Made by a program: the position numbers and the translations under genes. Source: an uncultured bacterium (GTDB lineage Bacteria; Patescibacteriota; Patescibacteriia; JAXHNJ01). Taken from it: a stretch of 42,351 bases of DNA. Below the pieces are notes generated by a model that ran no database searches, was not told the DNA's origin, and saw only the letters and a program-made list of their open reading frames with translations. Of the stretch, positions 1-42,351 are shown one piece after another; position 1 is the first letter of the stretch; every line of letters starts with the position of its first letter. The stretch spans positions 1-42,351 of the forward strand of contig CBDUSL010000001.1 in NCBI GenBank assembly GCA_965370265.1, in the 5' to 3' direction.

Positions 1-47
1 TAATATAGCTCTTTTAAGGTGTCAAGGGTATTTTAACCTATTTATAT

Positions 48-79
48 AATAAAATAAGGGCGTACGTGAATACACCCCT
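48..79 (-). terminator. putative intrinsic terminator downstream of the 102..452 gene
   Basis: Minus-strand RNA forms GGGUGUA / UACGCCC (one G-U pair) around a UUCACG loop, followed by UUAUUUUAUU. Confidence 0.45.
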
Positions 80-101
80 ATGGTTTGTTTCTTTAACTTA
101 C

Positions 102-452
102 TTATAGTTCCGTTACTTTATATAAAATCTTAAAGGTCTGTAAGTAATTAAAGATAACTAATAAAAAAGCAATTAAGCCGCCAAAAAGGGCCCCATAAAA
201 CATTCCCAGGTATAAACCCCTTACTTCTGTCTCAAATTTTGGTCTTCTTCTGGTGATTTTTTCACCAATAATTAAAACCGCAAATATAGAAACAAAAAGT
301 AAGATCATTGAAAGTACCATAAGTAATCCCAATCCATTAATCGAGCTTATAAATTCTCCAAAATCCACGTTTCCCCTTTTATTAAAGAAAAAAAAGATCG
401 TCTTAAAATGAGCATGAACAAACATACTACTACTTAGGATAAAATGTGTCAA
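102..452 (-). CDS. hypothetical small membrane protein (116 aa)
   Basis: ORF with two clear hydrophobic helices (LGLLMVLSMILLFVSIFAVLIIG, GALFGGLIAFLLVIF). No family recognised and the true start is uncertain. Confidence 0.45.
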   Translation of the reverse strand: MTHFILSSSMFVHAHFKTIFFFFNKRGNVDFGEFISSINGLGLLMVLSMILLFVSIFAVLIIGEKITRRRPKFETEVRGLYLGMFYGALFGGLIAFLLVIFNYLQTFKILYKVTEL

Positions 453-473
453 TACAAGTCTTTATATTTAGTG

Positions 474-508
474 TCGCAAAATAAAAAGACTGAAATGAAT
501 CAGTCTTT
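474..508 (-). terminator. putative intrinsic terminator after the 529..777 gene
   Basis: Minus-strand stem AAAGACUGA / UCAGUCUUU (9 bp, 6-nt loop) followed by UUAUUUUG. Confidence 0.6.
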
Positions 509-528
509 TAAGGGACGGGCTTTTGTAT

Positions 529-777
529 TTATTTACCCAGAGCGTAAGCTATTATTAGCATAACGCTAAATATTATGGCAATGGTTCGGTTTTTTTTGTA
601 TTTGAGGTTGTACGTACGATAAGGTTCGCAATTACCTTTACTTTTAAAATTATTTTTATTGGCTCTGAATATTACGGCTCTCGTGTAAAAAATCGTTCCA
701 ATAATAATAAAAATTACCTCAAGATAAAAAATAAACATTTCCTTATTCACAATCCCCTCTTTATTATTAAAGGTCAA
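529..777 (-). CDS. hypothetical small membrane protein (82 aa)
   Basis: ORF with N- and C-terminal hydrophobic helices. No family recognised. Confidence 0.4.
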   Translation of the reverse strand: MTFNNKEGIVNKEMFIFYLEVIFIIIGTIFYTRAVIFRANKNNFKSKGNCEPYRTYNLKYKKNRTIAIIFSVMLIIAYALGK

Positions 778-801
778 TACTATTATTATATAAAGATTTT
801 A

Positions 802-1722
802 TCAAACAACAATATTTTGGTCAATTTTTTCTTGTATTTGTATTTTGTTGGGAATTTTTCTTGTGATAATTAAAATTAAATTCGCCACAGTAATTACGGT
901 TATTAAATAGATAATTACGGCTAAAAAAGAATTAAATCCGATACTTTTTAAATATTTAATCATAAATAAAAATGGATGATGTAGTAAAAAAAGCGGGAAG
1001 GAAAGAGCGGCCGTGTACGATAAAATTTTTGTTATTGTTTTATTTTTAATAATTGACCAAAAAGACCTTTTTATGTTGTTGGCTAAATATATGCCCAAGC
1101 TGAATTCAAAGATATAAAATAATGGAAATGCCGAAAAAAATCTGTTCAAGGAGGGAAAAATATTACTTGATATTATACGGAGTATAAAGATGATAAATAG
1201 TATAATAAATATCACCGTATGATTATGACGAGTAATTTTTTTTGAAAGTAACGGGAAAAATGCATAAAGCAAAACAATTAAACCAATAAACCACCCTGTG
1301 GCAATAAATGGTCCGCCCGCTCGTAATATATAATTACAAAAACCAAGTATCGAACAGACTATATCATGGGATCCAGAAAAAGGAATATAGTAGTATCCTA
1401 AACTTAGAATGTATTTTGGAACAGAGAAATAAACAATTACGCCCACCAAAAGACAGGGAATATAAGTGGAATAAATTCTAACTAACCTTCTAGAAATAAA
1501 TTTTAAATATTTGTATTTGGTTTGTCCATACTTAAGCTGTAAGATTAGCCCCGAGATAATCACAAAGAGAGTAACGGCTAGATTGCCCAAGTTCATAAAA
1601 TAAAAATTACCTATTCTAAAAAAAGGCTCAATTATTTGAGGGCCAAATTCAGTGGCAATATGATAAATTAACAAAATTACCAGGGCAATAATGCGAAATA
1701 AATCAATTAAAGTAAATCGCAT
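802..1722 (-). CDS. acyltransferase family 3 (OafA/YrhL-like integral membrane acyltransferase)
   Basis: 306 aa polytopic membrane protein. The N-terminus IDLFRIIALVILLIYHI carries the conserved early His typical of acyltransferase_3. Confidence 0.65.
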   Translation of the reverse strand: MRFTLIDLFRIIALVILLIYHIATEFGPQIIEPFFRIGNFYFMNLGNLAVTLFVIISGLILQLKYGQTKYKYLKFISRRLVRIYSTYIPCLLVGVIVYFSVPKYILSLGYYYIPFSGSHDIVCSILGFCNYILRAGGPFIATGWFIGLIVLLYAFFPLLSKKITRHNHTVIFIILFIIFILRIISSNIFPSLNRFFSAFPLFYIFEFSLGIYLANNIKRSFWSIIKNKTITKILSYTAALSFPLFLLHHPFLFMIKYLKSIGFNSFLAVIIYLITVITVANLILIITRKIPNKIQIQEKIDQNIVV

Positions 1723-1725
1723 AGT

Positions 1726-2094
1726 TTACTTATTTTTAGATTCGTAGTTTTCAATCGCTTTAAGAAGGGCATCAGCGGCTAAGTTTGAACAATGCATTTT
1801 TATCGGAGGTAGACCGCCCAACTCATTAGCCACATCATTGCGACTTATTTTTTTTGCTTCTTTAATAGTTTTGCCCTTAGCCAAATCGGTAATCATGGAA
1901 GAAGTGGCTATAGCTGCTCCGCAGCCCAGTGTTTCAAATTTTATATCCTGAATTATATCGTTGTTAACTTTAATATATATTTTCATAATATCACCGCAAG
2001 TAGGATTTCCCACCTCTCCCACTCCATCCGGGTTATCCATCTGGCCTAGATTATGAGGGTGCTGAAAATGGTCTAAAACTTTATCGTTATACAT
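1726..2094 (-). CDS. iscU: IscU/NifU-type Fe-S cluster scaffold protein
   Basis: Motifs NPTCGD, LGCGAAIATSS and HCSNLA with IscU-like Cys spacing. The start was moved to the internal Met (MYNDKVLDHF, ATG at 2094) because the longer ORF to 2217 overlaps the permease gene. Confidence 0.85.
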   Translation of the reverse strand: MYNDKVLDHFQHPHNLGQMDNPDGVGEVGNPTCGDIMKIYIKVNNDIIQDIKFETLGCGAAIATSSMITDLAKGKTIKEAKKISRNDVANELGGLPPIKMHCSNLAADALLKAIENYESKNK

Positions 2095-2123
2095 ATATTT
2101 ATTTATTAATTTATAAGGTTTTA

Positions 2124-3401
2124 TTATACTAGGTTCTGCCAAAAAATCCAACCAAATAACCAGGAAGCGGCAATGGCGGAAATTGTAAAAGGCAATCCAA
2201 TTTTTACAAATTGCCAAAAAGTTATTATTTCACCTGCTTTTTTCTTAGCCATACCAACAGCCACGATATTAGCGGAAGCACCAATAGGAGTAATATTGCC
2301 CCCTACGGAAGCGCCAAGAAGAAGGGCAAAGTAAAATAAATAGGGAGCAACACCAATGTGAGCGGCCAAACCGGCAGTGACCGGTAGCATCATAAGAATA
2401 TAGGGAACATTATCAATAACGGCGCTGGCTATAACTGAAAACCAAAGAATAAGGGAATAGGTATAAAAAATATTATCGCCTGTAAGATTTTTCATGAAGT
2501 CTGTAAGAGCATCTATAATTCCGCCAGGGCCAAGACTGCCGACAATAATAAAAATACAAAAAAGAAAAAAAGTGGTGTTCCAATCGAGCGGTTTTAATAA
2601 ACCGGGGATGGAATGATGACCCTCTTTAAGTAATTTCCAAATAATACCAATTAGGGCGAAAATTAAAGTAATAATTCCGGTAAGATAGTGGTATTCCTGG
2701 CCAAAAATTGAGGCAAAGGCCAGGGCAACAATAAGTAGAAAAATTAACCAGGTGGGAATCCAGGATTTTACATTAACCTTTTCTAACTCCCCTACTCCGC
2801 GTGTGTGTTTTCTAAAAATATAGTAAAGAACGAATATTGAAACTATCGCGCCAACTTGGACGGCGAAAAAGATGCCCGGACTGCCGTTAAACCAGAAAAA
2901 ATCATTAAAGGTCATTTTGGCATAACCGGCTAAAATCATACTTGGTGGGTCGCCGACTAAAGTAGCTGTTCCCTGAAGATTGGAACAAATAGCGATTCCG
3001 ATCAAGAATGGGGTAACCCGAATCCGCAGATGCCTGGCTAAAGTAATGGCAATTGGGGCAATTATCAAAACAGTGGCTACATTTTCGACAAAAGCGGAGA
3101 TAATACTGGTTAGGGCGCAGATAAAAATAAAAGCAAGGGCGGTAGTTTTTGCTTTTGAAGCCAGGTTTCTGGCCAAATAAGCGGGTACTCTCGAGTCAAT
3201 GAACATATCCGCCAAAATAAGCATGCCCACAAAAATTGACAGCACATTCCAGTTAATAAAACTAAAAGCCTGGTCTAAACTAATCGTTCTTGTGAAAATT
3301 AAAAGTCCTGAAGATACCCCGACAATCCAAAGCTTGTTAACTTTTCCGGATATCAGGAAGATATATGTAAGTATAAAAACGCCTAATATAAAGTAATTCA
3401 T
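2124..3401 (-). CDS. ArsB/NhaD/CitMHS-superfamily anion permease
   Basis: 425 aa polytopic protein with the typical ion-transporter-superfamily layout. The SAFVENVATVLIIAPI and GDPPSMIL-like segments fit this family. Confidence 0.65.
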   Translation of the reverse strand: MNYFILGVFILTYIFLISGKVNKLWIVGVSSGLLIFTRTISLDQAFSFINWNVLSIFVGMLILADMFIDSRVPAYLARNLASKAKTTALAFIFICALTSIISAFVENVATVLIIAPIAITLARHLRIRVTPFLIGIAICSNLQGTATLVGDPPSMILAGYAKMTFNDFFWFNGSPGIFFAVQVGAIVSIFVLYYIFRKHTRGVGELEKVNVKSWIPTWLIFLLIVALAFASIFGQEYHYLTGIITLIFALIGIIWKLLKEGHHSIPGLLKPLDWNTTFFLFCIFIIVGSLGPGGIIDALTDFMKNLTGDNIFYTYSLILWFSVIASAVIDNVPYILMMLPVTAGLAAHIGVAPYLFYFALLLGASVGGNITPIGASANIVAVGMAKKKAGEIITFWQFVKIGLPFTISAIAASWLFGWIFWQNLV

Positions 3402-4411
3402 TTGTAATAAACCTTGTTTTCAAAGCGAAGATCAATATATTCAAGACCCTCGGTTTTGCCTTTTAAAGTGGTTTTTAAAATTAAATCTAGTGAGGATATC
3501 TGATTTTCTATATCCTGGCTAATATCAAGGTAAATAAGGTATTCCTGGTTTGTTTTGACATTCAAGCGGCTTGATTTTAGTAGTAATTCTTTTTTATTGC
3601 ATTCCGGTATAGCTGTGTTTACGTTTTTGTTTGATGAGTCAATGTTTTTATTTTCATTCGAATTTACATTTTCGTTTTCGTCTGACTCTAATTCTTTATC
3701 TTCTTTAATAATAACTTCTTCCAAACACTCAATTTCAGCCGTCTGAAATCCAGAAACATCCACGCCAATATTATTTAGTTTATTAGTTATTTCTTGTAAA
3801 ACAGAAACTATATCGGCTGAAATAACTTGTTCTGGAGGAGTGATCAGAAAACCGTTTACATCTTCGATCAAGGGGTAATTATGATCAACTTCTTCCTCTA
3901 CAACAGACTTGGCCACAAGACCTCCTTTATCAATATAATAATATCGTCGCCCGTTATACCAAGTAACAGAAGGAATAATTTCCTTTAAATAAACTTTAAT
4001 TGTTCTGGGAAATTTCTTTTTTAAGCTAAATTCTTCTAAACCGATTGTTTCCTGGATTTTGTTTTTTACTTCTTTTTCTACTTTATTCCCATCTATCATG
4101 AAATAATTTTTTTGTTTGAAAAAAACAAACCTTGAAACATTTATTTCTTCAGTAACAAATGTTTTTATATCTTCATTGGAAATTTTAGTGGCTCCGGTTA
4201 CTTCTATAAAGTTAAATTGAAAAATCTCAGAAAAGAAAAAAAGATATCCCAGTCCAAAAACTATAAGAATGATCAGCCCATAGTGTATTTTTAAAGTCCT
4301 AAATAATATATCGGAAAAATTTTCTTTGGAAAAAAAGGGGTTTTTATATTCTTTTTGGGCGCGAAGAGGCTTGGGTATTGTTCTTCTTTTGCGAAATGGG
4401 TTTATTTTCAT
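3398..4411 (-). CDS. ftsQ: FtsQ/DivIB-like cell division protein (POTRA domain)
   Basis: N-terminal TM helix followed by a POTRA-like IEVTGATKISNEDIKTFV segment. It sits directly downstream of ddl as in dcw clusters and carries an N/E/K-rich low-complexity insert. Confidence 0.65.
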   Translation of the reverse strand: MKINPFRKRRTIPKPLRAQKEYKNPFFSKENFSDILFRTLKIHYGLIILIVFGLGYLFFFSEIFQFNFIEVTGATKISNEDIKTFVTEEINVSRFVFFKQKNYFMIDGNKVEKEVKNKIQETIGLEEFSLKKKFPRTIKVYLKEIIPSVTWYNGRRYYYIDKGGLVAKSVVEEEVDHNYPLIEDVNGFLITPPEQVISADIVSVLQEITNKLNNIGVDVSGFQTAEIECLEEVIIKEDKELESDENENVNSNENKNIDSSNKNVNTAIPECNKKELLLKSSRLNVKTNQEYLIYLDISQDIENQISSLDLILKTTLKGKTEGLEYIDLRFENKVYYK

Positions 4412-4414
4412 ATT

Positions 4415-5524
4415 TTAACGAAACCATTCAGACTTTAATTTAAAATTTGTTTGTAAATTTTTCTTTTTTTTACTTTTCAAAAAAGCCAATTCAATTAATT
4501 TATCCAGCAACTTGGAGTATGAAAGGCCGGAGGCAATCCAGAGTCTGGGGTACATTGATATAGAGGTAAAACCGGGAATGGTATTAAGTTCATTTAAATA
4601 AATATTATTACCCTTGATCAGAAAATCAGCTCGTGCCATACCCAGACAATTAATGGCTGTAAATGCTTCTTTGGCGTATTTTATTATCTTCTTTAGAACA
4701 GTTTTCTTAATTTTCGGATTAATTAATGTCTTTGATTTTCCATCGACATACTTGGCGTTATAATCATAAAATTCATTGGAGGAAAGAATTTCTCCGGGGA
4801 CGCTAACTTTTGGATTTTCATTGCCTAGTAGGGCAATTTCTATTTCTCTTGAGTTTTCTATGCTTTTTTCAACAATAACCTTATGGTCGTATTTTAAGGC
4901 TAAAACAAGGGCTTTTTTAAGGTCATTTACCTTATAAACCTTTGATATTCCGATCGAAGAGCCCAAATTGGCCGGTTTTATAAAACAAGGAAAACCTATT
5001 TCTTTTTTGATATTATTGATAATTTTCCGGCTATTTTTTTTCCACTGGAAAGAGCTAAAATAGATAAATTTGGGGGTGGGAATACCCGAGTTATTATATA
5101 TTTGTTTTTGAAAAACTTTGTCCATTCCCAAGACTGAACCGACTACACCGGCGCCTACATAAGGTATGCCTGTCATTTCCAGCATACCCTGAATCGTACC
5201 GTCTTCTCCATAAGGCCCGTGCAAGACCGGGAAGAAAACATCAATTTTTTTAACAGAAATACTCTTTGTTTTTTTAATAACCAATCCCCTGCTTCTAAAA
5301 TCGGTAGGCGGTAATACATGTTGAACTTCTGCCTTTTTATCGCCTTTCAAGAATTTTAAAGGGGAGCCGGTAATCCATTGCCCTTCTTTAGTAATTCCAA
5401 TGGGAATAACGCGGTATTTTTTCCGATCCAAAAATTTTATTACCGAGGCGACCGAAACCAAAGAAACTTCATGTTCAGCTGAACATCCACCAAATAAGAC
5501 TCCAATATTAAATTTTTTAGACAT
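4415..5524 (-). CDS. ddl: D-alanine--D-alanine ligase
   Basis: N-terminus GVLFGGCSAEHEVSLVS, segment HGPYGEDGTIQG, and ATP-grasp C-terminus LNELNTIPGFT. Confidence 0.9.
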   Translation of the reverse strand: MSKKFNIGVLFGGCSAEHEVSLVSVASVIKFLDRKKYRVIPIGITKEGQWITGSPLKFLKGDKKAEVQHVLPPTDFRSRGLVIKKTKSISVKKIDVFFPVLHGPYGEDGTIQGMLEMTGIPYVGAGVVGSVLGMDKVFQKQIYNNSGIPTPKFIYFSSFQWKKNSRKIINNIKKEIGFPCFIKPANLGSSIGISKVYKVNDLKKALVLALKYDHKVIVEKSIENSREIEIALLGNENPKVSVPGEILSSNEFYDYNAKYVDGKSKTLINPKIKKTVLKKIIKYAKEAFTAINCLGMARADFLIKGNNIYLNELNTIPGFTSISMYPRLWIASGLSYSKLLDKLIELAFLKSKKKKNLQTNFKLKSEWFR

Positions 5525-6644
5525 ATATTCTGGGAATTAAAGGATTAATTCGGGTGGTTATTTCATAGTTAATCGTATTGATATTTTCGGCTAAATCCTC
5601 GGCCGAAATACACGATTTATTTTGCCGGCCGATAATAGTGACAATATCACCAGTTTTTACACCCTTGATTTTAGAAACATCAACCATATGCATGTTCATA
5701 CAAACTCGGCCGACAACGGGACATTTTTTATCTTTTATGAGTACAAAATTTTTGTTCGAGAGTTTTCGGTCGTATCCCTCCCAATAACCAACCGGTATAA
5801 CCGCTATTTTGATCTTTCTTTTGGCTTTATAACTTATTCCATAGCCTATCCCCTCCCCTTTATTTACTTCCTTGACCTGAATTATTTTTGCTTTCCATGA
5901 TAACACGGGTATTAATTTAATTTTGTGGGCAAATTTTTTCCTGGTGGCACGGGAAGGCCATAAACCGTAAAGAGATAATCCAAGTCTAATTAAATCAAAA
6001 TGAGTTTTTTTTGAAGAGGCGGCCGCCGAACAGGCAATATGTTTTAAGGGAATTTCAATTCCTCTTACTTTTAATTCTTGTATTATATTATTAAATGATT
6101 TAATCTGTTTATTGGTAAAAGACCAATTCTTGTTTTCCGAATCTGCTAAATGGGCAAAAAGTCCCTTCAATTTAATATTTTTTAATTTATTTATTTTTTC
6201 AACTAGGGCAATAATATTTTTTGGTTTAATCCCCAGTCTATTGGTGCCAACATCAACTTTGAGATGGATAATCACCTTCACCCCTAATTTTTTTCCTTTT
6301 TCATTTAATTCCCGGGCAAATTTTAATGAATAGACCGAAAAATCAATCTTATTTTTAATGCCCAAAATCAGATCCTCATCAGCATAACTTAAAACCAGAA
6401 TTGGCTTTTTTATGCCTGAATCCCGTAAAATCAATGCTTCTGTTAAATTAACCACTCCAAAGCCCCAAATAGGCTTATTTTGGAGTAATTTAGCGCATGT
6501 ACCCATTCCATGGCCATAAGCATTGGATTTCAAAATAGGGCAAATTTTAGCCCTTTTGCTTGCGTATTTTATAAACTGATTTAAGTTATGTAAAAGGGCT
6601 GATTTTGATATTTCAACCCAAGTTGAGTAATATTCACTCATCAA
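5517..6644 (-). CDS. alr: alanine racemase
   Basis: PLP-lysine motif ILKSNAYGHG, plus VCMNMHMVDV and YEITTRI near the C-terminus. Confidence 0.9.
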   Translation of the reverse strand: MMSEYYSTWVEISKSALLHNLNQFIKYASKRAKICPILKSNAYGHGMGTCAKLLQNKPIWGFGVVNLTEALILRDSGIKKPILVLSYADEDLILGIKNKIDFSVYSLKFARELNEKGKKLGVKVIIHLKVDVGTNRLGIKPKNIIALVEKINKLKNIKLKGLFAHLADSENKNWSFTNKQIKSFNNIIQELKVRGIEIPLKHIACSAAASSKKTHFDLIRLGLSLYGLWPSRATRKKFAHKIKLIPVLSWKAKIIQVKEVNKGEGIGYGISYKAKRKIKIAVIPVGYWEGYDRKLSNKNFVLIKDKKCPVVGRVCMNMHMVDVSKIKGVKTGDIVTIIGRQNKSCISAEDLAENINTINYEITTRINPLIPRIYV

Positions 6645-6651
6645 TTAATTT

Positions 6652-7896
6652 TTATTTTATTTCTTTGAATCGACAATATTTTTGCAGAACCTCTGGTACT
6701 ATAATAGTTCCCTCTTTGGTCTGGTAATTCTCAATTATGGCGATCAAAGTTCTGCCCATCGCAAAAGCGGTGCCATTGAGAGTGTGGATATATTCATTTT
6801 TATTATCTTTATTTTTGAATTTAATGCCAAGTCTTCTGGATTGAAAATCAGTGCAATTTGAGTGAGAATGAGTTTCCCGGTACACGTTTTGTCCGGGCAT
6901 CCAGCACTCAATATCAAAAGTTCTTGCCGAAGGAAAAGATAAATCACCAGAACACATCTTAACAATCCGGTAAGGTATGTTGAGCTCTTCAACCATTTTT
7001 TCGGCGGTTGCTAAAATAAACTCCTGTTCTTTATCACTTTCATCCGGATGGGAAAAACTGACCATTTCCATCTTGTCAAACTGATGTACACGCAAAATAC
7101 CTTTAGTATCTTTACCGTATGATCCAGCTTCTCTCCTAAAAGCCGGGGTGTAAGCCATATATCTTTTGGGCAAATCTTTATGCTTTAGGGTTTCGCCTGC
7201 GTGAAGAGGAATAAGAGATTGTTCAGCCGTGCCGACAAGGTATAACTTATCTTCGGCAAGATGGTATTTATCTTTTTCATCTAATCCTTCAGTGTAACCG
7301 AGGCCTTTCATTATCTCCTCTTTTATCATTAAGGGAGGGATAATAGGAACAAATTCTTTTTCAAGAAGAAAATTATAAGAGTACAGCATTAAAGCATATT
7401 GAAGCTCAGCTAATTGACCTTTCAAGTAATTGAATCGGGCGCCCGAGACTTTTGCCCCGGCCTTCATATCGATTAAGTCAAGTTTTTCCGCCAATAAAAG
7501 ATACTCCTTAGCTTCAAAATCAAATTTGGTTTTTTTTCCGTGAACGGATATCACCTTATTTTCTGATTCATCTTTACCTTTTTTAACATCATCCGCCGGA
7601 AGATTCGGCAGGGAAAAAAGTATCTTTTCCCGCTCTTCACTATATTGCTTTAAACCCATTTCCAGAGTTTTGAGAGTCCCCTTTTTATGTTTTAGATTCC
7701 TAATTTCGTTTTCTGATGGTCTTTGTTTAGAATCATTTTTTTTGTCATGTCTTAAAACCTCAATTCGCTGCTGGAATTTTTTTACTTTTACATCCACTTC
7801 CAATAAACTATCAATTTGTTTGCTATCGATATTTTTTTTACCAAGAGCTTTTTTTACTTCTTTGGTATTTTTTCTTATGTAATTTATATCTAACAT
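6652..7896 (-). CDS. serS: seryl-tRNA synthetase
   Basis: N-terminus MLDINYIR, a coiled-coil arm, class II motifs FRREAGS..GILRVHQF, and LNGTAFAMGRTLIAIIENYQ. Confidence 0.95.
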   Translation of the reverse strand: MLDINYIRKNTKEVKKALGKKNIDSKQIDSLLEVDVKVKKFQQRIEVLRHDKKNDSKQRPSENEIRNLKHKKGTLKTLEMGLKQYSEEREKILFSLPNLPADDVKKGKDESENKVISVHGKKTKFDFEAKEYLLLAEKLDLIDMKAGAKVSGARFNYLKGQLAELQYALMLYSYNFLLEKEFVPIIPPLMIKEEIMKGLGYTEGLDEKDKYHLAEDKLYLVGTAEQSLIPLHAGETLKHKDLPKRYMAYTPAFRREAGSYGKDTKGILRVHQFDKMEMVSFSHPDESDKEQEFILATAEKMVEELNIPYRIVKMCSGDLSFPSARTFDIECWMPGQNVYRETHSHSNCTDFQSRRLGIKFKNKDNKNEYIHTLNGTAFAMGRTLIAIIENYQTKEGTIIVPEVLQKYCRFKEIK

Positions 7897-7902
7897 ATTT
7901 TT

Positions 7903-8454
7903 TTAGAGTCCTATTTCGGAAGCAACTTCCTGCATTGCTTTTAGACTAATTTCTGTGAACTCGTCCAATCTAAGCCCAAAATCACGACAGGAACTGATTG
8001 TTTCTCTACTTGCCCCTTTAGCAAAAGTTTTTTCTTTGAATCTTCTTAAAACGGATTCTCTACTTAGAGAAGAAAGTTTTTTATCGGGTAAAACCAAGGC
8101 AGATGCGACAATTAAACCAGTTATTGGATCAACACTGTAAAGAGCTTTATCTAATTTTGTTTTTCTCGGCAGGCCGTGATAATCATTATGAAGCTTTACT
8201 GCTTGGACGATATCATTTTCAAGACCCAAACTTTTGAGTTCGGATGAACCAATAAGACTATGTTTTTCCGGAATATCCTTTGTTTCTTCATAATCAATAT
8301 CATGAAGCAGTCCGGCCAAACCCCATTTCTCTACATCTTCCCCAAATTTTTGGGCTAATCTCCTCATCACCGCCTCAACAGCGAGAGAATGATTGATAAG
8401 ATTCTTAGTTTTAATTTTATTTTTTATGAGCGTAAAAGCTTCACTTCTTTCCAT
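7903..8454 (-). CDS. HD/HDIG-domain metal-dependent phosphohydrolase
   Basis: H..(A)..GLLHDIDYE HD motif in a 183 aa protein. Confidence 0.7.
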   Translation of the reverse strand: MERSEAFTLIKNKIKTKNLINHSLAVEAVMRRLAQKFGEDVEKWGLAGLLHDIDYEETKDIPEKHSLIGSSELKSLGLENDIVQAVKLHNDYHGLPRKTKLDKALYSVDPITGLIVASALVLPDKKLSSLSRESVLRRFKEKTFAKGASRETISSCRDFGLRLDEFTEISLKAMQEVASEIGL

Positions 8455-9922
8455 CTTTTGGTTTTAAAGTAGGAAATAAAATAACTTCTTTAATATTATA
8501 TAGATCAGTCAGAAGAGCGGTTAAGCGATCAATCCCCATACCAAAACCGGCGGTAGGCGGCATTCCGTAAGACAGGGCTTCGATAAACTCCCAGTCTATT
8601 CTTTGGGCTTCTTGATCCCCCTTTTTACGCAGTTCTTCCTGGGCTTCAAAGCGCGATTTTTGGTCCATGGGATCATTTAATTCGCTAAAAGCGTTAATCA
8701 ATTCAGTACCACCCGCTACTAATTGAAAGCGTTCTGTATAATCCGGATTATCTTCCTTAATTTTACTAAGGGGAGATAATTCAATGGGATAATCGGTCAC
8801 AAAAGTAGGAGCTATTAAATTAGGTCGGATTACTTTTTTGAATAAGTCGTCCAAAACAGCCGCTTTATGGAGGCCAGTTTCAAGTTTTAAACCCGTTTTT
8901 TTGGCCGCTTTTAACAGTTCTTTCTCATTTTTGCATTTATCCAAATTAATCTTAGCGTATTTTTCCAAGGCATTTTTAAAAGTTATTCTTTCATAAGGCG
9001 GGTTAAAATCAATTTTTCGGCCCTGATATTCAATTATTAAATTAAGATCAAGTTTTTTTATAATATAGGTAATTAGTTTTTCCGTAAACTTCATTAATTT
9101 TTCGTAATCGGCATAAGCCCAATAGAATTCAATCTCGGTAAATTCAGGATTATGAGCGTGGTCAATGCCTTCATTTCTAAAACAGCGTGATATTTCATAT
9201 ACCTTTTCAAATCCGCCGATAATTAGTCTTTTTAAAAAAAGTTCCGGGGCTATTCGTAAAAATAGATCAATATTTAAAGCGTTATGATGAGTAGAAAAAG
9301 GTTTAGCATTGGCTCCCCCGGGTATAGACTGCAAGATAGGGGTATCTACCTCCAAAAAATTATTTTGGTCTAAAAATTCTCTAATCGCTGAAATGATAAC
9401 ACTTCGTTTTTTGAAAATTAACCTTATTTCCGGGTTGGCGATAAGATCAAGATATCTTTTTCTGAACCGTATTTCTGTATCCGAAAGTCCGTGCCATTTT
9501 TCCGGCATAGGGTAAAGAGATTTAGACAGAATTTTAAACTTAGAAACTTTAATAGTAATTTCACCTTTTTTTGTTTTGAATAACACTCCGCTAATTTCAA
9601 TAAAATCACCAATATCAAAATTGTCAGTAAATATTTTGTACTGATCTTTACCGATTAAGTCTTTTTTTAAATATATTTGTATTTGGTCGGTGCCATCTTC
9701 AATGTTAGCAAAAAGTGAACCGCCATGACCTCGTATGCTTTTTAAACGGCCAACCCCGATTACCTCTTGATCGCTCTTTGATAAATTCTCAAAATCAATT
9801 AACAACTTCTTGATTGAATGGGTTCTATCAGAACAGCTGGGGTATGGATTAAAGCCTAATTTTCTCAGGTTCTCGAGCTTTTTCTTTCTGACCAAATACT
9901 GATCTAACTCTTTATTTTCCAT
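8441..9922 (-). CDS. lysS: lysyl-tRNA synthetase (class II)
   Basis: OB-fold N-domain, motifs FRNEGID..HNPEFT, and GGFGMGIDRLTALL at the C-terminus. Confidence 0.95.
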   Translation of the reverse strand: MENKELDQYLVRKKKLENLRKLGFNPYPSCSDRTHSIKKLLIDFENLSKSDQEVIGVGRLKSIRGHGGSLFANIEDGTDQIQIYLKKDLIGKDQYKIFTDNFDIGDFIEISGVLFKTKKGEITIKVSKFKILSKSLYPMPEKWHGLSDTEIRFRKRYLDLIANPEIRLIFKKRSVIISAIREFLDQNNFLEVDTPILQSIPGGANAKPFSTHHNALNIDLFLRIAPELFLKRLIIGGFEKVYEISRCFRNEGIDHAHNPEFTEIEFYWAYADYEKLMKFTEKLITYIIKKLDLNLIIEYQGRKIDFNPPYERITFKNALEKYAKINLDKCKNEKELLKAAKKTGLKLETGLHKAAVLDDLFKKVIRPNLIAPTFVTDYPIELSPLSKIKEDNPDYTERFQLVAGGTELINAFSELNDPMDQKSRFEAQEELRKKGDQEAQRIDWEFIEALSYGMPPTAGFGMGIDRLTALLTDLYNIKEVILFPTLKPKDGKK

Positions 9923-9971
9923 GTTTAATAAATTTTATTTAACGCAATTATAACATATTTTGGAGTTTTTA

Positions 9972-9996
9972 ACAAATAAAAAACCAGTTAGCTGGT
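9972..9996 (-). terminator. putative intrinsic terminator after greA
   Basis: Minus strand ACCAG-CUAA-CUGGU followed by UUUUUAUUUGU. The stem is short. Confidence 0.5.
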
Positions 9997-10015
9997 AACT
10001 AGTTTTTAACCCTTT

Positions 10016-10486
10016 TTATTCTATGGATATTATTTCGAATTTTTTTACTCCGTCGGGTACGGTAATTTCAACCGTTTCACCGCTCTTACGTCCGATGAAA
10101 GCTTTGCCAATAGGAGATTTATGGGAAATTTTACCTTGATCCAGATTTATTTCGCTTGCCCCGACGATTATAAAAGTAAGTGTTTTGCCGTCATTTTTTA
10201 CCTTAATACTTGAGCCGACATTAACTATATCAGAATTTTTTATCTTTTTTTCATCAACAATGGTAACATTTTTAATAATATTATCCAATTCTGAAATACG
10301 GCCTTCACTGAAGGCTTGCTCATTTTTGGCCTCGGAATATTCGGCATTTTCTGATAAATCACCCAGTTCCTTGGCTTCTTGAATACGATTGGCTATTTCT
10401 TTTCTTTTAACCGTCTTAAGTTCTTTTAATTCTTTTTTGAGATTTTCGAGGCCTTCTTTTGTGATGTAAGTTGAATCTTCTTTCAT
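10016..10486 (-). CDS. greA: transcription elongation factor GreA
   Basis: Coiled-coil N-domain with GDLSENAEYSEAK and a C-terminal FKBP-like domain (ISHKSPIGKAFIGRKSGE). Confidence 0.9.
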   Translation of the reverse strand: MKEDSTYITKEGLENLKKELKELKTVKRKEIANRIQEAKELGDLSENAEYSEAKNEQAFSEGRISELDNIIKNVTIVDEKKIKNSDIVNVGSSIKVKNDGKTLTFIIVGASEINLDQGKISHKSPIGKAFIGRKSGETVEITVPDGVKKFEIISIE

Positions 10487-10533
10487 AATAAAATAAAAAA
10501 TAACAATTTAGAGATTGTTATAGTTATATAGAC

Positions 10534-10561
10534 ATTTTATAGCAATGAATAATTTTGTCAA
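10534..10561 (-). promoter_or_regulatory. putative sigma70-type promoter for greA
   Basis: Minus strand reads TTGACA, a 16-nt spacer, then TAAAAT, about 45 nt upstream of the greA ATG. Confidence 0.5.
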
Positions 10562-10581
10562 GGGCGGGTTTCCATAAATAA

Positions 10582-12489
10582 TTATTGATTGTCAAAATAC
10601 CAGCTTAAACCGGCCTTAGCGACCGGTAAGGCCACGGCGTGACCTTCCCCTCCCTGTTCGACTAAAACAGTAATAACGATCTCTGGATTTTCATAAGGAG
10701 CAAAACAAGTAAACCAGGCGTGTGTGTTTTTGTTCGAGGCAAACTGGGCCGTTCCTGTTTTACCGGCACTACTGAAAGGCAGGGTTGAAAGAGATTGGGC
10801 AGAACCGGATATTACCGCTTCCCTTAATCCCCTCTTTATGGTGCTTATGTTTTTTGAACTAATAAAATTTTGATTAATTATTTCAGGTGATTTAACCGAA
10901 ACTTCATTATTATTAATGTCGGTAAATTTATCGACTAAGAAAGGTTTGTAAAGAGTGCCCCCATTAGCAATAGCGGCCGTATAAAAAGCAACTTGTAAAG
11001 GAGTGACCAGAATATCACCCTGGCCAATAGCTAAGTGATAGGTATCTCCGATATACCACCTTTCGCCCTTGGCTTTTTCCTTCCATTCTCTGGAAGGTAA
11101 AAATCCATCTTTCTCGTTGGGAAAATCTATCCCTAATGTTTGATTAAGTCCGAATGACTCAAGATAACGGGTAATAGTTTCAAGGCCAAGGCCTTCTATC
11201 TCTTCATACCCCCCGCCGATAGCGTAAAAATACGTGTTTACGGACTCGGCAATGGCTTTAACTACATTTGTTATACCATGCCCGCCTGATTTCCAATCAG
11301 GGAAATACCATTTATCAATCTGGATACCGCCAGTACTTAAGATGGTGTCGTATTGAGTAACCACTTTTTCCTCCAAAGCGGCTGAAGCAATTAAAGGTTT
11401 AACGGTTGATCCCGGCGGATATTCGCCTGAAGTCGTCCGGACAACAAAAGGTGTTTGTGGATTCTCTATTAGTTCTTGATATATTTCCGAATCAATACCG
11501 GTAAAAAATAGATTATTATCATATGAAGGATAGGAAATAAATGAAAGAATTGCTCCGGTACTGGGGTTTATAGCAATCGCGGCTCCTCCCGTTGATCGAT
11601 TGGATTTAATCGAACTGACTAAGGAATCATACAAAACTTCCTGGAGTCCGGCGTCAATATTAAGGATTAAATTATTTCCGGGAATAGGTTCTTTCGTGGC
11701 GATAACATTTTTTGTTTTATTAAAACTATCTCTTTCTACCTGCTGTATGCCATCTACTCCCTTTAAATCTTCTTCATACCAATTTTCGAGTCCAACTTTA
11801 CCGATATAATCCAGGGGGGAATAATTAGAATAATAATCAAGTTCATCCTTGGTAATTTTACCCATATAACCAAGAAGATGGCTAAATGCCTCTCCTTTCT
11901 GATACTGTCTAACCGAAAGTGTATCGAGGTGAACTGAGGGATGATTATTTAAGGCAATTTTTAAATTAAGGGCTTCTAGATAATTAATATAGTCCTTAAT
12001 AATAACCGGATAATTAGAGATAGAATCAGACAATTCAAAAAGACTTAAAATCTCTTCTTCGCTTATTTTAATAATGGACGAGATATCCCCGGCTATTTGA
12101 ATGATTTCATCTTCTTCAATTTCCGAAGGGATAAAATACAGGGTGAAATTGGGAGAATTTTTAACTAAAGTTTCACCATTTCGATCATAAATAATTCCTC
12201 TTAAAGCGTTAATTTCTTCATTTTTTATCCGGTTATTTTCGGCTCTATCTCGGTATTCCTGGCCGCTAACAATTTGCATAGAAAAAAGCTTAATAAAAAC
12301 TATTAAAAACGTAACACAAAAAATAATAAAAAGAAATTTTGTCTTTCGATCTGAAATACCTTTTTTGAGAGTGGGTTGTTCTTGCTGGCTAAAAATAATA
12401 TCGGGTCCGACCTCTTTATCGGTGTATTTGTTCCTTATATCACCATCTTTAATACCTTGAATAGAAAAAATATCCTTATGCTTATCCAT
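10582..12489 (-). CDS. mrdA: penicillin-binding protein 2 (elongasome transpeptidase)
   Basis: N-terminal TM helix and a PBP dimerisation domain. Transpeptidase motifs STVKP, SVN and KTGTA are present, and the gene follows mreBCD. Confidence 0.85.
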   Translation of the reverse strand: MDKHKDIFSIQGIKDGDIRNKYTDKEVGPDIIFSQQEQPTLKKGISDRKTKFLFIIFCVTFLIVFIKLFSMQIVSGQEYRDRAENNRIKNEEINALRGIIYDRNGETLVKNSPNFTLYFIPSEIEEDEIIQIAGDISSIIKISEEEILSLFELSDSISNYPVIIKDYINYLEALNLKIALNNHPSVHLDTLSVRQYQKGEAFSHLLGYMGKITKDELDYYSNYSPLDYIGKVGLENWYEEDLKGVDGIQQVERDSFNKTKNVIATKEPIPGNNLILNIDAGLQEVLYDSLVSSIKSNRSTGGAAIAINPSTGAILSFISYPSYDNNLFFTGIDSEIYQELIENPQTPFVVRTTSGEYPPGSTVKPLIASAALEEKVVTQYDTILSTGGIQIDKWYFPDWKSGGHGITNVVKAIAESVNTYFYAIGGGYEEIEGLGLETITRYLESFGLNQTLGIDFPNEKDGFLPSREWKEKAKGERWYIGDTYHLAIGQGDILVTPLQVAFYTAAIANGGTLYKPFLVDKFTDINNNEVSVKSPEIINQNFISSKNISTIKRGLREAVISGSAQSLSTLPFSSAGKTGTAQFASNKNTHAWFTCFAPYENPEIVITVLVEQGGEGHAVALPVAKAGLSWYFDNQ

Positions 12490-13021
12490 GAAAATTATCT
12501 TTGATAATAAAATTTGTTTTTAATCTGTCACTTAAAAAATGCAATAACAAATAAATTATGGCTATGACGAATGAATTTAAAATAATTTGCCCTAATACAA
12601 ATAATAAATAATTCGTGTTTATGGTAATGGAATAGGCGGCCATATTAAAATTATAAAGTAAAACAGAAACAAAACTAATAATAAAATAAAAGAAAAACGT
12701 ACTAATTACACTAATGAGAAGAAAAGAATAAAATGAACGGTTGGTAATATATTTTTGAAAAAAGTAATAAATAAAAAGAATCATTAATAATAATGTAAAG
12801 GAATAAATGCCAAAGCTTAAAACAGAATAAAGATCAAGAAAAAATCCGCCAACTAGGGCAAATATAACCGTATTTTTAAGGGAGGAAAATAAAAAAATTA
12901 TAACGAGAGTAATCAATATGGGATTAATATATTGAAAAAAACTTCCCAAAAAATTAAAGATGTTTATTTGGATTAGGAAAGCCAGGATAATTAAAGATGA
13001 GATTAATATGTATTTTCTCAT
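12482..13021 (-). CDS. mreD: rod shape-determining protein MreD-like
   Basis: 179 aa polytopic membrane protein immediately after mreC. The call rests mainly on position and topology. Confidence 0.55.
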   Translation of the reverse strand: MRKYILISSLIILAFLIQINIFNFLGSFFQYINPILITLVIIFLFSSLKNTVIFALVGGFFLDLYSVLSFGIYSFTLLLMILFIYYFFQKYITNRSFYSFLLISVISTFFFYFIISFVSVLLYNFNMAAYSITINTNYLLFVLGQIILNSFVIAIIYLLLHFLSDRLKTNFIIKDNFHG

Positions 13022-13024
13022 TTT

Positions 13025-13834
13025 TTAAAAGCTGGTTATCACTGAAACAATCTGTATTTTTTCGTAATCAGACAAGGGATAAATATAAGCCGTCTGAAAA
13101 AATTCACCGGGTTGGACTTTGATTGATTCAATCCGACCGATCAGAAGGCCTTTGGGAATGGTATTTTCCAAACCGGAAGTAATAACAGTTTGGTCAATAT
13201 CAAATTTATCCTCTTTAAGAATCAATTCCATTTTCAAAGATAAACCAAATTCACCGGAAATAAGTCCCATAGTTACATCCTCATTTTGTATTTGGCTGGC
13301 GGTAGATGATCTTGTATCATTCAAAAGCATTACTTGTGATCGGTTGGATTCTACTTCGATTATTTTACCAATTAAAATCATTTCATCAGCCACAACCGGC
13401 ATGCCAACACTTATTCCTTGATCAGAACCCTGATTAATCATCATTGTTTTGAAAGTAGGATCAACCCCTTTGCTGATTACGCGGGAAAGAATATAGTTAT
13501 AATTCTTTTCCTGCAGTTTTTTTATCTGAGGATCAATAATTTTATTTTCTTCTATTAGCGTTTTAGTGGCGCTGTTTTCAATGGTTAATTGCTGAATCTG
13601 TTTTTTTAATTCTTCATTTTCATCCGATAGGTTATTAAAATCAGAAAATTTTCCAAAAAAGTTTTTAAACGTATTTGAACCACTTGATAAAGTGGTCTGT
13701 ATGGGTTTTAAAGCCCCGGTGATGACTTTTTCAATGGGACTTAGTATTTTGAAAGAATGCAAAAAAATAAGCAGAATCAGAACTGCTGCCACAACTATAA
13801 ATATATGTTTATTTTCGCGAAAAATATTCGGCAT
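13025..13834 (-). CDS. mreC: rod shape-determining protein MreC
   Basis: TM helix, then a coiled coil (ENEELKKQIQQL), then a beta domain (GMPVV....LIGKIIEV....SQVMLLND). Confidence 0.8.
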   Translation of the reverse strand: MPNIFRENKHIFIVVAAVLILLIFLHSFKILSPIEKVITGALKPIQTTLSSGSNTFKNFFGKFSDFNNLSDENEELKKQIQQLTIENSATKTLIEENKIIDPQIKKLQEKNYNYILSRVISKGVDPTFKTMMINQGSDQGISVGMPVVADEMILIGKIIEVESNRSQVMLLNDTRSSTASQIQNEDVTMGLISGEFGLSLKMELILKEDKFDIDQTVITSGLENTIPKGLLIGRIESIKVQPGEFFQTAYIYPLSDYEKIQIVSVITSF

Positions 13835-13837
13835 ATA

Positions 13838-14887
13838 CTAAATACTAAGTTCAGTTGGAGCGATTAGAACATCTTTTAGGGCATCGAGGTCTTCAAGAAT
13901 CAAACCTGTTCCCCGGACAACACAAGTTAAGGGATCATCTGTAACATGAACTGGAATGTGTGTTTCCATTTTAATTACCTTATCAAGATTTTTTAAAAGG
14001 GATCCCCCGCCGGTTAAAACGATGCCGCGACTATAAATATCTGAAACTAATTCCGGGGGAGTGTATTCGATAGTACTTTTTATATTATCAACTATGATTT
14101 TAAGAGATCGGCTAATTGCTTTTCTTATTTGGGACGAGGAAATAGCAACTTCTTTCGGTAAACCGGTTATTAAATCACGGCCTCGGATTTTTGTTTCTTT
14201 TTCTTCGCCCTCTTCCACATAAGCTGACCCTATTTTTTTCTTAGTTTCTTCGGCTGTTCTTTCGCCAAGGAGAAGATTAAATTCTTCGCGAGCATACTGA
14301 ATAATATTTTTATCCAATTCATTTCCGGCTATTTTTAATGATTTAGAGGAAACAATCCCTCCTAAAGAAATTACCGCAATTTCAGTGGTTCCGCCCCCTA
14401 TATCCACCACAATATTGCCTGAAGCGTCTTGAATGGGCAATCTGGCGCCAATAGCCGCGGCCATGGGTTCTTCAATTAAAAATACTTCTCTAGCTCCAGC
14501 ATGTAGGGTAGCATCTTCTACCGCTTTTCTTTCCACTTCAGTAATGCCGAGCGGAATAGCAATAACTATTCTTGGCCGGGGCATAAAGCCAAAATTTTCT
14601 TTATGGACCTTTTCGATAAAATGCTTAAGCATTTTTTCGGTAACTTCAAAATCAGAAATAACACCTCCGACCAAAGGCTTGACAGCTGTAATGTGGGAAG
14701 GGGTTTTTCCAACCATCTTTTTTGCTTCCTCGCCGATGGCTAATATTTGTTCAGTTCTGGTATTTACCGCCACTACAGAAGGTTCGTTAATTATTATCCC
14801 TTTGTCACGAACATAGACCAGTGTGTTGGCTGTTCCCAGATCAATACCCATATCTTTTGAAAATCTACCGAGAATATTCTTAAACAT
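13838..14887 (-). CDS. mreB: rod shape-determining actin homolog MreB (canonical copy in the mreBCD-mrdA block)
   Basis: Motifs GIDLGTANT, NEPSVVA, VVDIGGGTTEIAVISLGG and LTGGGSLLKNLD. Confidence 0.95.
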   Translation of the reverse strand: MFKNILGRFSKDMGIDLGTANTLVYVRDKGIIINEPSVVAVNTRTEQILAIGEEAKKMVGKTPSHITAVKPLVGGVISDFEVTEKMLKHFIEKVHKENFGFMPRPRIVIAIPLGITEVERKAVEDATLHAGAREVFLIEEPMAAAIGARLPIQDASGNIVVDIGGGTTEIAVISLGGIVSSKSLKIAGNELDKNIIQYAREEFNLLLGERTAEETKKKIGSAYVEEGEEKETKIRGRDLITGLPKEVAISSSQIRKAISRSLKIIVDNIKSTIEYTPPELVSDIYSRGIVLTGGGSLLKNLDKVIKMETHIPVHVTDDPLTCVVRGTGLILEDLDALKDVLIAPTELSI

Positions 14888-16106
14888 TTTTGAGCAATTT
14901 GATTAATTTATCGATAGTAATTATTTCTGATTTTTCTTCACAACGGTATTTAATCTCAATCTTGTCCCCTGTTTTTTCACTTATCACGGCTCTTATAGAA
15001 ATACCGAGTAAGTCAGCATCCTTTAGTTTTACTGCCGCCGAAACATCCCGTTCGTCGTAAAGGGTATCAATCCCCTCTTGAGTAAGTTTTTCATAAATTT
15101 TGTCGGATTTTTTATTTTCATTATTAAGATTTAAAAGATGTATTTGATAAGGACTAATCGAAGCAGGCCAAATTATCCCGTTTTGATCATGGTGAGATTC
15201 TATAATAGTAGCCATTAATCGGCCAATTCCTATGCCATAACAACCCATGTACATACTTTTTTCACGACCGTCTTTATCCGTATATTTAGCCCCCATTTTT
15301 TCGCTGTAAGAAAGGCCAAGCTTAAAAATATGGGCCGTTTCTATCCCATTAACTACTCTCAAATCACAACCGCATTTTAAGCATTTTTTCTTGTTCTTAG
15401 CCGCCTCTTCATTAATTGCCAATCCGCAATCATCGCATAATAAAACTTTATCTTCGCCTGAATCAGCCAAAGCCATAAATTCATGGCAAAAATTACCGCC
15501 AATTGTGCCGGATTCCGCTTCTACAACCCTAATGTCTAAATCCAAGCGGGTAAATATTTTTTTGTATGCTTCTAAAACTTTTTGGTAATAATCATCAAGA
15601 TCATTTTCGTCTGTGTGAAAACTGTAAAGATCTTTCATTATAAATTCCCTGACTCTCAAAAGCCCTCCTGAAACCCTAATTTCATTCCTAAATTTATTTT
15701 GTATTTGGTAGAGATACAAAGGAAGTTGTTTATAGGAATTAACATACTTTTTTACCAAATCGGTGATTACTTCTTCATGAGTTGAGCCCAGGGCATATTC
15801 TTTATTATGAATATCCTTAAGCTTAAAAAGTGGCGGTTCCATTTTATCCCATCTTTCTGATCTTTCCCAAAGTTCTTTTGGCTGCAGGGTAGGAAGAAAA
15901 ACTTCCTGGCCGGAAATCCGGTTCATTTCTTCGCGAATAATATTTTCGATTTTACTAAATACTTTCAGACCGAGCGGCATCAGAGTCCATATACCGGCCG
16001 ATAATTGATCAATAAACGAACCTCTTACTAAAAGTTGGTGGCTTATTATTTCGGCATTTTTGGGCGGCTCTTTTGCACTGCGGTAAAATAAAATTGACTG
16101 TTTCAT
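14880..16106 (-). CDS. proS: prolyl-tRNA synthetase, short bacterial-type form lacking the INS editing domain
   Basis: Class II motifs (FRNEIRVSGGLLRVREF, GCYGIGIGRL) and an anticodon-binding C-domain. The protein is only 408 aa, with a C-x2-C...C-x2-C segment where the INS domain sits in E. coli. Confidence 0.9.
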   Translation of the reverse strand: MKQSILFYRSAKEPPKNAEIISHQLLVRGSFIDQLSAGIWTLMPLGLKVFSKIENIIREEMNRISGQEVFLPTLQPKELWERSERWDKMEPPLFKLKDIHNKEYALGSTHEEVITDLVKKYVNSYKQLPLYLYQIQNKFRNEIRVSGGLLRVREFIMKDLYSFHTDENDLDDYYQKVLEAYKKIFTRLDLDIRVVEAESGTIGGNFCHEFMALADSGEDKVLLCDDCGLAINEEAAKNKKKCLKCGCDLRVVNGIETAHIFKLGLSYSEKMGAKYTDKDGREKSMYMGCYGIGIGRLMATIIESHHDQNGIIWPASISPYQIHLLNLNNENKKSDKIYEKLTQEGIDTLYDERDVSAAVKLKDADLLGISIRAVISEKTGDKIEIKYRCEEKSEIITIDKLIKLLKNV

Positions 16107-16115
16107 AATATTTAA

Positions 16116-17228
16116 CTAAAAAATATTCTTAAAAAAATTAATTACATTAGCGGCAATATTAAACTTTATAATGTCCCTAAAACTAATATATACAAAAAGC
16201 AGTAAAATTAGATAAAAACCAACCGTGTGCATGGCGTTTTCTATTTTTGAATTTATCGGGCTGCCTTTTATTTTTTCTATAATCAAAAACAGGATGTGTC
16301 CGCCGTCCAAAGCGGGAAAAGGAAGAAAATTAATCAGGGCTAAAGTCAGGGAAAGAATAGCAATAAATTGAACAATATAAATAAAACCCATCCGGGCCAT
16401 CTGCCCGGAAATAACGGCAATACCCACTGGCCCTGAAATATCAGCTGATATTTGCTGGGTGACAATAGCATCTTTTATTAAATTATAAAAACCAAGCATA
16501 ATCTGATAAACAAGAAAAAAGGTGGATTTCAAGCCATTCCAAATGGCAAGATGAATCGGAAATGAAACAAGGCCAGTTTCCACCAATGAAACGCCTAGTT
16601 TCCCTTTCCCCGTATCATCAACAACAGAGAGGGTGATATTTTTATCTATTATCTCATCTCCTCTTTTTATTTTTAAAATAATTTCCTCACCGACCTTTTC
16701 GGCGTTATAAGCCTGAATTTCTTCACTTTTTTCAAAAACCTGATCGTTAATTGAGACCACTATATCCCCCGGTTCTATATTAGCTTGTGAAGCCGGTGAA
16801 TCGACCATTACTTCATAAACCTGAATTTTTTTGTCACGGATATTTATCCCTTCTTCCGTTTCACTAATCGCGGAAGGCATACCAATAGTAAAACCAAGGG
16901 AAATAAGGACGAAAGCCAAAAAGACGTTCATAAAAACCCCGGCAGATAAGATGGCTGAACGCTGCCAGATTTTTTTACTATTAAAACTGTTTTCAGATTT
17001 ATCATCACGATTTCCAAGGCCCTTTAATTTAACAAAGCCGCCAAAAGGTATCCAATTAATTGAATATTCTGTTGGACCTTTTTTTAAAGCAAAAATTCGC
17101 GGGGGGTACCCGAAACCAAATTCTTCTACTTTAACCCCCGCTTTTTTAGCGGCCACGTAATGCCCGATTTCATGGACCAGAACCACTAAACTTAGAACTA
17201 TTAAAAAAGTTATTATTGTAAAAATCAT
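16116..17228 (-). CDS. rseP: RseP/RIP site-2 zinc metalloprotease (M50) with PDZ domain
   Basis: HEIGHY motif in TM1, a central PDZ-like segment, and a NFLPFPALDGG motif. Confidence 0.85.
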   Translation of the reverse strand: MIFTIITFLIVLSLVVLVHEIGHYVAAKKAGVKVEEFGFGYPPRIFALKKGPTEYSINWIPFGGFVKLKGLGNRDDKSENSFNSKKIWQRSAILSAGVFMNVFLAFVLISLGFTIGMPSAISETEEGINIRDKKIQVYEVMVDSPASQANIEPGDIVVSINDQVFEKSEEIQAYNAEKVGEEIILKIKRGDEIIDKNITLSVVDDTGKGKLGVSLVETGLVSFPIHLAIWNGLKSTFFLVYQIMLGFYNLIKDAIVTQQISADISGPVGIAVISGQMARMGFIYIVQFIAILSLTLALINFLPFPALDGGHILFLIIEKIKGSPINSKIENAMHTVGFYLILLLFVYISFRDIIKFNIAANVINFFKNIF

Positions 17229-17231
17229 AAA

Positions 17232-17780
17232 TTAAATAGTCATTACCTCTTTTTCTTTTTCTTCAGACAAATGTTTAATGTTTTGATTATATTCATCAAT
17301 AATTTTTTGCAGTTCTTCCTGAGAATTATAAAATTCATCATCTGAAATGTCATTTTTATTTTTTTTGTTTTTTAAATCTCTCATTACATCTTCTCTTACA
17401 CCCCTGATTTTTTTCTTAGTATCTTCAGTTTTTTCATGAACGATTTTTGAAAGTTCTTTTCTTCTTTCTTCTGTCATTGGGGGGATGGATAAACGTATTA
17501 CCTCACCATCCACCACAGGATTTATGCCTAAACTGGATTCCTGAATCGCTTTTTCAATATCTTTTAAGGCCGTCTTATCCCAGGGTTGAATAAGAATCAG
17601 CTTAGTCTCTGGAGTATTAATAGTAGCCATTTGAATAAGCGGGGTTAAAGTATTATAATAATTAACCTGAATATTTTCAACCAATGATGGGGTAGCCCGG
17701 CCAACCCTTAAAATGGTTAGCTCCTCTTGTAAGTGCTCTAATACTTTTTCAAGTTTTTCTTTTATTTCTTTTGTCTCCAT
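17232..17780 (-). CDS. frr: ribosome recycling factor
   Basis: LRVGRATPSLVENIQV, IPPMTEERRKEL and RGVREDVMRDLK are typical Frr segments. Confidence 0.95.
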   Translation of the reverse strand: METKEIKEKLEKVLEHLQEELTILRVGRATPSLVENIQVNYYNTLTPLIQMATINTPETKLILIQPWDKTALKDIEKAIQESSLGINPVVDGEVIRLSIPPMTEERRKELSKIVHEKTEDTKKKIRGVREDVMRDLKNKKNKNDISDDEFYNSQEELQKIIDEYNQNIKHLSEEKEKEVMTI

Positions 17781-17792
17781 AACTTTATTTAT

Positions 17793-18830
17793 TTATGAAT
17801 TTTTATGAATTGTAATGTAAATCGTATTAGATTCTTGTTTGGGGATAAGAATCATATCGGTCACAAAGCCGGATGTTGGAAGAAGGATAGTTTTCCAATC
17901 TTCTCCAAAATTTGTGGAAATGTGAAATTTATTATCTTTAATTAAATAAATATTATTTGGTCTGGCCGGGTCAAGAACTACCTGGTCAATTTTGTTACCG
18001 AAACTAACTAAAGTAGTCACTTTTTTGAAATTATCGCCCTGATCAATGGTTTTTAGAAGGCCATAGTCGGTAGTAACATAAAATTCTGAAGGGTTATTGT
18101 GATTAAAACTTATAGAACTAATAATATTTGCCCCTTTGTATGATTTTAAATTTTCATGCAAGTCGATCCAAGTTTCACCCTTATCTATAGAGCGCATTAA
18201 GCCCTTTCCATAAACAAGATAAATTATTCGCGAATCAAGTGGATCTAAATAAATGTTCTTTATAGAAATATTTAGCCATTTTAATACCTGCCAGGTATTA
18301 CCGGAATTGGAGCTTTTCAATAAAGCGCCTTTGTTGGTAGTCGCATAAATTATAGATGGATCATAGTGATCGGCAACAATTTTAGTTATTTTTTGTTCGG
18401 GTTGGGTTTCGATATAAATAGTAGACCAATTTTTACCCGCATTTGTGGATTTTAATATTTTAGTATTACTGGCTGTGTAAAGTATATTTCTGTCTTTAGC
18501 ATCAAATACAACATTAACAAATGTTCCTTGTTTTAAGCCTGTTTCTTGCCAAATATCACCGCCATTTTCTGACTTATAAATTCCCCTATTAATCGTACAA
18601 ATATACAAAATATTCTGATCGTCTGGATTGGCAATAATATTTCTTACGGAAACATCTCCTATTTTCAACTCTTTTTTATTTGTCCGTCCGGCATAAACAT
18701 ATTGAGCCCAGGTTTCACCCGAGTCAACAGACTTAAAAATTCCCAAATCGTTGGATTTTTTGGCTGTAATGGAAAATGAGCACCCAGAAACAAAAACTAC
18801 TAAGAGCAAAAAAATAATGAGTTTTTTCAT
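17793..18830 (-). CDS. lipoprotein with seven Asp-box (BNR) repeats, predicted 7-bladed beta-propeller (Ycf48/sialidase-like fold)
   Basis: Lipobox signal MKKLIIFLLLVVFVSGC. Seven S/T-x-D/N-x-G-x-T/N-W/F repeats are present: SVDSGETW, SENGGDIW, STNAGKNW, SSNSGNTW, SIDKGETW, TIDQGDNF, STNFGEDW. Confidence 0.65.
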   Translation of the reverse strand: MKKLIIFLLLVVFVSGCSFSITAKKSNDLGIFKSVDSGETWAQYVYAGRTNKKELKIGDVSVRNIIANPDDQNILYICTINRGIYKSENGGDIWQETGLKQGTFVNVVFDAKDRNILYTASNTKILKSTNAGKNWSTIYIETQPEQKITKIVADHYDPSIIYATTNKGALLKSSNSGNTWQVLKWLNISIKNIYLDPLDSRIIYLVYGKGLMRSIDKGETWIDLHENLKSYKGANIISSISFNHNNPSEFYVTTDYGLLKTIDQGDNFKKVTTLVSFGNKIDQVVLDPARPNNIYLIKDNKFHISTNFGEDWKTILLPTSGFVTDMILIPKQESNTIYITIHKNS

Positions 18831-18840
18831 AGATTTAAGC

Positions 18841-19860
18841 TTATATTTTGAGAATAAAATTTTCTAAGACCAAATTATAATTTAAATTTCTTTTGATTAA
18901 ATTGGTGGCCAACATTAAATGATTAATAAGGTTAGTGTAATATTGACAGTTATGTTCTTTTATCAATTTTTGGTACTGTTCTTTTTTATATAAATGAATT
19001 AATCTGTTTTGAAGATTAATCTTGCTAAGCAGCATATCTCTTAACACGGCCAGCCAAATAGAAAGAATCTTCTGAATTTCATCTTGATTGTTATTTGATT
19101 TTGTTATTTGATTTTTTAATGAATTGATAATGGAAAATCTTTTTGGAATGCCTGATTTAAATAATTCGATAAAGTCATCAACAGTTTGGCGGTAATTTTC
19201 ATATAATTCCTGTTCATAGGAAAATTTAATAGCCATACCCGGTTTTCCCTGAGATAATAAAGAAAGATTATTAGCTAACTGGGGGGAAAGTTTGATATCT
19301 TTTAAATACTGGTAAATTTCTTCTTTATCGACGGGATTAAACCTAATTATCTGGCATCTTGATTTAATAGTTTCCGGAATAGATGATTCCCGGCTGGTTA
19401 AAAGAATAATAATCGTTTTATTGGAAGGTTCTTCCAAAGTTTTCAAAAAACTATTGCTCGCTTCGTTAGAAAGAAGTTCAGCATGGTCAATTAAGGCAAA
19501 TTTGTAAGTAGCTCTGAAATTTTTTAGACTAAGGTCGTGAATTAATTTTCTTATCTGTTCTATACTTATTAAACTTTTACTTTCTTCCCGGGCTACAAAG
19601 TGAATATCCGGATTTTTTTGAAGATTAGCATATAGCTCATTTGAGCCAAGATTATTGAAATTTATTATGTTTTGGTTTTTTTTGTCTTTTTCAAGAATTA
19701 TGTTTATAAAATTCAAGGCCACCAGCTTTTTACCTACTCCCTCAGGCCCTATGAAAATATAAGCATGTGACATTTTTTCCCGGCTAACACTTTTGGTTAG
19801 ATACTCAATTATATTCTTATGACCTAACACTAACCAATCAGAATTAATTTTTTTATTCAT
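18841..19860 (-). CDS. holB: DNA polymerase III delta-prime subunit
   Basis: HAYIFIGPEGVGK Walker-like segment, plus NSFLKTLEEP and TIKSRCQIIRF. Confidence 0.75.
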   Translation of the reverse strand: MNKKINSDWLVLGHKNIIEYLTKSVSREKMSHAYIFIGPEGVGKKLVALNFINIILEKDKKNQNIINFNNLGSNELYANLQKNPDIHFVAREESKSLISIEQIRKLIHDLSLKNFRATYKFALIDHAELLSNEASNSFLKTLEEPSNKTIIILLTSRESSIPETIKSRCQIIRFNPVDKEEIYQYLKDIKLSPQLANNLSLLSQGKPGMAIKFSYEQELYENYRQTVDDFIELFKSGIPKRFSIINSLKNQITKSNNNQDEIQKILSIWLAVLRDMLLSKINLQNRLIHLYKKEQYQKLIKEHNCQYYTNLINHLMLATNLIKRNLNYNLVLENFILKI

Positions 19861-19908
19861 ATTTATTTAAGTTTGGTAAAAAAATAATAACATTTTTAAC
19901 GATATTGG

Positions 19909-21099
19909 TCAAGACGGGGCAATTACTTTTAAAGTTTCATTTGCACATTTATCCCATGAAAAATTCTTTATTCTTTCAAGTCCTTTTTTCTTTAAATTAT
20001 CCCGAAAATCATTATCTTTAACCAATCTTTGCATATAATCAGCTATTTTATCATGTTTATCAGGATTAACTAATATTGCCGCCTGGCCGATAATTTCAGG
20101 CAAAGAACCTCTATTAGAGGCAATCACCGGTAAGCCACAGGCCATCGCTTCTATTGGAGGAATACCAAAACCTTCGTAATAAGAAATGAAAATGAGGGCT
20201 TCGGCGGCGTTAAATAGGTAAGGAATTTTTTCGGCCGGAACCCAGCCAAGTTTAATAATATCTTTTTCAATATTTTTTTCTTTAATAAAATCTCTCGCTT
20301 TATTCCAGCCGTCCCCTTCGGTGCCAATCAAAACCAATTTATGGCTTGATAAATATTTCTTTTTAAAAAGATAAAAAGTTTTTATTATACCCAATATATT
20401 TTTCTTGTTTTCTAAGCGACCAACAAAAACAAAAAAAGGCCTAGTAACTGAAAATTCTTTAAGGATACAGATAATTTTATTTTTATCTTTCATAATCTTA
20501 TAATTTTTGTTATAACCAAGATGAATAACTCTGGGTTTAGTTGTATTAAATTTATAATATTTTTTTATCTCGTCGGACGTAAATTTAGAAGGGGTAATAA
20601 TTATTTTTGCTTTTTTTACGGCTAAACGCATGCTAAAACGATGATAATCAAGTTCGTTGTTAGAATATTTCCCAAGGGTGCATATTTTTACCAAGAAAGC
20701 GATAATTATTGAAAAAAAGCTATTCCCTCCAATTTTTTTTTGGGTATAAAGCTCAGGAAATTCTTCAAATCCGATATCGTGACAAGTGGTAACTGTGTTT
20801 TTTGGGTGAATAATCGGAATAGTATGAGCGGGGACAAAAAGAACATCCGGTTTTTTAAACAGCATTTCCAGTGAAAGCCTTAACTGGCTCCATAAAAACT
20901 TTGGCGGCCATTTTAGAACTTTATTATAAAAATTATCCCCGAGATCTTTTAGATCATCCACTAAGGGTTCTTTGGTATACAAAATATATTTATTTTTTTT
21001 ATCAATTTCGGAAAATTTTCTAACTAAATGATACGAGTACCACTCGGTACCCGTCCTTTCCTTTTTATTGGCCCTGGATGCATCAATGCCAATTAACAT
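19909..21099 (-). CDS. glycosyltransferase family 4 (GT-B, GT1-type domain)
   Basis: C-terminal E-x7-E type segment [30 protein letters not shown]. Confidence 0.8.
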
Positions 21100-22107
21100 T
21101 TATTTGGCGGAGAGAATACTTCTCTTGTATGAATCCAGGTTATCCAGGGCAATACCGGTCCCTTTTACGACACAGAGTAGTGCGTCATCGGCGACATAAG
21201 TATTCACTCCTGTGGCCTGGGTAATAAGTTTGTCTATATTTTTAAGAAGTGAGGAGCCGCCCGAAAGAACCATCCCCTTGTCAATTACATCAGCGGAAAG
21301 TTCCGGCGGAGTATTCTGTAAAACAGATTTTATTGATTGAATAATGCTTGAGAGTTCATCTTGTATCGCTTCGGTGACATCGTCTGAAATAATATTAACA
21401 GTCTTGGGCAGTCCAGAAACCATATCTCTGCCCCTAATATCCATTGTTAATTTTTCTTCCAAAGGAAGCGCCGAACCAATTTTAATCTTTATTTCTTCAG
21501 ATGTTCTTTCACCAATAGCCAGTCCGTATTTTTTTCTAATATATTCAGCAATAGCCGTGTCAAATTTAGTGCCGCCTACGCGTACTGAATTATTAGAAAC
21601 GATTCCACCCAAAGAAATTACGGCCACTTCTGATGTGCCACCCCCAATATCCACAATCATATGTCCGGAAGCGGAGCCAATAGGAATATTAGCCCCAATA
21701 GCGGCCGCTACGGGCTCTTTTATGATATAAGCGGCCTTCGCCCCAGCCGCTAAAGTTGCGTCAATCACGGCCCTTCTTTCAGTTGAAGTAATACCGGCCG
21801 GAACAGCAATCATTACTTCAGGCCTAAATAGTCTTACCCCGCCCAAGGCTTTATTTACAAAATAACGGATCATTGCTTCTGTAGTTTTATAGTCGGCAAT
21901 TACCCCGTCACGTAATGGGGTGCGGGCAATAATTGAGTCGGGGGTTCTGCCAATCATTTCCTTTGCTTCCAGGCCGACGGCCAGTACTTTTTTATCTATC
22001 AATGAAATAGCAACAACCGAAGGTTCATTTATAACAATTCCCCTCCCCGGAATATGAACAAGGGTGTAAGTGGTTCCTAAATCTATACCAATTCTTTTGA
22101 AAAACAT
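21100..22107 (-). CDS. second MreB-family actin homolog (paralog embedded in the glycan cluster)
   Basis: Full set of MreB motifs: GIDLGTTYT, NEPSVVA, IVDIGGGTSEVAVISLGG, LSGGSSLLKNID. By eye roughly half the positions are identical to the 13838..14887 copy. Its start abuts the upstream stop (22107/22108) and its stop abuts the downstream start (21099/21100). Confidence 0.9.
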   Translation of the reverse strand: MFFKRIGIDLGTTYTLVHIPGRGIVINEPSVVAISLIDKKVLAVGLEAKEMIGRTPDSIIARTPLRDGVIADYKTTEAMIRYFVNKALGGVRLFRPEVMIAVPAGITSTERRAVIDATLAAGAKAAYIIKEPVAAAIGANIPIGSASGHMIVDIGGGTSEVAVISLGGIVSNNSVRVGGTKFDTAIAEYIRKKYGLAIGERTSEEIKIKIGSALPLEEKLTMDIRGRDMVSGLPKTVNIISDDVTEAIQDELSSIIQSIKSVLQNTPPELSADVIDKGMVLSGGSSLLKNIDKLITQATGVNTYVADDALLCVVKGTGIALDNLDSYKRSILSAK

Positions 22108-24039
22108 TTATTTAAAATTAATATCTATTATTAAATCTTCCGAAAGTTTTGTATTTAAAGTTATATTATTATCACTCTCTTTTATCAATTTGTCAATAGG
22201 GGTGAAGTCCTTGATTTTTTTATGAAAATCCAAATTGATATTAGTTTGATATGGAGCAGTGCCAGCCTGTTTCTGAATAACCAATTGATAATTTTTTTCG
22301 TTTATCATCTTATAAATTGATTCAGGGAGTTCGTATTTAAAAATTATCGTTTTGTGTTCTTGAGGTTCGATACTGACAAAAGAACCAAAATATGTTTTTC
22401 CAAGTTCATTTACAGAAACTTTTTCTTCATTTGTGCCGATAATATCAATTAGTTTGCTGCCTTGAGGAACATAAAGACGAAAATATGTCCGGTAACGGGT
22501 TGTTTTCCAGGTAAAGGTTCCTTCGTTATTATATATAACCTCCAAGTTGGCGATATATTTATTATTTTCTTTTTTAATTGAATAACTTAATGTTCTTTTA
22601 ACGCCGGGGTCTGTTTTGAGACTGGCTAAATTTGCGTCGATAAGTGTAAAATAATCACCCGCGTTCTGGTGGATATGCCCCCCCCAATTATTTTCTTTAA
22701 TCAAATTTTCAGAAACCTGGTCTTTCAAATAAATCAAAATATGTTTTTCTTTAAGGTCTTCACTTAGTATCTTAAAAAAATCATCCCATTTTTCCTGAGG
22801 CAATGAAAATATTTTATCCATCAGAATTTTTGATAAGTCACCGATTATCTCCTTGCGTTCGCTTTCCTCAAGCCCAGCCTGATAAAAACCTTTTTCAACC
22901 TGATACTGAAGGGTATCAACAAAATTGTCGCTTGTAAATTCTATCCCGTAAACTTTTATGCTACCGGTTAATCCAATTAATGATTCTATAAGGGTCGGAG
23001 TAATAGCAATTACGCCATCAAAGTTTCTCTCTCTTCCCCCCTCCTGCTCATAAAACCAAAGGGCTTTTTCGGCTGAAACAGGAAAATCCGGGGACCAGTT
23101 TGAATCACGAAGAAACCACTTTTCAACTTTATTATATTTGGCAAGCGGGGCTGGAGGAGTAATATTTAAATAATCGGCCTGTTCATCCAAATTATAAACG
23201 TTATCTGTTTTAAAATTGATTATTTCTGCGTCTTTAACGTTTATAATTCCATATGTGCCTATAAATCCCCCGGTTGGCCTCATCTCCGAGTTATTTTGAA
23301 GAAGGAAAAAATATTTGCTGCTTTCAGGATAACCGGCAATATGAGGAAGAACGCGGGCTAAAACAGTAATTTGGCTAATCCCCTCTCTTGCTTTTGGCAG
23401 ATAATCTTTGAGTAAATCGACCACTTCCTTGATCGGGCCGATCAGGCCAGTTTTAGGCAAATCCTTAATATTTTCGGCCGAGTTATTAATTGATTCTTGT
23501 GATTCCTTAAGTAGCTGGTCGGAAGAATCAATTTTAGCCAGGATTTCTCTTTTTTGAGCGGAAGAAATAGAAGCAAAACTCAATTCGGATTCTTCTTTAA
23601 AAGGAGCCATAACTTCTACCGCCAAACCGACTAATCCATCAATCGTATCGGTTAATTCGGCTCCAGTCTCAAGAATAACATTAATCGCTTTATATTGTTT
23701 TGAGACAAAAGGTATTACTTGTAAATAACTTATTTTATTAAGCGATTGACTCGAATTATTAAATGAATTATGGCTTTCCTGGATTAATTTTTGGGCTTCA
23801 GAGTAATCCTGAAGCTTAATATATTCTTCGGCCTCGAAGAGTTTATTTTTAGCGGCAATAGCCTCATTATAGGCTTTTTTAGCCTTAGGATAAGCTAAGG
23901 TGGTAATTAAACCGGTTAAGGCCATAAATAAAACTACGAAGATCGTTATATATTTTACAAATTTTTTGTTTTTCTTCCTTATTTTATATGTTTTTATGCC
24001 ATCTAAAAAATTAGCGGCTTTTTGTTTTCCGTTAAACAT
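22108..24039 (-). CDS. large single-pass extracytoplasmic protein, DUF4012-like
   Basis: 643 aa with an N-terminal TM helix (ITIFVVLFMALTGLITTLA), a helical or coiled region and a large ectodomain. The segment NNSEMRPTGGFIGTYG resembles the DUF4012 core as recalled from memory, not from a search. Confidence 0.5.
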   Translation of the reverse strand: MFNGKQKAANFLDGIKTYKIRKKNKKFVKYITIFVVLFMALTGLITTLAYPKAKKAYNEAIAAKNKLFEAEEYIKLQDYSEAQKLIQESHNSFNNSSQSLNKISYLQVIPFVSKQYKAINVILETGAELTDTIDGLVGLAVEVMAPFKEESELSFASISSAQKREILAKIDSSDQLLKESQESINNSAENIKDLPKTGLIGPIKEVVDLLKDYLPKAREGISQITVLARVLPHIAGYPESSKYFFLLQNNSEMRPTGGFIGTYGIINVKDAEIINFKTDNVYNLDEQADYLNITPPAPLAKYNKVEKWFLRDSNWSPDFPVSAEKALWFYEQEGGRERNFDGVIAITPTLIESLIGLTGSIKVYGIEFTSDNFVDTLQYQVEKGFYQAGLEESERKEIIGDLSKILMDKIFSLPQEKWDDFFKILSEDLKEKHILIYLKDQVSENLIKENNWGGHIHQNAGDYFTLIDANLASLKTDPGVKRTLSYSIKKENNKYIANLEVIYNNEGTFTWKTTRYRTYFRLYVPQGSKLIDIIGTNEEKVSVNELGKTYFGSFVSIEPQEHKTIIFKYELPESIYKMINEKNYQLVIQKQAGTAPYQTNINLDFHKKIKDFTPIDKLIKESDNNITLNTKLSEDLIIDINFK

Positions 24040-24854
24040 TATTTTTTCAAATCCTTTGCTCCTAAATATTTAGCGAAATACTTAATAGCACTGGAAATAT
24101 GAATCCGAGTTGCTTTACTAAAAATACCTTTCAGCCCCGGGCTTTCGGCGGACATTCTTTGGTGATAATGAACGATATCAACGTCACTTAAATAGCAAAC
24201 ACGGTATCCTGCCTGCCAGAATTGCCGGCACCAATCGACATCCTCGAAATAAAGAGTGAAGCGCTCGTCCATAAGTCCAACCTTATCTATTGCTTCCTGG
24301 CGAACGAGCATACAGGCCCCTAAAATCCAATCAACATCATTTATTTTTTCGAAATGATCATCAAGCATTAGATATTTTCTCAGATCTTTTTTAACCCAGG
24401 GTAAGCGTCCTAATGGTGTCCGCCTATACATGGGAGTCATAAATTTGGGAAAACGGTAACAAGAAATCTGCCTTGTTCCGTCAGGATTAATCAATTTGGG
24501 AGCGACTATGCCGACATCAGGGTGATCATCCATAAAAGAGATGAGTTTTTCAATCACACCTTCAAAAATAGTTATATCAGGATTAAGAATCATGACATAT
24601 CGCCCGCTTGATTCTTTGACTCCAAGATTATTACCGGCCGCGCAGCCTCTGTTTACTTTACTTTCTATGAATCGGATATGCGGAAAACTTTCTTTCATCA
24701 TCTTTGCACTGGAATCCTGTGAGTGATTATCAACCACTATAATTTCATAATTTTTCTTTAGCTTAAGCAGTTCGATTCCTTTAATACACTGCCTTAAAAG
24801 ACCTTTAGTTTTGTAATTTAATATTACTACGGATAATTCCATCATGACAGCCAT
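24039..24854 (-). CDS. glycosyltransferase family 2
   Basis: SVVILNYK..IIVVDNHSQD, a DxD-like NPD, and the rhamnosyltransferase-like segment FLYFEDVDWC. Confidence 0.85.
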   Translation of the reverse strand: MAVMMELSVVILNYKTKGLLRQCIKGIELLKLKKNYEIIVVDNHSQDSSAKMMKESFPHIRFIESKVNRGCAAGNNLGVKESSGRYVMILNPDITIFEGVIEKLISFMDDHPDVGIVAPKLINPDGTRQISCYRFPKFMTPMYRRTPLGRLPWVKKDLRKYLMLDDHFEKINDVDWILGACMLVRQEAIDKVGLMDERFTLYFEDVDWCRQFWQAGYRVCYLSDVDIVHYHQRMSAESPGLKGIFSKATRIHISSAIKYFAKYLGAKDLKK

Positions 24855-25855
24855 TTTCTAAAATTATTAGCACTTTTTTTATCCTTTAATATCATTTTTC
24901 TTTTCTTAATCATTTTTGGCAAAAGTTTAAAAAAGTTCAGATATGATTTTAAGGAAGAAAATTCAAAAAGAAGTATGTAAAAAAATCTTTTAAGTTCCCT
25001 CCATGTAATAAATAAAAAATCTTTAAAATAATTTTTCAAAAAATCATTCTTTACCATCAAGAAAAAATGATTTCGGGTTGAATAATAATTTATCATATTA
25101 GATTTTTTTCTGCGGTTCTTTCTTATGGATTTAATATTTTTTACCTCAGTCTGGTCGGCTTGCCTATGGTGATAGGCAAAGGCTTCCGGAATAAATACTG
25201 ATTTTAAGCCATTTATATTCATTCTCCAGGCAAGATCTATATCTTCTTTATAAACAAAAAAATCTTCATCAAAATATTCGTTATTAATATTCAATAATTC
25301 TACATCTTTTTTTCTTAGAAACAGCAAACCTCCGGAGATACCAAAAACATCTTTTTTCTCTTTGAATTGACCGGTATCTTTTTCATTTTCTCCCAAATTT
25401 ATAAAGTTGCGATTTCGGTCGACTTTTATACCCACAGAGTCAATAATATCAGTAAATACAATTTCCTTCAACTCATCAATTTTAAAATGAAATTTGTAAA
25501 TTTTGCCGGTAAAAGCGCTATAAACCTTCATTTTTTCCGCATTTTTGTAAAGTTCAAAGAGATAGTTTTTGGTTAAAATAACATCCGGATTCATAATTAA
25601 AATATAATCGCTTTTGGACAATTTAAGCCCTTGGTTATGAGCCCTTGAATAACCCAGGTTATGGATATTGCGCAGAATTTTTACTTCCGGATAATTTTTT
25701 TCGATATAATCAACCGTTCCGTCATTAGAGCCATTATCAATAACAAGGACTTGAAAATCCTTAAATGACTGGTCAAAAATTGATTTTAGGCAATCCGGCA
25801 GATAAGTAATACTATTCCAGGTAACTATATTAATTGATACTTTTTTTGACTTCAT
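24842..25855 (-). CDS. glycosyltransferase family 2
   Basis: SINIVTWNS..VLVIDNGSNDGT, NPDV, and the FFVYKEDIDLAWR segment. Confidence 0.8.
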   Translation of the reverse strand: MKSKKVSINIVTWNSITYLPDCLKSIFDQSFKDFQVLVIDNGSNDGTVDYIEKNYPEVKILRNIHNLGYSRAHNQGLKLSKSDYILIMNPDVILTKNYLFELYKNAEKMKVYSAFTGKIYKFHFKIDELKEIVFTDIIDSVGIKVDRNRNFINLGENEKDTGQFKEKKDVFGISGGLLFLRKKDVELLNINNEYFDEDFFVYKEDIDLAWRMNINGLKSVFIPEAFAYHHRQADQTEVKNIKSIRKNRRKKSNMINYYSTRNHFFLMVKNDFLKNYFKDFLFITWRELKRFFYILLFEFSSLKSYLNFFKLLPKMIKKRKMILKDKKSANNFRKWLS

Positions 25856-27464
25856 TTGCTTCCGTTAAAAATAAGTAGAAAATTGGGGCAATTATCAGGA
25901 GATAACCGAGTCCCAAAGGGTGATTTAAAAAAGGGGTTGTAAGATGAGTTACAAGCAGGAAAATCAATCCGGCTATTAAAGATTTTGTAAATATATATTG
26001 GTTTATATTTTCTTTAATTTTCTTTAAAACTTTATGGCCATTCCTATAAATAAAATAAATAAAATATAGGTAAAATATTAAACCAAAAAAACCGATTTTT
26101 ACGATGATATCAAGATAAGCCCATTCATAAAGATAAACTTTTATATATTCCACCAATTCCGTCCCTGGGATTAATGATTTAAAAGTTACTAATGTGCCAA
26201 AACCGCTCCCCTGAAGAGGGTTTTCTTTTATTTTTTCCAAAATCGGGTTCATAAGGCTAACTCTGTTTGAAGCCGCCAACTCAGAGGACGGATTTAGCAA
26301 ACTGGTTATTCTTGAGGATAATAAATCCAGACTGGCTGGAGAGACAAGATATAACAAACCAATGGAAATACCTAAAAATAATAAACAGACTATTAATGCT
26401 TGAAATATTTTTCTTTTGGGCAAAGAAAATATTATATAAAGAAAACTGATTATAAAACCAAGCCAAAAACTTCTGGAATAGGATATCAGCAGCACTAATC
26501 CAAAAATAAAAATAAAAAAGAAATTTAAAATTTTACGGTTTAACTTAATCTTTTTAAAAGCGGAATAAGTAATTAATAAAATAAGGTAAATTACGACGTA
26601 AAACTGGCTGGGAGAAAATATTCTAAAAAATCGCCCGCCAATATATGATACTTCCGCTAAACCAAGATCCTTCAGCCAACGGTAAACAGCCGGTTTATCT
26701 TCGGTTATCTCAGTTGCATCAAGGGATAATTTTTCCTCGGCTAACTTGGTCGTTTGGGCTAGTCTCGCATTTTCCGGCAAAGTAGCCAAATTTTTTAATT
26801 CTTCAAGCTGTTTTGATTCTACTTTGGTCGCTGATATAAGTTCATCGGAATATTCAAAAACGCCAAAGTCCAAAAGCAGAATAAAGGTAAATAATGAGAG
26901 AGAAATAACACCAATGGTTAGTACCTTGATAAACTTTATAATATTTTCTTTTTTAAAAAATACGTCAAAGAAAGGGAATATCAAGGCTAAATAAAAATAA
27001 GCGTTAATGTCATAAAAAACAATTTGGTTTGAATTTTTAATCAGTCCATTGATAAAGCCAAACAACAGGAAAATACAAAAAATAGCGAATGGAAGCCAAA
27101 GATTTGAACGAAAGAATTTTATCTCCTTTTTCCTGATAATTCCATAAAGGTAGACAAACATTATAATAAGAAAAATAGCCAGTCGGAGAGAAACAACGTA
27201 GTTAAAAACAGGAAATGAAAAAAGATATCCTTTGCTGCCAATAATGAGTTCAAGAACAGCTATTAAAACCCCATATTCTAATTTTTTGAAAGTCAAAAAA
27301 AGAACGGCTCCTATAATAAGCCAAAAACAAATATAATTTAAACTCGAATTTAAAAAACCGAGGTAAGACAGCAAAAATACTGACATAGTCAGCAGAGAGT
27401 AAAGATATGTTTTTTTATCTTTTAGAAAAATAAGCTCCATAGATTTGAGCTTATAATATAACAC
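25830..27464 (-). CDS. O-antigen ligase/polymerase-like (Wzy_C-type) polytopic membrane protein
   Basis: 544 aa with at least 10 predicted TM helices, a roughly 70-aa soluble insert and a SYSRSFWLG-type loop. Its position is between glycosyltransferase genes. Confidence 0.6.
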   Translation of the reverse strand: MLYYKLKSMELIFLKDKKTYLYSLLTMSVFLLSYLGFLNSSLNYICFWLIIGAVLFLTFKKLEYGVLIAVLELIIGSKGYLFSFPVFNYVVSLRLAIFLIIMFVYLYGIIRKKEIKFFRSNLWLPFAIFCIFLLFGFINGLIKNSNQIVFYDINAYFYLALIFPFFDVFFKKENIIKFIKVLTIGVISLSLFTFILLLDFGVFEYSDELISATKVESKQLEELKNLATLPENARLAQTTKLAEEKLSLDATEITEDKPAVYRWLKDLGLAEVSYIGGRFFRIFSPSQFYVVIYLILLITYSAFKKIKLNRKILNFFFIFIFGLVLLISYSRSFWLGFIISFLYIIFSLPKRKIFQALIVCLLFLGISIGLLYLVSPASLDLLSSRITSLLNPSSELAASNRVSLMNPILEKIKENPLQGSGFGTLVTFKSLIPGTELVEYIKVYLYEWAYLDIIVKIGFFGLIFYLYFIYFIYRNGHKVLKKIKENINQYIFTKSLIAGLIFLLVTHLTTPFLNHPLGLGYLLIIAPIFYLFLTEANEVKKSIN

Positions 27465-27494
27465 AAAAGGCCTATTTAGACAATAAGGCTTATT

Positions 27495-28373
27495 TTACTT
27501 TTCTTTTTTTAGAAAACCAAAAAATTTACTTAAAGCGACCAAGGAGGCCAATAAATAACTTAAGGGAAAAAGAGCCAAAATTATGTAATAAGACCAAGAT
27601 GATTGGTTCTTTTTAAAATAATAAGCCAAACTTTTGTTAAAATTCATTTGGGCTTTTAGAGCCATTAATTGTTTGAAGCTTTCCCCTTTTTGATGGATGA
27701 TTTTAGCTTTATGAAAAAACATTACTTTATATCCGATTTGTTTGACTCTTTTGCAAAAATCAACTTCTTCAAACCAGACAAAAAAATTAGGATCAAAAAA
27801 ACCGACTTTTTCGATAACTTCACGTTTGGTCATTAAAAAAGCGCCCATTACCTGGTCAACTTCTCTGGTTTCCTGATAATTAAAATCTTTCATTAAATAT
27901 TTTCTGATCGGTTTTAAAGAAGGATAAAAATTGTGTATTTTTAAAAGAATTAAGGCTTGAGAAAGCAAGTCCGGCAATCGGCGGCAAGATGATTGAACAG
28001 ACAAATCCGGATTAAGAATTTTACAGCCTAAAACGCCGACCGGCAAATTATTTTTTAGATATAAAAGACAATTTTGGATTGTCTCTTTAAACAATACCGT
28101 GTCTGGGTTAAGAACTAAAAGCCACTTACCTTTAGCCCGGGAAAGACCTTGGTTATTGGCGGCTGCAAATCCTACATTTTTTTGATTGGCTATTAATAAA
28201 TACTCCGGGAAATCATTTTTTACCATTTCCTGGGAATTGTCAGATGAATTATTGTCTACAATTATTACCTCATGACTAACCAAGGCAAATTTCTTAATTG
28301 ACAAAAGACAACGCCTTAAATGATCAGCGACATTCCAAGAGACAATAATAATTGATAATTCAGGCTCATTCAT
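27495..28373 (-). CDS. glycosyltransferase family 2
   Basis: LSIIIVSWN..VIIVDNNSSDNS, NPDT and FFVWFEEVDFCKR, plus a C-terminal TM helix. Confidence 0.85.
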   Translation of the reverse strand: MNEPELSIIIVSWNVADHLRRCLLSIKKFALVSHEVIIVDNNSSDNSQEMVKNDFPEYLLIANQKNVGFAAANNQGLSRAKGKWLLVLNPDTVLFKETIQNCLLYLKNNLPVGVLGCKILNPDLSVQSSCRRLPDLLSQALILLKIHNFYPSLKPIRKYLMKDFNYQETREVDQVMGAFLMTKREVIEKVGFFDPNFFVWFEEVDFCKRVKQIGYKVMFFHKAKIIHQKGESFKQLMALKAQMNFNKSLAYYFKKNQSSWSYYIILALFPLSYLLASLVALSKFFGFLKKEK

Positions 28374-30195
28374 GGTTTAAATTGTATTTATTAAACAGTA
28401 TTTTTTTTGCTTCTTCTTTCGGGACACTTTTAGAAATACCTCCTTTTCTCATCGGGCCGTAAAACAAAACATCTTGAATGGCCAGTCCCTTTCCCCCGTT
28501 TTTAGCGACGTGAAGCCATAAGTCCCAATCCTGAAGTCTGGCCAAATTTTCATCGAAGCCTGGAAATTTATCGGTTCGCAACATACTCATAGTACTGATA
28601 TAATTGAGTTTTTTTAATTTTCGATGGGAAAAAGGCAGAGCCCTGAATTTTTTCCGCCCGAATAAAAAAGCGGAGTAACAAAAATCATACTCGGGGTTCA
28701 TTTCAAGAACTCTGATCATTTTTTCAAAACACGTTGGATAAAGAATAATATCGGCGTCACAAAAAAATAAATATTTCCCCTTTGCTTCTTTTGCCCCTAA
28801 ATTTCTGACCCAGGAAGCCTGATTAGGAATTTCCCCTTCATGTTTTCTTTCAATTATCTTTATATCCTTATATTTGCCCCTTATCTTATCGCTTAAATAA
28901 GAATCCGGACCGTCATTGACCACTATTATTTCAAAATCTTTAAATGTTTGCCTGTAGATATTTTCAAGGCACTTATCGATATATTTATTTACTTTATAGG
29001 CGGGAATAATAATACTAAGGGCCGGTCCGGTTTTATCTTTTTTAATAATTTTTGGCTGATCAATAATATTGGTAAGCTTATGGACCTGCTTATCCCAGTT
29101 AAAAGTGCCGGTTACCCAGCGTTTCCCCTTTTCTCCCATTTCATTTTTTAAATTATCATTAGTTAACAATTTTAGGACGGTATCGGAGATATCTTTAGTA
29201 TTCTCCGGATTAACAGCCAGGCCTGTTTCGTCTTCGATAATAGTCTCCCCTGTTCCTCCGGCCTTTCCAATAATTACCGGAGTCCCCTGCGCCTGGGCTT
29301 CCAAATAAACCAAGCCAAAGCTTTCAATATCTTTTTGCCCCTTCATTTCACGGGTAGGCATAATAAATAGATCTGCCAAATGATAATAAGGGAATTTTAG
29401 AATATCCTTATCTTCAATTGGTCCGGCAAATATGACCTGTTTTTCAACTTGCAATTCTTTAGCTAAATTTACCAAATAATCCTTATCGGGTCCATCGCCG
29501 ACAATTAAATATTTTAAATTTGGCACTTTTTTAAGAATTTCGGGCAATGAACGGATAACGAAATCCTGCCCCTTTCGTTTAACCAGCCTTCCTATAGTCA
29601 GTATTACTTTTTGTCCTTCAAGTCCGTATTTTTTTCTTAACTCATTTTCCCGATTGGGAATATTTTCTGCTTTAATATTTAAGGAAGGGTATATAATAAT
29701 AATCTGAGATTCAAATAAGCCAAGTTCCATAATTTTCTTTTTCATAAAATGCGTATTGGCAATTACATAATCGGCGTTTTTAAGATTTAAAATCATTAAT
29801 TTTTTACTAAACCAGCCTTTTTGGGGGATAAGCGTATCAACTCCGTGGGTATAAACAAGATATGGAAGGCCAAATAATTTTTTTAGCATTAAGCCAACCG
29901 TCACTGCGTTAAAATAATGGCCAAACTGTAAATATTCTATATCATTATCTTTAACCAATTTGCGCACTTTCCAGATAAGAGGCAGCCATGAGGGTTTAAA
30001 AAAGCGCCAAGAAAAAAACGGCTGGCGGATTACTATTCTTTCATAATTTTTATCAAAATCTTCCGACCCTTTTGTTTTGTCGACCAGAATAATTATTTTA
30101 TCTTCCGGAAGCTTAAGACACAAATTTTTGAGATAATTTTCAATGCCCCCTATTTTAGGCGGAAAAAAGTATGATATAAGTAGTGATTTTTTCAT
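28366..30195 (-). CDS. bifunctional fusion: N-terminal GT4 (GT-B) plus C-terminal GT2 (GT-A) glycosyltransferase
   Basis: Residues about 1-385 carry the GT4 motif ESFGLVYLEAQAQGTPVI. Residues about 400-609 carry the GT2 motifs LSIIIPAYK..IIVVNDGPD..FCDADI. Confidence 0.8.
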   Translation of the reverse strand: MKKSLLISYFFPPKIGGIENYLKNLCLKLPEDKIIILVDKTKGSEDFDKNYERIVIRQPFFSWRFFKPSWLPLIWKVRKLVKDNDIEYLQFGHYFNAVTVGLMLKKLFGLPYLVYTHGVDTLIPQKGWFSKKLMILNLKNADYVIANTHFMKKKIMELGLFESQIIIIYPSLNIKAENIPNRENELRKKYGLEGQKVILTIGRLVKRKGQDFVIRSLPEILKKVPNLKYLIVGDGPDKDYLVNLAKELQVEKQVIFAGPIEDKDILKFPYYHLADLFIMPTREMKGQKDIESFGLVYLEAQAQGTPVIIGKAGGTGETIIEDETGLAVNPENTKDISDTVLKLLTNDNLKNEMGEKGKRWVTGTFNWDKQVHKLTNIIDQPKIIKKDKTGPALSIIIPAYKVNKYIDKCLENIYRQTFKDFEIIVVNDGPDSYLSDKIRGKYKDIKIIERKHEGEIPNQASWVRNLGAKEAKGKYLFFCDADIILYPTCFEKMIRVLEMNPEYDFCYSAFLFGRKKFRALPFSHRKLKKLNYISTMSMLRTDKFPGFDENLARLQDWDLWLHVAKNGGKGLAIQDVLFYGPMRKGGISKSVPKEEAKKILFNKYNLNHE

Positions 30196-30196
30196 T

Positions 30197-31654
30197 TTAA
30201 CGATTTTTTAAAGATTTTAGCAGGGAAATTATTTCTTGTCTCGTAATCACCCTAATAACTAAAATCATAATTACGTAAATAATTACTCCAATTGGAATTA
30301 AAATAAGGAAGTTTATAAAATCTTTCAACCAAAATATAGTGCCGGACATTACCAAAGAGGCCATTAAGCTTCTTAAAAACCAGGAAATTATAACCTTTTT
30401 TTGGTATATCAAATATTTTGAAGTTTGATAATAACCAAGGATAAAAAGAAATATAGCGGAAGATAAGGCGGCAATTGAGGCCCCGATATGGTTAAATTTT
30501 GGGATGAGAATGAGATTTACAACAATATTAAAAACAACGGTCAGGCCCAGATTAATTGTATTGGTTTTTTGCCGGTTACTGGCGTTAAGGGAAGAACTGA
30601 GAATAAAGTTAACAAAAATAAATACTAAGCCCAAAATAGATATTCTAAAGGCAGGGATGGAGTTCGCGAAATCATCAGTAAATAAAACAGTTATTTTATC
30701 GGCCAAGACAAACGCCCCTAAAGAAATCGGGAGGGCAATAACCATTAAATAGCGAAAAGCGTTCTGGATAGTTTGGGTGAGAAGTTCTTTAGATTCAATA
30801 TAAAAACGGGATAAGGCCGGATAAATACTGTTATTGAAAGCGAGGGGGATAAACTGGATAGCGTAAGTTAATTTATAAGCGACCGAATACCAACCGACAT
30901 ATTGATCACCGTTTGAAGACCTTTTTAAAAACGAAAGGAGCAGAATATCGATGTAAGCGTAAATTTTAATAAAGATGCCAGCCAAAAAGAAGGGCATAGA
31001 AAGTTTTAAAAGGTGCCTGATAACCCCAAAATCAAGCTTATAGGCCGGTCTGGCTTCTGTTTTTCTAAGGATGCTTACCAGAGCGTAGATAAAATTGCCT
31101 AAAGCTCCAAGCAGGACGGCCACTCCCAAAACAATCGGATTATGGGTAAATTGTAAGGCGGTCACCCCGGCTCCAACCACTAAAAATTGGTAAATAATGG
31201 TGCCGATAGCCTCATATTTTAGATTTTGGTAACCTCTAAATATGGCGAATAGACTCAAGCTAAAAGACTCAAAAATCATAACCAGAGCCACCAAATAAAC
31301 CAGGTTTCTTGTTTCAGGAGGGTATCTTAATAAATTAATCGAAACAAAAATGAGCAAAAGAGAAATTAAGGCAAAATAAAACTTGACCGTAAAAACGGCC
31401 GAGAGATATTTTTTCGCCTTCTCTTTGGTTCTGGCTACTTCACGAATTAGAACCGGATTAAGGCCCAGATCGACTAAGATGCCAAAAATAGTAACAAAAG
31501 AAACAGCAAAAACAAATTTGCCGGTATTAATATAACCGATATATCGCGCATAATAAATAAAGTAACCAAATGAGATTACTTTCTGAACGGTATAGGCAAT
31601 TGTTAATAATAAGGTATTACGGGAAACTTTATTTGATCTGATATTTTCAGACAA
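30197..31654 (-). CDS. wzx: Wzx-type polysaccharide flippase (MOP superfamily)
   Basis: 485 aa with about 12-14 TM helices and a polysaccharide-biosynthesis-protein-like N-terminus. It heads a glycosyltransferase cluster. Confidence 0.7.
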   Translation of the reverse strand: MSENIRSNKVSRNTLLLTIAYTVQKVISFGYFIYYARYIGYINTGKFVFAVSFVTIFGILVDLGLNPVLIREVARTKEKAKKYLSAVFTVKFYFALISLLLIFVSINLLRYPPETRNLVYLVALVMIFESFSLSLFAIFRGYQNLKYEAIGTIIYQFLVVGAGVTALQFTHNPIVLGVAVLLGALGNFIYALVSILRKTEARPAYKLDFGVIRHLLKLSMPFFLAGIFIKIYAYIDILLLSFLKRSSNGDQYVGWYSVAYKLTYAIQFIPLAFNNSIYPALSRFYIESKELLTQTIQNAFRYLMVIALPISLGAFVLADKITVLFTDDFANSIPAFRISILGLVFIFVNFILSSSLNASNRQKTNTINLGLTVVFNIVVNLILIPKFNHIGASIAALSSAIFLFILGYYQTSKYLIYQKKVIISWFLRSLMASLVMSGTIFWLKDFINFLILIPIGVIIYVIMILVIRVITRQEIISLLKSLKNR

Positions 31655-31676
31655 GCGATTAATATTAAATAAATTT

Positions 31677-32171
31677 TTATCTTTTCTGCCACTGAGGAGC
31701 GCGCCTGGCTCCTTTTAAGCCAAATTTTTTTCGTTCTTTTACTCTCGGGTCTCTTCGAAGAAGACCTTCAGCTTTAAGAACTTTCCGGTTTTTAGAGTCC
31801 AGTAATTCTAAAACTCTGGCTAGTCCCAGTTTAACCGCATCAGCTTGACCTCTTTTGCCTCCGCCTTTAACACGGATACTTATTTTTCCATAATCTTTTA
31901 TGCCTAGAACAGCAAGTGGTTTATAAACATTAATTTGAAATTCCAGGGTTGGAAAATATTTTTTATATTCTTTATCGTTTACTATAAATTCTTTTTCACC
32001 TTTTTTATACAATCTCACTCTGGCGACGGAGCATTTTCTTCTGCCAACCGCAAAAAGATAGGTCCGACGAATCACTTTTTTCTTTTCTTCTTGGGGAATT
32101 GTTTCAACCCTCTTAACCGTTTTTTTGGCCTTTTTTTGCGACTTAACCGTTTTTTTGGCTTTGGTTGGCAT
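31677..32171 (-). CDS. rpsI: 30S ribosomal protein S9 with about 33-aa lysine-rich N-terminal extension
   Basis: GRRKCSVARVRL, GGGKRGQADAV and RRDPRVKERKKFGLKGARRAPQWQKR. Confidence 0.9.
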   Translation of the reverse strand: MPTKAKKTVKSQKKAKKTVKRVETIPQEEKKKVIRRTYLFAVGRRKCSVARVRLYKKGEKEFIVNDKEYKKYFPTLEFQINVYKPLAVLGIKDYGKISIRVKGGGKRGQADAVKLGLARVLELLDSKNRKVLKAEGLLRRDPRVKERKKFGLKGARRAPQWQKR

Positions 32172-32177
32172 TATACT

Positions 32178-32540
32178 TTATTTAATGGTTAATCTTTTTA
32201 AACTTTTTTTGCGCAATTTATTAACCGGCAACATATTATAAACTGCTTTTTTAACCGCTTTTTCCGGAGTTTCGTCAATAAGTTTTGAAAATTTGGTTTT
32301 TCTTATCCCGCCTGGATAACCAGTGTGTCGGTAATAAATTTTATTTTCTCTTTTTTTGCCCGTGATTTTTACCTCTTTAATATTAATAACTTCAATAAGT
32401 CTATTGTCTTCCAGATGAGGCTGATAGTCGGGTTTGTCTTTGCCCATCAATAGAACAGCCAGTTTACTGGCTAATCGGCCAAAGCTAACTCCTTGAGCAT
32501 CAATTATTAATTTTTCTGGTTCTTTTTTCATGCTAAACAA
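32178..32540 (-). CDS. rplM: 50S ribosomal protein L13 (short form)
   Basis: IIDAQGVSFGRLASKLAVLLMGK, YYRHTGYPGG and MLPVNKL. The start may be the Met 3 codons downstream. Confidence 0.9.
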   Translation of the reverse strand: MFSMKKEPEKLIIDAQGVSFGRLASKLAVLLMGKDKPDYQPHLEDNRLIEVINIKEVKITGKKRENKIYYRHTGYPGGIRKTKFSKLIDETPEKAVKKAVYNMLPVNKLRKKSLKRLTIK

Positions 32541-32880
32541 ATTCTATTAAAACTATTGGCGCGTTATCCCCGGCCCTGTTTTTCAATTTAATTATCCGGG
32601 TGTAGCCTCCCTTTCGATCTTTATATTGAGGGGATATATCTTTTATTAATTTATTGGACGACTTCAAGCTAATATGCCTTTCCAAATATCTTTTGGTTTG
32701 AAGGTTATCTTCGCCTGATTTTGTAATTAATTTTTCAATAAACGATTTTAAAACCTTAGCTTTGGCAGAGGTGGTTTTTATTTTTCCTTTAAGAATAAAA
32801 TCATTGGCAAGATTTCGAATTAACATCCTTCTTTGGTCGCTTTTACGGCCTAATATCTTTTTTTTCTTACGGTGTCTCAT
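32533..32880 (-). CDS. rplQ: 50S ribosomal protein L17
   Basis: MRHRKKKKILGRKSDQRRMLIRNLA and GGYTRIIKL..RAGDNAP. Confidence 0.9.
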   Translation of the reverse strand: MRHRKKKKILGRKSDQRRMLIRNLANDFILKGKIKTTSAKAKVLKSFIEKLITKSGEDNLQTKRYLERHISLKSSNKLIKDISPQYKDRKGGYTRIIKLKNRAGDNAPIVLIEFV

Positions 32881-32883
32881 ATT

Positions 32884-33768
32884 TTATGCGGTTGATTCGG
32901 TTTTTTTAGGTCTTCCCCTTTTCTTTTTTTCTTTTGTTTCCCCGCCTTCTTCCGAGTCTTCTTTTTTAGGTTCTGATTTCTCTTCCTTGCTTTCTTCTTT
33001 TTCCTCTTTTTCTTTATCGCTTTCGTCTTTAATTGGGGCAAGGGGTTTATCCTCTTTTTCTTTATCGCTCTTTTCTACTTTGGATTTAAGATTTTTCACA
33101 AAATTAAAATGTTCAACCAAAATGACGGAGGCCATTTTAAGAGCCTCCTCCGGAGTAATTGTCCCGTCGGTACTTACATTTAGAATCAAGCGCTCATAAT
33201 TGGTCATCTGGGCCACACGAACATTTTCTATATCAAAATTTACATTTTTTACGGGGGTGTAGATACTGTCTATAGCAATAGTGCCAATATCCAACTGTTC
33301 ATCTTCCCTTGTTTCAACCGTTACATAACCGCGTCCGGAACCGATGGTAAGCTCCATGTCTAATTCGGAGTCCTTGCCGGTTAATGTGGCTATATGCAGC
33401 TTTTTACTGACTACCTCGACATCGGATTTGGTTTTTATATCACCGGCCGTTACCGCTTTTTCGCCTTTAACATGTAAATTTACTTTTACCGGCTCTTCTC
33501 CATGAAAATTGAATTTTAATTTTTTTAAATTTAAAATAATAGTAACTACGTCTTCTTTTACATGAGAGATACTGGAAAATTCATGATCAACTCCTTTTAT
33601 CTTTACGGCCTGTACAGCCGCTCCCGGTAAAGATGATAAAAGGACCCGGCGCAGAGCGTTTCCGATCGTATTTCCATATCCCGGGTAAAGAGGTTCAAAA
33701 ATAAAAACTTTGCCGTTTTCCTGGCCTTTTTTAACTTCTATTTTCGACGGTAGGGGAAATTTTTCCAT
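32884..33768 (-). CDS. rpoA: DNA-directed RNA polymerase alpha subunit: N-terminal domain only, plus an E/K-rich tail ending in an AT-hook
   Basis: The NTD is recognisable (GYGNTIGNALRRVLLSSLPG ... PEEALKMASVILVEHF). Residues about 227-294 are low-complexity D/E/K/S ending in KKKRGRPKKTESTA, and no HhH alpha-CTD motif is present. Confidence 0.9.
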   Translation of the reverse strand: MEKFPLPSKIEVKKGQENGKVFIFEPLYPGYGNTIGNALRRVLLSSLPGAAVQAVKIKGVDHEFSSISHVKEDVVTIILNLKKLKFNFHGEEPVKVNLHVKGEKAVTAGDIKTKSDVEVVSKKLHIATLTGKDSELDMELTIGSGRGYVTVETREDEQLDIGTIAIDSIYTPVKNVNFDIENVRVAQMTNYERLILNVSTDGTITPEEALKMASVILVEHFNFVKNLKSKVEKSDKEKEDKPLAPIKDESDKEKEEKEESKEEKSEPKKEDSEEGGETKEKKKRGRPKKTESTA

Positions 33769-33793
33769 TGTTTTATTCCTTAAATATTATATA

Positions 33794-34417
33794 TTATTTC
33801 GAGTAAAATTCGACGATCAGCTGGGTCTGAATACCCAAATTTAATTGCTTTTCGTCCGGTAAATTCACAAACTGGCCCTTCAAAGTTTTTTTATCTAGAC
33901 TCATCCATTCCGGAACTTCATGTTTGTTTATTGATTTTATTAGTTCTAAAAAATATTTATTCTTCATGGATTTTTCACGAATAGTAATAATATCCTTAAC
34001 ATCTAAAAGATACGAAGGAATGTTTACTTTTTTATTATTAACCAGAAAATGACCGTGATTAACCGTCTTCCTGGCCTGAATCCGTGATTTAGCCATTCCC
34101 AGACGATAAATTACATTATCAAGCCTTCTCTCCAAAAACTGGAGAAAAATATCGCCGGTATTCCCTTTTTTGGCCATCGCTTTTTTCATATAACCCTTAA
34201 ACTGCGCTTCGGACAAACCGTACATGTGTCTTACTTTTTGTTTTTCCTGGAGGTGGACTCCATAACTGGAAAGTCTGGGTCTTCTTTTCTGGCCATGAGC
34301 GCCAGGCGGATAATTACGTTTGACCATGGCGCACTTTGGGGTATAACAACGATCCCCTTTCAAAAAAAGTTTTTCTCCGGCTCTTCGGCATTTTTTACAT
34401 TTTGCGTCTATATTCAT
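33794..34417 (-). CDS. rpsD: 30S ribosomal protein S4
   Basis: Zinc-ribbon-like CKKCRR..C..C N-terminus, YGVHLQEKQKVR and an S4 domain (RLDNVIYRLGMAKSR). Confidence 0.95.
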   Translation of the reverse strand: MNIDAKCKKCRRAGEKLFLKGDRCYTPKCAMVKRNYPPGAHGQKRRPRLSSYGVHLQEKQKVRHMYGLSEAQFKGYMKKAMAKKGNTGDIFLQFLERRLDNVIYRLGMAKSRIQARKTVNHGHFLVNNKKVNIPSYLLDVKDIITIREKSMKNKYFLELIKSINKHEVPEWMSLDKKTLKGQFVNLPDEKQLNLGIQTQLIVEFYSK

Positions 34418-34420
34418 AAA

Positions 34421-34807
34421 TTATACCCTTCTCACTTTTTTTGGTCTTGGCCCATTATGAGGAATAGGGGTACGGTCTTTAATACTGGTAATAGTCAGTC
34501 CATTGGCGTAAAGGGCTCTTACAGCCGATTCGCGTCCGGACCCGACTCCTTTTACAAAAACTTCGACAGATTTTAAACCAAAGTCTTTTACTTTTTCCAC
34601 CGCATCTCTAACGATTATTCCAGCTGCGTAAGGAGTGGCTTTTTTAGGGCCTTTAAATCCGACTTGTCCGGCCGAGGAAGAAGCAAGAACATTGCCGGAG
34701 GGATCGGTCAGGGTTACAATTGTATTATTATAGGTGGACATAATAAAAGCTTTGCCTTGGGTGACAAACTTTTTAACTTTTTTCTTTTTTTTGGGTTTAG
34801 CAGCCAT
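34421..34807 (-). CDS. rpsK: 30S ribosomal protein S11
   Basis: [31 protein letters not shown] and [11 protein letters not shown]. Confidence 0.95.
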
Positions 34808-34822
34808 AAAATTATAAAAAAA

Positions 34823-35215
34823 TTAAGTTTTTTCGGCGGAAGGTTTGCGTCCGGAGCCCATAGTTCTCCGCACATTACCTCTTACGGTTCTTGAATTTGT
34901 TTTGGTTCTCTGACCCCGAGCCGGCAAAGACCTTGAATGTCTGCTTCCCCGATAAGATCCAATCTCTTTTAATCTCTTAATATTAAGCAGGATTTCGCGC
35001 CTTAAATCACCTTCAACTTTATGATTTTTTTCAATCAAATTTCTTAATTTATTAACCTCCTCATCGGATAATTCTTCGGTTCTTTTATTTTTGTCGATTT
35101 TTTCTTCAGCTAAAATTCTGTTGGACTGGGTTCGCCCAATGCCAAAAATATAAGTTAAGGAGATTTCTATTCTTTTTTTAGGAGGAAGAGTTACCCCCGA
35201 GATTCTAACAGCCAT
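34823..35215 (-). CDS. rpsM: 30S ribosomal protein S13
   Basis: [23 protein letters not shown] and SYRGSRH...[10 protein letters not shown]. Confidence 0.95.
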
Positions 35216-35223
35216 ATTAAATA

Positions 35224-35337
35224 TTATCCTTGTCTTTGTTTATGTTTAGGATTCTTGCAAATGACATAAATCCTTTTCTTGCGTCTCACAAGTTTACAGT
35301 CTTTGCACATTTTTTTTACAGAAGATCTTACTTTCAT
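35224..35337 (-). CDS. rpmJ: 50S ribosomal protein L36 (37 aa, below the ORF-track size cutoff)
   Basis: Hand translation of the minus strand gives [37 protein letters not shown]. The gene sits in the canonical slot between infA and rpsM. Confidence 0.9.
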
Positions 35338-35343
35338 ATAAAC

Positions 35344-35592
35344 TTATTGCCTATAAATTATGCGGCCCTTGGTAAGGTCGTAAGGGGACATTTCGATCAG
35401 AACTATGTCGCCCGGAAGTATTCTAATCCGGTGCATTCTCATTTTTCCGGAAAGATGGGCCAGAATTTCATGGCCGTTTTCAAGCACTACTTTAAAAGTA
35501 GTTGAAGGTAAAAGTTCGGTCACTTTTCCTTTTATCTCCAAAAAACCTTTCTTATTGGTTTTAACTTCGGTTTTTTTTGATTCTTCAGCCAT
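35344..35592 (-). CDS. infA: translation initiation factor IF-1
   Basis: S1-like core [57 protein letters not shown]. Confidence 0.9.
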
Positions 35593-35604
35593 AGATAATT
35601 AAAA

Positions 35605-35635
35605 ATTGCGCCTTAGACTCAAAAATTGGCGCAAT
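35605..35635 (-). promoter_or_regulatory. stem-loop in the infA 5' leader
   Basis: Perfect 8-bp inverted repeat ATTGCGCC / GGCGCAAT with a 15-nt loop. On the minus strand it is followed by UUUUUAAUUAUCU and then the infA AUG, with no SD visible. Confidence 0.35.
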
Positions 35636-35691
35636 ATTAGCAAATTTTATATAAATTTGGAGGCCAATCCTAAGTCTTGAGTTGCTTGTAT

Positions 35692-35720
35692 ACTCTATCA
35701 TAAGGCTTAAATACGGTCAA
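35692..35720 (-). promoter_or_regulatory. putative promoter for the infA-led operon
   Basis: Minus strand reads TTGACC, a 17-nt spacer, then TAGAGT. The -35 lies in the palindrome GGTCAAG-T-CTTGACC shared with the ispH promoter. Confidence 0.4.
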
Positions 35721-35723
35721 GTC

Positions 35724-35752
35724 TTGACCTGAAGCTAATATTTATCTATTCT
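35724..35752 (+). promoter_or_regulatory. putative ispH promoter with leaderless geometry
   Basis: TTGACC, a 17-nt spacer, then TATTCT, then exactly 6 nt before the ATG at 35759. No SD is present. Confidence 0.45.
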
Positions 35753-35758
35753 ATATGC

Positions 35759-36583
35759 ATGTCTAAAAAAATTATTTTTGCGAAAAAGTACGGGTTTTGT
35801 TTCGGAGTGAGGAGAGCCATTGATGTATTGGATATTTCCTCCGGGACAATGTACACTCTGGGGCCCATTATTCATAATCCACAGGTAGTTGACCATTATC
35901 TCAAAAAAGGGATAAAATCAATTGATTCCCTGGATGAAATTAATTCCGGAACTGTTTTTATTAGAGCCCATGGAGTTCCTGATAAAATCATAAATCAAGC
36001 CAAAGAAAAAAATTTAGAAGTAATAGACCTCACCTGCCCTTATGTTAAAAAAACCCAAATCCTGGCCAAAGAATTGGAAAAGGATGGCTACCAGGTAGTT
36101 ATCCTGGGCCAAAAAAATCATCCCGAAGTTATCGCCATTGCTTCAAACTTGAAACGGCCGGTTGTTGTCGAGTCTGTTCATAATTTAAGAGAAATAAAAA
36201 ATGATAAAATAGGGGTAATCTGCCAAACCACTTCCAATATAAAAAAAGCCGACAAACTGATTTCTAAATTAAAAAATGACTTTAAGGAAGTAAAAGTTTA
36301 TAATACCATTTGTAACGCCACTCATCTCAGACAAGAAGCGGTTAAGGAATTGGCCCAGCAATCCGATGTGGTAATTGTTATCGGCGGTAAAAAAAGTTCC
36401 AATACCAAAAAACTAAAAGAAGTTGCCGAAAAAATTATTAAAACTTATCATATTGAAACTGAAGATGAACTGCAAAAAGAATGGTTCATAGATAAGAACA
36501 CTATCGGCATTACGGCTGGCGCCTCTACCCCTAATTGGATCATAAAAAAAGTGGCCGAAAAAATAGACCACCTTATTAAATAA
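35759..36583 (+). CDS. ispH: 4-hydroxy-3-methylbut-2-enyl diphosphate reductase (IspH/LytB)
   Basis: YGFCFGVRRAI, GPIIHNP, LTCPYV, and ICNAT / GG..SSNT motifs. Confidence 0.9.
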   Translation: MSKKIIFAKKYGFCFGVRRAIDVLDISSGTMYTLGPIIHNPQVVDHYLKKGIKSIDSLDEINSGTVFIRAHGVPDKIINQAKEKNLEVIDLTCPYVKKTQILAKELEKDGYQVVILGQKNHPEVIAIASNLKRPVVVESVHNLREIKNDKIGVICQTTSNIKKADKLISKLKNDFKEVKVYNTICNATHLRQEAVKELAQQSDVVIVIGGKKSSNTKKLKEVAEKIIKTYHIETEDELQKEWFIDKNTIGITAGASTPNWIIKKVAEKIDHLIK

Positions 36584-36586
36584 AAT

Positions 36587-38383
36587 TTATTTTTCTAAGA
36601 CTGCCTTTATTCTTCTTACCCCTTTTGAGGAGGATTTTTCGGATATAATTTTAAAGTGTTTAAGTTCCCCTGTATTTTTTACATGCGGACCGGCGCAAAT
36701 TTCTTCGGAGAAACCGCCAATCGAATATACTTTAACTTTTTCGGGATATTTTTCTTTGAAAAAAGCAAACGCGCCGCTTTCAACCGCTTTTTTATAAGAC
36801 ATCTCTTCAAATGTTACCGGCATGTTATCCTTTATAACCTGGTTTATAATATCTTCTATTTTCTTTTTTTCCTCATCGGTCAATTTATCCCCATGAGAAA
36901 AATCAAATCTTAATCTTTCTTCGCTCAAATCGGAGCCCATCTGCTTGACGTGGTCGCCCAGTACTTTTCTTAAAGCGGTATGAAGCAAATGAGTAGCGGT
37001 GTGCTCTTTAGCCACCTTCTCCCCTAGTTTTCCGGCTCCGCCGAATTTTTTTTCGGCCCCGGCTCTGGATATTTTTTGATGTTCTTCAATTTTTTTCTGG
37101 AATTCCTTTTCATCAAACTGGTAGCCTTTTTTTTTGATTAAGTTTGGAGTAAGACCATAGGTGGAATAAAGTTGAAATGCTTCCTCAGCGCTAATCTTTC
37201 GCGAAGAAGGCTGATCAAGGGTTTTTTTCACTTTCTTTTTTTTGCCCATTTTTTCAAAAACCTTATCTACTTCCAGTTTTAAAACTTTACCGTAATTATC
37301 CCTTTCACCTTTTAGTAACTCTAAAATCTTTTTTTTATTTTTCTTTAATTCCGGATAAATATCCGAGTAAAGGTTTAAAACCACATCAATCAGAGGAGAC
37401 AAATCAAAGGCAGGAGATTCAAACTGGTCAATTAGGCGCCGATAAATACGGCGAAGAATATAACCCTGTTCTTTGTTCGAAAATTCCACTCCTTCCGAAA
37501 TAAGAAAAATACAACCTTTAAGATGGTCGGAAATTATTCTTAAGCTTTTATTCTTTTCTATCTCGCTTTGAAGTTTTTCGATGTTTTTGTCTTTTTTTGC
37601 TTCTTCAATTATCGGAGCAAAAAGATCCGTTTCAAAAAGAGAATCCTTTTTTTGAAGAATCATGGCCAGTCTTTCAAAACCCATACCGGTGTCAATATTC
37701 TTGGTCGGGAGATCATTAAAGTTTCCTTTGGCATCAAGAAAATACTGCATAAAAACCAGGTTCCATATTTCCACGAAGCGCCCGCAGGGACAGTTTGGTT
37801 TGCAGCTGTCATCATCGGAACACGGCTTGCCGGTCAAGTCATAGTGTATTTCCGAAGACGGTCCGCAAGGGCCGGACTTGCCGGGGGGGCCCCACCAATT
37901 GAATTCCCGTCCGAACTCATAAATTTTATCTTCGTTTATATATTTCTGCCAAACTTTAATCGCTTCAAAATCCTTGACTACTTCATCATCACCTTCAAAA
38001 ACGGTAGCGTAAATTCTTTTTTTATCCAATTTTAGCTCTTTGACCAGAAATTCATAGGCATATTCAATCGCTTTCTCCTTAAAATAACCGCCAATAGAAA
38101 AGTTCCCCATCATTTCAAAAAAAGTAAGGTGAACTTCGTCGCCAACTGATTCAATATCCGAGGTACGAAAACATTTCTGAATTGAAGTTAAGTTCCGGTT
38201 TTTAAAATCCCTTTTTATTGAGGTTTCACCCAGAAAATATGGCTTAAACTGCTGCATCCCGGCGGTGGTCAAAAGAACCGAAGGGTCGTTATCTGGGACC
38301 AAAGAAGAAGAGGAAACAAGCGTATGCTTCTTCTTTTTGGAGAAATACTTAATAAATTTTTCCCTGATTTTTTCAGACTTCAT
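36587..38383 (-). CDS. alaS: alanyl-tRNA synthetase, short form (catalytic, tRNA-recognition and editing domains; no C-Ala domain)
   Basis: SSSLVPDNDPSVLLTTAGMQQFKPYFLG, FEMMGNFS, and editing-domain HTATHLL ... CAGPHV. The start is set at the Met of MKSEKIREKF (ATG at 38383) by homology with AlaRS N-termini. Confidence 0.9.
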   Translation of the reverse strand: MKSEKIREKFIKYFSKKKKHTLVSSSSLVPDNDPSVLLTTAGMQQFKPYFLGETSIKRDFKNRNLTSIQKCFRTSDIESVGDEVHLTFFEMMGNFSIGGYFKEKAIEYAYEFLVKELKLDKKRIYATVFEGDDEVVKDFEAIKVWQKYINEDKIYEFGREFNWWGPPGKSGPCGPSSEIHYDLTGKPCSDDDSCKPNCPCGRFVEIWNLVFMQYFLDAKGNFNDLPTKNIDTGMGFERLAMILQKKDSLFETDLFAPIIEEAKKDKNIEKLQSEIEKNKSLRIISDHLKGCIFLISEGVEFSNKEQGYILRRIYRRLIDQFESPAFDLSPLIDVVLNLYSDIYPELKKNKKKILELLKGERDNYGKVLKLEVDKVFEKMGKKKKVKKTLDQPSSRKISAEEAFQLYSTYGLTPNLIKKKGYQFDEKEFQKKIEEHQKISRAGAEKKFGGAGKLGEKVAKEHTATHLLHTALRKVLGDHVKQMGSDLSEERLRFDFSHGDKLTDEEKKKIEDIINQVIKDNMPVTFEEMSYKKAVESGAFAFFKEKYPEKVKVYSIGGFSEEICAGPHVKNTGELKHFKIISEKSSSKGVRRIKAVLEK

Positions 38384-38389
38384 TATATC

Positions 38390-38418
38390 ATTATAGAAAA
38401 ATTCCCCGAATAAATCAA
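38390..38418 (-). promoter_or_regulatory. putative alaS promoter with leaderless geometry
   Basis: Minus strand reads TTGATT, a 17-nt spacer, then TATAAT, then exactly 6 nt (GATATA) before the ATG at 38383. Confidence 0.45.
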
Positions 38419-38466
38419 TCAATAAAACATTTGACAAATTTAATAAAAGAGATAAGAATAAAAGGG

Positions 38467-38705
38467 CGGAAATTATGTGTTCTTAAAAAACTCTTTTTTA
38501 TTGATAACCCTGCTAAAAGGGTCAGACCGGTGGTTTCTCCTGGATTTTTGGAGTTTTTTGAGCGTATAATCCGCAAATTTTGGTCAAAGCAAGCCGTTCG
38601 GTTGATTATAAATTCGTAGAACTTTGTTATGAAATTTGGACCAGGAGAAACCTTTTTGTTTCTTTTCGTTAAAAGCGGAGATCATTGATCTCCGCTATTT
38701 TTTTA
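38467..38705 (+). ncRNA. candidate plus-strand small RNA of unknown class between alaS and mnmA
   Basis: Possible promoter TTGACA (38431-38436), a 17-nt spacer, then AAGAAT. A perfect 12-bp long-range pairing joins GGTTTCTCCTGG (38532-38543) to CCAGGAGAAACC (38641-38652), and an inner 7-bp pair TATAATC/GATTATA is present. The region ends in a strong terminator with ATTTTTTTATT. Confidence 0.3.
38674..38705. terminator. bidirectional intrinsic terminator (mnmA on minus, candidate sRNA on plus)
   Basis: 10-bp perfect stem AGCGGAGATC / GATCTCCGCT with a 3-nt loop. A T7 tract follows on the plus strand and TTTT on the minus strand, and the stem includes the mnmA TAG stop. Confidence 0.65.
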
Positions 38706-39723
38706 TTATTCCTCCCCCAATTAAAGTATTCCCCTGATAAAAGACACAAGACTGTCCGGGAGTTAAAGCTCTTTGAGGTTGTTTAAAATCAACAATTACC
38801 TTTTTATTTACTTTTTTTACTAACGCCCGAGAGCCAGGATGACGATATCGGGGTTTTACGTTAGCTTTAAAAGGAAATTTTATTTCTTTCAAAAAATTTG
38901 TCTTTATTAGTTCACAAGTTTTTTTATTAAGAGCCAGGTCTTTCTTTTTATTGGTTACATAAAGAATGTTACGGGTGGGATTTTTTTCAACCACGTACCA
39001 GGGCCCGTGGCTAAGGCCCATTCCGCCTCTCTGGCCAAGGGTGTAGAAATAAACCCCCGAGTGAAGGCCAAGTTCTTTTTTAGTATTAATATCAATAATT
39101 TTTCCTTTTTTTTCTGATAAGTTTTTTTTCAAAAAAGAAACAGCAGAACCGGGAATAAAACAAACTTCCTGGGAACTTTTGTAATCTTTGCCCATTAAAG
39201 AATTAGCTTGGGCAATTTTTTTGACATCATTGTAAGATAAGTTACCCAGCGGGAAAATTATATTTTTTAAATGATTTTTATTTATACCCCAGAGAAAATA
39301 AGACTGGTCTTTTCCCATATCTTTGGCCTTGCTTAAAACATATTCATTTTGTCTTTTCAATATCCTGGCGTAATGGCCGGTGGCAATAAAGTCAGCCTTT
39401 TTCTTTTTAGCTCTTTTATAAAACTCGCCAAACTTAATCAAACGGTTACACAAAACACAGGGATTGGGGGTGTTGCCTTTTTTATATTGATTAATAAAAT
39501 CAGCGATAATTTGTTTTTTAAACTCTTTTTTAAAATCCCAGACTTCAAAGGGAATATTAAGAGATTTAGCCACTTGAGCCGCTTTTTTATGATTACTAAA
39601 TTTATGAGGGGTAAAAAAAACTCCTCTCACCTGAAAACCCTGCTTTTTTAAAAGCCAGGCGGCCACGCTGGAATCCCGTCCGCCTGACAGGGCGATAATT
39701 ACTTTTTTACCTTTTGTTTTCAT
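38695..39723 (-). CDS. mnmA: tRNA-specific 2-thiouridylase MnmA
   Basis: PP-loop VIIALSGGRDSSVAA, NPCV.CN, DQSYFL, and the C-terminal PGQSCVFYQG..IGGGII. Confidence 0.9.
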   Translation of the reverse strand: MKTKGKKVIIALSGGRDSSVAAWLLKKQGFQVRGVFFTPHKFSNHKKAAQVAKSLNIPFEVWDFKKEFKKQIIADFINQYKKGNTPNPCVLCNRLIKFGEFYKRAKKKKADFIATGHYARILKRQNEYVLSKAKDMGKDQSYFLWGINKNHLKNIIFPLGNLSYNDVKKIAQANSLMGKDYKSSQEVCFIPGSAVSFLKKNLSEKKGKIIDINTKKELGLHSGVYFYTLGQRGGMGLSHGPWYVVEKNPTRNILYVTNKKKDLALNKKTCELIKTNFLKEIKFPFKANVKPRYRHPGSRALVKKVNKKVIVDFKQPQRALTPGQSCVFYQGNTLIGGGIIKK

Positions 39724-39729
39724 GGTTTA

Positions 39730-39738
39730 ATTATAACA
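39730..39738 (-). promoter_or_regulatory. extended -10 promoter of mnmA with leaderless geometry
   Basis: Minus strand reads TGTTATAAT, then exactly 6 nt (TAAACC), then the ATG at 39723. Confidence 0.45.
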
Positions 39739-39761
39739 AAATTAGCTTAAAAAATCCTCTC

Positions 39762-39790
39762 TTGACATTTTCATAAATATAAACTATTAT
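39762..39790 (+). promoter_or_regulatory. near-consensus promoter of the 130-aa orphan gene
   Basis: TTGACA, a 17-nt spacer, then TATTAT. An AAGGAG SD at 39813-39818 lies just upstream of the ATG at 39821. Confidence 0.6.
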
Positions 39791-39820
39791 CACAGGTCAG
39801 CTCATTTTACGAAAGGAGAG

Positions 39821-40213
39821 ATGATGTCTTTTGAAAGAATGAAAGAGGCAAAACTGGAGGGGTATCGCGGACCTCTTTTTCCCACGGGTATTGATGACCT
39901 CAATAAGGCTTTCCGGGATACGCCGATCAATGAGTTTTGCTGGCTTGAGGAAACAGTAAGATATTTGTCGTCGTACGTCGGCGTTACTCGTCCGCAAACA
40001 TCTGACGGCTACCATTGGTTCGTGGCCATTACCTTGAATGCCAAAAATGGCTTTTTAGTAGTTGCTTTCCCGCACAAACCAACCAGCCGTTCGATTGCTT
40101 TCTACTTTCAGGGGGATGTTACCCCCGAAGAAATAAAAGAGGTAGTTGAAAAACTGACCGCTCATATCGGTCAAATTCCATATGTTGTGGGTCAACCAAA
40201 GCACATTCGTTAA
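39821..40213 (+). CDS. hypothetical soluble protein (130 aa), no recognisable family
   Basis: ORF with a consensus promoter, a strong SD and its own terminator. G+C is visibly higher than in the flanking genes. Confidence 0.6.
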   Translation: MMSFERMKEAKLEGYRGPLFPTGIDDLNKAFRDTPINEFCWLEETVRYLSSYVGVTRPQTSDGYHWFVAITLNAKNGFLVVAFPHKPTSRSIAFYFQGDVTPEEIKEVVEKLTAHIGQIPYVVGQPKHIR

Positions 40214-40234
40214 CTTTCTTTTCAAAACATTTGC

Positions 40235-40265
40235 GAGCAGCTTAAGAAAAAGCTGCTCTTTTTTT
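40235..40265 (+). terminator. intrinsic terminator of the 130-aa gene
   Basis: GAGCAGCTT-aagaaa-AAGCTGCTC (9 bp) followed by T7. Confidence 0.75.
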
Positions 40266-40301
40266 ATAAAAAGAAAACCCCTCTGTTCGTGAACAGAGGG
40301 G
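40266..40301 (-). terminator. intrinsic terminator of the 58-aa peptide gene
   Basis: Minus strand CCCCUCUGUU-CACG-AACAGAGGGG (10 bp) followed by UUUUCUUUUUAU. Confidence 0.7.
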
Positions 40302-40307
40302 TGGGGA

Positions 40308-40484
40308 TTACTTCGGGAGGTGAGAAGTAAGGTTTAACACACCATAGAGAAAAGCGCCGAGGCCGGCAAACATGAGAAAAGCATCCATAAACATGAAATG
40401 CTGTTTTTTGGAAGCGGGCATGAGAATAAAGAGGACGAGAAAAGCGCCGAGGCCAGTAGCTAGATAGAAGTTAAGCATGGCCAT
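40308..40484 (-). CDS. unannotated 58-aa two-helix hydrophobic peptide with internal duplication
   Basis: Hand translation gives MAMLNFYLATGLGAFLVLFILMPASKKQHFMFMDAFLMFAGLGAFLYGVLNLTSHLPK*. An AAGGA SD lies upstream and the gene has its own terminator. It falls below the ORF-track size cutoff. Confidence 0.5.
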   Translation of the reverse strand: MAMLNFYLATGLGAFLVLFILMPASKKQHFMFMDAFLMFAGLGAFLYGVLNLTSHLPK

Positions 40485-40550
40485 TTTTCCTTATATTAAT
40501 AATTAGGCCATGTGGTGGGTTTCAAAGAGCGTATAAGGAGCAGTGGTAAT

Positions 40551-40604
40551 TTAAAATTATCAAAACAGGCTTATTTTGTCAAATAAGTCTTAACTTTTTA
40601 TAAA
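40551..40604. promoter_or_regulatory. divergent promoter pair sharing a palindrome
   Basis: Palindrome CTTATTT-tgtc-AAATAAG at 40570-40587. Plus strand: TTGTCA (40576-81), 17-nt spacer, TATAAA (40599-604). Minus strand: TTGACA (40577-82), 17-nt spacer, TAATTT. Confidence 0.45.
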
Positions 40605-40610
40605 AATTCC

Positions 40611-40818
40611 TGTATTCTCTTTTTACCGCCTATAAATACTGCCAAGGAAAAAGGCTGTTGTCTCCTAACCAGGGGGAAGGAGGCGTCAATCAGGCGCCAG
40701 GCAATAACTTTTGGAATAACAGTAAAGCGGCAGGTTATTGTCGTGGAAACCAGAACTTCGGTTCTGACGATCCCTCACGAGCCCGATTCGACTATATGCT
40801 GAAAAGGGCTTTTTTTTT
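40611..40818 (+). ncRNA. candidate structured ncRNA of unknown class (about 200 nt, G+C-rich)
   Basis: The region has its own promoter. It contains a CAGAAC-UUCG-GUUCUG tetraloop hairpin (40751-40766) and a 9-bp pairing GGCAATAAC / GTTATTGTC (40700-08 with 40734-42). An SD-like GGGGGAAGGAGG (40672-83) has no start codon at a usable distance. It ends GAGCCC...GGGCTT plus T9, and no plus-strand gene lies downstream. Confidence 0.35.
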
Positions 40819-40838
40819 CGTATATGAAATAAGGCCAC

Positions 40839-40891
40839 GGATTGACAAATATTAAAATATGTATAAATAGTTATACAGGTTTTGTCAATCC
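40839..40891. repeat. nested inverted repeat at the 3' end of the membrane operon
   Basis: Perfect 11-bp arms GGATTGACAAA / TTTGTCAATCC enclose a perfect 7-bp palindrome TGTATAA-atag-TTATACA. The right arm overlaps the TGA stop of 40885..41154. Confidence 0.55.
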
Positions 40892-41154
40892 TCTTTTTTC
40901 TTTCGCCAGTGTTTTTTTTCTATATAAACCAGCCGCCACCAAAAAAACCCAAGGAAAAATCCGCCTCCGGCCCCAATAACAAGCAACCCTACCTGAAGCC
41001 AAATGGGGAGAGCGCAGGCTCCTTTGCCAAAAATTGAATTCCAATTAATATTATCTGAATATCTAATATAAAGAACTTCAATCCCTGCGTGAAGAATAAA
41101 ACTTAGAAGAATACCTAAAATGGTACTCAATAAAACATAGAATGATTTTTTCAT
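40885..41154 (-). CDS. hypothetical membrane protein (89 aa)
   Basis: Two to three hydrophobic helices and a basic C-terminus. Its start lies 1 nt after the upstream stop. Confidence 0.5.
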   Translation of the reverse strand: MKKSFYVLLSTILGILLSFILHAGIEVLYIRYSDNINWNSIFGKGACALPIWLQVGLLVIGAGGGFFLGFFWWRLVYIEKKHWRKKKED

Positions 41155-41155
41155 T

Positions 41156-41848
41156 TTAAAAAAATGAATAAACAGTTAAAGCGATCCCGCCGATAATTCC
41201 CAGATATCCCAAAACTTTTAAAACAGCCGCCGACTGGCCAACCGATTTTTCTACCTGTTCTTCAGTTTTATAGCTGATAATAAAATCCCCCTCCCCTTTC
41301 TGGATAGCCATATCCTCACTGGTTTTAACCGCCTGACCGTAAACATATACCTGCAGACCTAAAGACAAGGCTGATTCTTCGGCTCGGTAATTATCGTTGG
41401 CCACAAAGTTAAATATCTTACCCATGATTGAATCATCCGGGGATTCACCCCGCCCGATAAACTTTTCGCCAAGAGAACGTGCTTCAATTTTTGCCTTGTC
41501 GGGCAGAATTTTTACCTTTCCGGTTTCATCTTCCACAAAAAAGGGAATACTTTCTTCATCAGATTTTACCCTTTCCCAATTATGAGTAATTCTCCCCTCT
41601 TTATCTCTTTCCTCCACTTCCTTTTCCAGTTCATACTCATAGTAAACGCAGTCTTGCTTGGAAAAAGGAGTTTGAAGGGGGTTGTCCGCGGTTATTTTCC
41701 CCTGAACCTCAACCTGGTTTCCTTCAATTATTTCTTTAACCGGCCCACTTTTAGTTTTGGCCATTTCACTTTTTTTCTCTTTTTTCTTCCCGCTTAAATA
41801 AACAAAAAGCGCTCCGACGAGCAATGTTATAACTCCTGTCCAGATCAT
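41156..41848 (-). CDS. GIDE-like (PF12483-type) protein bracketed by N- and C-terminal TM helices
   Basis: 230 aa with a TM-soluble domain-TM architecture. The segment NPLQTPFSKQDCVYYEYE resembles the bacterial GIDE-family core as recalled from memory, not from a search. Confidence 0.45.
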   Translation of the reverse strand: MIWTGVITLLVGALFVYLSGKKKEKKSEMAKTKSGPVKEIIEGNQVEVQGKITADNPLQTPFSKQDCVYYEYELEKEVEERDKEGRITHNWERVKSDEESIPFFVEDETGKVKILPDKAKIEARSLGEKFIGRGESPDDSIMGKIFNFVANDNYRAEESALSLGLQVYVYGQAVKTSEDMAIQKGEGDFIISYKTEEQVEKSVGQSAAVLKVLGYLGIIGGIALTVYSFF

Positions 41849-41887
41849 AATTTTTTCTCCTTATTGTTTAATTTCGAACTATTTTAA

Positions 41888-42073
41888 TTATACGCTCTTT
41901 TTTGAATAAATGATATATTCCATAACCAGCAAAAACGATGGAAATGAAATACTTAACCAAATTTGAGTGTCGGTGCCTATTACATCAAGGCCTTTGAATA
42001 TGAAAAAAATTATCAGGCCCAAAACAAGGCTCTGAAGAATCCCGAAAATCCAAAATGCTAATTTGTCATTCAT
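41888..42073 (-). CDS. hypothetical small membrane protein (61 aa)
   Basis: Two hydrophobic helices. It is the first gene behind an extended -10 promoter. Confidence 0.45.
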   Translation of the reverse strand: MNDKLAFWIFGILQSLVLGLIIFFIFKGLDVIGTDTQIWLSISFPSFLLVMEYIIYSKKSV

Positions 42074-42095
42074 AATTTTAGTTTAATTATTAATT

Positions 42096-42103
42096 ATTAT
42101 ACA
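42096..42103 (-). promoter_or_regulatory. extended -10 promoter for the 41888..42073 operon
   Basis: Minus strand reads TGTATAAT 22 nt upstream of the ATG at 42073. Confidence 0.45.
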
Positions 42104-42150
42104 CTAATTTTTAAGTTAGGTAATAAGAAATAGTTTATTCTGCTTTATTC

Positions 42151-42351
42151 CTAACGGTAATAAGTCCGGGCATTACTAGCGGGAAAAGAGTCCGGACAAG
42201 AGCCGTCCGAGCTATAGGAAAGTTTCATCGTATAGTCATCTATTACTTTGAAATAAGCGTAGCCCGCCGGCTTAAAATAATAATTATCGGTTAGAGCATA
42301 ACAATGTTCACCGGTAATTTCAGACGGATCTTTATAAGAGTTTGTCTCGGG
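42151..42351 (-). CDS. partial CDS (C-terminal 66 aa, continues past the window end), unknown function
   Basis: An open frame runs from the window edge to the TAG at 42151-42153: PETNSYKDPSEITGEHCYALTDNYYFKPAGYAYFKVIDDYTMKLSYSSDGSCPDSFPASNARTYYR*. It is Y/D/S-rich with 2 Cys, which suggests a secreted domain. Confidence 0.4.
   Translation of the reverse strand, partial: PETNSYKDPSEITGEHCYALTDNYYFKPAGYAYFKVIDDYTMKLSYSSDGSCPDSFPASNARTYYR

Follow-up and report, generated by a model that had tools for sequence, protein, structure and literature searches.

A second MreB paralog located among glycan-assembly genes in Patescibacteria is a possible scaffold for envelope-glycan assembly

The window, which is the whole analysed stretch of 42,351 nt from an uncultured, ultra-small member of the Patescibacteria, contains two complete MreB genes, both on the minus strand, as the ORF list and the sequence confirm. 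One of these, MreB1 (13838..14887; PF06723, 480.2 bits), is the canonical MreB. It stands at the head of an mreB-mreC-mreD-PBP2 block, in which it is followed by MreC (13025-13834), MreD (12482-13021) and a PBP2-type transpeptidase (10582-12489). This elongasome block (10582..13834, minus strand) is used here as the comparator. The other gene, MreB2 (21100..22107, 335 aa; PF06723, 440.6 bits), is a second paralog within a Wzx/Wzy-type glycan cluster, where it is flanked by the genes for a DUF4012 protein (643 aa, single-pass) and for a glycosyltransferase of family GT4. The first-pass annotation, made from the sequence, had reported both MreB genes and a DUF4012-like protein, and the profile search (MreB_Mbl and DUF4012) agrees with these assignments.

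The genes of the cluster named here are all on the minus strand. The GT4 gene (19909..21099, 396 aa; PF00534, 127.9 bits) is directly downstream of MreB2, and the DUF4012 gene (22108..24039; PF13196, 103 bits) is directly upstream. The DUF4012 gene is preceded by GT2a (24039..24854; PF00535), GT2b (24842..25855; PF00535) and a Wzy_C-family membrane protein (25830..27464; PF04932, 44.6 bits, cut-off 31.7). Matches to the Wzy_C family do not separate polymerases from ligases or O-oligosaccharyltransferases, and this protein may be of any of the three types. Further upstream are GT2c (27495..28373; PF00535, 82.4 bits), a two-domain GT4+GT2 glycosyltransferase (28366..30195; PF00534, 142.8 bits; PF00535, 84.4 bits) and a Wzx-type flippase (30197..31654; Polysacc_synt, PF01943, 115.1 bits), which matches the Wzx_EPS model NF041871 at 100 bits, under its cut-off. 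A Wzx-family flippase and a Wzy-family membrane protein are therefore both present. Among the scanned window ORFs of 100 aa or longer, there is no Pfam match to a priming phosphoglycosyltransferase (WbaP/WecA type) or to a chain-length regulator (PCP). The missing initiating enzyme and regulator may be encoded elsewhere in the genome.

The sequence TAAATG is found at both ends of MreB2, leaving 0-nt gaps to DUF4012 and GT4, and the GT2a and DUF4012 genes overlap by 1 nt (TAATG at 24041-24037). These junctions are as first described. They had been read as translational coupling with stoichiometric co-production, which does not follow, since such junctions are the norm in this genome. The median gap of the 35 co-directional junctions in the window is 3 nt, and 21/35 are 3 nt or less, so the zero-nt packing is not a special mark of the DUF4012/MreB2 pair. 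For example, ProRS and MreB1 overlap by 8 nt. Most genes in the window lack a Shine-Dalgarno-like motif. MreB2 had also been thought more G+C-rich than its neighbours, and its G+C content of 0.43 is the highest of the 30 tabulated window genes (window, 0.349). The excess falls in codon positions 1 and 2. At the third position, the GC3 of MreB2 (0.36) is within the range of the other window genes (0.24-0.38), and the richness thus reflects a Gly/Ala-rich, highly constrained protein and not a foreign origin.

MreB2 scores above the curated cut-offs of three MreB models (PF06723, 440.6 bits, cut-off 27; TIGR00904, 441.2 bits, cut-off 365.75; NF010539, 455.7 bits, cut-off 293), as does MreB1 (480.2, 475.5 and 504.7 bits, respectively). 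Neither is an MreBH, as the NF010540 scores of MreB2 (365 bits) and MreB1 (415.2 bits) are below the cut-off of 515. The nucleotide-site residues D9, T12, E131-P132, D153-IGGGT158 and G283-G284 are all present in MreB2. In an alignment of 141 MreB2 sequences, D9, T12, G155-T158 and G283-G284 are found in 141/141 and E131 in 137/141. The alignment and translation bear out the earlier statement that the ATPase motifs are intact, including the catalytic Glu in the stretch from K130-E131-P132 to D153-IGGGT158 (21634..21720, minus strand). The residue before this Glu is K130 in 141/141 MreB2 sequences, whereas it is Glu or Asp in other MreBs.

Residues 89-96 of MreB2 (GGVRLFRP; 21820..21843, minus strand) form a hydrophobic loop that aligns with L93/F94 of Thermotoga maritima MreB and is a predicted membrane-insertion loop. 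The loop has the form GG[VI]R[LF]F, with L, F or I at position 93 in 137/141 sequences and F at position 94 in 122/141. The N-terminus of MreB2 is short and hydrophobic (MFF). MreB1 has an N-terminal extension of 8-9 residues instead (MFKNILGRF). A hydrophobic loop together with a hydrophobic N-terminus anchors the MreBs of T. maritima and Geobacillus to membranes (PMC10718530). By alignment, MreB2 carries the same type of anchor as Geobacillus MreB and would bind the membrane directly. A genomic link to mreC, mreD, PBP2 or RodA, typical of MreB without being obligatory, is absent from MreB2, which in none of the loci examined is a direct neighbour of mreC, mreD or PBP2.

MreB2 and MreB1 are 50-52% identical to one another, which is lower than the identity of either to Geobacillus MreB (~56%). 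In the neighbor-joining tree, MreB2 is monophyletic and forms its own clade, as the phylogeny proposed in the first-pass annotation was expected to reveal if the paralog were separate. This clade has 37 specific signature positions. The 140 MreB2 orthologs are 68-90% identical (median 76%), compared with 55-75% for MreB1 orthologs and, by tblastn, 32-58% for RRF and 27-60% for DUF4012. MreB2 is the most conserved of the region's genes compared across loci. Catalytic residues are lost from MreB1 in 4-5/14 loci and are retained in MreB2. By sequence comparison, MreB2 is a distinct paralog of long standing, and a recent duplication does not account for it.

In most of the ~120 informative related loci, MreB2 is located between DUF4012 and glycosyltransferase genes. 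The adjacency of DUF4012 and the MreB paralog, which had been proposed for a conservation check, is conserved elsewhere. An MreB2 ortholog directly follows DUF4012 in 63/78 DUF4012-anchored, species-level Patescibacteria loci, and the median gap is 18 nt (96 pairs). The adjacency holds despite divergence of DUF4012 to 26% identity and is broken in ~5 clades. From DUF4012 to MreB2 the adjacency rate is 57/72 (79%), and in the reverse direction it is 30/51 (59%). GT4 is directly downstream of MreB2 in 41/57 and 35-36/54-55 loci (65-72%), GT2a directly precedes DUF4012 in 48/54, and GT2b precedes GT2a in 47/55. Conservation of adjacency is weak evidence when taken alone, because the unrelated pairs holB-BNR, BNR-RRF and ProRS-MreB1 are adjacent in 93-100% of loci. 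Three loci of close and moderately diverged relatives (L001, L084 and L127) keep an array that runs from ribosomal protein S9 to MreC by way of Wzx, the glycosyltransferases, DUF4012, MreB2, GT4, holB, BNR, RRF, RseP, ProRS and MreB1. The MreD and PBP2 end of the array is present in L084 and L127, and most other loci retain parts of it. Full synteny is also seen in relatives whose DUF4012 proteins are only 30-45% identical.

MreB2 is persistently associated with glycan-assembly genes. A glycosyltransferase, Wzx, Wzy or DUF4012 gene is directly beside MreB2 in 37/40 MreB2-anchored loci and beside MreB1 in 0/12 loci. Glycosyltransferases are more widespread neighbours of MreB2 than DUF4012, which is missing upstream in 19/50 MreB2-anchored loci. 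In three of the loci without DUF4012 (L117, L148 and L154), GT2a abuts MreB2 directly. The association survives rearrangement, with at least seven distinct arrangements. These include the canonical order, GT2a followed by MreB2, MreD and sugar-nucleotide genes followed by MreB2-GT4, inverted glycosyltransferase genes (L097), MreB2-GT2c (L141) and GT2a-MreB2-Wzy (L134). Among four deeper MreB2-like loci (L162-L165), L165 has the order MreB-GT4-x-GT4-GT4 with an MreB-GT4 gap of 4 nt, and L163 has the MreB2-like gene, a WecG/TagA-type glycosyltransferase and MurB. In L162, the MreB2-like gene is between MurA and holB and keeps its place before holB-RRF-RseP-MreB with no adjacent glycosyltransferase and no DUF4012. 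No glycosyltransferase is adjacent to it in L164, and all four deeper loci are without a detected DUF4012.

The DUF4012 protein has 2750 homologs, of which the named ones are from Patescibacteria, and PF13196 is present in 120/120 homologs among the matches listed. The Pfam domain covers aa 241-380 (22900..23319, minus strand; profile positions 4-142 of 144, cut-off 28 bits) and includes an invariant NNxExRPTGGFIGxYG motif. Many polar residues are invariant among 22 orthologs, and their density suggests a putative enzyme or ligand-binding site. The predicted topology is a single N-terminal transmembrane anchor with an extracytoplasmic bulk. A basic cytoplasmic tail (aa 1-30, MFNGKQKAANFLDGIKTYKIRKKNKKFVKY; 23950..24039, minus strand), assigned by hydropathy and the positive-inside rule, is followed by a transmembrane helix (aa 31-49; 23893..23949, minus strand; Kyte-Doolittle maximum 2.37) that is also a helix in the AF2 model. 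This model (pLDDT 82) has a helical bundle (14-234), an alpha/beta domain (241-470) and a beta-sandwich (480-642). Neither fold comparison (TM below 0.2) nor a profile search gives the protein a meaningful match in the PDB. It shows no similarity to LCP (LytR-CpsA-Psr) glycopolymer ligases, as DUF4012 is the sole Pfam/NCBIfam match and the PDB comparisons found none.

The cytoplasmic segment on which the first-pass annotation depended is thus present, as a predicted N-in tail of ~30 aa. In 83 orthologs, the tails have a median length of 30 aa and a net charge of +5. A motif N[FL][LIVMFA], here N10-F11-L12 (24004..24012, minus strand) and recurrent as NF[LI], is found ~24 residues ahead of the transmembrane helix in 40/83 tails; 500 shuffles gave 7.9 on average and 16 at most. 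The N-termini of the DUF4012 proteins from Rhodococcus and Eubacterium lack this motif. It also occurs where the DUF4012 gene does not adjoin MreB2 (for example, in L017, L028, L029 and L031). The tail has no domain match even at E=10. In RodZ, the part that contacts MreB is a folded helix-turn-helix domain in the cytoplasm. An analogy to RodZ is conceivable, as both are single-pass, N-in proteins encoded beside or near MreB, but the ~30 aa before the DUF4012 transmembrane helix hold no such domain and its ectodomain lacks a structural match.

DUF4012 is also found in other settings. Members of the family are over-represented in CPR and Gram-positive bacteria (PMC6744442). In a Rhodococcus plasmid polysaccharide locus it is beside a sugar transferase with no MreB gene listed nearby, and in a Lachnospira eligens ([Eubacterium] eligens) plasmid it is likewise without MreB nearby. 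In the exopolysaccharide cluster of Bifidobacterium longum, it adjoins the priming GTF and wzz, and no MreB is listed nearby (PMC5412050). The Rhodococcus and B. longum proteins share the Pfam family, the N-terminal membrane anchor and the glycan-cluster location with the protein described here, but they are only 20-24% identical to it and lack a neighbouring MreB. DUF4012 is not an obligate partner of MreB2, given the 19/50 MreB2 loci and the four deeper loci that lack it.

The neighbourhood of DUF4012 and glycosyltransferase genes suggests, short of proof, that MreB2 organises surface-sugar assembly. The reading we favour, tentatively and at slightly less than an even chance, is one in which MreB2, as an ancient isoform, acts as a scaffold for the assembly of envelope glycans. 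MreB2 differs from MreB1, the isoform linked to mreCD/PBP2, and its sequence is more strongly constrained. From the genomic evidence, we infer that MreB2 most likely forms ATP-dependent polymers at the cytoplasmic side of the membrane, to which it would attach through its hydrophobic loop and short hydrophobic N-terminus. The filament would then scaffold or position the cytoplasmic-face enzymes of a Wzx/Wzy-type pathway, namely GT4 encoded downstream and GT2a and GT2b encoded upstream. The product may be a wall-associated glycopolymer or a protein-linked glycan whose deposition keeps step with growth of the cell wall. DUF4012 would act outside the cytoplasm as a distinct part of the glycan-assembly apparatus, and its short basic tail may link it to the filament in this lineage.

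The scaffold reading is supported by the difference between MreB2 and MreB1 in glycan neighbours (37/40 and 0/12 loci) across at least seven arrangements. It also has precedent, because the LCP ligases of wall teichoic acid first came to light in B. subtilis as proteins that interact with MreB (PMC7831098), and several MreB isoforms are usual in Gram-positive and monoderm bacteria (PMC10718530). To treat MreB as unconnected with glycopolymers was therefore too strong. The scaffold reading is weakened because synteny is frozen generally, tight junctions are normal, L162 and L164 lack an adjacent glycosyltransferase, and the scanned ORFs of the window include neither a priming phosphoglycosyltransferase nor a chain-length regulator. 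The high conservation of MreB2 and the catalytic losses of MreB1 fit equally well with MreB2 as the main housekeeping filament. This is part of a serious competing possibility, though not a probable one, in which MreB2 is a general second, possibly principal, isoform of the elongation machinery, comparable to Mbl/MreBH in Bacillus or to the partner isoforms of Spiroplasma. It would have no dedicated glycan role, and its glycan neighbours would be an inherited order in a compact single-strand "superoperon". The conserved S9-to-MreC array, the greater stability of unrelated neighbours, the 3-nt median intergenic gap, the gene order of L162 and the commonness of multiple isoforms in monoderms all agree with such a role, and the losses confined to MreB1 suggest that MreB2 may be the active core filament. 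A general role is less congruent with the rearranged loci, in which MreB2 is still beside glycosyltransferases, with the lack of glycan genes beside MreB1, and with the separation of MreB2 from mreC, mreD and PBP2.

The first-pass annotation had instead proposed a stoichiometric, translationally coupled MreB2-DUF4012 complex, with the tail as a RodZ-like adaptor that ties the filament to extracellular assembly. The 63/78 adjacency across divergent DUF4012 proteins (broken in ~5 clades), the 18-nt median gap and the enriched NF[LI] motif in a basic N-in tail, which the Rhodococcus and Eubacterium proteins lack, are consistent with this complex. It is distinctly unlikely, as DUF4012 is often missing beside MreB2 and undetected in the deeper loci, exists without nearby MreB in the Rhodococcus plasmid and B. 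longum glycan clusters, and carries the NF motif where no MreB2 is adjacent. In addition, the tail is far shorter than the cytoplasmic domain of RodZ, with no recognised domain, and zero-nt junctions are not specific to the pair. A bolder reading, also unlikely, is that Patescibacteria have two parallel actin-guided envelope machines, MreB1-MreCD-PBP2 for peptidoglycan and a dedicated MreB2 filament that physically organises a Wzx/Wzy glycan line. Inside the cell, the filament would carry the GT4 and GT2 enzymes, and a DUF4012 ecto-enzyme would be tethered outside by the NF-motif tail. If true, this would be the first cytoskeleton specialised for surface-glycan assembly. The high G+C of MreB2 might indicate that the gene was recently duplicated from MreB1 or was acquired horizontally. 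Such an origin is contradicted by the 50-52% identity to MreB1, the separate clade with orthologs in 140 loci, the ordinary GC3 and the full synteny in relatives with divergent DUF4012 proteins, and it is extremely improbable.

The CPR MreBs are already reported to split into two clades, and some species contain both (Takahashi et al., bioRxiv 10.1101/2020.05.13.095042). MreB1 and MreB2 follow the same two-clade pattern in the neighbor-joining tree, a likeness at the level of the overall split. The portion of that preprint consulted gives no genomic context or proposed role. No mention of an MreB type linked with DUF4012, glycosyltransferase and Wzx/Wzy genes was found in the literature searched. 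The two clades are thus known, and the glycan-cluster context appears to be unreported. Like MreB, Mbl and MreBH of the Firmicutes, MreB2 is one of multiple isoforms in a monoderm, and MreB of that group is connected with wall-glycopolymer assembly through teichoic-acid enzymes and LCP ligases. MreB2 belongs to a CPR-specific clade and, by its NF010540 score, is not an MreBH ortholog. The genes for the Bacillus isoforms are not known to lie within glycosyltransferase clusters. The CpsC/CpsD and Wzc pairs of capsule systems also combine, in a Wzx/Wzy cluster, a membrane protein whose ectodomain is large and helical with an adjacent cytoplasmic ATPase. This likeness is one of architecture only, as MreB is an actin-fold ATPase whereas the partner in those pairs is a P-loop BY-kinase. 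DUF4012 has one transmembrane helix, compared with two in PCPs, and the B. longum cluster encodes it alongside a Wzz protein.

In the window, every gene between positions 802 and 35215 lies on the minus strand, in a run of 35 consecutive genes whose median spacing is 3 nt. The run is in effect a very large, frozen superoperon, in which ribosomal protein genes and rpoA are followed by the glycan cluster and then by the mre genes, aminoacyl-tRNA synthetase (aaRS) genes, ddl and alr. Next to rpsI (31677–32171), the glycan cluster encodes a Wzx flippase (30197–31654), a GT4+GT2 fusion (28366–30195), GT2c (27495–28373), a Wzy_C protein (25830–27464), GT2b (24842–25855), GT2a (24039–24854), a 643-aa DUF4012 protein (22108–24039), the second MreB paralog, MreB2 (335 aa; 21100–22107), and a GT4 glycosyltransferase (19909–21099). 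Genes for holB, a BNR/sortilin-like lipoprotein (BNR), RRF, RseP and a class II aaRS separate GT4 from the canonical MreB1 (13838–14887), which is intact and is followed by MreC, MreD and PBP2. The first-pass annotation had described the two MreB genes with their immediate neighbours, the junctions and the families, all of which are confirmed by the sequence and by Pfam and NCBI profile scores. MreB2 matches Pfam MreB_Mbl at 440.6 bits, and the DUF4012 assignment holds at 103 bits (cut-off 28). By the NCBI cut-offs, both proteins qualify as MreB but score too low for MreBH.

By inspection, the junction at either end of MreB2 reads TAAATG, and the GT2a/DUF4012 junction reads TAATG. The argument for co-production that had been built on these zero-nt junctions is weaker than it seems, as they are not special in this window: the 35 co-directional junctions have a median gap of 3 nt and 21 of them are 3 nt or less. 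MreB1 is itself overlapped by 8 nt by the ProRS gene. In a scan aimed at reinitiation-type coupling, a Shine-Dalgarno-like motif is missing from most window genes.

MreB2 and MreB1 are 50–52% identical to one another. Each is closer to Geobacillus MreB (56.1% identity and 381 phmmer bits for MreB2; 55.5% and 394 bits for MreB1) than to the other paralog. Ortholog sets from related loci comprise 140 MreB2 and 13 MreB1 sequences. The MreB2 orthologs are 68–90% identical to the window protein (median 76%), the MreB1 orthologs are 55–75% identical to theirs (median 64%), and the cross-clade median is 45%. The first-pass annotation had left it to an MreB phylogeny whether the paralog forms a separate clade. 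A neighbor-joining tree on corrected identities, without bootstrap, was built from 25 MreB2, 14 MreB1, three PDB MreBs and 110 full-length cluster representatives (50% clusters). The MreB2 sequences are monophyletic in it, and those of MreB1 form a separate clade. At 37 signature positions, a residue conserved in at least 90% of MreB2 sequences is seldom seen in MreB1 or the reference sequences; among them are K130 in the motif I-K-E-P (E or D elsewhere), S108-T109, G144-S145, H149 and Y327-x-R329-S330. Approximately 22 of the 37 fall in what we take, from the T. maritima boundaries, to be the membrane-proximal subdomain IA, an assignment that carries little weight. In MreB2, the residues for catalysis and phosphate binding are invariant or almost so. 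Judged by these sequence comparisons, MreB2 is a paralog of long standing, separate from MreB1 and under strong constraint; a recent duplication or a horizontal acquisition is excluded.

MreB2 also has the highest G+C content of the tabulated window genes (0.43), as the first-pass annotation had remarked. The excess falls at codon positions 1 and 2, and the GC3 of 0.36 lies within the range of the other genes (0.24–0.38). The composition therefore reflects amino-acid content and constraint, and its use as a sign of foreign origin is rejected by the codon-position analysis.

The adjacency of MreB2 and DUF4012 is not unique to this genome. An alignment of DUF4012 was searched against one genome per species, and the best 80 of 588 matches, a set biased to relatives of the window organism, were examined as loci. 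These 80 are from Patescibacteria (CPR) with the labels Kerfeld-, Falkow-, Uhr-, Komeili- or Parcubacteria. Within this best-80 set, an MreB2 ortholog is found immediately 3' of DUF4012 on the same strand in 63 of 78 informative loci, or 57 of 72 by a second count, even though the DUF4012 identity is only 31–46%. The 13 loci without MreB2 are distributed over five clades in the DUF4012 tree. The MreB2-linked DUF4012 proteins have diverged to a median pairwise identity of 34% (minimum 26%). Between the stop codon of DUF4012 and the start of MreB2 the median spacing is 18 nt (96 pairs). In one close relative (DUF4012 60% and MreB2 90% identical), the array is kept in full between rpsI and MreB1. 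The order from S9 to MreC is kept in L001, L084 and L127, three of the related loci that come from close to moderately diverged relatives, and extends to PBP2 in the latter two; most others keep parts of it.

In the reverse scan, in which MreB2 was searched against metagenome contigs, DUF4012 is immediately upstream in 31 of 50 informative loci (30/51 by the second count), and GT4 is immediately downstream in 36 of 55 (35/54). The loci without DUF4012 follow two patterns. In the first, GT2a abuts MreB2 (L117, L148, L154). In the second, typified by L121, MreB2-GT4 comes after MreD and genes for a pfkB-family kinase, sugar-nucleotide metabolism, a HIT-family protein and a response regulator. 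When both flanks are present, a glycan-assembly gene is an immediate neighbour of MreB2 in 37 of 40 cases and of MreB1 in none of 12. At L121 (6024–9280; similar in L103, L110, L122 and L125), the full order is MreB1-MreC-MreD, pfkB kinase, a dTDP-sugar isomerase-like gene, HIT protein, NDP-sugar dehydratase, response regulator and MreB2-GT4. In loci of this type, the gene after GT4 encodes a subtilase that has FG-GAP repeats.

Four loci (L162–L165) encode deeper MreB2-like proteins that are 45–58% identical. In L165, GT4 follows MreB after a 4-nt gap, and two further GT4 genes come behind it. In L163, MreB is beside a WecG/TagA-type transferase and MurB. The order in L162 is MurA-MreB-holB-RRF-RseP-MreB, with no adjacent glycosyltransferase, and in L164 the gene is in a Mur ligase/Ddl context. 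DUF4012 was not detected in these four loci, and unannotated neighbours of 729 aa (L165) and 551 aa (L164) are rejected as hidden DUF4012 proteins (hhalign probability <1% each).

The DUF4012 protein consists of a basic tail of approximately 30 aa, a single transmembrane helix (aa 31–49) and an ectodomain of approximately 590 aa. The AlphaFold2 model (pLDDT 82) contains a long helical bundle (14–234), an alpha/beta domain (241–470) that includes the Pfam DUF4012 domain, and a C-terminal beta-sandwich. Foldseek against the PDB returns only local beta-sandwich matches (TM <0.2), a profile search returns only designed helical proteins and no real relative, and a Pfam search at E=10 returns nothing beyond DUF4012. 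Among 22 orthologs, the invariant polar residues include N249, N250, E252, D285, R311, E333, K396, D462, D468, N470, K475, D477, R482, K512, R515 and R521, and the RPTGGFIG loop is also invariant. These many polar residues, together with the loop, suggest a putative extracellular enzymatic or ligand-binding site. Residues 255–261 in the loop (window ~23257–23277) have the lowest internal confidence (pLDDT <50) in a model that is otherwise confident, which would fit a flexible, glycine-rich active-site loop.

In the cytoplasmic tail, the motif N[FL][LIVMFA] occurs approximately 24 residues before the transmembrane helix in 40 of 83 Patescibacteria sequences (7.9 expected), and it is absent from the Rhodococcus and Eubacterium DUF4012 proteins. 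The motif shows no clear correlation with MreB2 adjacency, and it also occurs in DUF4012 proteins without a neighbouring MreB2. It is a candidate cytoplasmic contact site, nothing more. Outside the CPR, for example on a Rhodococcus plasmid, DUF4012 is in a polysaccharide cluster beside a priming transferase, with no MreB, and the same association, again with no MreB, is described for the B. longum EPS cluster (PMC5412050). Enrichment of the family in CPR and Gram-positive bacteria has been reported (PMC6744442). Among the window ORFs of at least 100 aa that were scanned with Pfam, neither a priming transferase nor a chain-length regulator was found. The Wzy_C family covers polymerases, ligases and protein O-oligosaccharyltransferases. 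Every NCBIfam match of the window glycosyltransferases is far below cut-off and names no sugar or polymer.

Membrane anchoring appears to differ between the two MreB proteins. The N-terminus of MreB2 is short and hydrophobic (M-F-[IVF]-K-K), and its loop GG[VI]R[LF]F aligns with T. maritima L93/F94. MreB1 has, instead, an N-terminal extension of 8–9 residues (MFKNILGRF), of a type that forms an amphipathic helix in E. coli and Caulobacter MreB; the roles assigned to these elements follow PMC10718530.

In textbook accounts MreB organises the elongation of peptidoglycan; the roles of extra MreB isoforms are poorly understood, even in Bacillus. We tentatively favour, at somewhat less than even confidence, a reading in which MreB2 would be an ancient membrane-binding isoform and a scaffold for those glycosyltransferases of an envelope-glycan pathway that act on the cytoplasmic face. 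MreB2 would hold these enzymes at the inner side of the membrane and would work in parallel to the MreB1 elongasome. DUF4012 would then act separately outside the cell, perhaps with a tether to the MreB2 filament. LCP ligases found as MreB partners provide a precedent (PMC7831098). The evidence for such a scaffold is comparative-genomic throughout. The stoichiometric MreB2–DUF4012 complex proposed in the first-pass annotation is a weaker version of it and is improbable; the two genes do adjoin in most of the DUF4012-anchored loci, and the zero-nt junctions from which it was argued are ordinary here.

In the main rival reading, which is somewhat less probable, MreB2 would be a general and perhaps the principal isoform, kept beside the glycan genes by frozen synteny. 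In four to five of 14 loci with both paralogs (L085, L092, L118, L151 and partly L086), MreB1 has lost nucleotide-site residues (E131 to N/Q/R, D153 to N/E, T158 to L/I/K; MreB2 numbering) and the adjacent MreB2 keeps all of them. This favours a general role for MreB2, and in some lineages MreB1 may be ATPase-impaired and dependent on it. Unrelated pairs also adjoin more steadily, with holB-BNR in 25/25 and 25/27 loci, BNR-RRF in 19/19 and 21/21, and ProRS-MreB1 in 9/9, than do DUF4012-MreB2 (57/72; reverse 30/51) and MreB2-GT4 (41/57, 35/54). The holB-BNR-RRF trio is adjacent in 93–100% of related loci without an obvious functional link. Adjacency alone is therefore no proof of function in such genomes. 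However, glycosyltransferases remain the neighbours of MreB2 although the gene order has been rearranged in several ways, and it is because of this persistence that a function in glycan assembly is argued for.

A phylogeny in a preprint has two CPR MreB clades, for which different roles are proposed there (bioRxiv 10.1101/2020.05.13.095042). No paper linking MreB with DUF4012 or with the present glycan cluster was found in a literature search. New here is the conserved glycan-cluster setting of an MreB isoform, and this isoform is more conserved than the canonical MreB1. Across much of the Patescibacteria sampled (Kerfeld-, Falkow-, Uhr-, Komeili- and Parcubacteria), it has kept glycosyltransferase neighbours. 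The scaffold reading would supply the second published clade with a definite, testable role, and would offer a first functional handle on DUF4012 and a clear, testable lead for bacterial cell biology. If the link is true, it would show that the assembly of surface glycans can have a bacterial actin of its own, and would indicate an envelope feature important to these largely uncultured, often host-attached bacteria. If it is only frozen synteny, it warns that adjacency and overlapping stop and start codons are weak functional evidence in compact CPR genomes.

A search of representative proteins with MreB2 also returned unusual MreB fusion proteins, apparently from other organisms. In P0121 (1010 aa), two MreB domains in tandem come after an N-terminal region in which motifs like those of protein kinases, HRDxxxxN and DFG, were seen by eye; part of MreB is duplicated in P0122 and in P0123. 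Elsewhere in the window, the BNR/sortilin-Vps10-like predicted lipoprotein is at 17793–18830, between holB and the RRF gene. A 337-aa ORF (3398–4411) between a CitMHS-type transporter gene and ddl has no Pfam match at E≤0.001. A 230-aa protein (41156–41848) has a GIDE-domain match (PF12483, 80.7 bits); the family takes its name from a eukaryotic E3 ligase. A NifU-like ORF with a TTG start (1726–2217) overlaps the upstream transporter gene (2124–3401) by 94 nt, and its true start is probably further downstream.

What the first reader, a model, noticed from the sequence alone, without database searches (positions are those of the whole stretch)
32887..33090. RpoA lacks the alpha-CTD; it is replaced by an acidic/lysine-rich tail ending in a canonical AT-hook
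The alpha N-terminal domain aligns up to ...PEEALKMASVILVEHFNFV (about residue 225), the position where the E. coli NTD ends. The remaining roughly 68 residues are low-complexity: KSKVEKSDKEKEDKPLAPIKDESDKEKEEKEESKEEKSEPKKEDSEEGGETKEKKKRGRPKKTESTA. The helix-hairpin-helix alpha-CTD is absent. The tail ends in K-R-G-R-P-K-K (32902-32922), a textbook AT-hook core (R-G-R-P flanked by basic residues). AT-hooks bind the minor groove of A/T tracts. That is the same DNA feature the alpha-CTD reads at UP elements. In this AT-rich genome the AT-hook could therefore replace UP-element recognition, at the cost of the usual docking surface for class I activators.
Basis: partly seen in the sequence, partly recalled or inferred. 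Interest (0 to 1): 0.65.

Follow-up and report, generated by a model that had tools for sequence, protein, structure and literature searches.

The report
RNA polymerase alpha with AT-hook tail
This uncultured Patescibacteria bacterium, like many of its relatives, has an RNA polymerase alpha subunit that has lost its usual DNA- and activator-binding C-terminal domain and instead ends in a floppy acidic tail tipped with a strictly conserved "AT-hook", a short motif known to grip A/T-rich DNA.

Summary
rpoA (32884-33768, minus strand, 294 aa) encodes a complete alpha N-terminal domain (residues 1-~226), a ~55-residue disordered Glu/Lys-rich linker and a C-terminal K-K-K-R-G-R-P-K-K (residues 281-289).

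No alpha-CTD is detectable by Pfam, by a custom CTD profile in any of the six frames of the window, or within +-3 kb in 50 CTD-less relatives. The identical protein was assembled from at least 5 independent samples, so it is not an artefact.

The hook is under protein-level selection:
- G-R-P is invariant in 51-67 orthologs whose NTDs are only ~45-60% identical.
- The linker cannot be aligned between them.
- Hook codons vary synonymously.
- 84% of all Arg in these tails lies in the hook.
- Shuffling predicts 0.04 of 67 tails with the motif.

CTD loss is widespread in Patescibacteria and has several outcomes: AT-hook, generic K/R patch, acidic-only tail, or almost no tail. Doudnabacteria and most Paceibacteria-type lineages keep a true CTD.

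The functional reading, a tethered minor-groove contact upstream of -35 that replaces the UP-element contact, is plausible by analogy with WhiB7 and CarD but untested. The link to AT-rich genomes does not generalise: hook-bearing loci span 33-55% GC.

One paper mentions CTD loss in Parcubacteria in one line. I found no description of the AT-hook replacement. I rate it a new variant of a known kind.

The parts
32884..33768 (-). rpoA coding sequence (294 codons plus TAA stop): CTD-less RNA polymerase alpha subunit
   Evidence: ORF list. NCBIfam NF003519 scores 297.3 bits (cutoff 277) and TIGR02027 scores 275.6 bits (cutoff 227.8). Pfam PF01000 and PF01193. The identical protein is found in at least 5 independent assemblies.
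33091..33768 (-). alpha N-terminal domain, residues 1-226 (dimerisation and beta/beta' assembly platform)
   Evidence: Pfam PF01193 at 25-221 and PF01000 at 55-171. AlphaFold pLDDT >90 up to ~226, with the last helix at 206-226. Aligns to solved alpha NTDs, e.g. E. coli constructs 9-229.
32929..33090 (-). linker, residues 227-280: Glu/Lys/Asp/Ser-rich and predicted disordered; length and sequence are hypervariable among orthologs
   Evidence: pLDDT <50 for 233-283, with no secondary structure. In orthologs the linker is 20-67 aa (median 47), cannot be aligned, and has a net charge mostly <=0. CTD-bearing relatives already have a long acidic linker (median 29 aa, 23% D/E).
32902..32928 (-). AT-hook, residues 281-289, K-K-K-R-G-R-P-K-K
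   Evidence: K283, G285, R286, P287 and K289 are invariant, and K282 and R284 are >=90% conserved, in 38 aligned orthologs. Logo from 51 orthologs. Synonymous codon turnover at every position. 84% of all tail Arg lies in the core. Pfam AT_hook scores 15.3 bits against a 17.4-bit cutoff.
32887..32901 (-). five C-terminal residues T-E-S-T-A after the hook (variable in orthologs, 2-7 residues after the R-G-R-P-K core)
32533..32880 (-). rplQ (ribosomal protein L17), which starts 3 nt after the rpoA stop; this leaves no room for a downstream CTD exon
   Evidence: Pfam annotation of the same gene on sibling contigs. In relatives rplQ follows within tens of bases in nearly all loci.
33794..34417 (-). 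rpsD (S4), upstream neighbour; part of the canonical infA-rpmJ-rpsM-rpsK-rpsD-rpoA-rplQ order

Best explanation
SHOWN: this rpoA encodes an alpha subunit made of three parts. These are the assembly-competent N-terminal domain, a ~55-residue intrinsically disordered acidic/lysine linker, and a single canonical AT-hook (KKKRGRPKK) five residues from the C-terminus. The helix-hairpin-helix alpha-CTD is absent. This architecture is the normal, selected state in a sizeable group of Patescibacteria (Kuenen-, Veblen-, Buchanan- and some Uhrbacteria, plus many unnamed lineages).

INFERRED mechanism: alpha is a dimer, so each RNA polymerase carries two flexible arms, each tipped with a hook. The Arg-Gly-Arg-Pro core inserts into the narrow minor groove of A/T-rich DNA upstream of the -35 element. 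It could reach roughly -40 to -90, given a 45-55-residue linker. This adds a weak, avidity-driven DNA contact that stabilises promoter complexes. That is the same task the alpha-CTD performs on UP elements and on non-specific upstream DNA.

The acidic linker probably keeps the arm off the DNA and may shield the hook intramolecularly, as proposed for the acidic tails of HMGA proteins. The CTD surface used by class I activators is gone, so regulation in these organisms must rely on other contacts.

Evolutionary inference: the long acidic linker predates CTD loss. The CTD was deleted more than once. The short terminal basic motif, easily generated from A-rich codons, was then fixed and in this lineage sharpened into a true AT-hook.
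For: Architecture.

Real gene, not an artefact: identical protein in at least 5 assemblies; 0 of 50 CTD-less loci have CTD-like sequence in any frame, against 30 of 30 positive controls.

Selection on the hook:
- G, R and P are invariant in 51 orthologs, and the hook is always 2-7 residues from the C-terminus after an unalignable linker.
- The hook is kept in orthologs only 45-50% identical overall, e.g. L038, L049, L052, L069.
- Arg uses 5 codons from both codon families, and Gly and Pro use all 4.
- 84% of tail Arg lies in the core and 50 of 67 tails have no other Arg, with 895 Lys against 27 Arg outside the core. This fits the specific need for Arg in minor-groove insertion.
- The motif is nearly exclusive to RpoA C-termini in 500 kb of related DNA.

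The linker predates the loss: CTD-bearing relatives have a median 29-aa linker with 23% D/E.

Precedents for RNAP-tethered AT-hooks:
- Myxococcus CarD combines an RNAP-binding domain with an acidic region and four AT-hooks (PMC2919716).

Anecdotal: the best intergenic promoter-like site in the window (39762-39790, 11/12 match) has AAAAAA at about -42 to -48.
Against: - No binding or promoter data exist. The A-tract observation is a single case in a 35% GC window.
- The Pfam AT_hook score is below the gathering threshold (15.3 vs 17.4 bits), and only 17 of 38 orthologs reach E<=1.
- Single AT-hooks are weak binders (established knowledge of HMGA).
- Close relatives carry decayed hooks, plain K/R patches, acidic-only tails or 228-234-aa 'stub' alphas. 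A/T-specific reading is therefore dispensable or replaceable in the wider group.
- Hook-bearing loci reach 55% GC.
- Canonical AT-hooks can also bind RNA (PMC4615771).
Confidence: 0.5

Rival explanations
1. The tail is a generic electrostatic tether. The terminal basic cluster binds any nucleic acid backbone non-specifically (upstream DNA or the nucleoid), and G-R-P is only one acceptable way to build it. There is no A/T or UP-element specificity.
For: Relatives in the same NTD clade carry PKKKTRKKK-type patches at the same terminal position (median 7 residues from the C-terminus), and intermediate forms occur, such as KKRGKAKK, KKSRPKK, KKGRTKK and KKRGRKPK. On the NTD tree, hook and basic states are interspersed. 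The literature on CarD cites functional equivalence of HMGA-like and histone-H1-like basic domains (reference list seen; that paper itself could not be read).
Against: Where the hook is present it is invariant at G, R and P and uses Arg exactly there while Lys is used everywhere else. Pure charge selection would not maintain this across ~50% NTD divergence with synonymous turnover.
Confidence: 0.27
2. The hook binds something other than promoter DNA. Candidates are nascent or structured RNA (as extended and some canonical AT-hooks do), an acidic protein partner, or its own acidic linker as a regulatory switch.
For: RNA binding by AT-hooks is documented (PMC4615771). The linker is strongly acidic, with net charge down to -20 in orthologs, and could pair with the hook.
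Against: The motif has the short canonical flanks and not the extended symmetric basic flanks described for the RNA-preferring type; beyond about 5 residues upstream the flanks are acidic. Its position on alpha, where the CTD linker normally emerges towards upstream DNA, favours DNA (inference from solved RNAP structures aligned).
Confidence: 0.12
3. The tail is a functionless remnant: a leftover linker after CTD deletion, with low-complexity sequence drifting neutrally in an AT-rich genome.
For: The linker itself is hypervariable and compositionally simple. Some relatives have lost the tail entirely.
Against: The nine-residue hook is conserved where the linker is not. Synonymous sites have turned over. 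Shuffling predicts 0.04 of 67 tails with the motif.
Confidence: 0.03
4. The finding is an artefact or a nucleotide-level signal. Either a frameshift or misassembly hides a CTD, or the conserved AAAAGGGGAAGA is a Shine-Dalgarno-like element for the downstream rplQ and not a protein motif.
For: The hook codons are purine-rich and lie ~30 nt upstream of the rplQ start.
Against: No CTD is found in any frame of the window or of 50 CTD-less loci. The identical protein is found in at least 5 assemblies. Hook codons differ freely at synonymous sites (e.g. CGC GGT CGG CCC against AGG GGA AGA CCT), and the distance to rplQ varies from 2 to more than 500 nt.
Confidence: 0.01

Closest known systems
Canonical bacterial alpha subunit (E. 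coli, B. subtilis or T. thermophilus RpoA) with alpha-CTD reading UP elements
   Same: The NTD is orthologous (NCBIfam equivalog cutoffs passed; aligns to solved alpha NTDs). The gene context is the same. It has a flexible linker carrying a C-terminal DNA-contact module, present in two copies per enzyme. The proposed target is the A/T minor groove upstream of -35.
   Different: There is no helix-hairpin-helix CTD. The module is a 9-residue disordered motif and not an ~85-residue folded domain. The linker is about three times longer and acidic. There is no surface for class I activators. The abstract of PMC4495994 calls the alpha subunit's sequence 'well conserved throughout the Eubacteria', which this lineage contradicts.
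WhiB7 (Actinobacteria): a sigma-A region 4-bound activator with a C-terminal AT-hook
   Same: [quoted passage not shown] This is the best functional precedent.
   Different: WhiB7 is a dissociable, redox-sensing Fe-S regulator that acts at a specific regulon. Here the hook is part of the core enzyme and would act at all promoters. There is no homology outside the motif.
Myxococcus xanthus CarD (RNAP-binding N-domain + acidic region + four AT-hooks, HMGA-like)
   Same: A bacterial RNAP-associated protein in which a highly acidic stretch adjoins AT-hooks (PMC2919716; PMC4374960). In related CarD proteins the AT-hook domain can be replaced by a Lys-rich H1-like domain, which parallels the hook/K-patch interchange seen here.
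   Different: CarD is an accessory factor with four hooks, whereas alpha has one hook per chain. PMC2919716 describes CarD and its Stigmatella ortholog as the only known prokaryotic proteins with HMGA-like domains. The RpoA tails extend that list in a much wider group.
Eukaryotic HMGA1/HMGA2
   Same: The core is R-G-R-P-K-K. By my recollection of the HMGA1 sequence this is identical to its third hook. The motif sits in intrinsically disordered context and is associated with an acidic segment (PMC4482583).
   Different: HMGA proteins have three hooks and a C-terminal acidic tail and are free chromatin proteins. Here there is one hook, the acidic segment is N-terminal to it, and it is fused to a polymerase subunit.
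CTD-less alpha homologues: the archaeal D and eukaryotic Rpb3/AC40 subunits; alpha of the endosymbionts Hodgkinia and Tremblaya; some chloroplast alphas
   Same: These retain only the assembly domain. PMC8321222 reports CTD loss in Hodgkinia and Tremblaya and, in one sentence, 'also in Parcubacteria'.
   Different: Those cases are described as plain erosion. Here a new, conserved DNA-binding-type motif occupies the end of the retained linker. The source cited for Parcubacteria (PMC4508563) does not mention RNA polymerase in its text.

Membership tests
Bacterial RNA polymerase alpha subunit (RpoA) | N-terminal assembly domain: RNA_pol_L dimerisation fold with the RpoA insert domain | tested here: met
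   PF01193 E=1.3e-23 and PF01000 E=4.7e-32. NF003519 scores 297.3 bits (cutoff 277) and TIGR02027 scores 275.6 bits (cutoff 227.8). The AlphaFold model of the NTD is confident.
Bacterial RNA polymerase alpha subunit (RpoA) | Position in the alpha operon between rpsD and rplQ | tested here: met
Bacterial RNA polymerase alpha subunit (RpoA) | C-terminal helix-hairpin-helix domain (PF03118, RNA_pol_A_CTD) | tested here: not met
   No hit at E<=10. The custom CTD HMM gives a best E of 2.1 in six frames. The HMM recovers 30 of 30 CTD-bearing relatives and 0 of 50 CTD-less ones. The protein is an RpoA ortholog with a non-canonical architecture.
AT-hook motif (HMGA-type; Pfam PF02178) | G-R-P tripeptide core preceded by Arg (R-G-R-P) | tested here: met
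   Residues 284-287. G, R and P are invariant in orthologs.
AT-hook motif (HMGA-type; Pfam PF02178) | Core flanked on both sides by Lys/Arg | tested here: met
   K281-K283 lie upstream and K288-K289 downstream. Positions -3 to -1 and +4 to +5 are K/R (occasionally P) in all 51 orthologs.
AT-hook motif (HMGA-type; Pfam PF02178) | Embedded in an intrinsically disordered segment | tested here: met
   pLDDT <50 for 233-283 and 291-294, with no secondary structure after residue 226. This is a prediction only.
AT-hook motif (HMGA-type; Pfam PF02178) | Profile score above Pfam's gathering threshold | tested here: not met
   15.3 bits against a 17.4-bit cutoff, E=0.017. 17 of 38 orthologs match at E<=1, with the best at 0.0046. 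A 13-position model gives little power for a single hook, so this lowers certainty without excluding membership.
AT-hook motif (HMGA-type; Pfam PF02178) | Binds the minor groove of A/T-rich DNA | not testable with these tools
   Requires EMSA, NMR or footprinting.
Extended AT-hook (RNA-preferring type, PMC4615771) | Additional basic residues placed symmetrically at a distance on both sides of G-R-P | tested here: not met
   Beyond about 5 residues upstream, the residues are predominantly Glu/Asp, and the protein ends 2-7 residues after the core. The definition was taken from the abstract seen and from my own knowledge of that paper.
Functional analogue of alpha-CTD/UP-element recognition | Contact with A/T-rich DNA at about -40 to -60 that stimulates transcription | not tested
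   The only evidence is one anecdotal A-tract upstream of a predicted promoter. No TSS data or whole genomes were available.

The most novel reading that the evidence does not exclude
A large branch of Patescibacteria has rebuilt the upstream-DNA-reading arm of the core RNA polymerase. The folded alpha-CTD was discarded, and a eukaryote-type AT-hook on a long acidic tether now reads the A/T minor groove upstream of -35. The tail state (AT-hook, plain K/R patch or none) would then define distinct promoter architectures and an activator-poor mode of regulation across the radiation. This would be the first AT-hook built into a bacterial core polymerase subunit, and a natural, lineage-wide alpha-CTD replacement experiment.
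Probability: 0.35. Interest if true: 0.8.

Novelty: new variant of a known kind. Interest (0 to 1): 0.6.

Why it matters
The alpha-CTD is treated as a universal feature of bacterial transcription. It reads UP elements at strong promoters such as rRNA promoters and is the docking site for class I activators such as CRP.

Here a whole, very abundant bacterial radiation repeatedly dispenses with it. One large sub-lineage has fixed a nine-residue AT-hook in its place, which has three consequences:
1. It changes what counts as the conserved core of bacterial RNA polymerase.
2. It predicts that regulation in these organisms cannot use CTD-dependent activation.
3. It offers a minimal, transplantable upstream-DNA-contact module. 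Its effect could be tested directly by swapping it for the CTD in E. coli or B. subtilis alpha.

It also matters for building expression tools for Patescibacteria. [quoted passage not shown]

Tried and rejected
1. Hidden or split CTD: rejected. There was no hit in six frames of the window or of 50 CTD-less loci +-3 kb. A CTD encoded elsewhere in the genome could not be checked because only 42 kb is available.
2. Assembly or frameshift artefact: rejected.
3. Nucleotide-level (Shine-Dalgarno-like) conservation of the hook codons: rejected by synonymous turnover and variable spacing to rplQ.
4. Composition artefact of a K/E-rich tail: rejected by shuffling and Arg localisation.
5. Link between the hook and genomic AT-richness: not supported.
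6. Single origin of CTD loss or of the hook: the neighbour-joining tree of the 224-aa NTD gives about 8 and 9 state changes. That tree is too weakly resolved to count events, so I claim only 'more than one loss is likely'.
7. Promoter evidence: the consensus scan gives 51 promoter-like sites against 28.9 expected. One good intergenic promoter has an upstream A-tract and two others are unremarkable. There are too few promoters for any statistic. I considered a cross-locus comparison of upstream A/T content and dropped it, because there are too few operon starts in +-3 kb loci, no TSS data, and GC is a confounder.
8. Literature: ten full-text searches found no description of an AT-hook on RpoA and no paper combining CTD, Patescibacteria and RNA polymerase. 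The only statement of CTD loss in Parcubacteria (PMC8321222) cites a paper whose text does not mention the polymerase.
9. Organism identity: the cluster look-up gave no name for the window's protein. The closest named relatives are only 'Patescibacteria group bacterium'.
10. Rfam and tRNA scans of the window found nothing.
11. A hook-only protein search of the 5.8-billion-sequence database was considered and not run. A 9-residue motif cannot reach a meaningful E-value there.
Full report
WHAT IS THERE

On the minus strand, 32884..33768 is a 294-codon ORF flanked by rpsD (33794..34417) and rplQ (32533..32880, starting 3 nt after the stop). It sits in the canonical order infA-rpmJ-rpsM-rpsK-rpsD-rpoA-rplQ-rplM-rpsI. 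The product passes the NCBIfam rpoA equivalog cutoffs (NF003519 297.3 vs 277 bits; TIGR02027 275.6 vs 227.8 bits), but it aligns only to model positions ~1-240 of 298-340.

Pfam finds only the two NTD families (PF01193 at 25-221; PF01000 at 55-171). There is no RNA_pol_A_CTD even at E<=10. AT_hook gives a sub-threshold match at 281-292 (15.3 bits, cutoff 17.4). Solved alpha subunits align to residues ~5-242 and never beyond. AlphaFold, run with 38 orthologs, models residues 1-226 at pLDDT >90, ending in helix 206-226. It gives pLDDT <50 and no secondary structure for 233-283.

Residues 227-294 occupy 32887-33090, and K283-R-G-R-P-K-K289 occupies 32902-32922.

IS IT REAL AND NON-RANDOM?

The gene is real:
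- A CTD profile built from CTD-bearing Patescibacteria finds nothing in the six-frame translation of the window (best E=2.1).
- The same profile, iterated, recovers 30 of 30 CTD-bearing species representatives and 0 of 50 CTD-less ones in any frame within +-3 kb. rplQ follows within tens of bases in nearly all of them.
- The identical 294-aa protein occurs on at least 5 independently assembled contigs from different samples.

The motif is not a by-product of composition:
- The RpoA C-terminus is the only [RK]GRP-type motif in the whole 42 kb six-frame translation.
- It accounts for 12 of 14 occurrences in ~500 kb of related loci.
- Shuffling the window's tail yields the motif in 15 of 20,000 trials. 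For 67 orthologous tails the expected number with the motif is 0.04.

CONSERVATION

All of the 120 closest database proteins that carry a source name are named as Patescibacteria (one only as 'bacterium'); most carry no name. Of these, 51 end in the hook, 49 in a Lys/Arg patch without G-R-P, 19 keep a real CTD and 1 has an acidic tail.

In the hook class the logo is K-K-K-R-G-R-P-K-K, with G, R and P invariant. The core lies 2-7 residues from the C-terminus. The preceding linker is 20-67 residues (median 47), cannot be aligned, and is usually net negative, down to -20. Hook-bearing orthologs include sequences only 45-50% identical to the window's protein, such as Kuenenbacteria L038, L049 and L052.

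At the DNA level every hook position shows synonymous turnover. Arg uses AGG, AGA, CGC, CGG and CGT. Gly and Pro use all four codons. The distance to rplQ varies. Selection therefore acts on the peptide and not on a nucleotide signal.

Arg is used almost only in the hook. 84% of all tail Arg lies in the five-residue core and 50 of 67 tails have no other Arg, against 895 Lys. This is the expected pattern if the Arg side chains have a specific role such as minor-groove insertion. Pure charge selection would not produce it.

DISTRIBUTION

Eighty GTDB species representatives were classified by the CTD HMM and by motif:

| Tail state | Loci | Named examples |
|---|---|---|
| True CTD | 30 | Doudnabacteria; Moran-, Portnoy-, Azam-, Wildermuthbacteria and other Paceibacteria-type lineages |
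| K/R patch | 24 | Kerfeld-, Uhr-, Komeili-, Nealsonbacteria; a Minisyncoccota MAG |
| AT-hook | 12 | Kuenen-, Veblenbacteria; unnamed Patescibacteria; one 'Parcubacteria' MAG |
| Acidic-only tail | 7 | Microgenomatus |
| Stub, 228-234 aa, essentially no tail | 7 | one Uhrbacteria MAG and unnamed lineages |

Among the 150 nearest 50%-identity cluster representatives found with the NTD alone, 85 keep a CTD, 25 have a basic patch and 4 have the hook. Many of the remainder are evidently chimeric gene calls.

NCBI places Kuenen- and Veblenbacteria in the Parcubacteria group of Patescibacteria. A neighbour-joining tree of the NTD groups the window with a mostly CTD-less assemblage in which hook, patch, acidic and stub states are interspersed. 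A few CTD losses also fall inside the Paceibacteria-type group. The tree is too weak to count events, but more than one loss is likely.

Intermediate motifs link the hook and the plain patches: KKRGKAKK, KKSRPKK, KKGRTKK and KKRGRKPK. CTD-bearing relatives already have an unusually long, acidic linker (median 29 aa, 23% D/E). The tail is therefore best read as the retained linker plus a newly fixed terminal motif.

WHAT IT MOST LIKELY DOES

Shown: the architecture is NTD + disordered acidic linker + canonical AT-hook sequence, under purifying selection, with two copies per enzyme.

Inferred: the hooks contact the A/T minor groove of DNA upstream of -35. This would provide the weak, avidity-based upstream contact normally supplied by the alpha-CTD.

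Two bacterial precedents show that an AT-hook tethered to RNA polymerase works this way:
- Myxococcus CarD joins an RNAP-binding domain to an acidic region plus four AT-hooks (PMC2919716).

Several points count against a strict 'UP-element replacement':
- There is no functional or promoter evidence. One predicted promoter has an upstream A-tract and others do not.
- Relatives make do with generic basic patches or nothing.
- Hook-bearing loci range from 33% to 55% GC, while CTD-keeping Patescibacteria average 40%.
- AT-hooks can also bind RNA (PMC4615771).

I put about 0.5 on the tethered minor-groove promoter contact, 0.27 on a non-specific electrostatic tether, 0.12 on another ligand, and only a few percent on no function or artefact.

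COMPARISON WITH WHAT IS KNOWN, AND NOVELTY

The protein is an RpoA ortholog that fails one classical defining feature, the CTD. Its terminal motif meets the sequence definition of an AT-hook but not Pfam's score threshold.

CTD-less alphas are described for the endosymbionts Hodgkinia and Tremblaya. PMC8321222 adds in one sentence that the loss 'is also present in Parcubacteria'. The paper it cites does not mention the polymerase. No paper in the searchable library combines CTD, Patescibacteria and RNA polymerase. None describes an AT-hook on RpoA. The library lacks most subscription journals, so prior description elsewhere cannot be excluded.

I classify the finding as a new variant of a known kind. 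It is a lineage-typical alpha subunit in which the CTD is replaced by a conserved AT-hook.

VERDICT

Interest is 0.6. The absence of the CTD from a major bacterial radiation, with a selected eukaryote-type DNA hook in its place, would surprise many transcription specialists and can be tested directly. For now the mechanism rests on analogy.

Noticed in passing
L022 (Uhrbacteria), L037, L046, L048, L080, L081, L084: rpoA at about 3001-3700 in each locus: Seven species-representative Patescibacteria encode 'stub' alpha subunits of 228-234 aa that end 8-10 residues after the NTD (e.g. ...LKELQYES). They have no linker, no basic motif and no CTD in any frame nearby. This bacterial alpha is as minimal as the archaeal D / eukaryotic Rpb3 core.
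   Followed up: partly
L008 (Candidatus Microgenomatus auricola), L032, L033, L041, L077: These CTD-less alphas have purely acidic tails (e.g. RIETGEAEATGESVTSETEGTDTEPAETTESEPASSNE) and no basic cluster at all. This is the opposite charge to the hook and patch classes, and the DNA-tether idea does not explain it.
   Followed up: no
window 36587-38437 (-): The alanyl-tRNA synthetase is only 616 aa. Pfam finds the catalytic core (tRNA-synt_2c) and the second additional domain, which ends at residue 610. Bacterial AlaRS is usually about 870 aa (my recollection), so the C-terminal oligomerisation/C-Ala region seems to be missing.
   Followed up: no
window 19909-31654 (-): Directly downstream of the ribosomal protein/rpoA operon and on the same strand lies a long surface-polysaccharide cluster. 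It contains a Wzx/MurJ-like flippase, a fused GT4+GT2 glycosyltransferase of 609 aa, several GT2 enzymes, a Wzy_C O-antigen-ligase-like protein and a DUF4012 protein, with mreB embedded at 21100-22107.
   Followed up: no
window 41156-41848 (-): A 230-aa protein matches the GIDE domain (PF12483, annotated as 'E3 ubiquitin ligase', E=1e-22). The two neighbouring ORFs (39821-40213 +, 40885-41154 -) have no Pfam match.
   Followed up: no
window 31677-32171 (-), 34421-34807 (-), 32533-32880 (-): Ribosomal proteins S9, S11 and L17 carry Lys-rich N-terminal stretches (MPTKAKKTVKSQKKAKKTVKR..., [14 protein letters not shown]..., MRHRKKKKILGRK...). Lys-rich extensions seem common in this genome. However, none of them contains a G-R-P hook.
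   Followed up: partly
window 32762-33199 (+) and 32877-33041 (-): Two long ORFs overlap the rpoA tail in other frames (145 aa antisense; 54 aa in another frame of the same strand). They are by-products of the purine-rich low-complexity coding sequence and not genes. They could mislead gene callers.
   Followed up: partly
P0121, P0122, P0145: Some database 'proteins' of 526-664 aa contain the alpha NTD twice or preceded by ~220-340 extra residues. They are probably fused gene calls (e.g. rpsD-rpoA) or tandem duplications. They were not examined.
   Followed up: no
L011, L030, L033, L037 and other 'binchicken' or SRP-derived records: Several GTDB representative records titled 'uncultured Gammaproteobacteria', 'Bdellovibrionales' or 'Candidatus Saccharibacteria' carry Patescibacteria-type rpoA loci 50-57% identical to the window. 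The record titles appear to be unreliable as taxonomy.
   Followed up: no
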